From NCBI RefSeq assembly GCF_021028975.2, contig NC_059427.1, positions 112,406,001-112,470,000 of the forward strand: DNA of 64,000 nucleotides, written 5' to 3'. Positions within the stretch are counted from its first letter, which is position 1, and every line of letters begins with the position of its first letter. The DNA comes from Sphaerodactylus townsendi. Taxonomy: Eukaryota. Positions 1 through 64,000 of the stretch are shown here, piece by piece. The position numbers and the translations under genes were made by a program. Under the pieces are notes generated by a model that was not told the DNA's origin, made no database searches, and saw only the letters and a list, made by a program, of their open reading frames with translations.

Positions 1-811
1 GCAGCAGGTAAAAGGGCTGCTAGAGCCACTACTTAATGTCTCTGAACCTAGGTTATATGATATTTAAACAGAACCATTCAGTTTGTTGGAAGGATCTCTC
101 TCAACTGCATTGGAACAAGTAGGAAGGTGACCCAGTTGCTCTAGTCCGGCCATACTGTGAAATTGGCAGCCTTTTTCTCAGGGCCAATGCACGTATTGGT
201 CAGGTGCCGGGCACATTTATGCAGGACTGGCAGTGGGTTTAGGCAGAGACCACACAGCCGAATCCAGCATGCAGTACCCTTGAAGTACAAATGGGCCGTC
301 ATGACTCAGGAGCAGCTGAATAAATCAAATAGCTGCCAAGCATCCAAGCTTGTCTCAAACATTGCCACTCAGCCTCCATTCCCCATCTATATAGTCAGAA
401 TATTAATGGCCCAGGCACTTGTGAAACTTAACAAATTCAGGATTGTAATGCATGTTGCTTATATAAAAAAGATCTTCCAGAACTTGTTTAATGAAACTGA
501 GCACACGCTGAGCTGCTCTTTGTTTTCTAGATCACTCTTTCTTTTGCATTTTACTTCCCCCTCCCCCCGCCCCTCCAAAGTCGTAGGTTCAAAGAAACAG
601 GCATGGCTGGCAGAAGTTTCCGCAGGGTTTCTGCCATATCTATGCTGTCGTCCTTGGGTTTGATTTCCAGCCACAAGGCAAGAGCAGGCAGACTCCACTG
701 TTCAAAGGAATATCTACCTAAGTTGTGTGTTTGTCTCTGTAAGGACACTGATTGCCTCCCTGCCGTATAAACAGCAGTCTGTGCCACACCTACAAGTTAA
801 CTGTTGTGGCT

Positions 812-991
812 ATGTATTGTCGATGGCTTTCATGGCCGGATTCAACTGGTTCTGGTGGGTTTTCCAGGCTGTGTGGCCAGACTTCCATCTGTGATACACC
901 TCTGAAGATGCCAGCCAAAGATGCAGGTGAAACGTTAGGAACAAGATCCACCAGACCCCGGCCACACAGCCTGGAAAACCCACCAGAACCA
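812..991. mobile_element. Penelope-type terminal-repeat remnant with an inverted segment and hammerhead core
   Basis: 10-bp TSD TGTTGTGGCT (802-811, 992-1001). The 5' part is the reverse complement of the 3' part. CTGAAGA..GAAACGTTAGG at 902-939. Confidence 0.75.
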
Positions 992-1106
992 TGTTGTGGC
1001 TTTGCTTCAAGTGTGGAGCCAGCAAAAGCTCAACTAACAGAGACTATGCCATTCAGAAAAACAAATTACGCCTCTCAGCCATGCTCAGCTTGCCCAGATT
1101 GCATAC

Positions 1107-1257
1107 CACAGATCCTGAGTTGTGGCACTGAGGGTCTCCTGGGGAAGGGGGAGGGCAGGCCAGTGCGGATGAGGTAGGGTCACTCCTCTTTACAGGCACA
1201 TAGAAAAACTGCAGTTTGAAGTACCGAGTCAGCCACGGGCAGCTTTGTTCCTGGGAT
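1107..1257 (-). CDS. PIK3R5: PIK3R5 coding exon (151 nt); the gene continues beyond the window start
   Basis: SQEQSCPWLTRYFKLQFFYVPVKRSDPTSSALACPPPSPGDPQCHNSGSV (human LTRFFKLQFFYVPVKRS); tgcag acceptor, gtatgc donor. Confidence 0.92.
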
Positions 1258-1528
1258 CTGCATTGAAGGAGTAAGAAGGGATAGATAAGGCAAAGGTCAG
1301 TTGAACCCATGCTGCTGCACTGTGATAGCAACGAAGCAAGGAATGTAGAAATGGGCACTAGAAGGCACAGTACTGTAGTCAGTAGTGTTGCAGTGAATCA
1401 TTTCAGAGACTGCTTTTTGTTACATGTTGGCAGGGAAAGGTAACTGAACATTAGAGAGAGTAGAGCAGGACATATGACATGATGAGTCTCAGAGGGAACC
1501 TCATCCTTCAGCTTCTGGTCCAAAAGTA

Positions 1529-2065
1529 ATTTATTTATTTATTTATTTATTTATTTATTTCTTAGATTTCTGTATCGCCCCATCCCCGAAGGGCTCTGGG
1601 CGATGTACAGCATGTAAGAAAACAGTATAAAACAGTTAAAACATTAAAAGCAGCGGTGAACCATGGTAATGAAATCCAATAATTATACAACAAATCACAA
1701 TAAGATGGAATATAAGTGGCGTCCAGTATTCCAATGTTGAACTTCCCTCTTCCCTAGAAGGAAAAAGAGGGGAGGAGTGGTAGGTCCCCTTGGATGGCAA
1801 ACGGCCCAGATGTCAAGGGCCAGGGGAGGGGGGCACAATCAGCAGCTGGTTTCTCCAAAGGCCCGGCGGAACAGCTCCATCTTGCAGGCCCTGCGGAACT
1901 CACTAAGGTCCCGCAGGGCCCGGACAGCTGGAGGGAGAGCGTTCCACCAGGCTGGGGCCAGAGCCGTAAAGGCCCTGGCCCGCGTGGAGGCCAGCCGCAT
2001 CGCCGAAGGGCCGGGGACCACTAGTAGATTGGCCTCAGTTGATTGGAGAGGCCGTACAGGGACAG
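1529..2065 (-). mobile_element. L2-clade LINE 3' end with (TAAA)n tail
   Basis: ORF2 C-terminus LVVPGP..RLASTRARAFTALAPAWWNALP..FRRACKMELFRRAF, followed by a 3' UTR and (TTTA)n at 1529-1560. Confidence 0.85.
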
Positions 2066-2177
2066 GTAAGCAAGAGAGAGTCTGAGTACGCTACAGAAAT
2101 CCTGGATTTCAGCTGAGTTTAGGACCCTGGGGAAGGGAGAAGGGATATCAGGTGTAAAGAGATGTTCTTCCACTCAC

Positions 2178-2910
2178 TTAAGATTGCTATAAGCCCGGGC
2201 TACTTTCCCCAAGATACGGTCAGAGCCAAACACAACAACGCGCAGGGTTGAGATCTTTGTATCCTCATCACAGCTCAGGAAGGGCCTACGTTGGGCAGAA
2301 ACATTCTCTGGGACCCGTTGCTGTAAAAGCGCTGAGCTCAGTACATGTTGGGGCAGTGACTTTGCCCGCCGGGAGCGCATAGGAATGTGGTGTTTGGCCA
2401 CAGGGTTACAGAGGCTCTCTGCTCGGCGAAGGGGCAGCGATAGAGAAGCCACCTCAGAAATGTCTCTCAGTTCTTTGCCCAGGATCAGCTGGCTTTTGCT
2501 TTTGAACAACTTGTATATTTTGTTGGTTAACCGCTGCCGCCTGGGTGATGTCTTCTCTTCCTTTGGATCCAAGCACCCCGTGGACTCGAGAGAGTTCTCA
2601 TCACTGTCCTCCACATAACCACTATCCATGCAGTCCTTCAGGCTGGAGACAAAACACTTCAAGGACTTTTTAGAGGCCAGTGAGAGCTCAGAGTCAGGGT
2701 CCTTGGAAACAGCAGAGACAGACACCCGTGAGTTACATGAACGGTCCTCTGACAAGGCTGAATATACAGAATCTTTGGAGATTGATTTCAGGGAAGACAA
2801 CAAAGAACCGTTTTGTGGAAAGCAGTCATCAGTTTCCTCTTCTTCATCATCTTCCAGAACTGCTGGCTTGGGGTAGTCACACTCCTTCTCTAGTACCTCG
2901 TTCAAGATGT
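2178..2910 (-). CDS. PIK3R5: PIK3R5 large central exon (733 nt)
   Basis: DILNEVLEKE...DDEEEE...MDSGYVEDSDE...KIYKLFKSKSQL...LPLRRAESLC...RRPFLSCDEDTKISTLRVVVFGSDRILGKVARAYSNL; ttgcag acceptor, gtgagt donor. Confidence 0.97.
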
Positions 2911-3194
2911 CTGCAACAGGAGGAGAAATACAAGGTACACAATCAAGGACGCAACAGAAAACCTTACCTAGGGTAAGACATCTTAACATCTGAAACCAGT
3001 TTTACATGCTGTACCATCTCAGCACTGAACCACTGCAAGATCAGTTTCAAGTCTGAAGGAGGAGGATCCTCTAGGTCACGACCAATATTGTAGGCTTATC
3101 AGAACCGTAAAAAAGGTAAGGAGTTGCCACTGCATGCCATGAGGACTAAGAAATTCCTCTCAGGCTCAAGCTTTGTCACATGCTCTCAGCTTAC

Positions 3195-3278
3195 CGAAAT
3201 TATCCTGATCCCAAATGTAGGTGTGACATCGGGCAGCAGGGACAGGGATGAGATGGGGCTTATGTGTCTGAGCTTCTC
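3195..3278 (-). CDS. PIK3R5: PIK3R5 coding exon (84 nt)
   Basis: EAQTHKPHLIPVPAARCHTYIWDQDNF(D) (human ...IPIPVARCYTYSWSQDSF); ccag acceptor, gtaagc donor. Confidence 0.94.
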
Positions 3279-3368
3279 CTGGGGGCACAAATGAGTTCCA
3301 TGAGGGTTCTGTAAAGTAGACTGCATCAGAACAGCAAACCTAGTGCAGAAGCTGCAGAGCTTTCCCAC

Positions 3369-3525
3369 CTATGATTTCAGGCAGATCTGCTGCCTTTGCG
3401 ATCTCCTGCAAAGCAGATTCCAGCTGCTTCCTAGCTGCTGCAGGATCATCACTGGTCTCAGCTGCCAATTCCTGGGCTTCTGTGGTGCTGGCAAACATCT
3501 CCATGAGTTCTTCCACAGGCTTCAG
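3369..3525 (-). CDS. PIK3R5: PIK3R5 coding exon (157 nt)
   Basis: LKPVEELMEMFASTTEAQELAAETSDDPAAARKQLESALQEIAKAADLPEII(G); the EAQELA motif is conserved; tctag acceptor, gtggg donor. Confidence 0.92.
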
Positions 3526-4039
3526 CTAGAGAGAGAACACACAGTCAGCAGATGTACTGGCTGGCATTGCAGGATGTAATTCCTGCCCCTCAGCTTAGCT
3601 AAATACTACAAAACAGAACAGTAGGCAGAGACATCAGCCAAACGAGGTCAGCAAGAATGTTCTTGGACTTTAAAGTCATTGAGTGCTTGCTCAGCTATTG
3701 GTGCTGGTATCCGTGTTGTGTAATAATGTCAGACTAGAATTGGGGAATCCTTGGTTCTACTCCCTGCTTGCCATAACACTACGTGACAATGGGCCACACA
3801 TTCTCTCTCAACCCAAACAACCTCACAGGGTTGCTGTGTTGATAAAATAGAGGATGGGATAAGTATGCATGCTGCGCTGAGCTCCTTGAAGGAAGGGCAG
3901 AACATTTTTTTACTGAATGAATAAGTAAATGATGAATATTAATTATTATCATCTAGTCTGTAATTTGTCCTTTTTGGATAAAGTGATTGAGAGAATGATT
4001 GTAGTCTTCCTAGATGACTCATTTGCTTGGCTTTCTTTG

Positions 4040-4365
4040 CTGATCTCCATATGAATGTAAACAAGGGCTTTGCCTCCTTGTGGCTCTCTCACTGGGTTTA
4101 TCTGCTGCCTTTGATACAATGGAACATGCCATCTTGTTGAGACTTTTAGAGGTAGGAGTGAGTATTAGGATGTGCTTTGAATTGGTTTATATCCTTCCTT
4201 CCAGAGCTGGACTCAGAGGGTCCCTGTTGCAATGTAGTTTTTATCGCTGTGGGAATTGTGTATGGGGGGGGGGGGGGTAGTCCACAAGGCTCACTGTTGT
4301 AGCCCCACACGATTTCATTGCTACATTCAGCTTTTAGGATAAATCATCCATGGCATCAGTGTCAT
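4040..4365 (+). mobile_element. Degenerate L2/CR1-group RT fragment
   Basis: LSAAFDTMEHAILL motif (LDLSAAFDTVDH-like). Confidence 0.65.
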
Positions 4366-5775
4366 GCTAGTTTTCTCTGTATTGTCTCAACTTTAGTATA
4401 CATGCTAAAAGCCAGTTTATAGCACCAGGTATATAACAATTGGAATTGCTCCTCTCAGCTAGACAATCAATCCTGGGCTATGTGGGAGGCTTCTTGCCTG
4501 GCGCTCCACTAATAAAGGCAATATTAAATTAAAATCCATGAAAGCTAATGGGCATATAATAATTAACCATTAGATGACAATGTTACATGTCCTCCTGAAT
4601 AATTCCAACTAGCACAACTAGCAGAATCTGAATGAAGCAGAAGCCTTCCTAACAACTTCAGGAAGGCTATTTCATAAAATAGGAACAGCCATTGAAAAAG
4701 GTATATATTCTGTATCTCCTCTAGTTCTCAGGCCAGTGGTTCACTGAATATATGGAGAGGAGCAAAAACACTGCGGCCTCCACATCTCCGCATGACAATT
4801 AGGTTATCTGGTAGGGGTGACTGTATGAACTTTCCTTACCCATCATCAACAAAGCTTATGTTTAAAATGAAGAGAACTACTGCATGTAGTAAAAGCAAAA
4901 GGCTCCAGCACTGAGACATCTTGGGTAGCAAGTAAGGAAAAAGGCTCTACTTGAAACTTTCAATGGAGAGTTGGCTCTGAGACTCACTGCTATTCAGAGT
5001 TGACATTACTGATCTAAGCAACAACTCACTGCTCAATAGGGTTGCCTGGTTTCCCACTGTAATAGAACACCTCCAGCTACCAAACCCCACTTTCTGCAGC
5101 TGATCTGTTGGCAAGCAGAAAAACATTCATTTAAAAAATCACCTTCAGGATGATGGCGTACTATCATCTGATAGAAACCTGGAAGTGACATCACATTACT
5201 CTAGGAACCATCATAAAACCCTGTGATTTTACCATGGAGATTTTGAGGGTTCCCAGAGAGGTATGACATAACTTCCAGAATTTCTCCAAAGTGATGTCAC
5301 ACTATCTCACTATGTCACCCTATCACATGACACCATCCACCCCTGACTTCCACTGGGTGCCAGCCATTGGTGGTAACCAGACTACCCAAATAAAGAATAA
5401 ACAGTCTCCTCATACCATTACAAGGCATGCAACCTGTAGCCACCAATACTATCATAAGATTCCCAGTGTAAAGTTAGAAGTTCAACTAAATAACCATGTG
5501 GTACTACAAGAAGACAAACAGCTCTGATCACGGGAGCCTTTTGTTGATAAATACTTGAGGGATGTCAGTTCTCTCTTGCAGTCTCCAAGGAAGTTATTTG
5601 GTGATGTTCATTATCAAACTTTCTGATTAAAACAGCTGGCAATCCCAACATTACTTCATTCTCCATGTTCATGGCGAACACTTTGTGTAGGAAAATATCT
5701 CACAAAAAGCTATTATGCATGTTAGTGCATCAGAGGAGAATTCATGGCTTTGACTGTTGCAGGCTCTCTCCCTAC

Positions 5776-5950
5776 CTTCAGAGCATGACGAAGTCCCACC
5801 AGATCACAACTGGTTCCAAAGTTAGCTTGGTAGATGTGTTCAAGGAGGGTAACTAGTAGCATGTGCTGGGAGTAATCTACAGTGCTAAGCCTTTCAGCAA
5901 CTGAGAGAAACTCCCTGTGAACTTCGGAAGGGTTCAGTAACAAAACTGTT
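5776..5950 (-). CDS. PIK3R5: PIK3R5 coding exon (175 nt)
   Basis: TVLLLNPSEVHREFLSVAERLSTVDYSQHMLLVTLLEHIYQANFGTSCDLVGLRHALK; polypyrimidine tract plus ag acceptor, gtagg donor. Confidence 0.95.
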
Positions 5951-7051
5951 CTGAGGAAAAAAAACAAGACAATCAACAGTGGACAACCTGATTCAGAAAC
6001 AGAGACTGTTTGCTGTATGTCTGGCATGGGGTCATCACTCTCATGATCAAAAGACCACTATCAAAGCAAGCTTTTTTTAAAAGTCCAGAAACAAATAAGA
6101 TTTAAAATGCCAGCAGGTGGCACTGTTCTTCTAGTTCGTGGAGGGGCTTGCTTGCATGACTTTCCACGTTTTGAAAACATCAGTATTAATGCAGGCACTG
6201 TTCAGGCTTTTTGAGTAGTAAGTAGTCAGACTATGGAAAAGAAACAACACAGCAGCTCCTATCAGCCATTCCTCCAACCCACCCCCCTGCTGTCCACGGT
6301 TAACAGATTACTTTCAGTGACTGGTCAGAATGCAAGGTTGGGGATGGGGGAGTGGATTCCAAACATCTGCCCATCCTTGATCCATTCAGGCCAACTTGTC
6401 TGTGTTGATCATTCTAGAACTGCATCATGGGCCTTTATTTGACTTCAGATGCTCCCCTGAGGATGTGGCAATCTCTAGAGCTGTCTCTTCCTGATGAAAC
6501 TATGCAAATCAGTACCCAAGGTAGGGCCTTTCCTGTGGTCTAACCCAATTGTGGTACACCTTCCCGCAGAGCTCTACTTACTTTATGCCTACTCTAGCAG
6601 CACTCAGACACTAGATTAAGACATTTTTAACCTTCAGGATTATACTGACGGATCTGTTTCATGCCTCTTCCTGCTTGGTTTTATGCTGATGTATTCAAAC
6701 ACCCCCTCTCTTTACTGTCTCCCACCCCTTTTCTGGTTACTGTTATTGGATTTGTTTCTTGATTTTAAAGTGCCAGTATATATATACACACACATGTGCA
6801 AACACACCCACACACAAATTAAATTATCCCTCCCCCACCCAAATCCAAGATCTTGTGTCATTCTGGTAGGCAGGATGGCATAACAGCAGATATCTTCTGC
6901 ATCTGCTCAGAGTTTCTTTAGGTTCCATGGCTGAGCCCTAGCGCAACAAACCCCCAAGAAACCAGGCCCATGGTAAAATTCAGAAAACATCCCATAATGC
7001 TCCATTCTTGAGATAATTAATAGAAAGCAAATACTGATGTGTGATACTTAC

Positions 7052-7121
7052 ATAATAGACCTCTCTGAGCTTTTTGCAGACAGACCATGCTCTGCCCTCA
7101 CCATCCTTTGAAAGGTAATCC
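7052..7121 (-). CDS. PIK3R5: PIK3R5 coding exon (70 nt)
   Basis: GITFQRMVRAEHGLSAKSSERSI (human GISYQRLVRAEQGL...); ttccag acceptor, gtaagt donor. Confidence 0.93.
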
Positions 7122-7577
7122 CTGGAAGGAAAACAAATCAGTAGAGCCATACAGACTTGCACAGTTGTCGTACCCAACATTTTGACATGTGGTTCCAAAG
7201 CAGTTTCCATAGCACAACAATAATATTTCTAAGCGGGGAAAAGAAATCAAAAAAACAAGGAACAGCCCACACAAAGCACAAAACAAAAAGTATCAAAAGA
7301 CCATCACCCAACACAGAAGTCACGGTATAACTCATCAACAAGCCAACAGAGAGTAGCCACATCCAGTTTGTCAGGCAAACAGACTTTAGACAAGAAAATT
7401 TTCTGGCCTGTAATGGAAACTCATTAGATTGCAAAAACAATGGAGTATACTGGCTGGGTATATCAGGTCTCAACTCACTGATTCCAACCATGCCTCAGTT
7501 ATGAATTCACTAAGTGGACTCAGATAACCAATATCCTCTCAGCTTCATATTCACACCCCATCTGAAGTATGGTAATA

Positions 7578-7881
7578 ATGTGGTGTAGTGGCCAAGAGCA
7601 GTGGCTAAGAGCAGGTGCACTCTGATCTGGAGGAACCGGGTTTGATTCCCAGCTCTGCCGCTTGAGTTGTGGAGGCTTATCTGGGAATTCAGATTCGCCT
7701 GTGCTCTCCCACACATGCCAGCTGGGTGACCTTAGGCTAGTCACAGTTCTTTTGAGCTCTCTCAGCCCCTCCTACCTCACAGGGTGTTTGTTGTGAGGGG
7801 GGAAGGGCAAGGTGACTGTAACCCCTTTGAGTCTCCTACAGGAGAGAAAGGAGGGGATATAAATCCAAACTCTTCTTCTTC
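7578..7881 (+). mobile_element. tRNA-derived SINE with (CTT)n tail (Squam3-like)
   Basis: A-box TGGTGTAGTGG, B-box GGTTTGATTCCC, CORE/MIR-like body (gggtgaccttaggc...cctacctcacagggtgtttgttgtg), tail ctcttcttcttc. Confidence 0.85.
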
Positions 7882-8645
7882 CTACCTTACATACCTGCAA
7901 TAAGGAATACTAACACTGTATGCCAAGTGCTTTAAACATACAAAAAGCATCATATAAGTGCCAAGGACTTGTCACTGTTTAAATAACTTAACCCACATGC
8001 TTGCAGTGTCTGCCTACTTGTGGGGTCGCACAAAGGTGGCACACAGATTCATGTAGGCTGTGATTGATCCATCTTTTAAAATGTTATGCCTGCCATCTAG
8101 AAAAGTGACATGGGCAGCCTCTACATACATATAATAATGGTTTAAAACAGTTGTCAACATGAATGTTTCGCAATTACTACTTTTCTGGCACTATCTCTTG
8201 CATGTCAAATGCAGGCTGCTACATTCTGTAAGGTAGTGTGACCTTTATGACTGGTCATACAGTTCAGTAAATGTACTAGGGTAGTTTTAGGTATTTCTGT
8301 CATCTTACACATGAGAGGAATGCTGGAAATATTTTTGGCCCAGTTGTATGAGATCTGGGTGAGCTTCTGAGATACAGCCTGAGATACAGCCTGGGTGGGG
8401 TCAGAGGCAGTAAAGCTTTGGTGCAGACTGAATGGCAAGAGCCAGAGGACTCTTGGCTGTTGGCTCATGGTTCAGAGTGGATGGTTTAGCCTAACCATAC
8501 TGGGGAAGGGTTGTAAGGTGCTTGATTCCCCAGCAGGATCAAAAGTATACCAGCACAAAATTTGTCCAATCAAGAAATCAGCTAAATTAAATCAACATTT
8601 CAAGGTCTGGGGAATCCATCTGCAACACAGGACATGGCTTCCTAC

Positions 8646-8784
8646 CTGGGGCATTGAGCTCATTGTCAATAAAAGTCAGCAGTTCCTGGCAGATATTACA
8701 GTATGGCATAGGCCAAGTGAGAAAATCACGGTAGGTCCTCCTAGCTCTCCAAAGCAGGTCACAATTGGAAGGGAAGTGTGAGGT
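8646..8784 (-). CDS. PIK3R5: PIK3R5 coding exon (139 nt)
   Basis: [46 protein letters not shown](G); tggcag acceptor, gtagg donor. Confidence 0.96.
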
Positions 8785-9834
8785 CTGCCAAGAAAACAGA
8801 AATAGCCAAAAATAAATCACACCTGGCAATATGATGGTGACCATTCACAACAGTTACATATTAATTCAGATGTGGAGATCCATAGGCTGTAGCCATACAC
8901 TCCATGTGGCAGCTGACACAACTGAGGCCAAATAGCTAAGGCATGAACATCATGAGGAAACAAGTGATGATAAGCTATAGGATACATGTCTACTTTATGC
9001 AGCATTTGCTGATATTGCTTGGGCCATTGCTCCCCCCTCACTTCCCACCATAAAAGACAATCAGTATTTGGGCAAAGTGTAGAGGTGTTGGATTCAAGAC
9101 TTTTCTTTAATAGTTTTCCTTTTTATGTTGATATATTGATCTATTGATAGATCGATATATTGATCTATTGATAAGATTAAAGATAAAAATTAAAGGTTAT
9201 GCTAAAAATTAAAGTATGTATGGGTGATAGAGAACCCATGAAATATGCAACCCCCAGACACGAGCAAAAGGCCAGCTGATGGGTAATGCTTGACTTACTA
9301 CAAAGGATGGTGGGTAATAATGCAGAACATGCCGCAAAACAAAGACTCCCTGGCCAACTCTCTTTGAAGTCACTGGAACCTTGCTGTGCATAAACAGTCA
9401 GTGAAAACAACCCAGCAGTGAGGAATGGGCTCAGAAAAACAGGACAAGTGAGCAGTAAAGATTCAATTTGTGGAATCTTGTGCAAGAGCTCCCCAAAGCC
9501 TGGAGCTATTATTGGCCCCATATTGCTCCTTTCCACATAGTTCCTCTGTAATACTGGACAAAAGAAATGTATAATATAGCACCATTGCATGCAGAATTTG
9601 CCTGCCTCAGTTCACAATTCTCTTGCAAGCTGCAGTCAAATTGATGTTACACAATGTTTAAAAAATGTCATTAGGGAGATGTTGGGGAGATACTTTGGCT
9701 GGTAATAGCTATGCATCACTTGTAAGAGATAACGATGCCCTGAGCCTTGTGATTAAAACAACAACAACCTGGAGCAATGAAAAGGAAGTGCCTGCCTAGA
9801 GGCTGAACATACCAAATGCAACCACAGAACTTAC

Positions 9835-9903
9835 ATACAGGACAGCTGAACCGAAGAGCAAGGCCAGTGGAATGAAGAGATCATAGTCGCATTTCTTTTG
9901 GAC
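9835..9903 (-). CDS. PIK3R5: PIK3R5 coding exon (69 nt)
   Basis: VQKKCDYDLFIPLALLFGSAVLY (human [23 protein letters not shown]); ctgcag acceptor, gtaagt donor. Confidence 0.93.
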
Positions 9904-10048
9904 CTGCAGAAAGGCACAGAAGGGAAATGAGGACTGATAAGCAAAAAAAAAAAAAAAGCCCTCCAAAGTCATACAGATCCAGCAGTTCTAGAAGACAATA
10001 GGGATGGGGCTTAGCATGACAGTCATACCTTTGTAACATCCTCTGGGC

Positions 10049-10181
10049 CAGGGGTCTGAAACCTGCAGCTCTCCAGATGTTCATGGACGACAAATTTCAT
10101 CAGCCCCTGCCAGCATGGCCAATTGGCTGATGAGAATTGTAGTTCATGAACATCTGGAGAGCCGCAGGTTGCAGACCCCTG
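10049..10181. mobile_element. hAT MITE (133 bp, palindromic)
   Basis: TIR CAGGGGTCTG(A/C)AACCTGC...; 8-bp TSD CTCTGGGC. Confidence 0.92.
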
Positions 10182-12480
10182 CTCTGGGCCTACCCCATGG
10201 AAATGATAAGTGACAGGAGGTTTCTAATGAGGGAGAATCAGATGAAGGAAAACAGAAAATACAGTTGAAGAAGGAGAAGAAGAGAAAAATTAGTACTGGA
10301 AAAGAAAATAGGAGGTTGAGAAAAAAGAAACCGTTTGATTATATTTTGTTACAGCATTAATAAATAAATGTGTTCAGAGTTTGTGAATTCTTAGACATTT
10401 AATAATTTTTAGCATTAAATAAAAGTATAGAAATATCTACATTAACCAGCGTCTCTGCCTCTTTCCCACACATTTGAAGTTTTAAGACCAGGCAGGCCCT
10501 GACCCTCAGACAGCTCTGCTGCTTTACACATTTACTGGATCCAGTGGAACTCCCACATAGCGACTTTTTGAACCCAACCACACCACCCTAGGTTGTTTGT
10601 CCCGCTAATCCTCTTTAGCATGTGGGGTGATCCTGGGGTCCGTTGACAGTAAGGACACCCTCCACCAAGCAAGTTAGAGAAGAAGAGTCATGATAGAGTC
10701 ACAATGCTGCCATAATAATAACAATAACAACATGTAGCCTGTCAGTGAGTTCCAACAAAGTGGTTTGCTTTCATGTCAACTACACAAGAAATCTTGAAGT
10801 CCTCATCTACCTCATCTTTTCCAATTATATAAAAACTCTTAAGTTGGAAAATTCCTGGAGATTTGGAAGGTTGAGTCCTGGGAAGGTAGATAGGTGGATA
10901 GGTGAGGGTATGTCATATGTCTACCCTCCAAAGCTGCTAATTTCTCCAAGGGAAGTGATCTTTATCATCTGGATATCATGTGTAATTTCTGGAGACCTCC
11001 AGGCCCCACCCTCAATGCCTCTTTAATGTAGCAAATGCTGAATGTATTATCTTGAGAACAGTTCCTTAAGAATGAGCACTCCCATTGACCCTCCCAAGCA
11101 AAGAAAGTGATCCTTGACTGTACAGAGATAGACGATAGCCAGTCTGGCCCCAGCGAAAGGATTTGCCTGAGATAAGGGACAATGCTTCATTAGCATATGG
11201 CCAGTAGATTATTCACATTATTAGCACCCATCCAAATGAAAGATACTGGAGCGAAAGAGGGTTTTAAGGAGGCGCATCCGGAACAAGGAAAGATTCAGCT
11301 CAGCAAGTTAAATCAAATATGTAGCCCACAGACGATCCTGGGGAGAAAGAGGGGAAGGCCCTCATATAATTCCTCTTTGCTAGCATTTGCATCTCAAGTG
11401 GGAGAGCTATACACACGATGAGTAAACAAGAAGAAGTCTACCACTTGTCCTTTTTTTCATAGGAAGTTACTAGAACTTGCTTTAACTGTTGCTAAGTAAC
11501 AACCAGGCTGGTCAGTACAGAATCCACACCGAATGAAGCAAAGCACTAGACTTTACAATTATTATACAGCATCTTAGTTCCTAGGAGGCGACGGAATCAC
11601 TCTATATCATCTAAGCAAGGATGTGATTTTTCCTGCTCTTTCAAGACACCTTAACATTTTACACACCCTGACTCTGCAGCAGGTGGCTCAGCTCCCATCT
11701 CCATGCAGACTCTTCACCTGTTCTTGCTGCAGATATCTGCACTTTTTGACCCATAGTTCTATTTTTAGGACACAAAAGTTTAGAATAGCCAGGGCAAATA
11801 GCAGGAAGTCATACGGCCTGACAGGAATTAAAAAAAAAGAAAAACAAAGGGTCTATCTACCAGTTACAGGAAGTACATGTATATACTAATCCTCTTGCAG
11901 CAGCTTGGCTGTGACCCCATTTCAGGCAGAAACAGGGACAGCCTTCTCAAGTCACAAAGCTGGGATCTCCTTTCTGGATTTTCCTCACCCCACAACAGTA
12001 ACCAAACAATGGAGGTGGTGGCCAGAGCTGCTCAGCTGCTGTCAGTATCAGATGGGAGACAATTGCTCAATAGCAGGGAGGCGGTGCTCAAGACAGGAAG
12101 TCGGAAACCTCCACTTGACTATCAGGTTGCTTGACCCAGGTGCCAAGAACTCATTCTCTTCCTTCATAACTCTGCTCTCCAACCTGCAGCCCCAACACAA
12201 CACAGCCAGAGCCAGCTGACTCCAAAATGCTCCACTACTGCAAGCTTTTGCTCAGCATCTGCATCAATAAGCAAGGAACACCCTTGCAGGGGTGAGAGGA
12301 ATCTAAATAGTGCCTCTACAGTGAAAAAAGCACAATACTAACTCAATCAAACAACTGACAATTTGGTGCTTTCTAAAAGGAAATGCTTTCTAAAAGGCAA
12401 AGCGAGCTCCCAGAAGGATTCAACTCACACAGGGAAAAGTTAGCTGGGTAAAAGCATTCAAGACTAAACCAGATTTGTTT

Positions 12481-12654
12481 GGTTCTGGTAGGTTTTCTGG
12501 GCTGTGTGGCCGTGGTCTGGTGGATCTTGTAATACGCCTCTGAAGATGCCAGCCACAGATGCAGGCGAAACGTTAGGAACAAGATCCACCAGACCACGGC
12601 CACACAGCCCAGAAAACCCACCAGAACCAATTGAATCCGGTCGTGAAAGCCTTC
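12481..12654. mobile_element. Penelope-type remnant with an inverted segment and an intact hammerhead core
   Basis: 14-bp TSD AACCAGATTTGTTT (12467-12480, 12655-12668); inverted arms of about 50 bp; CTGAAGA at 12540-12546, GAAAC at 12567-12571. Confidence 0.8.
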
Positions 12655-13052
12655 AACCAGATTTGTTTGTTAGTCCGATTCACAAGATACAAAATGGAAT
12701 ATGGCTCAAACAAATTTGTCTGAACATTCAATTCTCTTTCCTTACACAATATAATGACCCTCAAAAAAGGGTCTGAAACTTGATGGTTTGCTCCATGACA
12801 TGGTAGGACCACTCAGAAATAAAATCTACTTGATGTAAGAACTGTATTTCCATTTCCACAAGAAGTTGAAACCATAGCACCCTAAAAAGCAAAGACCCAA
12901 ATAAAAACAAAACTTGAATTTGGCACGAGACAAAATGCAATCAGCCACTCTTCTCATCCATATGAAAGACATTCCAGGTTCCAAATGAGCTCTGATGTCA
13001 GGCTGGCTGAGAACTATCATCACACACATACCCCATGTCCCAGCTGTCTTAC

Positions 13053-13153
13053 CTCTTCAGTCTTTTGCAGGATTTTCTCTAGAAGGATGAGGTAGTTCCC
13101 TGGATCACGACTAACCAGTTCCTGGAGGCTCCAGCAATTCAGACAAAGCCCAG
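13053..13153 (-). CDS. PIK3R5: PIK3R5 coding exon (101 nt)
   Basis: (A)[33 protein letters not shown]; ag/gt boundaries; phase 1 to 0. Confidence 0.96.
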
Positions 13154-15226
13154 CTAACAAAGACAGCAAAAAAAAATATTCAAATGACACAGCTGGCCGA
13201 TTGTTGCAAGTGTCTGTAGTCTTTAGCACAGAAGAGGCCCAAGTGCCTTGAAGTGGCCAGGCAAATCCTGCTCCACCCCCTACCCTTCACCTACCCATGC
13301 CAGCTAGGCCTCTAACAGCCTTGCACTCTGGGCACCATGCAGCTGGTATGAAGGGCAGCCCTCAGCCCCATTTCCTGCTCCTGGACAGCAGTGGAAGCCA
13401 CTCTTACTTGCTGTTTACACCTAACTTGTGGGAAAATGTCTTTGAGGGCAAAGTCTTTCTGTCCTGTTAAAACAGCAAATGATTTCTGCTCATCTTTAGC
13501 ATTTAATCACACCTTTCCAGTGATCTCTTCGTGTGTGATTGCATGTAGCTATTTGTTTTCATGATGCAGCATCCTTCAGCCAAGCAACTAATGTTGACAT
13601 GGCAAAGTATGTAATTGTGCACAGATGCTTTGCTTGAGGTCCCATCTTTCACAGGTGCTAGAAAAGATATTCTGAGGCTAGGAGAGATGATGCCAGTCAG
13701 TACTGCTGTTACTGGCTAGATGAACCAGGGTTCTGACCCAGTACACAGCATCTTTGCATGTTCATTGCCAACTCTCATACAGGCCTGCTCCAAAAACAGC
13801 ATAAATATGGCTCAGGGTGGTGCTGAAACAGTTACAGTTTCCTTGCAGTGGTTTCAGAAGTTGTTGAGAGCGAGTTATAAGCTGCCTTTTATTTTACAAA
13901 GGAATCGAGAAAGGAAATGCTAACCATACAAGCTGGCTCAAGGAGACAGCACCCACAGCAGCAGCAAGAAGTTCTTTTTGTAAGGAATGAAGCGTGATTC
14001 TGAGAAAAACACCCTGAGCCACATCTGTTCTGAGATGTTTGCAATAATGTGGGTAGTTGCCACCCAGATATAGGTGTGGTACTGCAGTGTTTATATACAC
14101 TCTAAGGTTGCATCCAGGCAACAAACTTCCTCTACAGCTGAATTAGCACTAAAAGTACCTTAACAGGTGCTTTTAACAGATGCCAGCTAGATCAGGGGTC
14201 CAGTGCTACCATCCCTGCCCTGGCTGTACTGTCCATGCTCATCTTGCCAGTCTCTGGGCTGTCATTTGGACTACCAGCAATCAGTGCCATGGAGCCAGAT
14301 CTGGTATGGCTGGCATGGGCTTCATCAATCTGCCCTATAAAAAGGAAAAAGAAATGCCCCTCCATCTGGAAGTTTCCCTAGGAATCCAATACAAAAGGGA
14401 AAAATGAAAACACTGGCTGCAAGCACACGTTTGATTTGAACTATAGCAGCTCTCTTTTGACTACTTCACTGGGAAACAACTTGGCTGGCCAAGTTGTTCA
14501 GCTCCACTATAACAATTTCTACACTTGATGTTAGAAAAATGGGTAACCTAATGGATTCCTGTGCTAGACAGGACACTATTCTGTCCCAGAGAGAAAAATC
14601 AGCCACTCAGATGAGCCCATAAGAGTGCTCCAGCATGCAATCACCTTTGAAAAGGGGGATGAGATGTTAGAGTTCTACCTCAGGGAGAAGGGGGAGGTGA
14701 GTTCTACCTCAGGGAGAAAACAGTGTCAGCTTAGGTCTGGCTCAGGAAAAAGAGCAGGCAGAGTGAAAGGTAGCTCTTCCTGGTAGTATGGCAGAGTGGT
14801 TTAGCTCTATCTCTGGGAGAGAAAAGAGTGTTCAACGGTTAGGCCTGTCTCTGGTGATGAACAGACCTTGTACAATTTAGTCTGATTACAGGGGGAAAGG
14901 CAGGTTGGAGTGCCTGGAATCCTGTGTGTGAGAGAGGCTCCAACCTAGTGGCTAGTCAGTAAAAAGTCTGTCTGTGCCTGAAAGCACTGCAGAAAAGTCT
15001 AACTATTCTCAGAAGTCTAAACTTTACATTTTTGTGCCTCAGCCAAGTTCTGCTTTTTCTATCTGAAGATCAGTGTTGTTAGTTTGTTCCTCTACAACCA
15101 ACCTGTAAATTAATAAACCTTCTTAGTTGTTTACACATTAATTCAGCCTCAACAATCTCAATAATCTCCTTGTGCACCACAAAGCTTACCTCACAGCAGC
15201 GAACCCAAAGCCTATATACTCGCTAC

Positions 15227-15362
15227 CAGTGGTGGGATTCAGCAGGTTTGCACCACTGAGGCAAAACCAGATGTTAAGATGGTGCTTGTAAACAGCCAGT
15301 TGTTAAATTATTTGAATCCAACCACCAGAACCGGCTGTTAAATTATTTGAATCCCACCACTG
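15227..15362. mobile_element. hAT-type MITE
   Basis: TIR CAGTGGTGGGATTCA/TGAATCCCACCACTG; 8-bp TSD CTCGCTAC/CTTGCTAC. Confidence 0.9.
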
Positions 15363-16916
15363 CTTGCTACCCTGTAGAACACCGGGAAACTGAGGAGGTT
15401 TATAGTTCAAAACAAACCTAGATCCCAAAAATCTTAGGAGGCTGTTTCCTCTCAGTAGGAAAAAAAAGGCTTGTCACAATTCCCCAAACACAGAGGGTCA
15501 TTTTCTCTCTCATATGTGACATGGGCATTTTCACAGATACTTTTTCCATGATGCCAGAAGAAAAGAGTCCTTGACCCAGGGCTATTGGCACAGAGCTTCC
15601 TGACTGTAATGGAGCCAAGTAGAATCATGTGTTTGATGTGTGTTTTTTCTTGTGATGATGTTTTTTCTTGCTTGCAGGATAAGAGGGGGTTGGAAAGGAA
15701 TGGACTGGCAGAGTTGAAGGGAGGCACACAGGTGGATCTTAAAGCCACTCCTCCTTTTTTGCATTTTTAGTGGTACTGATACCAGGCAAGAGAGAATTTT
15801 CACACCTCTATGAACATTAAGGGTGTTTAAAAGATATGCAAGACTTTTCATGTTCTCATGTGCAACTGTGCAAAATTCAAGATCATTAGTTCCTGGGATG
15901 GCCAGCAAGGCTCCAGAATGAGGGAATGTGCTGGAGAGTGGGCTTTTCCTGTTTTACTGGTAGTGCTGTTCCTGCTCACATATCTCTGCCATCCCCTATG
16001 ATGACTGCATACCAGCATTGCAAAACGTGCAAGAAATCTCACATGTATTCAAAGGCCACCATGCAAGGAACTTGCTCTCTAGCATGTACCAATATGAGGC
16101 ATGAGAGATACACGGTAGCGGTACGCAGCCTGAAAGTCCTGAACTGAAAAGACACGTGAAAATTTCGGTTTTGGATTGTTACTGTGATTTCTGAAGGGGC
16201 AGACATAAATCAGCCCCACAGCTGCTGCTCTGACTTCTTCACAGGGATGGGAGGCTCCCCCCCACGCCAACATCAGGAATTTCATAAACAGTAATAGTAG
16301 TAATATGATACCTTTTAGTAGACACCCAGCATGAAGCAATTAGATGATTATTTCATCACATGCAGTTACATACACATTCTTTTTTAAAATCAAATTATTA
16401 TCAAAGATTGTAATAACAGCTGTGACAGACATTTTATGCAAAGAAAGACTTCCTCACTTTGTGAAAGGAGACTGCAGACCACAATAAGGAAGGACAGCAA
16501 GTGAACAGCTTTCAGTAGAAAGCGTGGAAAAATATTGTCATCAAGTTACTGTAAGATTATTTAAAGAAATCAGATGCCGCCAATGGTCAGTGTTTACTTT
16601 TCCTGCTGTGGCACTGTCATTTCCCCCCAATATGAAGCAGCAGAGAGCAGTGTGCTAAGGGCACTTCTTTCTGGGGTCTGTAAAATTGAACCCCTTTGTT
16701 CTTTTCACTTGAATTTTAGAAGAGCTTTATATTAGAGGGTAGCCAATGCTCTGTGCCAATTTGTGGCCATTATCTTTAAAAACAGCTGCACCAAACCCTC
16801 ACCTTGGCTCACCCATTGAAAATGGTCCTGAAATTCCAGAACATCCCTTCCCCAAATCCCAAGCCAGTACTGTCCCACTCGAAAATCAGACACTAGCAGT
16901 CAAGAATGTTGTTGTT

Positions 16917-17062
16917 CAGGGGTCTGCAACCTGCGGCTCTCCAGATGTTCAAGGACTACAATTCCCATCACCCCCTGCCAGCATGGTCAATAGGCCATGC
17001 TGGCAGGGGTTGATGGGAATTGTAGTCCACGAACATCTGGAGAGCCACAGGTTGCAGACCTG
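16917..17062. mobile_element. hAT MITE, same family as 10049-10181
   Basis: caggggtctgcaacctgcggctctccagatgttc...gaacatctggagagccacaggttgcagacc. Confidence 0.88.
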
Positions 17063-17856
17063 GACCTTGTTGAATTGCAGATTCATACTTATAATGAAAA
17101 TTTTCTCAGCGCACACCCCTAACAGACAGCACTGTACTAATCTGGGCAGAATAGAAGAAGTTCCTCAAAGGAAAAAGTCAAGAAGCGTAGGGTGCTGCAT
17201 TCCCTGAGAGAAATATGAGGAGAGTAAGATAAACCTGAAGTCTCTCCCATCATCTCCATACAAGCATTACTGATTCTTTCCACCTCAGAACTTTGAGGTG
17301 TAGGGATGAGGATTTCAAAATGATGACCTGGCAATGGTGAGACACTTACTCAAGCTCCCAGCTCTAGTCTTCAGCTCCTACTCAGTGTGTCTCCTTCCTG
17401 CTAATCCAATTGGACTTTCCTCCAGCCTCCTTTTCCTGTTTTACCCTTTGGATCCAACCAGTAGTTAACATTTGATCCAGCTATTCTGAAGCAGATATTT
17501 AAGAACATCTGCTTTTAAAACTAAACCGCCATGATATTTCCCCTATCTTTAAGATCTAAATGAGACATTTTTGCTACCTGATGGGTTGGCTGGGCTCCCA
17601 AGCGCTTCTACTAGAAAGAAAAATGAAAGCACTTAAAGAAAAAAGGGCTAACTGGTTTTATTTATTAACTATGGATTCCTCCTTCCACTCATTTATGGTT
17701 TGCACATGCACAAATGTCATTAGTACTAGGAATCCAGCAGCATGAATAAATGCCAGGAGCTAAAAAATAAACCAGATGTGTGTTTAGACAGACTGGTGAA
17801 GGGAGAGAGAAGACTCTGATAATCCTCACATAGTTATTGTGGAGTTCATTACTTAC

Positions 17857-17956
17857 CTGTCCAAGTATTGGCAGAGATGGCATTTTTACTGAGGCCATGG
17901 AGGCACCTCTCCAATGCATGGTGGATCCTATCTTCAGTGCACGTCGTGTGCTGCAT
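17857..17956 (-). CDS. PIK3R5: PIK3R5 (p101) first coding exon, coding part; the whole exon is 17857-17969
   Basis: Translates [33 protein letters not shown], matching the p101 N-terminus (human ...[19 protein letters not shown]). Acceptor tttag|GAG at 17970, donor G|gtaagt at 17856. Confidence 0.95.
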
Positions 17957-18168
17957 TTTAGATTATCTCCTAAACATAAAATATTTAGCCAAGAAAAAAT
18001 GGTATTAGCCACAGAATACCTTAAAACAAAGCAAAATAAAAAGCCAATCTCTGCCTGTCTGTATATTCCTGCTTGCTTGTCTACAACTTCTGTCATTCAA
18101 GAATCCAAAAACTGGACCAATAGGGAACCTGACTCTTTTTTCAATTTGATTCCTCATATAGCCTAGAA

Positions 18169-18470
18169 CAGCGCTTCCCAACCAGGGTTCGGTGGTACCC
18201 TGGGGTGCCGTGAGCATGTCCCAGGAGTACCGCGGCAATGCTACTGGCCCCCCTCACTTTTGTGGTGTCTCCCGCCAGTGCCAGCAAGAACATGGAGCTG
18301 GCCCATGGGGTAGGGCCTGCCACAAGGTCAGCAGCCACTTCCTGACCCACCCCCAGTGCTTCCCTTCACCCTGGGAGGGGAAAGTGTGGGGGGGGGGATG
18401 GCAGGGGTACTGTGAGATATGAAGAGTGAGGTCAAGGGTACCGTGACATCGAAAAGGTTGGGAAACACTG
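18169..18470. mobile_element. hAT (Charlie-like) MITE
   Basis: TIR CAGCGCTTCCCAACC/GGTTGGGAAACACTG; perfect 8-bp TSD GCCTAGAA. Confidence 0.92.
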
Positions 18471-20130
18471 GCCTAGAACAAGATGGCAGCAACAAGAAAC
18501 AGATCCAAGATCCCCAGCCACTAGATCCTTAAGAAATCCACAGAAGTTTTGAAGGGAGGAAGGATTATAGCTAAGCTTCCTTGTTATGTCCTTTGGATCA
18601 TCAATGCATCCCCAGTCCTTTCTGATACAAGACAGGAATCTCTGTTAAGGCAAAAAGTGTTCATGAAACAGTTTTTGCAGCATTAATCCACTGTAATCCA
18701 ATTTAATTCATACCCATCAGGATCTTTTTTTAAAAAAATATTGATTTTATAAACAGTATGAGTACCTGTAAAATGCCCATTCCCTTCTGCCATGTGGCTT
18801 GCTGATACCATTCATGACTGATATAATAGCTCATTAGAATATCAACAGGAATATTTATTTCTTTGTTTTCCTAATTTAGTGGCTTCCCTTAAAAACAAGT
18901 AACTACTTCCCCACAAACTTGTCCTCCTTCATGTCTTCCTTATTTAGAGATAATATATTGTGATAGTTTGCTGATAACTATAAGGTCCCAAACTTTTCAA
19001 ACACAAATTTTGGTTTCCTCCACTGTTATTTTATGACAAAGCAACCAGGTATTAATAACCTGCAAATTACATTTTATGAAAATATGATCATCTCCATTAT
19101 ACAACTCTCCATCTTTTCATGTTTCCCAACACACTCTGAGTCAGAATGACTGATCCTGGCATCTTGTCAGTAGACAGTTCATAAAATCAAACTGCAGTGT
19201 TCCAAGTCAACTGCTGAAAGTTCTTTTGTCTGATGATAGCTGGTCCACCACACCCAAGCAGTCTTTGCTACTTGTGTTAGGCAAAGATCACCATCACAAG
19301 AGGTTTAGCAAGTCACACAGCCAGATGCCTCAGAAGGCTACAAACATACAACAGGACCACCTCCGGTCTGTAAACAAAACTACCACTCTATGATAAGGAC
19401 AACACGGATGAGGTTATAGGTACCCAAAGATGAAATCAGTACAAAATATATGCTCAACCCCCACCCCACCCTTTCATGTCTTAAGTTAAAACTTATCGGG
19501 CAAATGTCACAAGAAAGTGACAACTAAACAAGAGGCATGATTCATACTCTCGGGGTGGCCCAGAAATAGTATTCTCTTATGTCAGCTCATCACAGGATGC
19601 CACAAAGTGTGATCAGCGGAAAAGGGAGGCTTTCCTTCCCCAATTGGTCTGTGCAGGCAGGAAGTCTGACCAGCCCTCAATGCAAGTTCTGCCCTTACAA
19701 ATCTTAGTTTTGTAATCAAGAGCTGACAGCGGGCTTTGGATGGGAAGGAAACCCATTCCCGTAACTAATAGAAAACCACAGATTCTGTTCATGTCACTGT
19801 TTCCTAATAAGACTCGGGAGAACACACAAGACTGTCATGATGTGAATTGAGTGTAGCTTGTCTAAGTCCATTAGCTGCATCATGGTACATACTGAACCTG
19901 CTATACCCGTCCTAGGCCATTGCCACTGTAAATAGGATCACTTCTTGATCAGATGTCATTCTAAGTATAGGAACACCTGGGACATGATGGTTTCCTTGGT
20001 GGTGTAGTCTTTTAGACTATTCCTGGATTTAAAAATAACCATTAGCTGAATTTCCATTTCTAATCATTTCAGGAGGAAAAGCAGAAATATTATCAATGGT
20101 CAGTATAGGAAAAAATTAGGGCTGGCTCTT

Positions 20131-20272
20131 NNNNNNNNNNNNNNNNNNNNNNNNNNNNNNNNNNNNNNNNNNNNNNNNNNNNNNNNNNNNNNNNNNNNNN
20201 NNNNNNNNNNNNNNNNNNNNNNNNNNNNNNNNNNNNNNNNNNNNNNNNNNNNNNNNNNNNNNNNNNNNNNNN
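20131..20272. other. Assembly gap (N run)
   Basis: 142 N. Confidence 1.
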
Positions 20273-20324
20273 CTACTAAGTCTTTAGCTGACTGTTGGTC
20301 TTTCATTTCGATTCGAGTCTCACA

Positions 20325-20800
20325 CAGAGTATAAGCCGACCCGTGTATAAGCCGAGGCACCTAATTTTACTGCCCAAATCTGGGAAAACTTATTGACTGG
20401 GGTATAAGCCGAGGTAAAGGGAGCTCCTTATTTGGGCAGTGACATCAGGGGGCGTCACTGCCCAAATAAGGAGCTCCCTCTGCCTGCCAGCTAGCTGGGC
20501 TTTGTCAAACCCAGCCCACAGGCAGAGGGAGCTCCTTATTTCGGCAGTGACTCCCCCTGATGTCACTGCCCAAATAAGGAGCTCCCTCTGTGGGGGTTTG
20601 AGGAAGCCCAGCCAGCCAGGGTGTCTCAGGGTTCCCCCTTCACTCTCAACAAGCAGCTTCCCAGGCAGGGAGGTTGTCCCGGCCGCCCCCAGCCTCCTTG
20701 TGATGTATAGAAAATGGTGACTCACCTATAAGCCGAGGGGGCTTTTCACAGCCTTTAAACAGGGCTGAAAAACTCAGCTTATAGGCAAGTATATACGGTA
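20325..20800. mobile_element. Tc1/mariner (Tigger-like) non-autonomous element; left end near the gap
   Basis: Repeated TATAAGCCG motifs and terminus ...CTTATAGGCAAGTATATACGG-TA; internal palindromes. Confidence 0.7.
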
Positions 20801-20844
20801 GTACACTTGTGGACCTCAGCAGGGCTGACTTCTGAATCTGACTG

Positions 20845-21230
20845 ATGTTGTTATTATTATCAACAACATTTATATACCTTTCTGTCTTCGCAAGGACCCA
20901 CATAATGGCTAAAGAATTAAAATATATATGTTAAAATCATCCATTCAATTGATTTAGAACTTTGTTAAAACCAATTAAAAATGGAGTTTAAATACATAAA
21001 GACAGAAAATTAAGATATTGGTCAAGGAGAGTGATCACTGACCACTGAGGAAATGCCCAATGAAACAAAGATGACCTCATCTGCTGGTGGAAAACAGCGA
21101 CAGAAGGAGATGGACAAATCTCTTGGAGAACGAGCTCCAGAGCTTTGGTACCATGACTAAGAAGGCCATCTTCCAAGTTGTTTCAGAAGGCAGAGGCACC
21201 CATAGCAGAATCTCTGAAGGTGACCTTCAA
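20845..21230 (-). mobile_element. Degenerate L2 3' end
   Basis: Similar to the L2 3' fragments at 1529-2065 and 61830-62130. Confidence 0.5.
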
Positions 21231-23791
21231 GGTATGTTCACAAATTTCCACTAATCTATGAGTTGACATCAAGGATTTGCATTGTGAAACTGCCAAATAC
21301 CTCAGGCACTTTCTTAACTGAAGAGTGCTCAGTCTGATCTGATGTGAAATCTGATCAAGGCTGGTGATCAAATGAGAGCCCATGTGGTATAATGATTAGA
21401 ATGTGTAACTGAAAGCCCAGAAAACTTTGGTCCATCAGCTGCTATGCCATGAGGCAACCAGCAATGAGTCTGTCAATCCATTATACCTCATGGTTGTTGT
21501 AAAGTGAAGGAGGGGAGAGAACTATGCATGTTATTGTGAATTTCTTGGAGTAAGGGCACAATTTAAACAACCTCGGGTAAATATATATGCAGAGAAGTAC
21601 AAATCAGCATTAGGTAGAGATGAAACATGTGTTATGAGGACACAGAGAAATAAATATAACTTCAAAACCACCACAGAGCAGGATATTGGAGATAAGGGAC
21701 CTATTTACAGCTCACATTCATGTGTTGTTCATAGATGAACAGGAAGACCAAGGAAGTTGGAAACCAATCACAATCCTCAGAAAACTGTTTATCAAAAGGT
21801 CCAAAAGACACCAAAAGTTTGACAAACATCCTTTTGACATTGCTCACATGAGACTAACCAACATATCTGATCTTTTAGTTGTGCAGCTATTGCCATAAAG
21901 GGGACATCTTTTCTTTAGCAATATGGGACAGGAAGTGCAATGTGGGACAGGAAGTGATAAGACCAAGCTGCCTGTTTCTTGGAAGCCTGAGGTAGCAATC
22001 ACATACAAATAGCTACTGGATACACAGGTAGAAACAAACTATCCTACTTAGGTTGCAGAGCTGTCACGTATCTTGATTCCTGTGAACCATGTTTAAAATA
22101 CAATGGGAGAAAACGGGTGTAGAAATGGGGCAATCTTATCATTTTACCATAGAGGTTTTTGCAGGCGCTAGAGCATCATGTTACTTTCAGTTTTCACTGA
22201 AAGGGGTGTCACTGCACCAGCATGATGCCAGCCCTGAAGTCCTCACTCCCCAAATGCACTTGCAGATCACTACATGAGGACTGGCAATCCCATCAGGTTG
22301 TCATGAGCAGTTTGTAGGAGACAAAACAAGGCAGCAGTTCTTTAGTACGTCAGGGCAGCTATTCTTTAGTAAGTCAGGGCAGAAAGAGAATAAAAACCAA
22401 GCCTTTTGTAATATGGGGCATATCCCATTGTGTGGAATAAGTTCACAATGCTTTAATCCTGTGGAATAGTTATAATGCTGAACCCTGATTTGCAAGCACA
22501 ATGTGAAGATTTGTCCCAAACAGCACAAAGAATTTCAAGAGGTATAGATCTTAAGAGCCAGTTTTTAATGGTTTAAAAACTGTTGTAACCCACCCTGAGC
22601 CCTCTGGGATAGGGCGGGATAAAAATATGATAAATAAATAAAATTAGGCTGGAGCATCTTGAGTTTGGCTTTGTAGAGCATTCATAAATCCTTTTGCAGT
22701 CAATCTGTGCTATTTTGGGACAGTGCACATTTTCAAAGGGCTAGTTCCTCATCATGTATTGCCTGTTGAGGGGCTCTTTCTGTACTGAAGGGAACTATAC
22801 CCTCAATGTTCATCCCACAGATATGATCCTTTTTTCAAAGCATATAACTCTTGTAGAGTAGATTTTGTTTTTTGTTAATTTTATTTTTCTATTTTCTTTA
22901 ACCAAGGTGCTGACATTTCCTTTGGTAGTTTTTGCCTAAACATGAGCAAAATGATTTATAACAGATGTCTCTAAAAATCAATACAGGCCAGCAATGTCTA
23001 TGTGCACCATTGGTGGTAGTTTGCAAGACTACAAAATCGTAAGTATCTGATCACAACCTTTGAGCAAATCAGTTAATCTCCAGCATAGAATCCTTTTTAT
23101 TTAGTTTCAAGGTAACTGAGAGCAGATGATGATCACACTTTTCTTAGCACTGCTGTTCTGCTTTCTATCTTATTTCCCTTTCATATGGGGGAAGGAGAGG
23201 TTAGAGCGCAATAATCATGCATGGGTTTAATGCTATGGGATTTAGAATGAGAAATCCTCTGCCAAATAGTTGTTAAATATTTATTTCCTGCAACTGGAGT
23301 AAATACAAAGACTTTGTCAGTTGCTAACATCATCCAAGTATATCTCTGAAGCGAAGGTGAGATTTCAAGTGCAGCAGCTAAGCAATAATGTCCAGTGGCA
23401 TAGCGCCAATGGGGCTGGTTGGGGCACAATACCCTGGGCAAAGCAGTGGAAGGGGCATTGCCGGGCCACAGAGGGGGTGGGGCGGGGGGTTCTGAGGGGG
23501 TTCCAGGGCAGGGTGGGGGTGGATGGCGCTGCAGCAGGGACACAGGGAGTGCGCACCCCCGGGCTCCGCTTCTGATAATACCATACTCTCTAAAACAAGA
23601 GTTGCACAACATGTGACCTGCAGTCTTTTCTCTCCCCCACCCCTAGGCAATTCTGGGTATTTATGTGTCAAGTTCACTTACTTCAGTAGGTATTATTCCC
23701 AAGTGAATATGTATCAATCCTAAATACACCATACTCGCTAGAAATGCGCAAGAATGGATTTCTGTCCAAGAAACCTGGGATAGGATGGAGC

Positions 23792-23937
23792 GGACCATTG
23801 GATACTTACTGGGAAGGGTCCTTCTCCTGGGGGTTGTAGACCATCTTAGATGGGTGCTTTCTTGCCCTTTATCTAGGAGGCAGGAAATGACTTTTAAAAA
23901 CTTCCTGTCTGGTCTTCATCCTCCATTTCGTCAGTAT
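23792..23937 (-). repeat. DIRS 3' (right) ITR, including a terminal extension of about 29 nt (23792-23820)
   Basis: 23822-23937 is the reverse complement of 29218-29321 plus 29979-29989, with a few mismatches. Confidence 0.92.
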
Positions 23938-24139
23938 CCATTTGGCATAGCTACTGATCATAGAACATGATAACAAAAACATAAACAACACAGAACAGTA
24001 CCACCAAACGAGTGGAATTAATGTAATCTGTAACACTTAACTATATACAGTTATACCTCTAACCTGACCTATTCCACGTTAAAGAGGATGGTATGTCTAA
24101 GGGACATGTCTAAGGGAGGATGATATGTCTAAGCGAGGG

Positions 24140-24230
24140 CCAAGATGGTCTACAACCCCCAGGAGAAGGACCCTTCCCAGTAAGTATCCAATGGTCCGTT
24201 CTCCTGGAGGTGTAGACCATCTTGGATGGG
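24140..24230 (-). repeat. DIRS internal complementary region (ICR)
   Basis: 24140-24197 is complementary to the element's 3' terminus and 24198-24230 to its 5' terminus; junction ...GGTCC-GTT-CTCC... Confidence 0.93.
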
Positions 24231-24265
24231 ACCTCCTATAGAAGTGTCCTCCAAAAACGGGAGGG

Positions 24266-25526
24266 TTAGATATGATCATCCAGGATGTGCTCCAGAACCC
24301 TCCATCCAAAGGCGGATTCTGCTGCAGTCCAGGATTGGAGTTTGTAATGTTTTATGAAGGTGGAAGGAGAAGACCATATCGCTGCTTTACAAATGTCTTC
24401 TACGGAAGCTCAATTTCGAAAGGCTGCGTTAGCAGATGAACATCTAATGGAATGAGCTGTGATGCCGTGAGGTACTGGTAAATCTGTCGTCTTGTGTGCC
24501 TCTATTATACATGCTTTGAGCGTAGAGCTTATAGATGCTGCTGACATCTGGTGTCCTATATTTGGGGGTGAAATGTTGATGAACAGACTGTCCGATTGTC
24601 TGATGTTTTCAGTGCAAATAATGAAAGCTTTTACCGCCCTGCATGCATCCAGGTTGTGCCACAATCTCTCTGTAGGGTGAGTGTGTCTCGGGCAGAAATT
24701 AGGGATAACAATTTCCTGTTTAAGATGGAAGCTGGAGCTTTGGTCTGAAGGTCGGGTCTGTGCGTAATACCACCCTATCTGGATGGAACACGCAGAAATT
24801 GGGATTCACTGATAAGGCTCTCAATTCTGATACTCTTCTGGCCGATGTGATGGCTACAAGGAATAACGTTTTCATTCTCAACCACTTAAGGTGGATGGTT
24901 TGTATCGGCTCAAAGGGGGGCTTGGTGAGAGCCGCTAGCACCGTATGTAGCTTCCAGGAGGGAAATCTATGATTCACTGGTGGTTGTATTTGGGATACGC
25001 CTTTTAGGAATCTTACTACATCTGGGTGACGTGATGCTGGAACACCTTGGATCTTGGGCCAGATCGTGGATAGTGCCGCTATTTGACGTCGCAAGGTAGC
25101 ACTCCTCAGACCTAATTCAAGGCCCTCTTGTAGAAATTCAAGAATCAAAGTTATTTTGGGTGAAGTCGGGTCAACACGATGTTTTGATGCCCACTGTACA
25201 AAAACCTTCCAGGAAGCATTATAGATCCGCATGGTTGCCGGTCGCCGAGAGGCCATTAAGGTTTCAGTCACTTTAACTGAATATCCCTTGTTTCTTAGTT
25301 TTTCCCGTTCAACAACCATGCAGTCAATCGAAACCATTCTGGGTCCGGATGTCTTATGGGTCCTTGAGTGAGCAAGTGTGGAATGTTTGGCAGACGGAAG
25401 GCTGGTTTTATGGCTAGTTGTTGAATGACAGAAAACCATGGTCTTCTTGGCCATGCTGGAGCTACCAGGATGATCGATGCTCGAGATGCCATGATCCGTC
25501 GTAGCAGTTTTGGGATCACCGGAACT
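24266..25526 (-). pseudogene. DIRS tyrosine recombinase (YR) region, disrupted
   Basis: ...LFLVAITSARRVSEL (catalytic R)...TAHSIR (HxxR)...ICKAAIWSSPSTFIKHY (W, Y)...TAA at 24266. Frameshift at about 24737 and an internal TGA at 24410-24412. Confidence 0.9.
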
Positions 25527-27428
25527 GGGGGGGAACGCATACATCAAGGCGTTGGGCCAATGGGTAGTTAATGCGTCCGTTGCGAAGGCCTTCGGGTCAA
25601 AGAACCTCATGACATATTTGGGTATTTGATGATTGTCTTTGTTGGCAAAGAGGTCTAAGGATGGGGTCCCGAATTTCTGGCAGATCTGTTGGAAGATCCT
25701 GGGATCCAGTTTCCATTCTGCGTCTTGAACTGTTGTGCGACTGAGCCAGTCTGCTTGGACGTTCAACTTGCCCTGTACGTATTCCGCTTGAATGGAGAGA
25801 ATGTTGGTTTCCGCCCATTTGAGAATCTTGCTGACTTCTTGACGAAGCTTTGGAGATCTCGATCCTCCCTGGTGATTGAGGTAGGTCTTTGCTGAGATGT
25901 TGTCTGTCCAGATGACCACATGGCGTTGTTTCAGTATACTCTTGAAGCTCAGCAGCGCCAGTCTGATTGCTCTTATCTCCAATATGTTCATTGGTAGTGA
26001 TGATTCTTGGTGAGACCATTTGCCTTGAATGATTTTGCCATCGAGGGTGGCTCCCCACCCCAGTAGACTCACATCTGAGTACAGTTGTGGTCTTTCTGGA
26101 AAAAGATACACTTTTCCCTGGGTCAGGTGTTCTCTGACCATCCACCAAGAGAGTTCTGTCTTCAATGTTTGTGGTATGACTAGGGTTTTGTCGTGTTTTA
26201 CTATGATGGCGTTCTGATACGGACGGAGAAAGGTTTGTAGAGGCCTTGCATGCAGTCGGGCCCATTGTAGAAGATTGATGGTAGAGATCATTAGGCCGAG
26301 AAGACTGGTCAATTGAAGAACAGAGAACTTGGAGCTGCGAATCACTGATGCCACTGTTCGTTGTATCTTGGTGATCTTTTTGTTGGGAATGAAGAAGGAG
26401 TTCTTTGATGTTGAAATCAGTGCTCCTAAGTGTTCCATCTCCATCTTGGGGATCAAGGAGCTCTTTTCCTTGTTGATCACAAACCCATGTTGTTCCAGCA
26501 CTTCCATCACCAGAGAAAGGTCCCTGATGGCTTCCTCTTGGGATCGCGACCGAATAAGAATGTCGTCGAGGTAGGGGTGTAGGTGTATGCCTCTCAGACG
26601 AAGGAACACAATAGGAGCCAGTAGCACTTTTGAGAAAACTCTCGGTGCCGTGGCTAGCCCAAAGGGTAACACTTTGAACTGGAAGTGTTGGTGTTGGAAG
26701 GCGAATCTCAGGAACTTGCGGTGTGATAGGTGGATAGGGATGTGTAGGTACGCTTCGCTGACGTCCAGGGAAGTCAGTAGGTCTCGATGTCTCAATGCCT
26801 CTGCTATCGTTCTGATAGTTTCCATTTGGAATCGTCGGAGTTTTATATGTTTGTTGAGATATCTCAGGTTCAGTATGGTACGCCAGTCGCCATTCTTTTT
26901 GGGAACAACAAAAAGGTGTGAGTAAACTCCCGTCTTTCTGTCGTGGACTGGGACTTGCTCTATAGCCTGAATGTCCAATAGATGTTGAATGGCCATCTTG
27001 GTGTGACGTGCTTTGATTGAATCTGGTTTGAGGCATGATGGAATGAACCTGGATTTTGGGATTTGGTTGAATTCTATCATGTAGCCTTGAGATATCACGT
27101 CTTGAGTCCAACGATCCACATGACTTCCCTGCCAGGCTGTCTGAAATAACTGAAGACGTCCCCCTATCAGAATGGTGTGATAGTCATGCTCTGTTCGTTT
27201 TTTCGGAATTTGTAAACTTTCCTCCTCTACCTGTGGGTCGAAAGGAGGATCTGCCCAGAAAGGACTGATTTTGCCAAGTGGTCTTCCTGCTATCCCAGGT
27301 AGATTGTTTAGTGTCTTTGTTGAATCTAGGCAGAGTCCTCTGAGTACGGAAGAATGATCTGGATGAACGTGCCGGGGAGGTGGCTCTAACAAATTTTGGC
27401 AGAGTCTTTCTTTTGTCTTTTCCTTCAA
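25295..27428 (-). pseudogene. DIRS pol: reverse transcriptase, RNase H and N6-adenine methyltransferase-like domain; +1 frameshift at 25527-25533
   Basis: IGGRL, YSHLFVVPKKNGDWRTILNLR, SLDVSEAYLHIPI, LPFGLATAPRVF and YLDD (RT). YSDVSLLGWGA, NILEIRA, WTDN and ADWLSR (RNase H). DLFA...YAFPP then VPVIPKLL...LVAPAWPRRPWF (MT-like), whose tail is ORF 25295-25540. Confidence 0.93.
25597..27183 (-). other. Long ORF overprinted on pol (N-terminal part of DIRS ORF3/YR)
   Basis: About 528 stop-free codons overlapping RT/RH in another frame. It is in the same frame as gag, and in the same frame as YR once the extra C at 25527-25533 is removed. Confidence 0.8.
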
Positions 27429-28994
27429 CTAGAATTTGGTCGAGTTCTTGACGAAAGAGGCATTCTCCCCGAAAAGAGTAACCTGCTACCACTATTTTAG
27501 AATGTTGATCTGCTTGCCAAGCACGAAGCCATGAATTTCTTCTGGCAACAGTTGAAGTTGCGATTGCTCTTGCTGCATAGGACATCACATCCAGGGTTGC
27601 ATCCGCTATAAAGGAATTTGTGAGGAGGATGTGTTGCAGGCCTTCCCTGGTGCCTGCTTGTTCAGGTGGAATCATGTCCATGAGTCTTTTTAGCCATGCT
27701 AGGGAGGCCCTAGCCAAAATCGAAGAGGCCACTAGTGCTCTGATGTTAGCTGTCATCCACTCATGAGATCGCCTAAGGGCTGCATCAGATCTCTTATCTA
27801 TGGGGTCTCGAGGGGAACCATCTCCTTCTTTATTCACTAATCCTGCTGTTTGTAGACCCACCATGGGTGCATCTACCAGGGGTATTTGCAGCATTCTATT
27901 AAAGAATTCAGGCATGACATACAATTTCTTAGCAATCGCTGGTAAGCCTTTGCTGGATGATGGATTGTCCCATTCTTTTCTGATGCAATTTTCAAAAAGC
28001 TCAGGGACTGGAAAACAGACTGGGCCATCATTATCAGATGGAAAATATGTTTGGCTACCTTTAGGTCTGCCCTTTATATTTTGTTTTGTGGAGGTATTAG
28101 TGCCTGGAGGATCTAAGGCGTTTTCTGAATCTTGCAATTCCAAGGCAGCAATGGCTTTGGAAAGTAGGGAGGCCAGGTCATCCACTTTGAAAAATCTATG
28201 TGATTGCTCTGGGGTTTCAACATTAATCTCTTCTGAGTCAGAAAATCTATTTTGGATCTCCTCTTCCTCCCCCTCACTGGCACTGCTCTCTCCTGGGAAG
28301 GTGAGAGGGTTCCTAGACTCTGAATGGTGGCGCCTGTGTGAGGGCTGATGAGGAGATCTGGATCTATTTCTGCGTCTACTACTACTGGCTTCTGACTGTC
28401 TAGCCCTGGCAGAAGATTTTTCAAAAGCTGCAGAAACGGTGTTTGAGAGGAGCTGAACAAATTCCTGGGGGGTAAATCCCTGCCACCCAGTTAAAAATCC
28501 CTCTGCTCCCTGCCCTCCAGAGTGGGTCTGCGCTGCACTGGAGGATTGAACACTCCCCGGGGACCCGGAACGCTCTTGCCTGTGAGCCGCCGTGGTTGAC
28601 TCCATATCAGGGGGAGGAGGAGAGAAGCGATCGCGGTAGAGTTGCTGCGCTCTGCTAGGCGGGTCTCGTTCTGGAGGGGAGGCGTTCTGGAGCGACGCTG
28701 CCTGCGTTCCGCTCCGGCGCTCGTCGCAGCGTTCCGTGGGCAGGCACTCAGAAGCGTCTGAGTTCGCCTGCTGCTTTTTCTTCCCCCGCGCCTTTTTCGG
28801 GAGGGGGGGTGAGTCTCTTCGTCCCGTTCTCGGTCGACCCAGCGGCCGCCTGAACGGGCTCCGTTGCCCTCCTCCAAGCTAGCCCCGCGGCTGCTGGAGG
28901 GGGAAGAAAGACTGCGGGCTACTGAGGCTCGGGTGCCCTCTGCAGTCGTCCTGGCGAATGTCTCCCTTTCCGGGGAGAAGGATCTGTTCGCCAT
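27184..28994 (-). pseudogene. DIRS gag (ORF1) with LAP2alpha-like domain; one frameshift near 28680
   Basis: ATG at 28994 (MANRSFSPERE..., Arg/Ser-rich). The 473-aa ORF contains FPVPELFENCIRKEW...KKLY...PLVDAPMVGL...PRDPIDKRSDAALRR...VARRNSWLRAW...FRGECLF, typical of vertebrate DIRS1 gag. Confidence 0.85.
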
Positions 28995-29217
28995 CTTGAA
29001 TGGCTGAGTAAAAAGGGGCCAAGGTGCTGTGGAACCGAAAGTGAAACTAGCCCTGTTTTTTACCCTTAAACTATTCCTCACACAAATAAGGAAGGGGAAG
29101 GGTATGGGTAGACAAAAGACAACTCACAGACTACACAAAGACAGGATTAAGGCAAAAGGAATAAAAGTTTCCAAGGAGCAACCAGAGATCCTTGCACTCC
29201 TGATCAGGCAGGAAAGA

Positions 29218-29990
29218 ATACTGACGAAATGGAGGATGAAGACCAGACAGGAAGTTTAAAAAAGTCATTTCCTGCCTCCCGGTTAAAGGGCAAGAACGCA
29301 CCCATCCAAGATGGTCTACACCAGGGGTAGGGAACCTTTAACACTCAAAGAGCCATTTGGACCTGTTTTCCATGGGAAAAGAAACACTTGGAGCCGCAAA
29401 TAATTTTTGACATTTAAAATGAAGATAACACTGTATATATTGGGTTTTTTTACCTTTTACTCCGCTCATTCTGAGAAGCGCATGGATACATCCGCCCTGC
29501 TGCCTGCAGGGCGGGCAAGGATGGGGCCAGCAGCTCGGCCTTGCCGGCCGCCGGGAAAACGCCCGCCCCACTCAAACGGGGCGGGCAAGAGGGGAAGCCC
29601 GCAGCGTGGCCCAGCCGGCCGCAGGCAGTTGGTGCGCCTGCCCTGCTGCCTGCAGGGCGGGCAAGGATGAAGCCGGCGGCTCGGCCTTGCCGGCCGCCAG
29701 GAAAGCGTCCGCCCCGCTCCAATAGGGCGGGTGAGAGGGGAAGCCCGTGGCGCGGCCTCGCCAACTGCCGGGAAAGCGCCCGCCCCGCTCGAACGGGGCG
29801 GGTGAGAGGGGAAGCCCGGAATGCAGCCCAGCCAGCCGTGGGCAGTTGGTGCGCCTGCCCTGCTGCCTGCAGGGCGGGCAAGGATGGGGCTGGCGGCTCG
29901 GCTCGTGGAGCCGCAGTGCAAGGGCAGAAGAGCCGCATGCGGCTCTCGAGCCGCAGGTTCCCTACCCCTGGTCTACACCTCCAGGAGAAC
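29218..29990 (-). repeat. DIRS 5' (left) ITR, interrupted by a hAT MITE
   Basis: Matches the 3' ITR and the ICR once 29322-29978 is removed. Confidence 0.9.
29322..29970. mobile_element. Non-autonomous hAT element (649 bp), CpG-rich, with internal ~145-bp tandem units
   Basis: TIRs CAGGGGTAGGGAACCT...AGGTTCCCTACCCCTG; perfect 8-bp TSD GTCTACAC (29314-29321, 29971-29978). Confidence 0.95.
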
Positions 29991-32900
29991 TGCCAGAAAA
30001 CAGTGGACAAACCTGTTCAGGAAAGTCATACAAAGCACAGCCACCTATTCCAGCTCATTCCTTTGGCTGACCTCAGTTTTTTCCTCTTCTGATGGCCCCT
30101 TTACTTGGTCATTGGCCCTTCAGGGCAAAGGCCCACTGGGAAATGCCTCCGTGAAATCAGTGACCTGTCTACCCAGCTCTATGGCATCACATTTTCACTA
30201 AGTTCCCAACCCTTCGCTTTCCAAACATTATTTTCCCTGATGACATCCCTAAATCTCCAGGATTTTTCCAAGCCAGAATTAGCAACCCTAACTCTAGCCT
30301 ACAAAAATATTAGCCCTTTGCACCACATCAGTGCCTTAAAAAGTAATGAAAGGAATAATAATTGTTTTTAAAGGCTTCCTTGACAAGATGCCAGAAGACC
30401 TTGTCAAGTTATTTTACAGACTTGACCAAGATACACCATTTTTCTGGGTTCCTAGAGATGCTTCTAACCTCTGCTAACTGTCACCTACTTTGGAAAAGCC
30501 AATCTACTAATGATTTACTCATACCTACGGAAACACGAAGTTTACAACTAGAAGTTTACAAGGACCACTCAGTTTTTCTTGAATTTTCAGTCTTACTTTA
30601 GAAAAAATGCTGAGAAGACATTTCAACCAATACTGAATATTTCAGAATAATATGAACTTTTACACATTACATAGAAAACATTCAGTCCGGAACTTTACCA
30701 TTTGGGAACATGATTCTTACACCTCTTGATTTGTAAGCTACATGAAATCATTTGGTTGTAACATACCACCTTTCCTTCCCTAACCTGTTAATATGCCTTC
30801 AGATTCAGCCATGCTATTGTGGACATGTTGCAACATTAATATTGCAGACACACTAGAAGTCAGTCTTCAGCCCCAAATAGATCTATTGAACTGATTATAC
30901 GGACACAAATAAGGCTTTTTGTTGCCACAAGAGGCATCCTTTCAGTGTGCTTTCTGTCCTTAAATACAAAGAATGGATTCATATCAGTGGTTCACTTTGG
31001 ATCTAATGATACATACATAAAATGTGTACATAGGGAAGATAGTTTCCCTTCTTGCTGACCTTCAATGTATGTACTTAATGGGAAGCTGCCCATAATGTAT
31101 AAGAATCATTTTTTCCTTTGCTGGGAGCACAGCCAACACCACCAGCTTACTTCAGTAGTGTGAATTAATAGAACTGGGCCAAGGATAAACAGACTGCTGA
31201 CAGTGTATGCAAATCAGTCCCAGCATCCAGTCTGAAAGGGGCTTTTTGAAAGCTAGAACAAGCAATGGCAGAGACTGCAGCTGCTTTGGCAAAGAAGAGT
31301 GCTTAGAAGTTACCATCAGCAAGACTCCCATGCTTCGTTCATGTACCTTGCCCGTTGGATTGTATCTTTCAACAAGCAGGTAGGAAGGCAAGGGATATTT
31401 GGTAGGACAAGACCATGAAGACAACCTACATCATCTCTTTCAAGAAGAAGTTTTAGGATGTGTGCCCCAGACCGCACCACCAATTGCTGTACACAGAATT
31501 CTTCAAATGCAAAGGTACCCCATAGATAAATGCTGCACAGCCTTTCACACTTAATTACAGTCATTTTATTAACCATTCTCCAGTGTGCCTTTTGTTGTTT
31601 AGGCTATTGGAAGCTGTTTCCAGATAACAGAAAAACAATTTCTAACTTTCATTTTGAATTGATTTTAATGGCAATACATACAGTATCTGCCGCTACATAC
31701 TTCTTCTGTTCTGGTTTCAGAGAGTTTGAAACAAATACGGTACTTATTTTACGGCTTCTGAAGGAGGGCACATACTGATCCATTAAACAAAACTTTCCAA
31801 CATTTTATGGCCAGATAGTGACAGTCATGCTAAATATAGAAACAATTGCTTTGGCAACCATCAAAATTGCTCTAGAATTTTTAGGCACTTTCACAATACG
31901 TTATGTTTCTTTCATTGTTAAAATCTGCATTCTCTTATAGTACCTTGAAAAATGGTTTTCCTTTTATGTAAATTGTTTTCCTTTTATGTAAATATACTGT
32001 TCAGTATACATGCAAATATGCATGTGTATAATTACACAGCAGCCATTGTACTGAATATATTTTATGATCCTGAATTTTGCTACAACCTATCATGGATTTC
32101 CTTTATCAACATGTACCCTGAGGACATCTGAAACTAAGCAGGGTGGTGCAAACAATATTGTGGCCAGTTTAGGAAGGATGAGGGTTGAGGGTGTTTTTCT
32201 TAGAAATCTGCTATGCTGAGGCCTACCTAATTTTGATGCTTATATATCCTTCGCTCTCTCTCTCTTTTGAAGAGAAATCAACTAACCCGATTACTTCAAG
32301 AAAAAATACTTCAGTAATGAATATCCATCAAGAAAGTACTGTGAAGAAATTAATTAGGATAAGGTTGCCAATTCCAGGCCAATAAGCAGGTTGGAAACCC
32401 AGTTAGGAAGAAGATATCGTGAATGGTTTGGGTACTGGTAGTTTACCTCAGTCCAGGTTTTTGGACAGTCCAAGTTTTCCTCTTCAAAGTTACTTTGGCC
32501 ATTCGTTTGGTATAAAGAGTCTCCTTCAGTTTGCAAACAGCTTGAATAACTAACTTGCCTTTTGGACATAACACCTTCCTTTATATAAAATCTAACCTTC
32601 TCAAAATGAAGAATGTTGACTTATTCTGTTGTTCAGAAGGAAGAAAAGTGGCAGGGGAGAGTGAGGGAATTAAAAACAGCAACTGGGAGGGAAACCAGGA
32701 GCAGAAAGAACAGATAGCATTTTCTTTGCCTATGAGTCTCATGGTTTCCCATTTGTAATTTCTAACTCCTGAACCTCACCTAAAATTGCCCTGAAAAATG
32801 ATGCAGTACCTGAAACAAGACGACTTATTGCTATATGCATTCAAATTGCTCTGTTTAAGTAGACTGATCGTACAATCTGAGGCAAAGAAGTCAAGGAGCC

Positions 32901-33233
32901 TGAAATGTTCTACTGCTGTCCCCATTCTAATTATTCAAATTGTGTCCCATTTCTCATTCAGAAACTGTTCTGGGAGGTATTCTGTGTTGCCTAAGAGTCC
33001 TGCTGAAAGGTGTTAGCGTATATGATATTCACAGATATGGTGAGCCCTTCGAAGAAGGACTAATGTTGCCTTCTCTGACAATAATATTACTAAACATGCC
33101 ACTCGTGCTGCCACCTCTCCCACCAATGGCAGGTCCATATGTAAGCAAACCTGTAAAAATATATTCTTTCTAGCCAGACAATTGTACTGAAAGTACACAG
33201 GATCTCTTCTTTTTAACTTTCATTCCTCAGCAA

Positions 33234-33437
33234 TACCTTTTTCAAGATAAAGATGACTGGAGATTTGAGAATTTATCCACCATTTCCTAGACCACTTTTG
33301 TCCTGTTTGGGTCCCAGTGCCTTGGTACAGAACTAGGTGAGCACCAGGACCCAAACAGAGCATTTCAGAACAAAGACGGTCCAGGAAATGGTGGATGAAT
33401 GCTCAAATCTCTTGTCATCTCTATCTTGAAAAAGGTA
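33234..33437. mobile_element. Foldback/MITE: long imperfect palindrome flanked by TA
   Basis: TACCTTTTTCAAGAT..GATGAC..GAGATTTGAG..TCCACCATTTCCT ... AGGAAATGGTGGA..CTCAAATCTC..GTCATC..ATCTTGAAAAAGGTA. Confidence 0.75.
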
Positions 33438-34499
33438 TAAGAAAGGCTGTGTTCCTTCCTTCAGAAGCACACTGTATTAGACACCAACATATGGTATATT
33501 TGGGAGCTAGTTGGTGACTCTGGAGGCAGAAGAGCCCCTAGTAATGATTTCTTTCCAGAAGATCTAATGAACAGCCCATTTGTTGGTAAGACTTGATAGC
33601 ATCTTTTTTAGAAACTGCAACTGCAATATAGGAAGGGGGGATGGGAAAAGAACAGATGTGGATCCAAATCATACTAAAACCACAGGCTGTCCATTCATCA
33701 CTATCCATCTATCATCAGTAACATGCCGTAATTTTGACCTGTTCCTTGAGACTACTAAGGGAAGAAGAAGTTCATGCTTGCTGTGGGGTGTTATACTCTT
33801 AATTTGTTATATAAAAACAAGTTATAAAAACTATAAAAATCACAAATACATCTGGGTGCAAAAGGAACAATGACAGTATTTAGAAAAAGGCAAATGAAAT
33901 TGTGTGTTAGTGGCATATCCTTTTTTGATGACCTAGTCCTTCTGCTTAAAACGACAAGGAAATCAGCTGAGATGGTATGAAGGTAAGATGATGATTCAAA
34001 GCAATGTGCAAACAAATAGTACAGAAGGGTTCAAATCTGAAGAGTGTGCAATAAGAAAAAATGAGAAAAATGGCAGCAACTATTTTGTGGAGATTATATT
34101 TAGGCCACAAGAGCCGCCACCTATGGCCAAAACTTCCAGTCATAGGTACCTCAGAAGTAATACATAAACATATAAATCAAGAAGTTACTAAGTAGAGCAA
34201 ACCAACGACATCTGCAAAACATGGGGTGGGGGAGCAAAATATATTTCTGAACCTTTATGCTGAAATGTTTCTAGAGCTTTGGTTAATTTTTTAAAAGGAA
34301 ATGACCCAAATAGTTTCTAAGAAAAGAGGATGAAAACCTACCTTGGGGGGAGTTCTATATCCTGGCTTGTGAAAAAGATCCAAGCAGCACGATTTCTAAT
34401 GTGCTTTCTGCCATAAACTGAATTCTGCTCCCATTTCTGGCAGAAAGGGAAGAGAAGGGGAAGGACTTGGTCACTGCAGCTTAGTGTTATCGGCTTATT

Positions 34500-35601
34500 T
34501 CTTATATAAATATGCCAGGAAAGTGGGTTAAGATTATAGCCATGGAGTAGGGCTATAAGCTTCAAGTCACTTGGAGTTGCTCAATTGTAGGCTAAGAACT
34601 TGTGACCCAACAGCATTTCTGCCAGCTGAAGATGTATTGTATGATCGTGTTTGAAGACTATGAAATACGGATCAGAAAATTGCAGTTGAAAAACTATGCA
34701 AGAAGTTTTGAAAACATGGGTTGGGTTTTCACGGCATATATGGAATATCGGCAGAAGAAAATCATTGTGTTGAGAAAGCTGCAAGCAAGAGGTCAAAAAG
34801 AACAGCCACCCATTTTACCGATATACAAGGCACTTCAATCAAAGTGTACCAGAGCCTGTGATGTTGCAAAGGAAGTTAACCTTTAGACAGCAACCAGGCC
34901 CACCTAGATGTACTTAATCCAATGAGCACCAGTGGCTGAAAATGAAAATGAAATTACAAGTATTTGAACACCTGCTGGCTTCATTCACCAGCTGTTCTCC
35001 AGCCATGACAGGGAGCCCATTGTGCAACTATAAGTTCACAGTTCATGAAGTTTGAGTCTGTTTGTCAGATTACTTTTCAAGTACTTAAACCATATAGTGC
35101 AGTATAATTGGTGGAGTTTCTCACATGTGACTTCCCATGGAGCCCAAAGGCAATCCTATTTTCAGAGGCTTTCATGGCCACAATCAACTGGCTGTTATGG
35201 GTATTCTGGACTGTGCGGCCCTGGTCTGGTAGTTTTTGCTCCTAACGTTTCATGGTCCTGTCATCTTCAGGGGTATTCCATGGTAAGATGTGTAGGTGGA
35301 CCTGATTGCTTTCTAAAGGTTAAATTATTCCATGGTATTCCATGGTAAGATGTGTTTCCAGGTGGACCTGATTGCTATCTAAAGGTTAACTTCCTTTGCA
35401 ACATCCCAGGGCAGTTTTCTGATCCACATTTCACAGTCTTCACACTGTAATTTGATTTAAAAAATCTGCAGCTGACAGAAATGCTATTTGCATGATGGTT
35501 GGATCACTTGTTCTTGGCCTACCGTTGAGCAGCTCTAAGTGGCTTGGAGCTTATAACCCTATTTTACAGTCTTAAACCCACTTTCCTGGCATATTTATAT
35601 A
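34500..35601. mobile_element. Degenerate Penelope-like fragment with inverted duplication and an older terminal-repeat copy (35165-35272)
   Basis: 34502-34910 recurs inverted, with deletions, at 35295-35601. The residual peptide KEQPPILPIYKAL...TATRPT resembles the PLE RT/GIY-YIG linker, but only weakly. Confidence 0.5.
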
Positions 35602-36349
35602 ACAGCCCAGAAAACACACAAGAGCCAATCCTATTTTCACCTGGTTCCACAGAACATGTTACTTGACAACCAATACCATAAGCAAGTCAGTCAGCTAGTA
35701 GATATAAATACTCAATTAAAAAAGAATACTGCTAAAATCTATATGGTTGATGTAATTTGCACATGTGCATTTTTAAACAGTGTTATGGGAAACAGTTCTC
35801 CACAGATGGGAAACCAATTGGAAGAAGGCGGGGGGAACTATGTGGTTATGGAGCACTGTTCATCCTCACTCATAAAATAAGTGTATTGATACACTGAACT
35901 CTTGTAACTGCTCCATAAAAAGATATCCTAACAGCCTGCTTGCTTCTGTATTTGTACACCAACTACACTCACACACGTTACTTCAAAGGGAAGCAGTGGG
36001 TTAGAGGAGGAAAGAATGACCATATCTCACCACTCCACAGCATCCCTTTCAAGAAGAAAGCTCATTATAACTCTGTTTTACCAGGATTGTCAATTTATTA
36101 AATTCTAAGGTTTCGGACTTGGGATGGCCTGAAAAGCGAATCAGCAGCCCATTTTGGAATAAAATTTATATTGAGGTACAAATGCCAACAGCAGTTTTAC
36201 AAAAGACTGAATCTATACACTGAATAAATCAGAATAGAAAAGCATTTGTTCCGTTATCTAGCTCACTTCCTTGAGATCAGTTAGTCCTCAACTGATACCT
36301 GCCAGTGCATTTTCTAGCACCCATCTTTCTTCACTAGGCTTTCCAGCTT

Positions 36350-36551
36350 TGGGTTAGAAAATACCTGGAGATTTTGGGTATGGGGCCTGAGGATGGTGGG
36401 ATTTGGGGAGGGGAGGGACTTCACTGGGATATAATGATATAGAGTCCATCTTCCAAAGCCACCATTTTCTCCAGATGAACTGATCTGTCACCTGGAGATC
36501 AGATATAATCCCAGGAGATCACCTCACATTGCCTGGAAGTTGGCAACCCTA
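36350..36551. mobile_element. Representative of a ~200-bp TAGGGTTGCCA...TGGCAACCCTA MITE family. Related copies at about 5037-5390, 10840-11010, 30180-30290, 42352-42625, 48246-48455, 49735-49925 and 54225-54442.
   Basis: Shared ctggagat / ggcaaccct modules in both orientations. Confidence 0.6.
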
Positions 36552-36554
36552 TTC

Positions 36555-36945
36555 TTCACCCTCACCCTCCCTTCCTCCGCTCCCTCCCCTTCACTTGCAT
36601 GCCACCTCTCCCTCCCTTCTCTCCTCTCTCCTCCCTTACATGCCACCCCTCCCTCTCCTTCCCTTGCTTGCCACCCCTCCCCTCCCCCTCCCTCTGCTAG
36701 GATGGGTAGGCCATGTCCAGATGCTGGCCCCTCCCCTCCCTTGCATGCCACCCCTCACTCCCTTCACTCCTCCACTCCCCCTCCCTTGCATGCCACCCCT
36801 CTCCTCCCTTCCCTTCCCTTGCTTGCCACCCCTCCCCTCCCCCTCCCTCTGCTAGGGTTGGTGGGCCATGTCCAGATGCCGGGGCCCCTTCCCCTCCCCT
36901 GCATGCCACTCCTCCCCTCCCCTCCCTTGCATGCCACCCTTCCCC
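36555..36945. repeat. Polypyrimidine minisatellite built from CCCCTCCCTTGCATGCCA-like units
   Basis: About 8 degenerate copies, with a higher-order duplication (36660-36740 resembles 36815-36900). Confidence 0.8.
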
Positions 36946-38689
36946 GATGTTGACCTCATTGAAATAAGAGATGCTTCAGACCAGCATCACCTGCGGATCT
37001 TCAGGAAGAAGTCACATGAAAAAAGTTACCTCCATCACAGAACGAATCTCCCAACATTTTGTCATTGGCTCCAGCCCCCCAGGAAGTCATTGTATGGTGA
37101 CATCCCCTCTACCAATCCAAAAGTGACCACAAGCTCAATTAGATTGGGGATCCCTGCCCTAGAGATCATTAAGACATAATAGAAGACAGATTTATCACTA
37201 TCATTCAAGTCAAACAAACTACACAGTCTAGAAGATCTATCCTAAACAGTTGTACCATTCTAAGCCCACATGAGGACACAACGCTGCTCACTGCAACACT
37301 CCATTTTCTCTAATGAAAAAGCCAAAATAAATTATCCACACTACGAAAGGATCTATGTCATCAGTAAGGAATTCATCTCCTTTTCTGAGTTTCAAGCATT
37401 ACACTCTATTAGTTCCTTGCATGTTGCAGAAGAGTAGCCAAAACAGAACTTTTCAGTGTTTTTATGTTCTCCGTTTCGGGACTGCTATTTAGCTGGAAAG
37501 GTAGTATAAAAATGTTGAAGACCATCAAACTATTCATCACTCTAGGAACTGAACTTCCTCATAATGCAATCGCTAGTCCACCCACTTCCCTTGTTTATGC
37601 CACTCTCCTAGTTACAATTGTGAAAACAGATGTTTATTCTTTGCTTCTGAATTTAGTCTTTCGCCTCAACAATCTCTCTTATTTTTTAACACTAGCAGTA
37701 AAGCCCATTGTGGAGGAAAATGCAATGGAGTCTAGAAGGGGGGGCGAGCAAGCTCCTCCCCCTGCACAGGGCTTTACTGGTGCCTCACCCTCACCCCCAC
37801 CCCCCATACACAGCTTCTTCCCACCTACCTGATGATGATGTGCTGGTCCTAGGAGTCCTGTAAGTGTGAAAGGCTGGAGGATGGGGAGGGGAAGGAGGCT
37901 GTATAAGTGAATTATATTGGGTACGATGTTTATATTGCCTCTTCACCCAAATATAAGAAAAAACAGAGGTCAAGTCACAGATGACCCTACTTAGCTTCTG
38001 AGATCTGCTGAGGTTGGGCTATTTTACCACTTAGCAAATGGCAGCTCAAAATTATGTGAATAAAAAGTACAGCAGCAGAACTAAATTTCGTATTGTCAGT
38101 GATATTTATTTAAGTATTGCATAGTATTATAACAATATTGTTTTCTCTGGCTGATTACCCACGGCTGCCTCTGCCTTGCCCTGCTCTGATGCAAAAGTTG
38201 CACCATAAGTGCCCTTGCTTTCTGCAGGGAGAGTGAGAAGCACAGGTGGGGCACGAGGAAGCGCATCGGGACAAGAAATCTTTCCCTAATGAGCTTTCTG
38301 TCTCATACGCTGCAGAAAAAAGCACATCGGGACAAGATTTCTTACCCTGACGCACTCCAGCTGCCAGCGCACTCCAGCTGCCTCATTGGTAATCAGTCTC
38401 TGTTCCTCCTTGAAAATACACAGTATTTTAACTTCATTCTGGTTATTTAGGTTTCAGCCACCATCCATCTCATGCATCTATATGGAAGAATGCATGCAGA
38501 GTTCTGAACACCTGACTTACAAGCTTGTGGAATGCAACCCATTTCTAAGTCTATGGCCAAACTCCCACTGAAAATTTAATCTAGATACAACCAAGTTTCA
38601 AAAGAATCAGCACCTTTTCATCCAGGTTCCAACATCCTCACTGCAGCATGTTTCTAGTGAAGACGTCTAGGCCTGCCTCTTGAGGGGGA

Positions 38690-38860
38690 TGCCTCCTGTC
38701 AGGGGTGCAATTGTTAAGCTAGCAGCACCAAAATTTCAGAGTATCTTTAGGAGACCCCCCTGATGATACCACCCAGGTTTGGTGAAATTTGGTTCATGGG
38801 GGCCAAAGTTATGGACCCTCAAATATGTAGCCCCCATCTCCTATTAGCTCCCATTGAAGT
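38690..38860 (+). mobile_element. Internal fragment of the same hAT family
   Basis: Matches 51215-51380 (gtcaggggtgcaattgttaa...gcaccaaa...gataccacccaggtttggtgaa). Confidence 0.7.
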
Positions 38861-39718
38861 GTTTTTTCAAAAAGGTGCATGTTCAAGCAGGTCCAGGAAA
38901 ATCCTTTGATGGGGGGGGGGGGGCACCAGAAATGGGACTGATCTGTGTTCCAAGGTTCGGCAGTGGGGAGATTGCAAGGAAACCTGGATATTTCGGGTGA
39001 CTATCCCAGGATTAATCGCCAGTGGGAAATCACCCTGTGACTTCCCATATTCTTGTTCAGAGTAGGTAGAGTTGGAATAAAAGGAACCTGGAGCCATCCT
39101 TGATTTTTGCTCACGGCCCCAAACACTACTTTACCAGGAAACTGTAGGAGCACAAACCCAATACACTGACCTCACTCAGAGATTACAGCACCAACGTGCA
39201 GGAGCCAATGCAAATCAATATCACAGGAACATATTGATTCAGCATTTGCACTTGCTTCTCCTTATCACGGGAAATGTGGCAGCAGCTCTTTATAAACACT
39301 GAGCATGCCACATGCTGATATATTTGTCAGATCTGGAGGCAGCAGAAGGTATCTACTTAAGGCAGGGTTTTTTTTCAAAAGACATGAAGATTCCTTTCTG
39401 TTCCAGATATAGAATGTATCGTATCTACTTTGCGTAGAATGGATTTGTATATCTTTTACATGCCAAGCTGCTGTAGATAGTAAATATGCATAGCCATAAT
39501 ACTACTTCGGTGGGCTATTTGCATGCATCCAAGAACAGCAGACATCCTTCTCCATGAGAGGTGGAAAAACGCAAGGTTGAATATCTGCCACAAAGTCTTG
39601 GTAGCTGTTGTCTGTATGAGGTGCCCGAAGCATTTACGGCATTTAGAAGCAAAGAATAGGCAGCATTAGGCTGATAGCCAATCCAAAACTAAGTTTAGAA
39701 GAAAGTAAGTCTGCTTAG

Positions 39719-40946
39719 AAAGAACGTAGGTAAGAGGGGGGGTTTTCTCGGGTTCAGATCCCCCCATTGCATGTCTGAAGCTCTGCCCCCCCCCCCTGTT
39801 TGTGGGTTTTTGTATTTTTAAAGTGTTTTTTTTTGTTTTGGCCTGCGGGGGGCGTAGTTTTTAGGCTAGTGGCACCAAAATTTCAGGCTATTGTCAGGTG
39901 ATACTCCTGATGATACCTTCAGCTAAGTTTAGAGTGAGAAGTTTAGGTTTTAAGGTTTCCAAAGTTATGAACCCCCAAAAGGGGTGCCCCATCCCCCATT
40001 GTTTCCAATGGGAGCTAATAGGTGGGTCTACCCATTTGAGGGTCCATATCTTTGGACCCCCTGAATCAAACTTCACTAAACCTACGTGGTATCATCAGGA
40101 TAGTCTGCTGCTGATACCATCCCGGTTTGGTGAAGGTTGGTCCAGGGGGTACAAAGTTATGGACTCCCAAAGGGGGTGCCTCCATCCCCCATTGTTTCCA
40201 ATGGAAGCTAATAGGTGATGGGGGCTACACCTTTTAGAGTCCATAATTTTTGACCCCTGAACCAAACTTCACCAAACCTGGGTGGTATCATCAGGAGAGT
40301 CTCCCAAAGATACCCTGAAAGTTTGGTGCTGCTGGCTTAACAATTGTACCCCTGACAGCAGGCACCCCCCCCCCAAATTTTCCCAGATTCTCTTTTTAAA
40401 TCCACCCCTTTCAGCATGGATTTAAAGAGAGAATCTGAGGTCCCCTGTTTAAACATTGAAAGTGATGTTGTTTCAGGGTGGGGGATAATCCACCCCAAAA
40501 CAGCATCACTTTCAATACTGTTTTATCTGGGGACCTTAGATTCTCCCTTTAAGGTGGATTTAAAAGGAGAATCTAGGTTCCCTAATTTAAACACCATTGA
40601 AAGTGATGCTGTTTGGGGGTGGATTCCAGCATCATAGCAGTCGCCCATGGGGGGAGGTGCGCAAACCTCACATTTTGCACTGAGCTCCATTTTCCCTAGC
40701 TACCCCTCTGCCTGGAGGGGAGAGAGAAGGGACTGCCGACTGCCAGCTGGGAGCCCAGCCGGTGGGGGAGGCGGGGTGGGCGGGTCATGGGAGTTTGCCA
40801 TCCCTTGCCTCGGAGAGCTGCTTTTATAAGCACTTAGGCTGGGGGTGGGGCTTGGGGAGGCGTGGCCACACCCCCAAAGGCAGGTGGGGGCGTGGCCTTG
40901 CCCCCAAACACCCCCCCCCCATAAAAAATCTATACCTACGTCACTG
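39719..40946 (-). mobile_element. Non-autonomous hAT element of about 1.2 kb with internal repeats
   Basis: TSD CTGCTTAG (39711-39718, 40947-40954); TIR core ACGTAGGTA/TACCTACGT; inverted relative to the 50376-51664 copy. Confidence 0.85.
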
Positions 40947-43179
40947 CTGCTTAGGAACACAGTCAGTCAAACATTGCCAGTTCATTACTTCACAGAATAT
41001 TAAAAAGGAGATAATTCTTTTTATAATTGCACTATCGGCTCTATGCTTCAAGAAGAATGAAATGGAAAGTAGACTACTTTTCTTTAAATTAAGCTTACTG
41101 GAATAGGCAGAATTTGCATAGCCCTCTGGCAGAAATTAGAACTTTACTCTCCATGCACTCTCCATGCTCTTACTCTTCTACTTGAAGGTATATTTCCACA
41201 ACAACAAACAGTAAGCTGAAACACACTTTTGACATTCTGCTGGGATCAGTGATGCCCAAAGCTCTCTGCAAATGACACAGTAACTAGTGTTAGAAATAAT
41301 CTATGCTAAAGCCTTTCCATTGTTGAACTATAACTGTGGTATCATTTGAGTATCTAAATCAAGCCCAGATCATCTCTCTTATGTAGTCAAGAGCTGGGGA
41401 CCCAGCCCAAACATTGCCATTACTCATACTCTGTGCTCTGCAATCCCTACCCACAATCCTAGGCATACAATCCCCCCCACCCACGCATTTTTCCCCCTGG
41501 AACAACTTCCAGGCATATTATTTTGACCACAGACCATAACAAATAAAAAAACATTCTACAGCAACATGGCATTTGGGATGACAAAAGACTTGATCACAAG
41601 GAGGAGGGGAATTCAAGCGACACCTTTTTGTGAATGCAAACTACCAAACTACAAGAACAGCAACAGGGATCCTCCCAGTGGAAAGGTTTAGAAGGGAAGT
41701 GGGTGAGGGGAAGGGGTCAGAACAGCATCGTTCCAAAGATAGTTTGAACATTTTACACATCAAGTTCCTCTTTGAGTCTCTACTTCCGGTTTTCATTTCC
41801 AGTGTGCTCACTTGGAGCATGTTGACAGCAACGTTTTCTTTCTCAATTAGTTTCTGAGACACATTTCCCATTCATAACTAGAGGCAGCTAGAATCCCAGA
41901 CTGAGACTTATGTGTAGTAGTTGTGCTTTGGCAAATCTGATCTCTTGCCATGTTCCGTTTTCATTTTGCTTTTTTGGATCACCTCACATAAATATTCCTC
42001 AATATGCAGTGATGCATTATGGATACTAGCGTTCATCTGGGGCCAGAGCTAAGAGGCTGGTTGAGTACACAAAGAAAAAACCCTCAAAAACCTATGTTGG
42101 GTGTCAGGGGGGGGGCAGGGAGAAGAGAGAAGTCTGAGTACTTGTAATCTGCAGGTTGCTAGAGGAGGCTGTATAGTCTACAAATCACTATAAGCCACAA
42201 CACACACAAGACAACTCCACCAAGTACTTTCGCAAGACATTTCTAGAGCTCTGTAGACTGAAGGACTTCTTTACAATGCCATTTACCACACCACATGTAA
42301 GAAGAAACAGTGCTGGTTCTTAAGATGTATGCTGCAGAGGATCTGACTTTTCTAGGGTTGCCATCCTCCAGCTGGAACCTGGAGATCTCCCAGAATTACA
42401 ATTGATCTCTAGACCACAGACATCAGCTTCTCTGGAAAAAAAATGGCTCCTGGGGAGAATAAATGCTATGGCTTTATACCCTGCTGATGTAACTCACCTC
42501 TGCATACCCCACCCTTGCCAGGCCCCGCCCCCAAATCTCCAAGAGTTTCCCAACCTGACTCAGGCTTGGTCAGAACTGGCAGGGTAGAAATAGAAAAATA
42601 AATACATAAATACGACCTGGCAACCATAACTTCTACAAGTCGCCAACACGTAAAGCAATGTATCACATGTGAGAGAACGCTATAACCAAACTGTCCAAAA
42701 AACTGCATCGCATACCAGTCAAAAGCTCACATGCCAACAGTCGGTATTCACTACCAGTTCCTAGGTTTGTAGTTATCACTGTATATATTTTACTGAGATG
42801 TTGGGGGTGCCTTTCTAAAAATCTGAAGGCGAAACTGGCAAGACCTCTACCTTCCAATATGGATAGTTGTCAAACAACGATGAAGTGGTAAGAAGGTGAG
42901 GGTGCACTGAACCATTTCTCCTCTATCACTCCTGCCCCTAGGCTGTTTCCATCATCCATGCCCATTTCTGCTCTTCAAGTCTCATCAAACAAAAGGAGCT
43001 TTAGGAAAAGCAGCTGTGGGTGAGTGATGGGCATTCTATCACCATTCTATCTATCATCTACAATGTAAAAACAGATGTCACCCTCTATCTCACACACACA
43101 GATGCTGCTACTTTATGTTCAAAGCTGCAGGTCAGTCACTGCCACTTATAGTTCCTACACACATGTGCCAGATGTCATC

Positions 43180-43258
43180 TGATATGCCAGGCCTCAAAGA
43201 CTGCAAAGACTGATATGCCAGGCCTCAAAGACTCAAAGATATGCCAGGCCTCAAAGAC
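43180..43258. repeat. Three tandem copies of GATATGCCAGGCCTCAAAGAC
   Basis: Seen directly. Confidence 0.85.
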
Positions 43259-43689
43259 AGGATTTTCCCAGCTGCAGATCTGCAGGAAGAGCCTGGGGAG
43301 GGTGGGGTTTAGGAAGGTGAGGGGCCTCAATGGAGCACATGGAATCCACCCTCCAAAGAACCCTGGTTCTTGTAAGCATGAAATGCAGGATGGAGTATTC
43401 TCACACCAGACAGTCCTGTGACTTAGAAGTTTGTGCATTGCTAAAATTCAACCAAATTCAACCATGTTATTACATTTTCATGTGGTTATTTTGGGAATAT
43501 CCTCTCACAAGTAGACCTATTAGACAGGCACACTATTCTGCAACAAATAGATCAACTGCAAGATACAATGTTTATCGAATTTCCTTAAAAATGTAAAAGT
43601 ATATTGTCAAGATTATTGCACTGGCTTCAGGTGGACTGAGTGTTTACAAAACAAAAATAATTAGTAACATTTGAGTTTGAGTTATTTTG

Positions 43690-44545
43690 GCTTTAAAATT
43701 TTCAGCAAAGCCAAAAAACCTGAATAGCTTTATTGGGAAACCCAAAAAGATTGACTCAATTTGAGTCTATGGGGGATCTTTGGAAGTTTCTGCTTGTAGT
43801 GGGGACATGTTTTAAGGTAAAGACATCAAACTTGTCCCATTGTTTTTAATGAGAAATGGGGGCAACCAAACTTCCCCAAACCTGGTTGTTCCTATCAGGA
43901 ACGTCTCTCAGAGCCACCTTGCAAGTTTAATGCCTTGATCTTGAAAAAAATGTCCTCCCTACAGATGGAAACCCACCCACCCCCATTCCCCAGATTCTCC
44001 CATTTGAATTGACTGGACCCCATTGTAGCCTATGGGGAATTTCTAGGGTATCTATAGGGAGCATTTTTCAAGATAGAGGCACCAAACTTGCAGGGTTGTT
44101 TTGGAAGATTATCCTGATAAAAGCAACCAGGTGTGGTGAAGTTGGATTCAGGAGGTTCAATTCTATTGGTCCCCAAAAGGGTAGTTCCCATTGTTTCCTA
44201 TTGTTTCTAATGGGAGATGGGGATCTCCTTTGGGGATCAATAGAAATGGACCCCCTGAACCAAACTTCAGCAAACCTGGATTTCTCTTACCATAAATGTC
44301 TCCTGAAGCCACCCTGAAAATTTGCTGCTTCTACCTTGAAAAATGCTACCCCCACAGACATCTCCAGAAATTCCCCATAGGCTATAATGGAGTCCAGTCA
44401 ATTCAAATGGGAGAATCTATGTGAAAACTGGCCTTTACAGTTTAAATAGCCAAACCCCATAGAATAACCCAAATACCTATTCAGTTTATCAGGTTTTTAA
44501 CTATTTGGCTTGGGTTTTTTGCCTGGTTCTTGCATTCAAACCCAA
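43690..44545. mobile_element. Older palindromic relative of the same repeat family
   Basis: Shares the caccaaa / gaaccaaacttca modules; internal inverted repeat 43990-44040 versus 44370-44418. Confidence 0.5.
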
Positions 44546-45221
44546 AACCTACCCACCCAACCCCCTACCCCAAAGCTGAATAGGGATTTTTTGGATTTTT
44601 TGCAGATTCAATTTTACCAAATCAACAAGCTTATTTATATCCTGTCCTCTCGGATTTACATGGACTATCAGGTCAGCTAACAATTTAAAACATGCATAAT
44701 AAAATCTTATTAAACTGTTAAAACAACCATTTAAAACCAGTAAAATCATCCACTCCAAACACACATAATTAGAACAAATTAAAAACAGATTTCAAAATAT
44801 GTACAAAGACATGAAAACAGTAATTAAAAGAGTTGTCACTGAGGCAATGCCAAGCAAAAACAACAAAAGTAAACAGCTCAAGCAAAAACAAAAAATGTAA
44901 ACAGCAACAACTTTCAGCAGGCAAAATACCAGTATAAGGATAATGGGTAGAAGTGTCACTGTTGGCATGCAAATAAGGGTTTTACAAGTAAACAGGCATG
45001 TCATATTTTTAAGGATATGAATTTCAAAAAATCCACAGTTACACAACACATACCAAAAAAATGAACACATACATGAGGTCTGTGGAAATTAGTCTTGACT
45101 GAAATAAGTTCATCCTTTAAGTTAGGGGAAATAAGCAACGGCAAATTTTTATCCTGCAGTTCCTCAAGGAAGTGGGCACTGTTCTCCCCACATTTTTCTT
45201 CTCACAACAACCACCCCAGTG

Positions 45222-45736
45222 CAGTGGTGTATTTACCCAGGGACGAGGGGTACTCTCTGTCCCTGGGCACCACTAATTTGGTCACGTGGGGGGCGCAAAA
45301 TCGGCTTCCCACATGGCCAGGAAGACTCGTTGTCTTTGGGCAACTTCAGCCCTGCCCATGTCATCATCGACATGGGCGGGGCCAAGGAGCCCCGAGGACA
45401 CCACCACCCCAGGCTCACCCCCCCTCTCCTGGCTCGCAGCTGGCAGTCCCTTCTGCCCTCCCCTCTGGGGAGAGCAGAAGGACTGCCGTCCCCCGTCCTC
45501 TGGGAAATGTTTTTATAAGCACTGAGGCTGGGGGCAGGGCTTGGGGAGGCGGGATCATGCCCCTGGAAGTGGGATGTGGCCATGCCCCACTGAGCCCTGC
45601 CCTCCCTCCATCAGTGTTTATAAAAGCAGCTCACAGAGGACTGGAAACGGCAGTCCTTCTGCTCTCCCCAGGTGCAGGGGGGAATGACCCAGAGACAATT
45701 TGTCTCCAGGTGCCATTTTACTTTAATACGCCTCTG
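45222..45736. mobile_element. hAT-type element inserted into a MIR/Squam3-like SINE remnant
   Basis: Termini CAGTGGTGTA/TACGCCTCTG; TSD CCCCAGTG/CCCCTGTG; the flanks join as cacaacaaccacccc.gtg-agataggctagg. Confidence 0.7.
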
Positions 45737-46049
45737 CCCCTGTGAGATAGGCTAGGATGAATAAAAAGTAATTATCCAAAGCACCAAATGAGCTTCGTGG
45801 CAAAATGGGAACATGAACCTGGTTTCCTGGGTCACATACCGAGACTCTACTAGACTCTACTACTAGATCACCTTGACTCACGTAGGGTGGTGGGGGAAAC
45901 AGAAATCACACAGTTTCACTAATCAAAGCTTGTATATGCTGTGGTGTAATAATAAAATGAACACTACATTAACTATCCCAAACTATGCTAAGTGAAGCTG
46001 AATTTTTCAACTTGCACAAATGATGCAAATTAAGCAGATCTCATAATAT

Positions 46050-46192
46050 ACTCCACTTTCCTGGACACAGTGTGTAATAGACTTCTCTCTGTGATACACC
46101 TCTGAAGATGCCAGCCACAGATGCAGGCGAAACATTAGGAACAAGATCTACCAGACCACAGCCACACAGCCTGGAAAACCCACAACAACCAG
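46050..46192 (+). mobile_element. Penelope-type remnant, same family
   Basis: gtgatacacctCTGAAGAtgccagccacagatgcaggcGAAACattagg... Confidence 0.75.
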
Positions 46193-47051
46193 TACTCCGC
46201 TTCCACTTTGTTACAAGGAATAGCAACAGATTTTGCTGGAAAATGAGGTCTAGTCCTCTGTTGATTCATATTGTAATGTCCGTATTCAGGAAATTCTGAA
46301 ACTCCACTAGGCATTATTGTCTACTTCATTTTGTAGTTTGACGGCTGGGCAGCCATGTCCAGAGGCCACCATGGCTGTGGATGGCTCCACTGCTGTGCAG
46401 CCTCAAGAGGGTTTTCAGATAGTATGGGGGTGCAGCAAAAATGAAAAAAGCAGCTGTCTGAAAGCCCTCCATAGGGCTGAATGGAGTTATGCTCAGGCTG
46501 TGGTATTCCCAACTCTAAAACCCAAGTTGAAATACACAAATTTATCTTTAAATCTAAGAACCCAAGAACAGCAAAAACATTAAGGTGTCACCCCATAGAA
46601 GAAGGAGATGGGGCATCCCAAATATACTGTTATATTAAGACACCTATCAATTAACGACATTTGATTCCTTGTCTATCCTGTTCTAAAGAAAGAAAATGGT
46701 TCAAGATAGAAATACTTAATTTGGAGGACGTAAAAGGACATCAAATATTCTATAATAAGGAGCATTTTACATTCATTCTCAACTCCTTATAGTCCAATTT
46801 TAAGATGGCGAAAACAGAGAAGAATTTGATATGCAGGAATTTCACCTTTGACCCTGCTCATAGATCACCCACAATTTTGTTTAATTAAAATCATGGTTGA
46901 TGCCCCAAAGAGACCCTTTTTATTTGATGCCCCAAAGAGCCCCTATTTCTTTAAAAATGCAAATGTAATTTTAGAGGGTCAAATAGGGTCTGGAAGTGAT
47001 ATTCCAAAAGGATGCTATTGGATACAGAGAAATCAAATTGCAACTTTTCTT

Positions 47052-47088
<37 letters not shown>

Positions 47089-48541
47089 GAGAACAGATGA
47101 AGAAACTTCTCACTAAATTTGAAGCCTCTTCCTATGACCAGGGCAACCATTTCCCAGTGGGTGATTCCTGCAGAAACAGTAAGTATGGCTTTTGGGCACC
47201 TCCTACCTACCCCAATGCATGGGGGAAAGTCAGGACTGGTTCTTTGCTGCGATAAAACAGCAAGGCACCATGGCACCCACTTGCTGAGAACAGGGGGAGC
47301 TGGGCAGGTATCAGTAGGCAGAATGCTAATTTCTGCATGTTACAATATCGGCAAAGGTGAGTATGAAAAGGCAAAGTGGGTATTTGTTTGAGGCGAATTA
47401 CCAGGACTTTTTGACCTCATGACTGAGATTTAAAATTTGGCTTCTAAACAAGACTTCTTTATTCCACTGGGAATCAGAAAGAACCATTGTTAAAACAATG
47501 TTGCATGCTCCCAAGACAGTTGCTTTGCCTTTTTGCTACAGACAGAACGAATCACACAATAATGCTGGTTTACAAACAGCACCAGATATCTTTGCAACAG
47601 TCTGAAAAACCTGCCAAATAATCTCGCCTATTGTGCGATTGACTACTTTGGTGAGACATCTTCAGCAAAATTCTCTATTGCCCTATTTACAAAGTAGATT
47701 TATTTATATATTATCTTCTTTCATGATCATGCATCCACAAGGTTTTGAAGTAGCTGGGGCTTTCCCACATGCAGACCACTGGAAGAATGAAGTAATTTCT
47801 CAGCATTCTTAAAATATATTTCAGAGTTTGCCCCAAACAACAACTCATGTGCCAGGACAAAAAAACCCTACTCCTGCTTTGCATGGAACGTCCGGATTGC
47901 GTAACCATCTCTGAGGGCGTGGCTTAGCAGAATGATCTAACTGCATCAATCACACATGCACACTGTTGCTGTCCTCAAGAGTCCTCTGGCACCTTACAGA
48001 GTACTGCCAAAAAATCAATCATGCAAATTCCATGTATGACCAATCCATCAACTCAGAATTCAGGTACAAGCAAATTTAAAACTGCTTATTTTTTCACATG
48101 TGCACATTAGCTATGGGAAAGTAGTGGGAAAATGTTTTGTGGCCTACTATGTGAACTCAACCTAACGGATATATAACCCGGTCCTAGCAAGTCCCCTCTG
48201 AAATAAGTCCCATGAGCTTCAGGTAAGTATGTTTAAAACTGCAGTCAGGGTTACCAACCTCCCAGAATTATAACTGATCTTCAGACTACGGAACTTAGTT
48301 TCCTTGGAGGAAATGGCAGCTTTGGGGGACAGATTCTAAAGCATCACAGGATTCAGATTCCCCACCCACCCACTCCCGCCCAAAACCCAAATCCTTTCTC
48401 CTTAGGCCTTGCTCCATATCTCCAGGAATTTCCTGAAATTAGAGTTGGCAACCTTAAGCACAGCCTAATCGTGGCATAAACTTTCATGGACTAGAGCCCA
48501 TCTCATCAGCTATAAATGCACACCCTGATGCTAATAACAAC

Positions 48542-48974
48542 TAGAGGTGCACATTCAGCAAAGCCAACCCCCCCCCCCAAAAAAAACAGTATTACAAGGG
48601 AGGTGATAAGTCAATTTTCCTGTATTTGGGGGCCACATCATCACTGCAGCTATTCAAAAAAGATGGGGAAACCCCTCTCCCCCTCCCTCACCAGCTGATT
48701 GCCACTGCCTCCAAAGTCCACATGGACTCTTGGGTGACACTGCAGAGCTGAATGTGAGCCCAACATTTAGCTCTGCACTGCTGCCTCCAAGACCCACATG
48801 GACTTCAGGGGCAGCTTAAAATTTTAGGTTTTTACAGACCTGATTTTTTTAAAATTAAAAGGGGGTGTGTGTCCTCATACCAGTATAGAGGTTTGTGGGG
48901 ATTTTTCTAAAATTTCTGGATTTTTTAAAACAACCCTCGAAAAATAGCAGGAAAAAAGATGGTGCACACCCCTA
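48542..48974. mobile_element. hAT-like MITE
   Basis: Termini TAGAGGTGCAC/GTGCACACCCCTA; TSD ATAACAAC/ATAACAAG. Confidence 0.6.
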
Positions 48975-49413
48975 ATAACAAGAATTTAAATGGTTAATCA
49001 TTGTGACAAGACTGAGCTAGCCTGGACCACCTAGAAGCAATTAGAGGTGCAATATCTGTCCACAACTTATGAATATCTGAAGCTGCATTATTTCAAGTAA
49101 CACCAGTGGTCCATCTAATACAAGTTATCACAGAATTCTGGTCATGAGTTTCAATGAATTACATACAATCTGTGTATAGGATACACTTGATTTTTCTTCA
49201 TATGTGCACTGAGTAATTCTTACGTTACATTCAATTCACGTAGAGCTGAATATGTGATTAAAACCCCACATTTACCTAAATGCTGGTTCTCAGTTTCATT
49301 TGTTAAGTGAAGTCAATGGAAATCTATGGACTCAGAAGACTGACAGTGTTAGCTATTTAAGATGTATGGGGATGGAGCACCTTCAAACCTGTACATGGTG
49401 TGGGACCTTCACA

Positions 49414-49572
49414 CTGGGTGACCTTGGGCTAGTCACAGCTTTTCAGAGCTCTCTCAGCTCCACCCACCTCACAGGGTGTTTGTTGTGAGGGGGGAAGGAG
49501 ATTGTAAGCCCCTTTGAGTCTCCTACAGGAGAGAAAGGGGGGATATAAATCCAAACTCCTCCTCCTCCTCCT
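49414..49572 (+). mobile_element. 5'-truncated copy of the same SINE; tail runs into (CCT)n and then (GCT)n
   Basis: Near-identical to 7722-7881. Confidence 0.8.
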
Positions 49573-49997
49573 CTGCTGCTGCTGCTGCTGCTGCTTCATG
49601 GAGTGCCTTCTTCTATGTGACCCACCAATTTTTGCAGGACGCACTGTTTGGCATTCTAGCTTTTACAGGATTGCCTAAACCTTCTCCATTATGGTACCCA
49701 AACTTTAGAAAGTGCTGACATTGGAATAGCACTTTGCCAACTCTTGTGTTGGGAAATTCTGAGACATTCAAACGGTGGTGGGAGAAGGACTTTAACAGGC
49801 TATAATGCCATAAGAGTCCATCCCCTAAAGCAGCATTTTCAGCTGGAGATGTGACCTCTGTCATCTGGAGATCAGCTGTAATTCTAGTATGTCTCCAGTA
49901 CCCACCTGGAGGTTGGCAATCTTATCTGTAGCAGTTTGTCAGTTAATTAAAATCTGGCTATTCAGCAAGTGTTTTGTCCTAAACAAGGACATTACAA

Positions 49998-50144
49998 TGT
50001 ATTGTCGAAGGCTTTCACAGCCTGATTCAACTGGTTCTGGTGGGTTTTCCGGGCTGTGTGGCCGTGGTCTGGTGGATCTTGTTCCTAACGTTTCACCTGC
50101 ATCTGTGGCTGGAATCTTCAGAGGTGTATCACAGAGGGAAGTCT
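49998..50144 (-). mobile_element. Penelope-type remnant, same family, reverse orientation
   Basis: Reverse complement of the 880-991 and 12531-12654 sequence. Confidence 0.75.
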
Positions 50145-50375
50145 GCTGATTTTTCTTGTATTTCAATGTTTTTAATGACTCTGTTTTAATGGAGTTGAGC
50201 AAAAGTTTAGTTGTGGAGGCAACCTATCACTTACCTGACCTTTACTAATTTCAAATTCTTCTGGGCCATTGGTAAGAGACCTACAGTAACACAGCCTCTT
50301 AGGGTGCTATTCTCACTCCAAACACAGGGCTACTACTGGGTGAAAAACCTATCATAAAAATACTATGCTTGATAC

Positions 50376-51664
50376 CAGGGACGTAGGTATAGATTTTTTA
50401 TGGGGGAGTTCGGGGGGGCCACCCCCACCCGCTCCTAGGGCATGGCCACGCCTCTCCAAGCCCCGCCCCTGGCCTAGTGCTTATAAAAGCAGCTATCCAA
50501 GGCCCGGGACAGCAGACTCCTTTGCCCTGCCCTCCCCTGCCCCCTACCAGCTGGGCTCCCAGCCGGCAGTTCCTTCTGCCCTCCCCTCTGGGCAGAGGCA
50601 CAGAGGGAAAATGGAGCCCGGTGCAAAATCTGAGTTTTGCGCCCCCCCCGGGCAGCCGCTGTGATGCTGGAATCCACCCCCAAACAGCATCACTTTCAAT
50701 GGTGTTTAAACTAGATAGCCCAAATTCTCCTTTTAAATCCACCTTAAAGGGAGAATCTGGGGTCCCTAGTTAAACAACATTGAAAGTGATGCTGTTTTGG
50801 GGTGGATTCTCCCCCACCCTGAAACAGCATCACTTTCAATGTGGCGTAGTGGTTAAGAGCAGGTGGATTCTAATCTGGAGGAACCGGGTTTGATTCCCTG
50901 CTCTGCCGCTTGAGCTGTGGAGGCTTATCTGGGGAATTCAGATTAGCCTGTGCACTCCCACACATGCCAGCTGGGTGACCTTGGGCTAGTCACAGCTTTT
51001 CGGAGCTCTCTCAGCCCCACCCACCTCACAGGGTGTTTGTTGTGGGGGAGCAAGGGCAAGGAGAGTGTAAGCCCCTTTGAGTCTCCTACAGGAGAGAAAG
51101 GGGGATATAAATCCAAACTCTTCTTCTTCTTCTAAACTGAGGATCTCAGATTCTCCCTTTAAATCCATGCCGAAAGGGGTGGATTTAAAAGGAGAATCTG
51201 GGGAAATTTGGGGGGTGCCTGCTGTCAGGGGTGCAATTGTTAACCTAACAGCACCAAACATTCAGGGTATCTTTAGGAGACTCTTCTAATGATACCACCC
51301 AGGTTTGGTGAAGTTTGGTTCAGGGGGTCCAAAATTATGGACCCTCAAAAGTGTAGCCCCCATCTTCTATTAGCTCCCATTGGAAACAATGGAGGATGGG
51401 GCACCCCCTTTGGGAGTCCATAACTTTGGACCCCCTGAACCAAACCTCACCAAACCTGGGTAGTATCATCAGGAGAGTCCCCCAAACAATCTCTAAAAGT
51501 TTGGTGCTGCTAGCCCAAACAATGCTCCCCTTGCAGGCCAAAAACCAAAAAAACACTAAACATGTTTTAAAAACCCACAAACGGAGGGGCGGAGCTTTGG
51601 ACATGAATTGTGGGGGGGGGGGTTTGAACCCGAGAAACACACACACCCCTTACCTACGTCCTTG
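50376..51664 (+). mobile_element. Non-autonomous hAT element, same family, with a nested SINE
   Basis: TIR CAGGGACGTAGGTA/TACCTACGTCCTTG; perfect TSD CTTGATAC (50368-50375, 51665-51672). Confidence 0.9.
50841..51133 (+). mobile_element. Same SINE, nested in the hAT element 50376-51664
   Basis: Full A/B boxes, body and CTT tail; it interrupts the host element at a position that is contiguous in the 39719-40946 copy. Confidence 0.88.
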
Positions 51665-52453
51665 CTTGATACATCTGTTCAAAATGGGGGGAAATGAATG
51701 ATTAAAAGTATGGGTTAAAAATTCTGCTGGAACACTTGAGATGAAAGATCAAAAGGCATATTTTAGAAGGAGAAAAACCCACCATTTGAATGAACTGAAT
51801 GGCTGCTTCCTGACAGTTTGTATCTCTCTATCACACTGTATTACTTGCATTCTCATTCCCTAGCAATTCTCAGATTACTTGTTTGGTCTAGGACTTGGGC
51901 ATTTTAAACACAATCCCTTACCTGCTGCCACCTGAGGATATACCCAGGTGACAATGCCCTCCTTTTATTATCTACACCTGGACACACCCAGGTCATAATG
52001 TTCTATTCTTATTATCTACACCTGACTTAGAAGACAGGTGGAAAGCCAAAACAAACAAACCCAGCAGCACGTTTTGACTCAAGCCTGCTTGATAGACTAC
52101 AACGCATGGAACAATATTTTTCCTAACTTTGAAAAATATAATAAAACATACAGTCAATCTATTCATGATGATTTGATAAAGCTGCCTTTAATAAAAGAAC
52201 CTCACTGAATACTTGCTGTTTTTAGACGTCATGGAAACAAAACACTTTCACATGAGAGCTGAATGTGTGTCAGGCTTGATAACAGATTAAAGGCTATCTC
52301 TTCGCCCAGTTCTGAAATGCACTGTTTCACCATTGGATAGCAACTTTTGAGAAAAATTTTAATCTCAACAATGTCACAATCAGTGGTCACAAACATAGTA
52401 ATATCTTGCTACCCATTATCTTGTTACCCATTTTCATATGAAGTATCACCTAT

Positions 52454-52680
52454 GAGCCAGTGTGGTCAAATGGTTAAGAACAACAGACTCTGCTCTGGAG
52501 AACCAAGTTTGATTCCTCATTTGTCCACATGAAGCTTGTTGCATGACCTTGGGCCAGTCACGATTCTCTCAGAACCTCCCAGCCCCACCTACCTCACAAG
52601 GTGCCTCCTGGGGGCGAGGAGGCTATTGCAAACCACTTTGAGACAAAAGTGGCAAATAAAAACCAACTCTTCTTCTTCCT
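52454..52680 (+). mobile_element. Older Squam3-like SINE
   Basis: gagccagtgtggt..tggttaag...ggagaaccaagtttgattcc...CTT tail. Confidence 0.7.
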
Positions 52681-54565
52681 CCCCCTTTTCCAGAGTTTCT
52701 TCAATTTCCAACCACAACAAAAAATAGATTACCTCCCTACCATGGCCTAGCCTCCCTTTTTATCTCCAAATAAGATACAGTCATCTGCTACTTTTGCTGT
52801 GACCAATAAGACTGTTCTCTTGTCATCTATGAACTGTGAAGGGTCTTGTAAAAGGTCAACTGTTGACCAGTGTGGTCAACTGGGAAGAAGAGTGTATTTT
52901 CCTGCTCAAAATTTCCCTTGCTTTGTTAAGGTAATGGGTGATTGACTGGACTTCTTGTATGGGTCATTATGGATCACTGAAATATTAATTTCATACATTA
53001 AGGTTGTTCACTGGCATGTACAGAAGACTATACTATGCCCTAGATTGGTTCTCCAGTAAATATATCACCTGTTAAGAGGTTTAAGAAAAGCAGGTCACCT
53101 TTTACAACCTACTAGATGCACATCTTTCAAAGCTGTTCAGCCCTCTCAAATCATACTCATGGAAACACAACTGGAAAGCCAGACAGCTCATGGAGGCATT
53201 TTAATCTCTCTCATTGAAAAAGCACTCAAGACAGCAACATGATCTTGGCAGCAAACCACTTACACGGTATAATAGTACTTGTTTATATATGTTCTGCTAT
53301 AAGATCTCTTTCCTCAATGAGATATCCCAGCACCCTCTATAAAGATGAGTAGGAAATTAATACATATCCTACCCTGGTGCTACAAAAACTAACAAAAAAT
53401 TCTGAATGTAAAAACAGTACCTCACTTGAACCATGTATCTGGTTAGGATTTCTACACCATAACACATTAAAGCCAATTACAGCCTCTTTCAGTCTAAGAA
53501 ATGCCACTAGTTTCTCCCCTCTCCCTGTAGCAGGCAGGCATCAGGAGTGCACAGCGAGATATTGTCATAGAAGTGGAGAGAGAACTCAAGAAAACAGTCA
53601 CAAAGTTTCACGACTGCAGATGGCTAAACACAATTGGATTGGGGCGGGGAGGAAGAGGAAATGCCACCTGGAAGAATGAAAACTTGTTTGTGCAAATGGT
53701 TCCAGATCCAGGATACAGTCTGAGTAGATACAATGTTGATCATTTTGATGACCTGTCGCAGGGAGAAGTTTTATCAAAGGAAATCAGTCTATACCAACCG
53801 AAAAGAATATGTCCCTTTGGAGGATGTCCTTTTACAGAAATTAAACACATTGAATCTTGAAAAATAACCAGGGGTACATTTAAAATCCTAAAAAAACTGG
53901 AACCGTTGCATGGGTTAATGGATCCCAAACTTTCTGCAGCTACTAAATTTTCCCAACCCACTTCAACCAAATCAACGTCATTCTGCTTTCCCCCTCTCTC
54001 CAATACCAAACATAGGAATCTCATGTTCATTAAAAACGAAGCCATTTATATCCTTTCTTTCACATTCAGTTCTTCTGAATGCATAAAATCACTGAGCAAC
54101 AGGCCATGTTTCGTGGCAATTTGGCACTCTGTGCAGAGGCAGCCCCAAATTTGCTATCAGTTTGTTTTCCAGAGCTTCCCTTCCCACCTTACCTTACATT
54201 TCCTCCTCCCTCCTGACCTTACAACTAGGATGGCTGACCTTCAGGTGGGACCAGGAAATCTCCGGGAAGTGAGACTGATCTGCAGACTACAGAGGTCAGT
54301 TCCCTTAGAGAAAAAGGGAGCTGTGGAGAGTGAGCTCTCTGGCATTATATTCTACTATGCTCCCGCCTCTCTCCACGCTCCACCCTCCCAGAGCTCCTCC
54401 CCTAAATCTCTGGGAATTTCCCATCCCAGAGCTGGCAACCTAAATGACAATCCATCTGTGAGAGAACTGCAACCCATTTTTTTTTTTAGTTTCAAACCAC
54501 AATTGGAGAAATACTGTATTAGACTGATAGGGATGCAAGGAGTTTTGAACTATCCCAGTAGAGGG

Positions 54566-54844
54566 GTGGTGTAGTGGTTCAGAGTGGCACTGGCAGACTC
54601 TAATCTAGACAACCAATTTTGTCTAATGTGGAGAACCAGATTTCTTTTCCCACTCCTCTGCATGACGCCTGATGGGCGACCTCTGCCAAGTCACAGTTCT
54701 CCCAGAGTCACAAATCTCTCAGCATCACTTACCTCACAAGGTGACTGTTGTGAGCGGGGGAAGAGAAGGCAATCATAAGCCACTTACAGATTCCTTAAAG
54801 GCTGAGAAAAGTGCGGTGTAAAAGCCAACTCCTCTTCTTCTTCT
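54566..54844 (+). mobile_element. Squam3-like SINE
   Basis: tggtgtagtggtt...ggagaaccag...acctcacaaggtgactgttgtg...CTT tail. Confidence 0.7.
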
Positions 54845-57800
54845 ACCCCATACCATTACCGAAAACCACTTTTCAAACCCCCTTGGTTTCAAAAGTGACA
54901 AAGAAGGTTGGTTGAAGAAAAACAAAACAAGTCCAAAGTCCTGTTGGACTCATAGAGCTAGTTTTACAGTGCTTTGGATCCTGGCCCATTTCTCTACAGC
55001 AAGGTCTAGGGAAAGGTTAAGAAGAGGCCAAACAGTAGGCCAGAATTTAAAGAGCTACCTCCTTTAGGAGAGCTCAGTCTCTTCACAAGCATGAGCTGGA
55101 AAAGATTTGCAGTGGGCTTTGCAGAAAAACACAAACACACCCTCCAAGCACCCATGAACCAGTGTCAAAGCTCCCTGGTGGAAGCAAGAATGGATGACAA
55201 ATTGCTGACCTATTGAAGACTTCCTGCTGCTTCAGCCTTCAGAGACTGCATTTTTACAGCAACATATAAAAACTAATGTGTACATTCAACAAAATGCAGA
55301 TTTCAAACCCCTTACATCATATAAAAAGATAAGCTGAAGAGGGTGAGATTGGCCTAGGCGCCCTGCTTAGCTTACATGTATTTGACATTAAACACAAAAT
55401 ACATAGGGCTGAACTCTCTTGACCAATCAGGGACCTTGAATCTCATAAAGGAGAATACCAGTTGAAGCTTAAACCTCATAAAACTCAGGAAAGTAGGGGA
55501 TGGGGTATTTGTGCTTAGCAGTAGTGGACTGTTCCAATGAGAAGAGACAATGCTCCTCAGACAGGTCGGGATTTACTGGAGCATGGATAGGGAGGAGGGA
55601 GGCAAGACAGTTGTGCTCCAAGGGTGAAAACCAGTTCAGCTGCAGACATAAACAAACAATCCTGTGACATCTTAGAGACCATCATTTTTCCCCAACGTAA
55701 GCTTCTGTGGTACCCAGCTTGCTGGTGGTAAAGTGTAGCAGATGACTGAGGAAGGCAATGGCAAACCAAACCATAAACAGTCTGCCTAGTAAACGGTGTG
55801 ATGTGACATCACCCCATGGGTTAGTAATGACCTGGTGCTTGCACAGTGGACTGACTGCCTTTACTGAAGCTTTTGTGGACTACAGTCCACTTCTTCAGTT
55901 AAAATGCAGAACAGTTTCTTATTAGACAGATCTAGACTACATGAAAAGAAAATGGGGATAAAAGCAGCAGGGTAAAAAAAAACCCCACGAAAGGCAGAAT
56001 GTTGGGTAAATATTTGCTTGTAAGATACTAATCTAATCCAAAAAAGTACAGACAATTCACCAGTTTTGCTAAGCTACTTAACACCTGGAGTTGGTGGGAG
56101 TCTTAGACCCAAGACATTTAACACCTAGGGATGAACAAGAAGCAGTCTTAATAAGATTCTCTCACTGCAGTGCTCTTGTAGTTGAACAGTCTGGGTGATC
56201 CTCCAAACATAACAGCTGTGTAACTGGTCCCTCACCTTTAAACACCATGTTTTGGGGGAAAGCTAGATAGGAAAGTTAGTCCGGCTCTCCAGGCTCACCC
56301 TCAGGGCCTCTGCTTGTCCCTGAACTACAGCACACAGAGTTCACACTCCAAACGCAAGGGAGGCAATAAGCTATGCTTGTCCTATTCCTTGGAGGGAAAA
56401 GGCCCAGACAAGAAACAGCTTTTGAAAAAAAATATTGCACTATGATGTTGTCAGCAGCAATGGGGGAGGGGAAGGGGGCAGATTCAGAGTGTTTTAAAGT
56501 GTCTGTCTAGTTACAACATGAGGTAATCAGCACCACTCTTAAATTCTGCCTGCAAAAGAAAGTTGAGCTATACAAAAAACACTTCTGCTTTTATTTTATT
56601 GACCAAAGAACAAGGAGAAGGAAATTATGCAAATCCAATTGCAGCCAGAAATGAACAGGAGTCATGAAGTTTCCTCCACAAACACCTCGCAAGGAGCAGA
56701 GGGATAGGCCTCAGTAATATGCCCATGACATACTGTGGTTGAAGAGACTTTGAGTTCATTATAGGACCAATCTGTGTTATGGCAGGGAGCACCTACAAGG
56801 ACTCTGCAAAGTGGCTGTAACTGGTAAAAGCCAGGGAAGGTAGATACCACACAACTCATCAGGACAGAGATATCCATGGCTGAGTCAGGAAAAAGGAGAC
56901 TTGCATCAAGGATTTGGGAACAGTCAGAAGAGAATAGAGGGTGACAGAAGGAATATTCAGCGTTTTATTATTTTCTCGCTTTCAAACTACCCTTCATGCA
57001 CCTGCTTTTCTGGTTGACATGTAAATACCTTAAATAAAACACTGACACTAGTTTAAGCTGGATTTCCTATGAGAGCAGAACATACATTTTTATGTATGTC
57101 AAATGATATATATTTAAAACTGACATTCATCCTGAGCTGGAAGACATCAGGCAGGAAAAGGAGTTTTCTAAGGCTTGCTCCTGAGATCATTAAACCTGGG
57201 ATGTTGTTCCTCATGCAAAGCCTATCCTCTCCCACCAAACCACAGCCCTTCCTCAGAGCAGGATAACAATCTAAATAACACTCGTACAATCAATACCCCT
57301 CATAAGTTTATCCAGCTCAGCTCTAAAATGAATGAGGCTTTTGTTCCCGTGACTGTTCCAGGAAGGATATTTGTTAATTTGATTCTTCCAAGAGTTAAGC
57401 CTTCATCTGACCTCAAACTACTTTCCTTTAGAGATAGTTGATTATATATATTTATACTCTTAGGCCCATTCTTCATCTTACTGGGAAATGCCTATTTTTT
57501 TCCAAAGTTATACATTATTAAATTCCTGTTTGCACTAACCATGATCTGAAAAGGAAGATACACAGAATCCACTCATTCATGAAGTTCAGCTGTACTCTAG
57601 ACATTCCCTACTTGCTAACCAGGGCACAGACAGTAAGAAAATAACATGTTTATCAAGCTTCCAAGAGGGCATTAAAACAATTGGGAGGCAAAAATGCAGA
57701 ATTAATGCTTGAAAGAAGCAGTTGGCAGCTGGGGTCTTCCCTGCCATACTGACAGTCTAGAAACTGTCTCATTATGAAAATTGTGTTGCAGAGACAGGGC

Positions 57801-60299
57801 ACTCCAAGTTCTCATTTCTCAATGAAACCTCCCCTTTTAGCCATAACAGAAACTTAAGGCACCTTCTTTAGTACCAACTTTACTGACACGCTATGCAGCA
57901 ATTGAAATTAAGGCAGAAAGGGAGAAAATAGGTCACAGCTTGAATATGAACCCCACTGGTGCAGGCAATTTTGCCTTCATACTCCTAGAGTCTGTGGCAA
58001 AACTCTGCTCTTCTAGATGAAATCGGGGATTATGAAACTCACATTTTCTTTCCAAAACACCCAAACCCAAAGCTTTCTCTCCTGTTGTGTGAACTTTTGT
58101 ACTGTACCATTTGAACCAATTACTCGCATTTGTATCACTTTTAATTAATATACCCAAAGATGCGTAAAAAACACGCCATGGATATCACTTCTATTTTAGA
58201 TTAATGAGCAGCAAAAACCAAGTAAACCAACATAAGCACATCCATATGAAGTGAGTCTGACAGATAGGAACCTGACCCCTTGAAAACAAACGTTTGAGTT
58301 CTCTGCACATTTGCATGAGTAACATCCCACAGAGTTCACTACAAACAAGACTCAAGCAACATTTTAAAGGGGGGGGGGATAACATTATTCCAGCATAATA
58401 TTTTGTAGACTAGATCTGATGGATGGGCTTTGGTCCATGAAAGCTCAATGGCAGAATAAAATTTTGTCACGAGGCTCCTGTTTATTTCTGCTGCACCAGG
58501 TTAACACAGAAGTGCATAGGACCGAAGCCAAAGTCAGATTTTAGCACAGTTTAAGCAAGCTTTTCTGTCACCACACAGATAAGCAGGACAGAGGCATACT
58601 TTTTTTCAAGGAAAAGAACTCCTGGAATGAAAAGACCCCATTACACCAAAAGCATATGCAGTTTGAAACCAGTCAAAATACATTTAGTTACACTTCAAAG
58701 GGGAGAACTCTTGAGCCATGGGAGGGGAGCAAGTAGGAATTAATTATCACTTATGAAGATAAATGTCCGCAGGGAACACTCAGAGACAATGACTGTTGAT
58801 CTGTGCCAAATGGTTGTAAGCAGGATAAAAGAAAGGCCCACAGAGTATTCCCCTATCCTCTTAAGTGATCGCAAATGAAGCCAGCACTAGAAAAAAAAAA
58901 AGATTGGTTAAAGTGATAAAAATCAAGCATATTTTTCTATCTTTACCTTAAATAGGAAGAGGACATTAGCAAGGTGAAGCGCCATGTGAACCATTATCAT
59001 AAGCAGATTGTCACAAAGTGGAAAACCCTGTCGCATCTAGAAGTTCTCCACGAAAATGTATTTTTTTTTGCTATCATGTTGCAACTAATTTATGGTAACC
59101 CACAAGGTTTGCAAGGCAACATTCAGAGGTGATTTGCTGCTGCCTGCCTCTGTGTAGTAAATTTCAACTTCCCTCCAAGTACTAACCAGGAATGACCCTG
59201 CTTAGCTTCCGAGACCTGATGAGATCATCAGTAGCCTGGACTATCTATGTCAGGGCATTCACATATTCTCCCAGTTTTCAAGGAGGTTTGGTAACATTAA
59301 ATGCCGCCAAACTAGTTTTGTTTTTGCACCATCCTTTTAAAGCTTACACCACATGTTACTTTCTACCTCTGCCACAGGGCTCCTGCTACAACAAAAGTCC
59401 AGATTCAATTTCCAGCATTGCTTCAAAAGGGTTCTAGATGGCAAGAGATGAGAAAGGCCTTTCCCTGCCCAATACCCACTCTGACCCTGCCAGTAAAAGT
59501 AAAAAAGAGTCAGCTAGATGAACCAATGGACTGACATATCATAAAGCAGCTTTCTATGTTCAACCAAGTCACTCATCTCCTTGGAAGAAAACAGTGGAGC
59601 CCTAAAACGGCTAGATAGGTGGGATTGGAAAAGGGGGGGGGGCTGCCTGACACATGCAATGTGATGGGGAACTATCCAAAGAAACCCAAAAACACAACCA
59701 GTGGAGCTGCCTGTCAATGTCCTAAGCTGAAAATCCACAGCCAACTCTTATATTTTAGTATCTGCTGCTATATTTACTTGCTTCTTCAAAATACACCACA
59801 AGCTGATTTTGCAACTCATAAAAACACTGGAAGATAGTAAACACCCTGCAGAGTCTGCAGCTCTACCCAAAGCAGCAGCCCAGCACTGAACATGGCGCAC
59901 GAGGCACAACATTTTGCGTCCATGGGATCTTAGCTTGCCTTGCACTTATTTATTTTAAGGACACCTTTGTAGTCTTTATGGCCCCAAGGGAAACTTAAAA
60001 GTCTGCGGGCAATACCAGCTTGAAATCAGAAACTACAGAAACAATTGGGTAAGATTGGCGGTTGCCACGGGCGGGGCTCCTCCTCTTGCTAACCAGCAAA
60101 ACCGAACGAAAAGACGCAAATGGTCCATCCCGCAGAATTTATGCAAAGCAAGGGGACGCATGGATAGATGACCACTGTGCAACATGTATCCAAGGCGCAG
60201 AATCCCACAGAATTCCCAGGCATAGAAACTTTGCTCTTCAGAGCGCAGACTTCCGTGCATCCCTGAATCTTACTTATCATTGGCCCCCTCTTGGCTCGC

Positions 60300-60830
60300 A
60301 ATAGCCGCCTGCCATGTGGGTCCCGAGGAAGTCAGCCGTCAGATCTGGAAGCTTTTAGAAGCGGAGATGCCTGCTCAAACGACCCCCGGATTTTAATGGA
60401 TACCTTCTTATCAGAGCAGAGGCTCGAGAAATCGCACGACTTGCCAAGGGGTTGACCCCAGTCAGCGTTCCCCCGTTCGCCCCTGAACCCGCGGAGACTC
60501 CAGATGCCGAAGCTGTAGCAGCCCACCCCCGTGGAGGGGTCCCTGAGGCCCTTCCGCCACCTACCTGCCCGGCACCTTCTCCCTGAGTCCCGCACTCCCG
60601 GCCCATCCTCGGCAGCACAGAACCAGTTCAGCAGCTCGCCCGCAACTCCGCTCCGAAACCCTCGAGCTCCGATTGGCAACAGGCGCAGCCGGCAGATTCC
60701 ATCGTCCGGCCGGAGAGAGGCTGCAGACCGGTTCCTGGCGGGGAGGGGAGGAGGGCGGGACAGGAGGAAGGCGGGGCTAGAAGCAACAACTCCAGACCAC
60801 GCCCACAGACCACCTTGGGGGGGGGGGGTC
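60300..60830 (-). promoter_or_regulatory. CpG island; likely PIK3R5 distal promoter and non-coding exon 1 (exon 3' end at 60565)
   Basis: Only non-repeat CpG-dense stretch in the window. GC-box-like GGGCGG and GGCGGG at about 60753-60778, CCAAT on the minus strand at about 60672-60676, and a strong minus-strand donor CAG|GTAGGT at 60565/60564. Confidence 0.65.
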
Positions 60831-60880
60831 GACTGCTTCTGTACCTCCCAAAGTTTTAGAAGAGGAAAGGAACGAAAGCA

Positions 60881-61164
60881 GGAGGAGGAGGAGGAGGAGG
60901 AGAATTGGATTTATATTCCCCCCCTTTCTCTCTTGCAAGGAGACTCAAAGGGGCTTACAAACTCCTTTCCCTTCCCCCCTGCGAGGTGGGTGGGGCTGAG
61001 AGAGCTCCGAAAAGCTGTGACTCGCCCAAGGTCACCCAGCTGGCGTGTGTGGGAGTGCACAGGCGAATCTGAATTCCCCAGATAAGCCTCCACAGCTCAG
61101 GCGGCAGAGCAGGGAATCAAACCCCCTGCAGATTGGAGTACACCTGCTCTTAACCACTACGCCA
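60881..61164 (-). mobile_element. Squam3-like SINE immediately upstream of the CpG island
   Basis: Reverse complement of the 7578 and 50841 family. Confidence 0.85.
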
Positions 61165-61441
61165 CTGCTACTTTCACTGTTGGTGACAGAAAGACACCTG
61201 TCCTGCCACCTACCCCCTTGCTTCCAGTGTTCGTGTCTGCTTCAGAAGTCCAGGAGATGCAATGCTGTAATCGCTTCTTCTCAAGAAACCTTGCCAATTT
61301 AAATGACAAATAAAATAAAGCCAGTATTTCAGTTAAGTTGATTGATAACTGGGTCGTTCCCATCTTAGACTGTCAAAATATAGGATCCCCTGCACAGTGC
61401 TGAATCCCGTGGCACCTGGATTTTAATTATACATTTCGCTG

Positions 61442-61593
61442 NNNNNNNNNNNNNNNNNNNNNNNNNNNNNNNNNNNNNNNNNNNNNNNNNNNNNNNNNNN
61501 NNNNNNNNNNNNNNNNNNNNNNNNNNNNNNNNNNNNNNNNNNNNNNNNNNNNNNNNNNNNNNNNNNNNNNNNNNNNNNNNNNNNNNNNNNNNN
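61442..61593. other. Assembly gap (N run)
   Basis: 152 N. Confidence 1.
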
Positions 61594-61829
61594 NTTTATT
61601 AAAACAAGTGAAGATTCTTTCTTGGAGAATAGTCCTTCTTTCAGGATCATTCTGATAACAGATTCCTAAGAGTAAGCAAGAGAGTTCATAGTACTTCCTC
61701 CAGCAAACCTCCTGGAGGCTCATATACTGTTGTGTAGGTGCCACTTTCCCATGGGGCATTGCCACATAGCTTTTACTCCATGCATTAATATCTCTAGACT
61801 TTTCTTTCCTGGGTAACCACAGACAGGAC

Positions 61830-62130
61830 TTGCTCAGTGGTGGCACCTCGCCTTCGGAACACCTTCTTCCTAAGGCTTGCCTGGCATATATTCTTACTTC
61901 CTTGTAGGCACCAGGCCAAAATGGTTCTTTTTTTTTTACCCCAGATAGAGTTTTAAGGGGTGAGGGGTTCCATCTTTTAAAGCTGTTTTATTGCCCTCTT
62001 TTGACGTGAGAACTGTTTTATTGAGGTCATTTTAACTGGCTGGGTGAGGTTTTATAATTTTACTGTTCTGCCTTTCAGCCAGCTTGAGCAGGTCTGTGGA
62101 GAGGCAGCCTATGCATTTTCGGAATCAGTT
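61830..62130 (+). mobile_element. Degenerate L2 3' end
   Basis: ctcagtggtggcacctcgcctt(t)ggaacaccttc...gttttta-rich 3' UTR...agccagcttgagcaggtctgtggagaggcag. Confidence 0.55.
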
Positions 62131-62926
62131 AAACAGACATATGCAATATGCTGCTTTCCCCGAAAGGGTTTAAGGTTGCAATCTATGTAGATGCCTTCCC
62201 CCCCCACCCCCCAGCATTTGATTATGTCTTCAATCTTTTGCTTGTATCAACAGAGGAACTGCACCTTCTCCTTGAAATTTTGGCACTGGGGCTAACCACA
62301 CATTCCTGCTGCACTTTTTAACTGCTGGGAAATCTGCAGTTATATGAGTCATGAAGTAATTCTATGCATGCACAGTGTTCTAGCTGCAGTTTTGCATGCT
62401 CTGCTCACCATAACTCACAAGGCCCCTCAAGGGAATTGCTTCTTGGTCGGTTGCCAGCACAAGGGGATTACAGAACATGGCATCAGCTCTAAGGGCTCAT
62501 GCTGAGAGGAAGGAAATGTAGAAGAAGGAGGAAGGTGGTTTTCCGGGCCATGTGCACTGGCAGGGAGCCTGCAGCAATTGTCAGTGACAAGAGTTGTAAA
62601 CAAAATGGTACGCATCCTTTGGCTGTGCTATAGCATCATATTGCCTGGATTGTATCTAAGTTTTCCTGGAGAAATAATAGCTCAGCCGCCAGAACAAGAT
62701 CTGGGCAAACGTTGTTCAAACAGGACAGAATAATTCTGGCTATCATTCTTCAATCTACTCCTCCCCAGTACCTTCCCCCGTCTCTTCAGGTTTATTCAAA
62801 TTATTGTTTTAGACTTAGATCAAAATAGATTTTCTCCGCAGTAGAAAAATCATTCTAGCTTTGAGTTTTGCTCATCTGAGCACCACCAATCCTTCCCAGG
62901 AATGGAGGACACTAGTTTTAAAATCA

Positions 62927-62927
62927 T

Positions 62928-63013
<86 letters not shown>
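62927..63013. repeat. Compound microsatellite (TTTA)n(TTGA)n at an L2-type tail
   Basis: Seen directly; followed by atttataaaccgccctccccggagggctca. Confidence 0.9.
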
Positions 63014-63015
<2 letters not shown>

Positions 63016-63159
63016 GTTGTATTTATAAACCGCCCTCCCCCGGAGGGCTCATGAATTGTCAAACCAAGCAGCCTCAATTCAGCTACAGATAGTCATACGG
63101 AAGTCCTGTTGAAGGAATCGCTTTGAAAGGATTCAGTCATAACTGACTTTAGCTGGGTC

Positions 63160-63330
63160 CTCATCTGGACCGCCCAGGCTAGCCTGATCTCATCAAATCT
63201 TTGAAGCTAAACGGGGTTGGCCCTGATCAGTACCACAGCTGTGACACAGAGGTGGGCAATGGCAAACCACCTCAATATCTCTTGCCTTGAAAACCCCATA
63301 GAATCAGTTGTGACTTGATGACAAAAAAAA
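63160..63330 (+). mobile_element. 5S rRNA-derived SINE with RTE/BovB-like tail. Related remnants at about 59060-59245 (-), 37970-38025 (-) and 32110-32180.
   Basis: gcctgatctc.tc..atct..gaagctaa.c.gggt (5S head) followed by ggcaatggcaaaccacctc...cttgccttgaaaacccc. Confidence 0.65.
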
Positions 63331-64000
63331 TAACCCCTTAAACTGGGCAACAACCTACATAGGTTTGTCATGCTTTAAGAGTCATGGTTTTCAAGTTTTT
63401 ATTTGTGCTGGAGCAGAGTAGAAACTGGTTTGCTTGAAATGACATCATAAGTTCTCTGTAACTTTAAAAACAACCAGATGTCTTTGCGGGATGTTGCTGG
63501 CCTATTGTTCATTCAGTATCTGAAACTAGAGTTACACAATAGTAACCCTGCACAAGTCAGTTGTTTCTCAGGAATCGAGTCATGTAACTGTTGATCTCTT
63601 CCACTTATGTTCACTCTGCTTTGTACGACAGCATAGCTCAAACCCTGGAAAGCACATTTCTGTAGAAATGTGTTTGCATAAAACATCTCACTTTTCTAAG
63701 CAAATTAGTTCCGGGAAATATGCAAAGGAGATGTATGCAAAGAAGGTATAAGAACTTCTCAGGAAGTGCTATTGAAACACCTGGAAAGAAGTGTTGGAGA
63801 TTATCTTAATATCTAGAAGGGCAAATATTAAGTTCTCCATATAACTCTACCACTTTTAAGAATTGTACCGCTAGGTTTGAAAGTGCCCCACATACTAATC
63901 TCCCTGACAAGGAAAGGATACATTAAGCTGTGGCTCAAATTTCACCAAATTTTGCCAAATTCAGGTGAAAATTAAGCCACAAATTCAGAAGCCCTAAACT

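Follow-up and report, generated by a model that had tools for sequence, protein, structure and literature searches.

A single in-frame stop codon separates gag from the tyrosine recombinase ORF in DIRS1-like retrotransposons and is a candidate site of readthrough

In DIRS1-like retrotransposons related to an element found in the 64-kb stretch of DNA analysed here (the window), gag and the ORF3 that ends in the tyrosine recombinase (YR) share one reading frame and are separated by a single stop codon, while pol is overprinted on ORF3 in the +1 frame. The ORF3 frame remains open beyond chance from the gag stop onward, and it is very probably translated from at or near that stop, as judged from the sequences. 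Low-level readthrough of the gag stop, giving a Gag-ORF3-YR fusion, is the explanation that we favour, and we put its chances slightly above even. The copy in the window is itself decayed, and the UGA-CUA stop context seen there is not a conserved signal.

The minus-strand region from 23788 to 29322 of the window is a DIRS1-like retrotransposon (Table 1). Its inverted terminal repeats (29218-29320 vs 23835-23937) are 93% alike, and two portions of the internal complementary region (ICR) pair with the element ends, 24142-24201 with 23788-23847 (98%) and 24209-24230 with 29301-29322. Gag with a LAP2alpha domain, RT, RNase H and methyltransferase were all detected, a tyrosine recombinase is present instead of a DDE integrase, and the named relatives closest to the element in protein searches come from squamates. 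A word-indexed search with gag gave no matches, but the HMMER library search found 643 homologs at E<=0.001. In pol, the RT (about 26906-26424) matches RVT_1 with E=6e-23, whereas the RT_RNaseH (E=0.011; RNase H at about 26024-25866) and Dam (E=0.0013) matches are both below the Pfam cut-offs; the methyltransferase tail is 31-45% identical to the pol tails of 15 of the related loci described below. The N-terminal part of the YR gave a weak Phage_int_SAM_1 match (E=0.066) and no match among NCBIfam or PDB sequences, and its closest named homologs are from squamates (55-61% identity). Since Pfam recognised the YR in only two of the nine locus ORF3s tested, the identity of this domain rests on BLAST to the window-copy YR and on catalytic-type motifs. 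The 5′ ORF may be the N-terminus of gag, shifted out of the gag frame by a probable 5′ frame break. No second DIRS copy was found within the 64-kb window.

Table 1. Features of the DIRS1-like element, in window positions.
Feature	Positions	Strand	Remarks
Left inverted terminal repeat (element 5′ end)	29218..29322	-	93% inverted match to 23835-23937 over 103 nt
5′ ORF, ATG 28994	28491..29123	-	No Pfam match
gag ORF, LAP2alpha domain, Arg/Gly/Ser-rich tail, first ATG 28605	27184..28878	-	PF11560, E=3.7e-13
gag stop and context AGA GCA TGA CTA TCA, candidate readthrough site	27178..27192	-	TGA 27186-27184
pol, +1 frame, up to the start of the methyltransferase	25533..27428	-	RVT_1, RT_RNaseH and Dam matches
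ORF3 N-terminal arm, 528 codons, gag frame, overlapping RT/RNase H	25597..27183	-	Relatives lack its terminal TGA
C7 run, at or near a frame break	25527..25533	-	Three-frame translation
Methyltransferase tail of pol, third frame, stop 25297	25295..25534	-	
Tyrosine recombinase (YR), N-terminal part	24744..25388	-	88 homologs; matches ORF3 ends of 15 loci
YR, C-terminal part, other frame	24266..24805	-	Break near 24740; stops 24412 (internal) and 24268 (terminal)
Internal complementary region (ICR)	24142..24230	-	Complementary to both element ends
Right inverted terminal repeat (23835-23937) and right extension	23788..23937	-	

Several other sequences were noted in the window. Just upstream of the element, a GC-rich segment (29450-30092) contains several overlapping ORFs and a 160-nt repeat present three times; its positions 29969-29990 match 22 nt in the ICR region. 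A long inverted/direct repeat family, which we infer to be MITE-like, is nested with SINE-like repeats at 38684-40370, 43858-44357 and 51210-51537, and 36554-36946 is a pyrimidine-rich minisatellite whose units measure about 28-45 nt. Other stop-free stretches of 190-275 codons lie at 2174-3001 and 60332-60910 on the minus strand and at 45077-45745 and 53861-54574 on the plus strand.

The first-pass annotation of the window had described the end of gag as AGA GCA TGA CTA TCA on the minus strand with its TGA at 27186-27184, followed by about 528 open codons with a TTG at 27111 and a first ATG some 50 codons past the stop, and had placed pol in a +1 frame open from 27428. Each of these statements was confirmed, with 528 codons open at 27183..25597 and the first ATG at 27036, the 50th codon past the stop. 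A CTG at 27135 is a further potential start in the arm, which aligns to ORF3 proteins of 945-959 aa (best E=1.6e-39). In pol, the first conserved motif, GGRL, is at 27164-27153 and the first ATG at 27080. However, the gag frame does not lead to the recombinase in this copy, contrary to what had been stated: it ends at a TGA (25599-25597) about 70 codons ahead of the first YR-like sequence, and the N-terminal part of the YR sits in the frame that carries pol further upstream as a result of a break in frame within or close to the C7 run (25533-25527). ORF3 homologs have a sense residue at the position of the 25599 stop in all seven alignments covering the site, and we infer that this stop and the frame breaks reflect decay of the window copy. 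Its ORFs are not intact as in an autonomous copy, being interrupted by stops at 25599 and 24412 and by frame breaks near 25530 and 24740. Since the gag frame misses the YR and the YR lies across a frame break, the window copy is a decayed one, which in its present state is unable to make Gag-YR. A 988-aa protein with six members (P0024) joins RT and integrase SAM in one frame, like the pol frame of the window copy, possibly through a similar frame break.

Related elements with DNA sequence were obtained by a pol-alignment scan of bacterial genome assemblies, which gave 21 loci (L001-L021). These apparently intact DIRS retrotransposons most likely lie on eukaryotic contaminant contigs. The gag/ORF3 junction is spanned by 17 of the loci, which represent six assemblies, with 11 loci from JBEVXV01 alone; L018-L021 do not span it and are excluded from all counts. 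ITRs were seen in six of the loci, and their pols are 31-86% identical to one another. The in-frame arrangement of gag and ORF3 across one stop, noticed at first in the window copy, was found in all 17 loci, with exactly one stop between the upstream ORF and ORF3 and with pol in the +1 frame. In 15 of them the frame continues unbroken for 980-1009 codons to a YR that matches that of the window copy, the two exceptions being L002, which ends at the contig end, and L016, which has an N gap. The vertebrate gag profile matched the upstream ORF in only two of the 17 loci; the remaining upstream ORFs were called gag by their position and Arg/Gly-rich tail. The shared frame is kept at nine different distances, from 17 to 38 codons, between the stop and the first conserved Trp of pol. 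The long arm also exists in vertebrates, as seen in eleven ORF3 proteins of 937-959 aa that include frog and tortoise sequences.

The scarcity of ATG codons near the start of ORF3, as had been remarked for the window copy, is likewise found among the loci, which have no conserved ORF3 AUG. Their first ORF3 ATG comes 16-506 codons past the stop, more than 100 codons in nine of 17, and five loci have none within the first 250 codons. A near-cognate NUG sits over the first pol Trp, a position occupied by ATG in only four of the 17.

The openness of the ORF3 frame was compared with a null model in which the pol protein is fixed and synonymous codons are drawn from each element's own non-overlapping coding sequence. 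Under this randomisation, none of 18 elements has a probability above 3.2e-4 of keeping 250 codons open; for the window copy the value is 2e-8, and the probability of a frame open to the first ATG is 0.035. The probability that no second stop occurs before the first conserved Trp varies from 0.009 to 0.89 per element, and its product is 1.7e-10 over the 18 elements or 5.7e-7 over 11 chosen as distinct, values which are optimistic given shared ancestry and which overstate independence since a single assembly supplied 11 of the 17 loci. The third frame, for its part, contains 3.7-8.9 stops per 100 codons. An open frame beyond chance, combined with a late ATG, argues for an arm whose translation begins at the gag stop or close to it. 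The long open frame is real, while the short stop context alone is weak evidence; the window contains 17 copies of the TGACTA hexamer, where 31 would be expected.

The gag stops of the 17 loci are variable, with TAG in 12, TGA in four and TAA in one, and they are followed at +4 by C (eight), G (seven), T (one) or A (one); UAG-G is found in six. CUA follows the stop in none of these loci and is present only in the window copy (as CUAU). The expectation that the stop would be conserved as TGA-C(TA/TR) in frame with the YR was therefore borne out for the frame but not for stop identity or CUA; the variable stop identity counts against the original proposal, whereas the frame did not vary. UGA-CUA was rejected as a conserved signal, and so was the idea that CUA is forced by the His-Asp-Tyr that pol encodes across the stop context (27178..27192), as the Tyr is not conserved (third pol residue in only one of 20 motif matches). 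The CUA motif is incidental or family-specific. C also follows seven of 15 ORF3 terminal stops and, being equally common there, shows no demonstrated selection at +4 of the gag stop.

The vertebrate relatives are represented by protein sequences only, in which [HNFY]-Asp would be the pol-frame trace of U|GA-Y. This pair is enriched just before GGRL (18/674 vs 4/1157 positions, p=2e-5), as noticed post hoc in 45 dereplicated proteins from 69 of 120. All 11 hand-picked named tetrapod pol proteins have His/Asn-Asp with a variable next residue. Independently, Ala is the last residue in 15 of 62 gag homologs (kept from 149 by motif and tail length) vs 2.9% within their tails. These observations suggest a UGA followed by a pyrimidine in many tetrapod elements. 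Against this, the H/N/F/Y-D/E motif is found in only 16 of 38 dereplicated proteins with the full upstream stretch and in only two of nine further proteins (one by script, the second by eye). The pairing of gag tails with pol N-extensions yielded 79 pairs at <=4 mismatches of 14 and none at <2, and since no pair is clean, the position of the stop in the vertebrate relatives is a deduced one.

In regards to RNA structure, the mean folding z in the loci is -2.98 and -2.96 in windows from +3 and +78, vs -0.35 just before the stop (n=17), a modest peak given the values of -0.8 to -2.8 at other offsets. The region 3′ of the stop in the window copy, whose folding had been proposed as a check, shows no stable structure (z=-0.20). 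A 6-bp hairpin that starts at the first base past the stop and includes CUA (27183-27164, minus strand) is not significant vs shuffles. Two 120-nt minus-strand windows reached z values of -3.7 (27333-27214) and -3.1 (27108-26989) with 25 shuffles; the first begins 147 nt ahead of the stop and the second 78 nt past it. There was no Rfam match in the 64-kb window.

According to the explanation that we favour, a single mRNA would carry gag and, past one stop, a further stretch of about 1000 codons in frame that ends in the YR, with pol overprinted in the +1 frame of the same molecule. Most ribosomes would terminate at the stop and produce Gag, while a minority would read through to a Gag-ORF3-YR fusion of about 1500 residues, which could serve to deliver the recombinase to the Gag particle in a low proportion. 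The signal would be a weak stop in a permissive context rather than one fixed motif: GCA-UGA-CUA in the window copy, probably N[CA/AA/UU]-UGA-pyrimidine in many tetrapod elements and UAG-C/G in most of the loci, often followed by structured RNA. Readthrough is the best supported reading, and no other requires at once that gag and ORF3 share a frame and that the codons directly past the stop be free of stops. The proteins searched included no natural gag-ORF3 fusion lacking a stop; P0233, P0245 and P0298 were considered as such and rejected, being RefSeq models that hop frames or skip the stop. Of the Gag-ORF3-YR readthrough first proposed for this site, the layout is upheld in the relatives; UGA-CUA as the conserved signal is not supported, and the window copy is broken.

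Splicing could also remove the stop, if a donor within the gag tail were joined to an ORF3 acceptor, and would give a shorter Gag-YR, about 1265 aa long in one squamate family. In a cluster of 32 RefSeq models from Rhineura floridana, gag and ORF3 meet at a single junction (nine of the 15 listed have 1261-1265 aa), the pol-frame models P0136 and P0154 use this junction too, and an Anolis sagrei model has its entry into ORF3 almost at this point (profile position 210 vs 213-217). However, these spliced models are gene predictions, and others enter ORF3 at five other positions (about 5, 120, 290, 338 and 423) or hop all three frames. Splicing to about position 215 would moreover leave the preceding 200-250 stop-free codons unexplained, a crude score detects no donor whose position or phase is kept among 18 gag tails, and the window copy has GAA instead of AG at the equivalent acceptor position. 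Splicing is in our view a real alternative, though an unlikely one. In one Rhineura DIRS family (P0136, P0144, P0149, P0154, P0139), a Met in the pol frame precedes GGRL by about 46 codons and one modelled intron is common to the gag- and pol-frame models; this family may use a different expression route.

Less likely again, in our estimation, is termination at the gag stop with reinitiation downstream, or scanning past gag, by which ORF3 would start at an AUG or near-cognate codon and the YR would be made without Gag. AUG-independent reinitiation is known for LINE-1 ORF2, and the first conserved pol Trp forces a NUG-G in the ORF3 frame in 18 of 18 elements (in the window copy the CTG at 27135, with A at -3). 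The vertebrate ORF3 predictions of 945-959 aa also begin with a Met near the stop. However, reinitiation needs neither the frame shared by gag and ORF3 nor the stop-free stretch, and both hold in all 18 elements; the frequency of ATG at the NUG codon (4/17 loci) is about that of chance.

An internal promoter near the end of gag, giving a shorter RNA from which ORF3 and pol would be translated from their own starts, is very unlikely. It could find a parallel in the minor promoter that lies in Tca2's gag-pol junction (PMC2194720) and accommodate the pol-frame Met found upstream of the stop in five of 17 loci and one Rhineura family, but the first ORF3 ATG is more than 100 codons in for nine loci, 12 of the 17 loci and the window copy have no upstream pol Met, and a single 4.5-kb mRNA bearing three ORFs is described for Dictyostelium DIRS-1 (PMC3950715). 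Finally, an incidental layout, with the open frame a by-product of the pol codons and UGA-CUA due to chance, is highly improbable given the <=3.2e-4 obtained per element for 250 open codons and a third frame full of stops, although the CUA part, which is not conserved and belongs to the common TGACTA, may well be chance.

Whichever way ORF3 is translated, pol needs a separate route, as the first-pass annotation had pointed out, since it lies in the +1 frame and the window copy has no pol-frame Met before the stop. The same absence characterises the 12 loci just mentioned, of which one is truncated at the start of its contig, and the pol frame has its first Met 35-140 codons past the stop, beyond the first conserved Trp and motifs. 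As pol is usually without a usable AUG, the gag stop may also cause a +1 frameshift. Bases 2 and 3 of the codon before the stop are equal in nine of 17 loci vs a background of 0.29 (p=0.034), a post hoc result on loci that are not independent; in the window copy they are not equal. The open pol frame upstream of the gag stop was considered as a frameshift window and rejected, since the composition of the gag tails accounts for this openness (P=0.10 over 17 elements). The gag stop could then be a three-way switch on one mRNA, where termination would give Gag, readthrough Gag-ORF3-YR and a +1 shift Gag-Pol, an extension that we regard as doubtful. It would fit the +1 position of pol, its lack of an early AUG and its conservation from 7-28 codons past the stop, and weak stops were reported to feed both readthrough and frameshifting in experiments (PMC9841425). 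If true, one codon would set the ratio of three proteins, with two enzymes overlapped for about 650 codons.

DIRS elements are widespread among animals and also in other eukaryotes, and the portions of the literature examined do not say by what means a single RNA serves for the expression of three overlapping ORFs. The layout described here offers a reason for the recombinase ORF staying open across RT and RNase H. Should the readthrough reading be true, it would yield recombinase rather than polymerase, superfamily-wide, and one stop might also control pol. The interest of the site in the window itself is limited, since the locus is dead and CUA is not general. The layout also matters for annotation, as gene finders put introns or internal AUGs into DIRS elements. 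Several RefSeq isoforms of host genes (SMURF2, STIMATE, TAPT1, MED14, HDAC7) from squamates and a caecilian include DIRS gag/pol/YR sequence (P0122, P0129, P0132, P0136, P0140, P0142, P0149, P0153, P0160 and P0366), which suggests exonisation or annotation artefacts.

Compared with known systems, the element has ITRs, an ICR, a right extension, a LAP2alpha gag, an RT/RNase H/methyltransferase pol and a YR in common with vertebrate DIRS1-like elements (AcDIRS2, XtDIRS2/3, DIRS-37_XT). A long pol/YR overlap was described in half of 28 DIRS elements (PMC3266345, PMC9210276); the available text of these papers gives the overlap, but not an in-frame stop between gag and YR or a translation route for YR and pol. 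No proposal of readthrough for DIRS was encountered in the literature searched, and the novelty of the present one is provisional, as the works of Goodwin and Poulter may well note the stop. For the YR of Ngaro elements, a frameshift from pol into YR was proposed (Poulter and Butler 2015, quoted in PMC13003380); Ngaro elements differ by their split direct repeats and short pol/YR overlap, and the quotation contains no in-frame gag-YR layout.

The +1 frameshift genes antizyme and bacterial RF2 resemble pol in having a second ORF in the +1 frame, without AUG, whose conserved part begins just past the ORF1 stop, and the antizyme P-site codons listed before UGA (UUU, CCC, UCC; PMC1874602) resemble several in the loci. 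They differ in that the DIRS loci are without a single shift-site consensus, and the GCA of the window copy is absent from the antizyme P-site list as given there. The window-copy stop is identical to that of OPRL1 from -3 to +6 (GCA-UGA-CUA), with U instead of G at +7 in the element; the OPRL1 stop is reported as the top human UGA-CUAG stop, with about 17% readthrough that needs the P-site GCA (PMC9841425), whereas the relatives of the window copy do not have this motif, a signal of the UGA-CUAG or alphavirus UGA-C kind, in common. Among retrotransposons, Tca2 of Candida and SIRE1 of soybean also have ORFs split by one stop, whose bypass was inferred from the layout, but they are LTR elements with a DDE integrase; the gag-UGA junction of Tca2 alone was reported not to direct readthrough in a yeast reporter (PMC2194720). 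Moloney MuLV has the same succession of gag, one in-frame stop and an enzyme ORF expressed as a low-level fusion (PMC2194720), and the UAG-G of six of the 17 loci is a further resemblance. Its 8-nt spacer and pseudoknot, as described in that source, were not seen conserved in the DIRS loci, where stop identity varies as well. A further difference lies in the enzyme: in MuLV the ORF reached by readthrough is pol, whereas in the DIRS elements the in-frame ORF is the recombinase and pol occupies the +1 frame.
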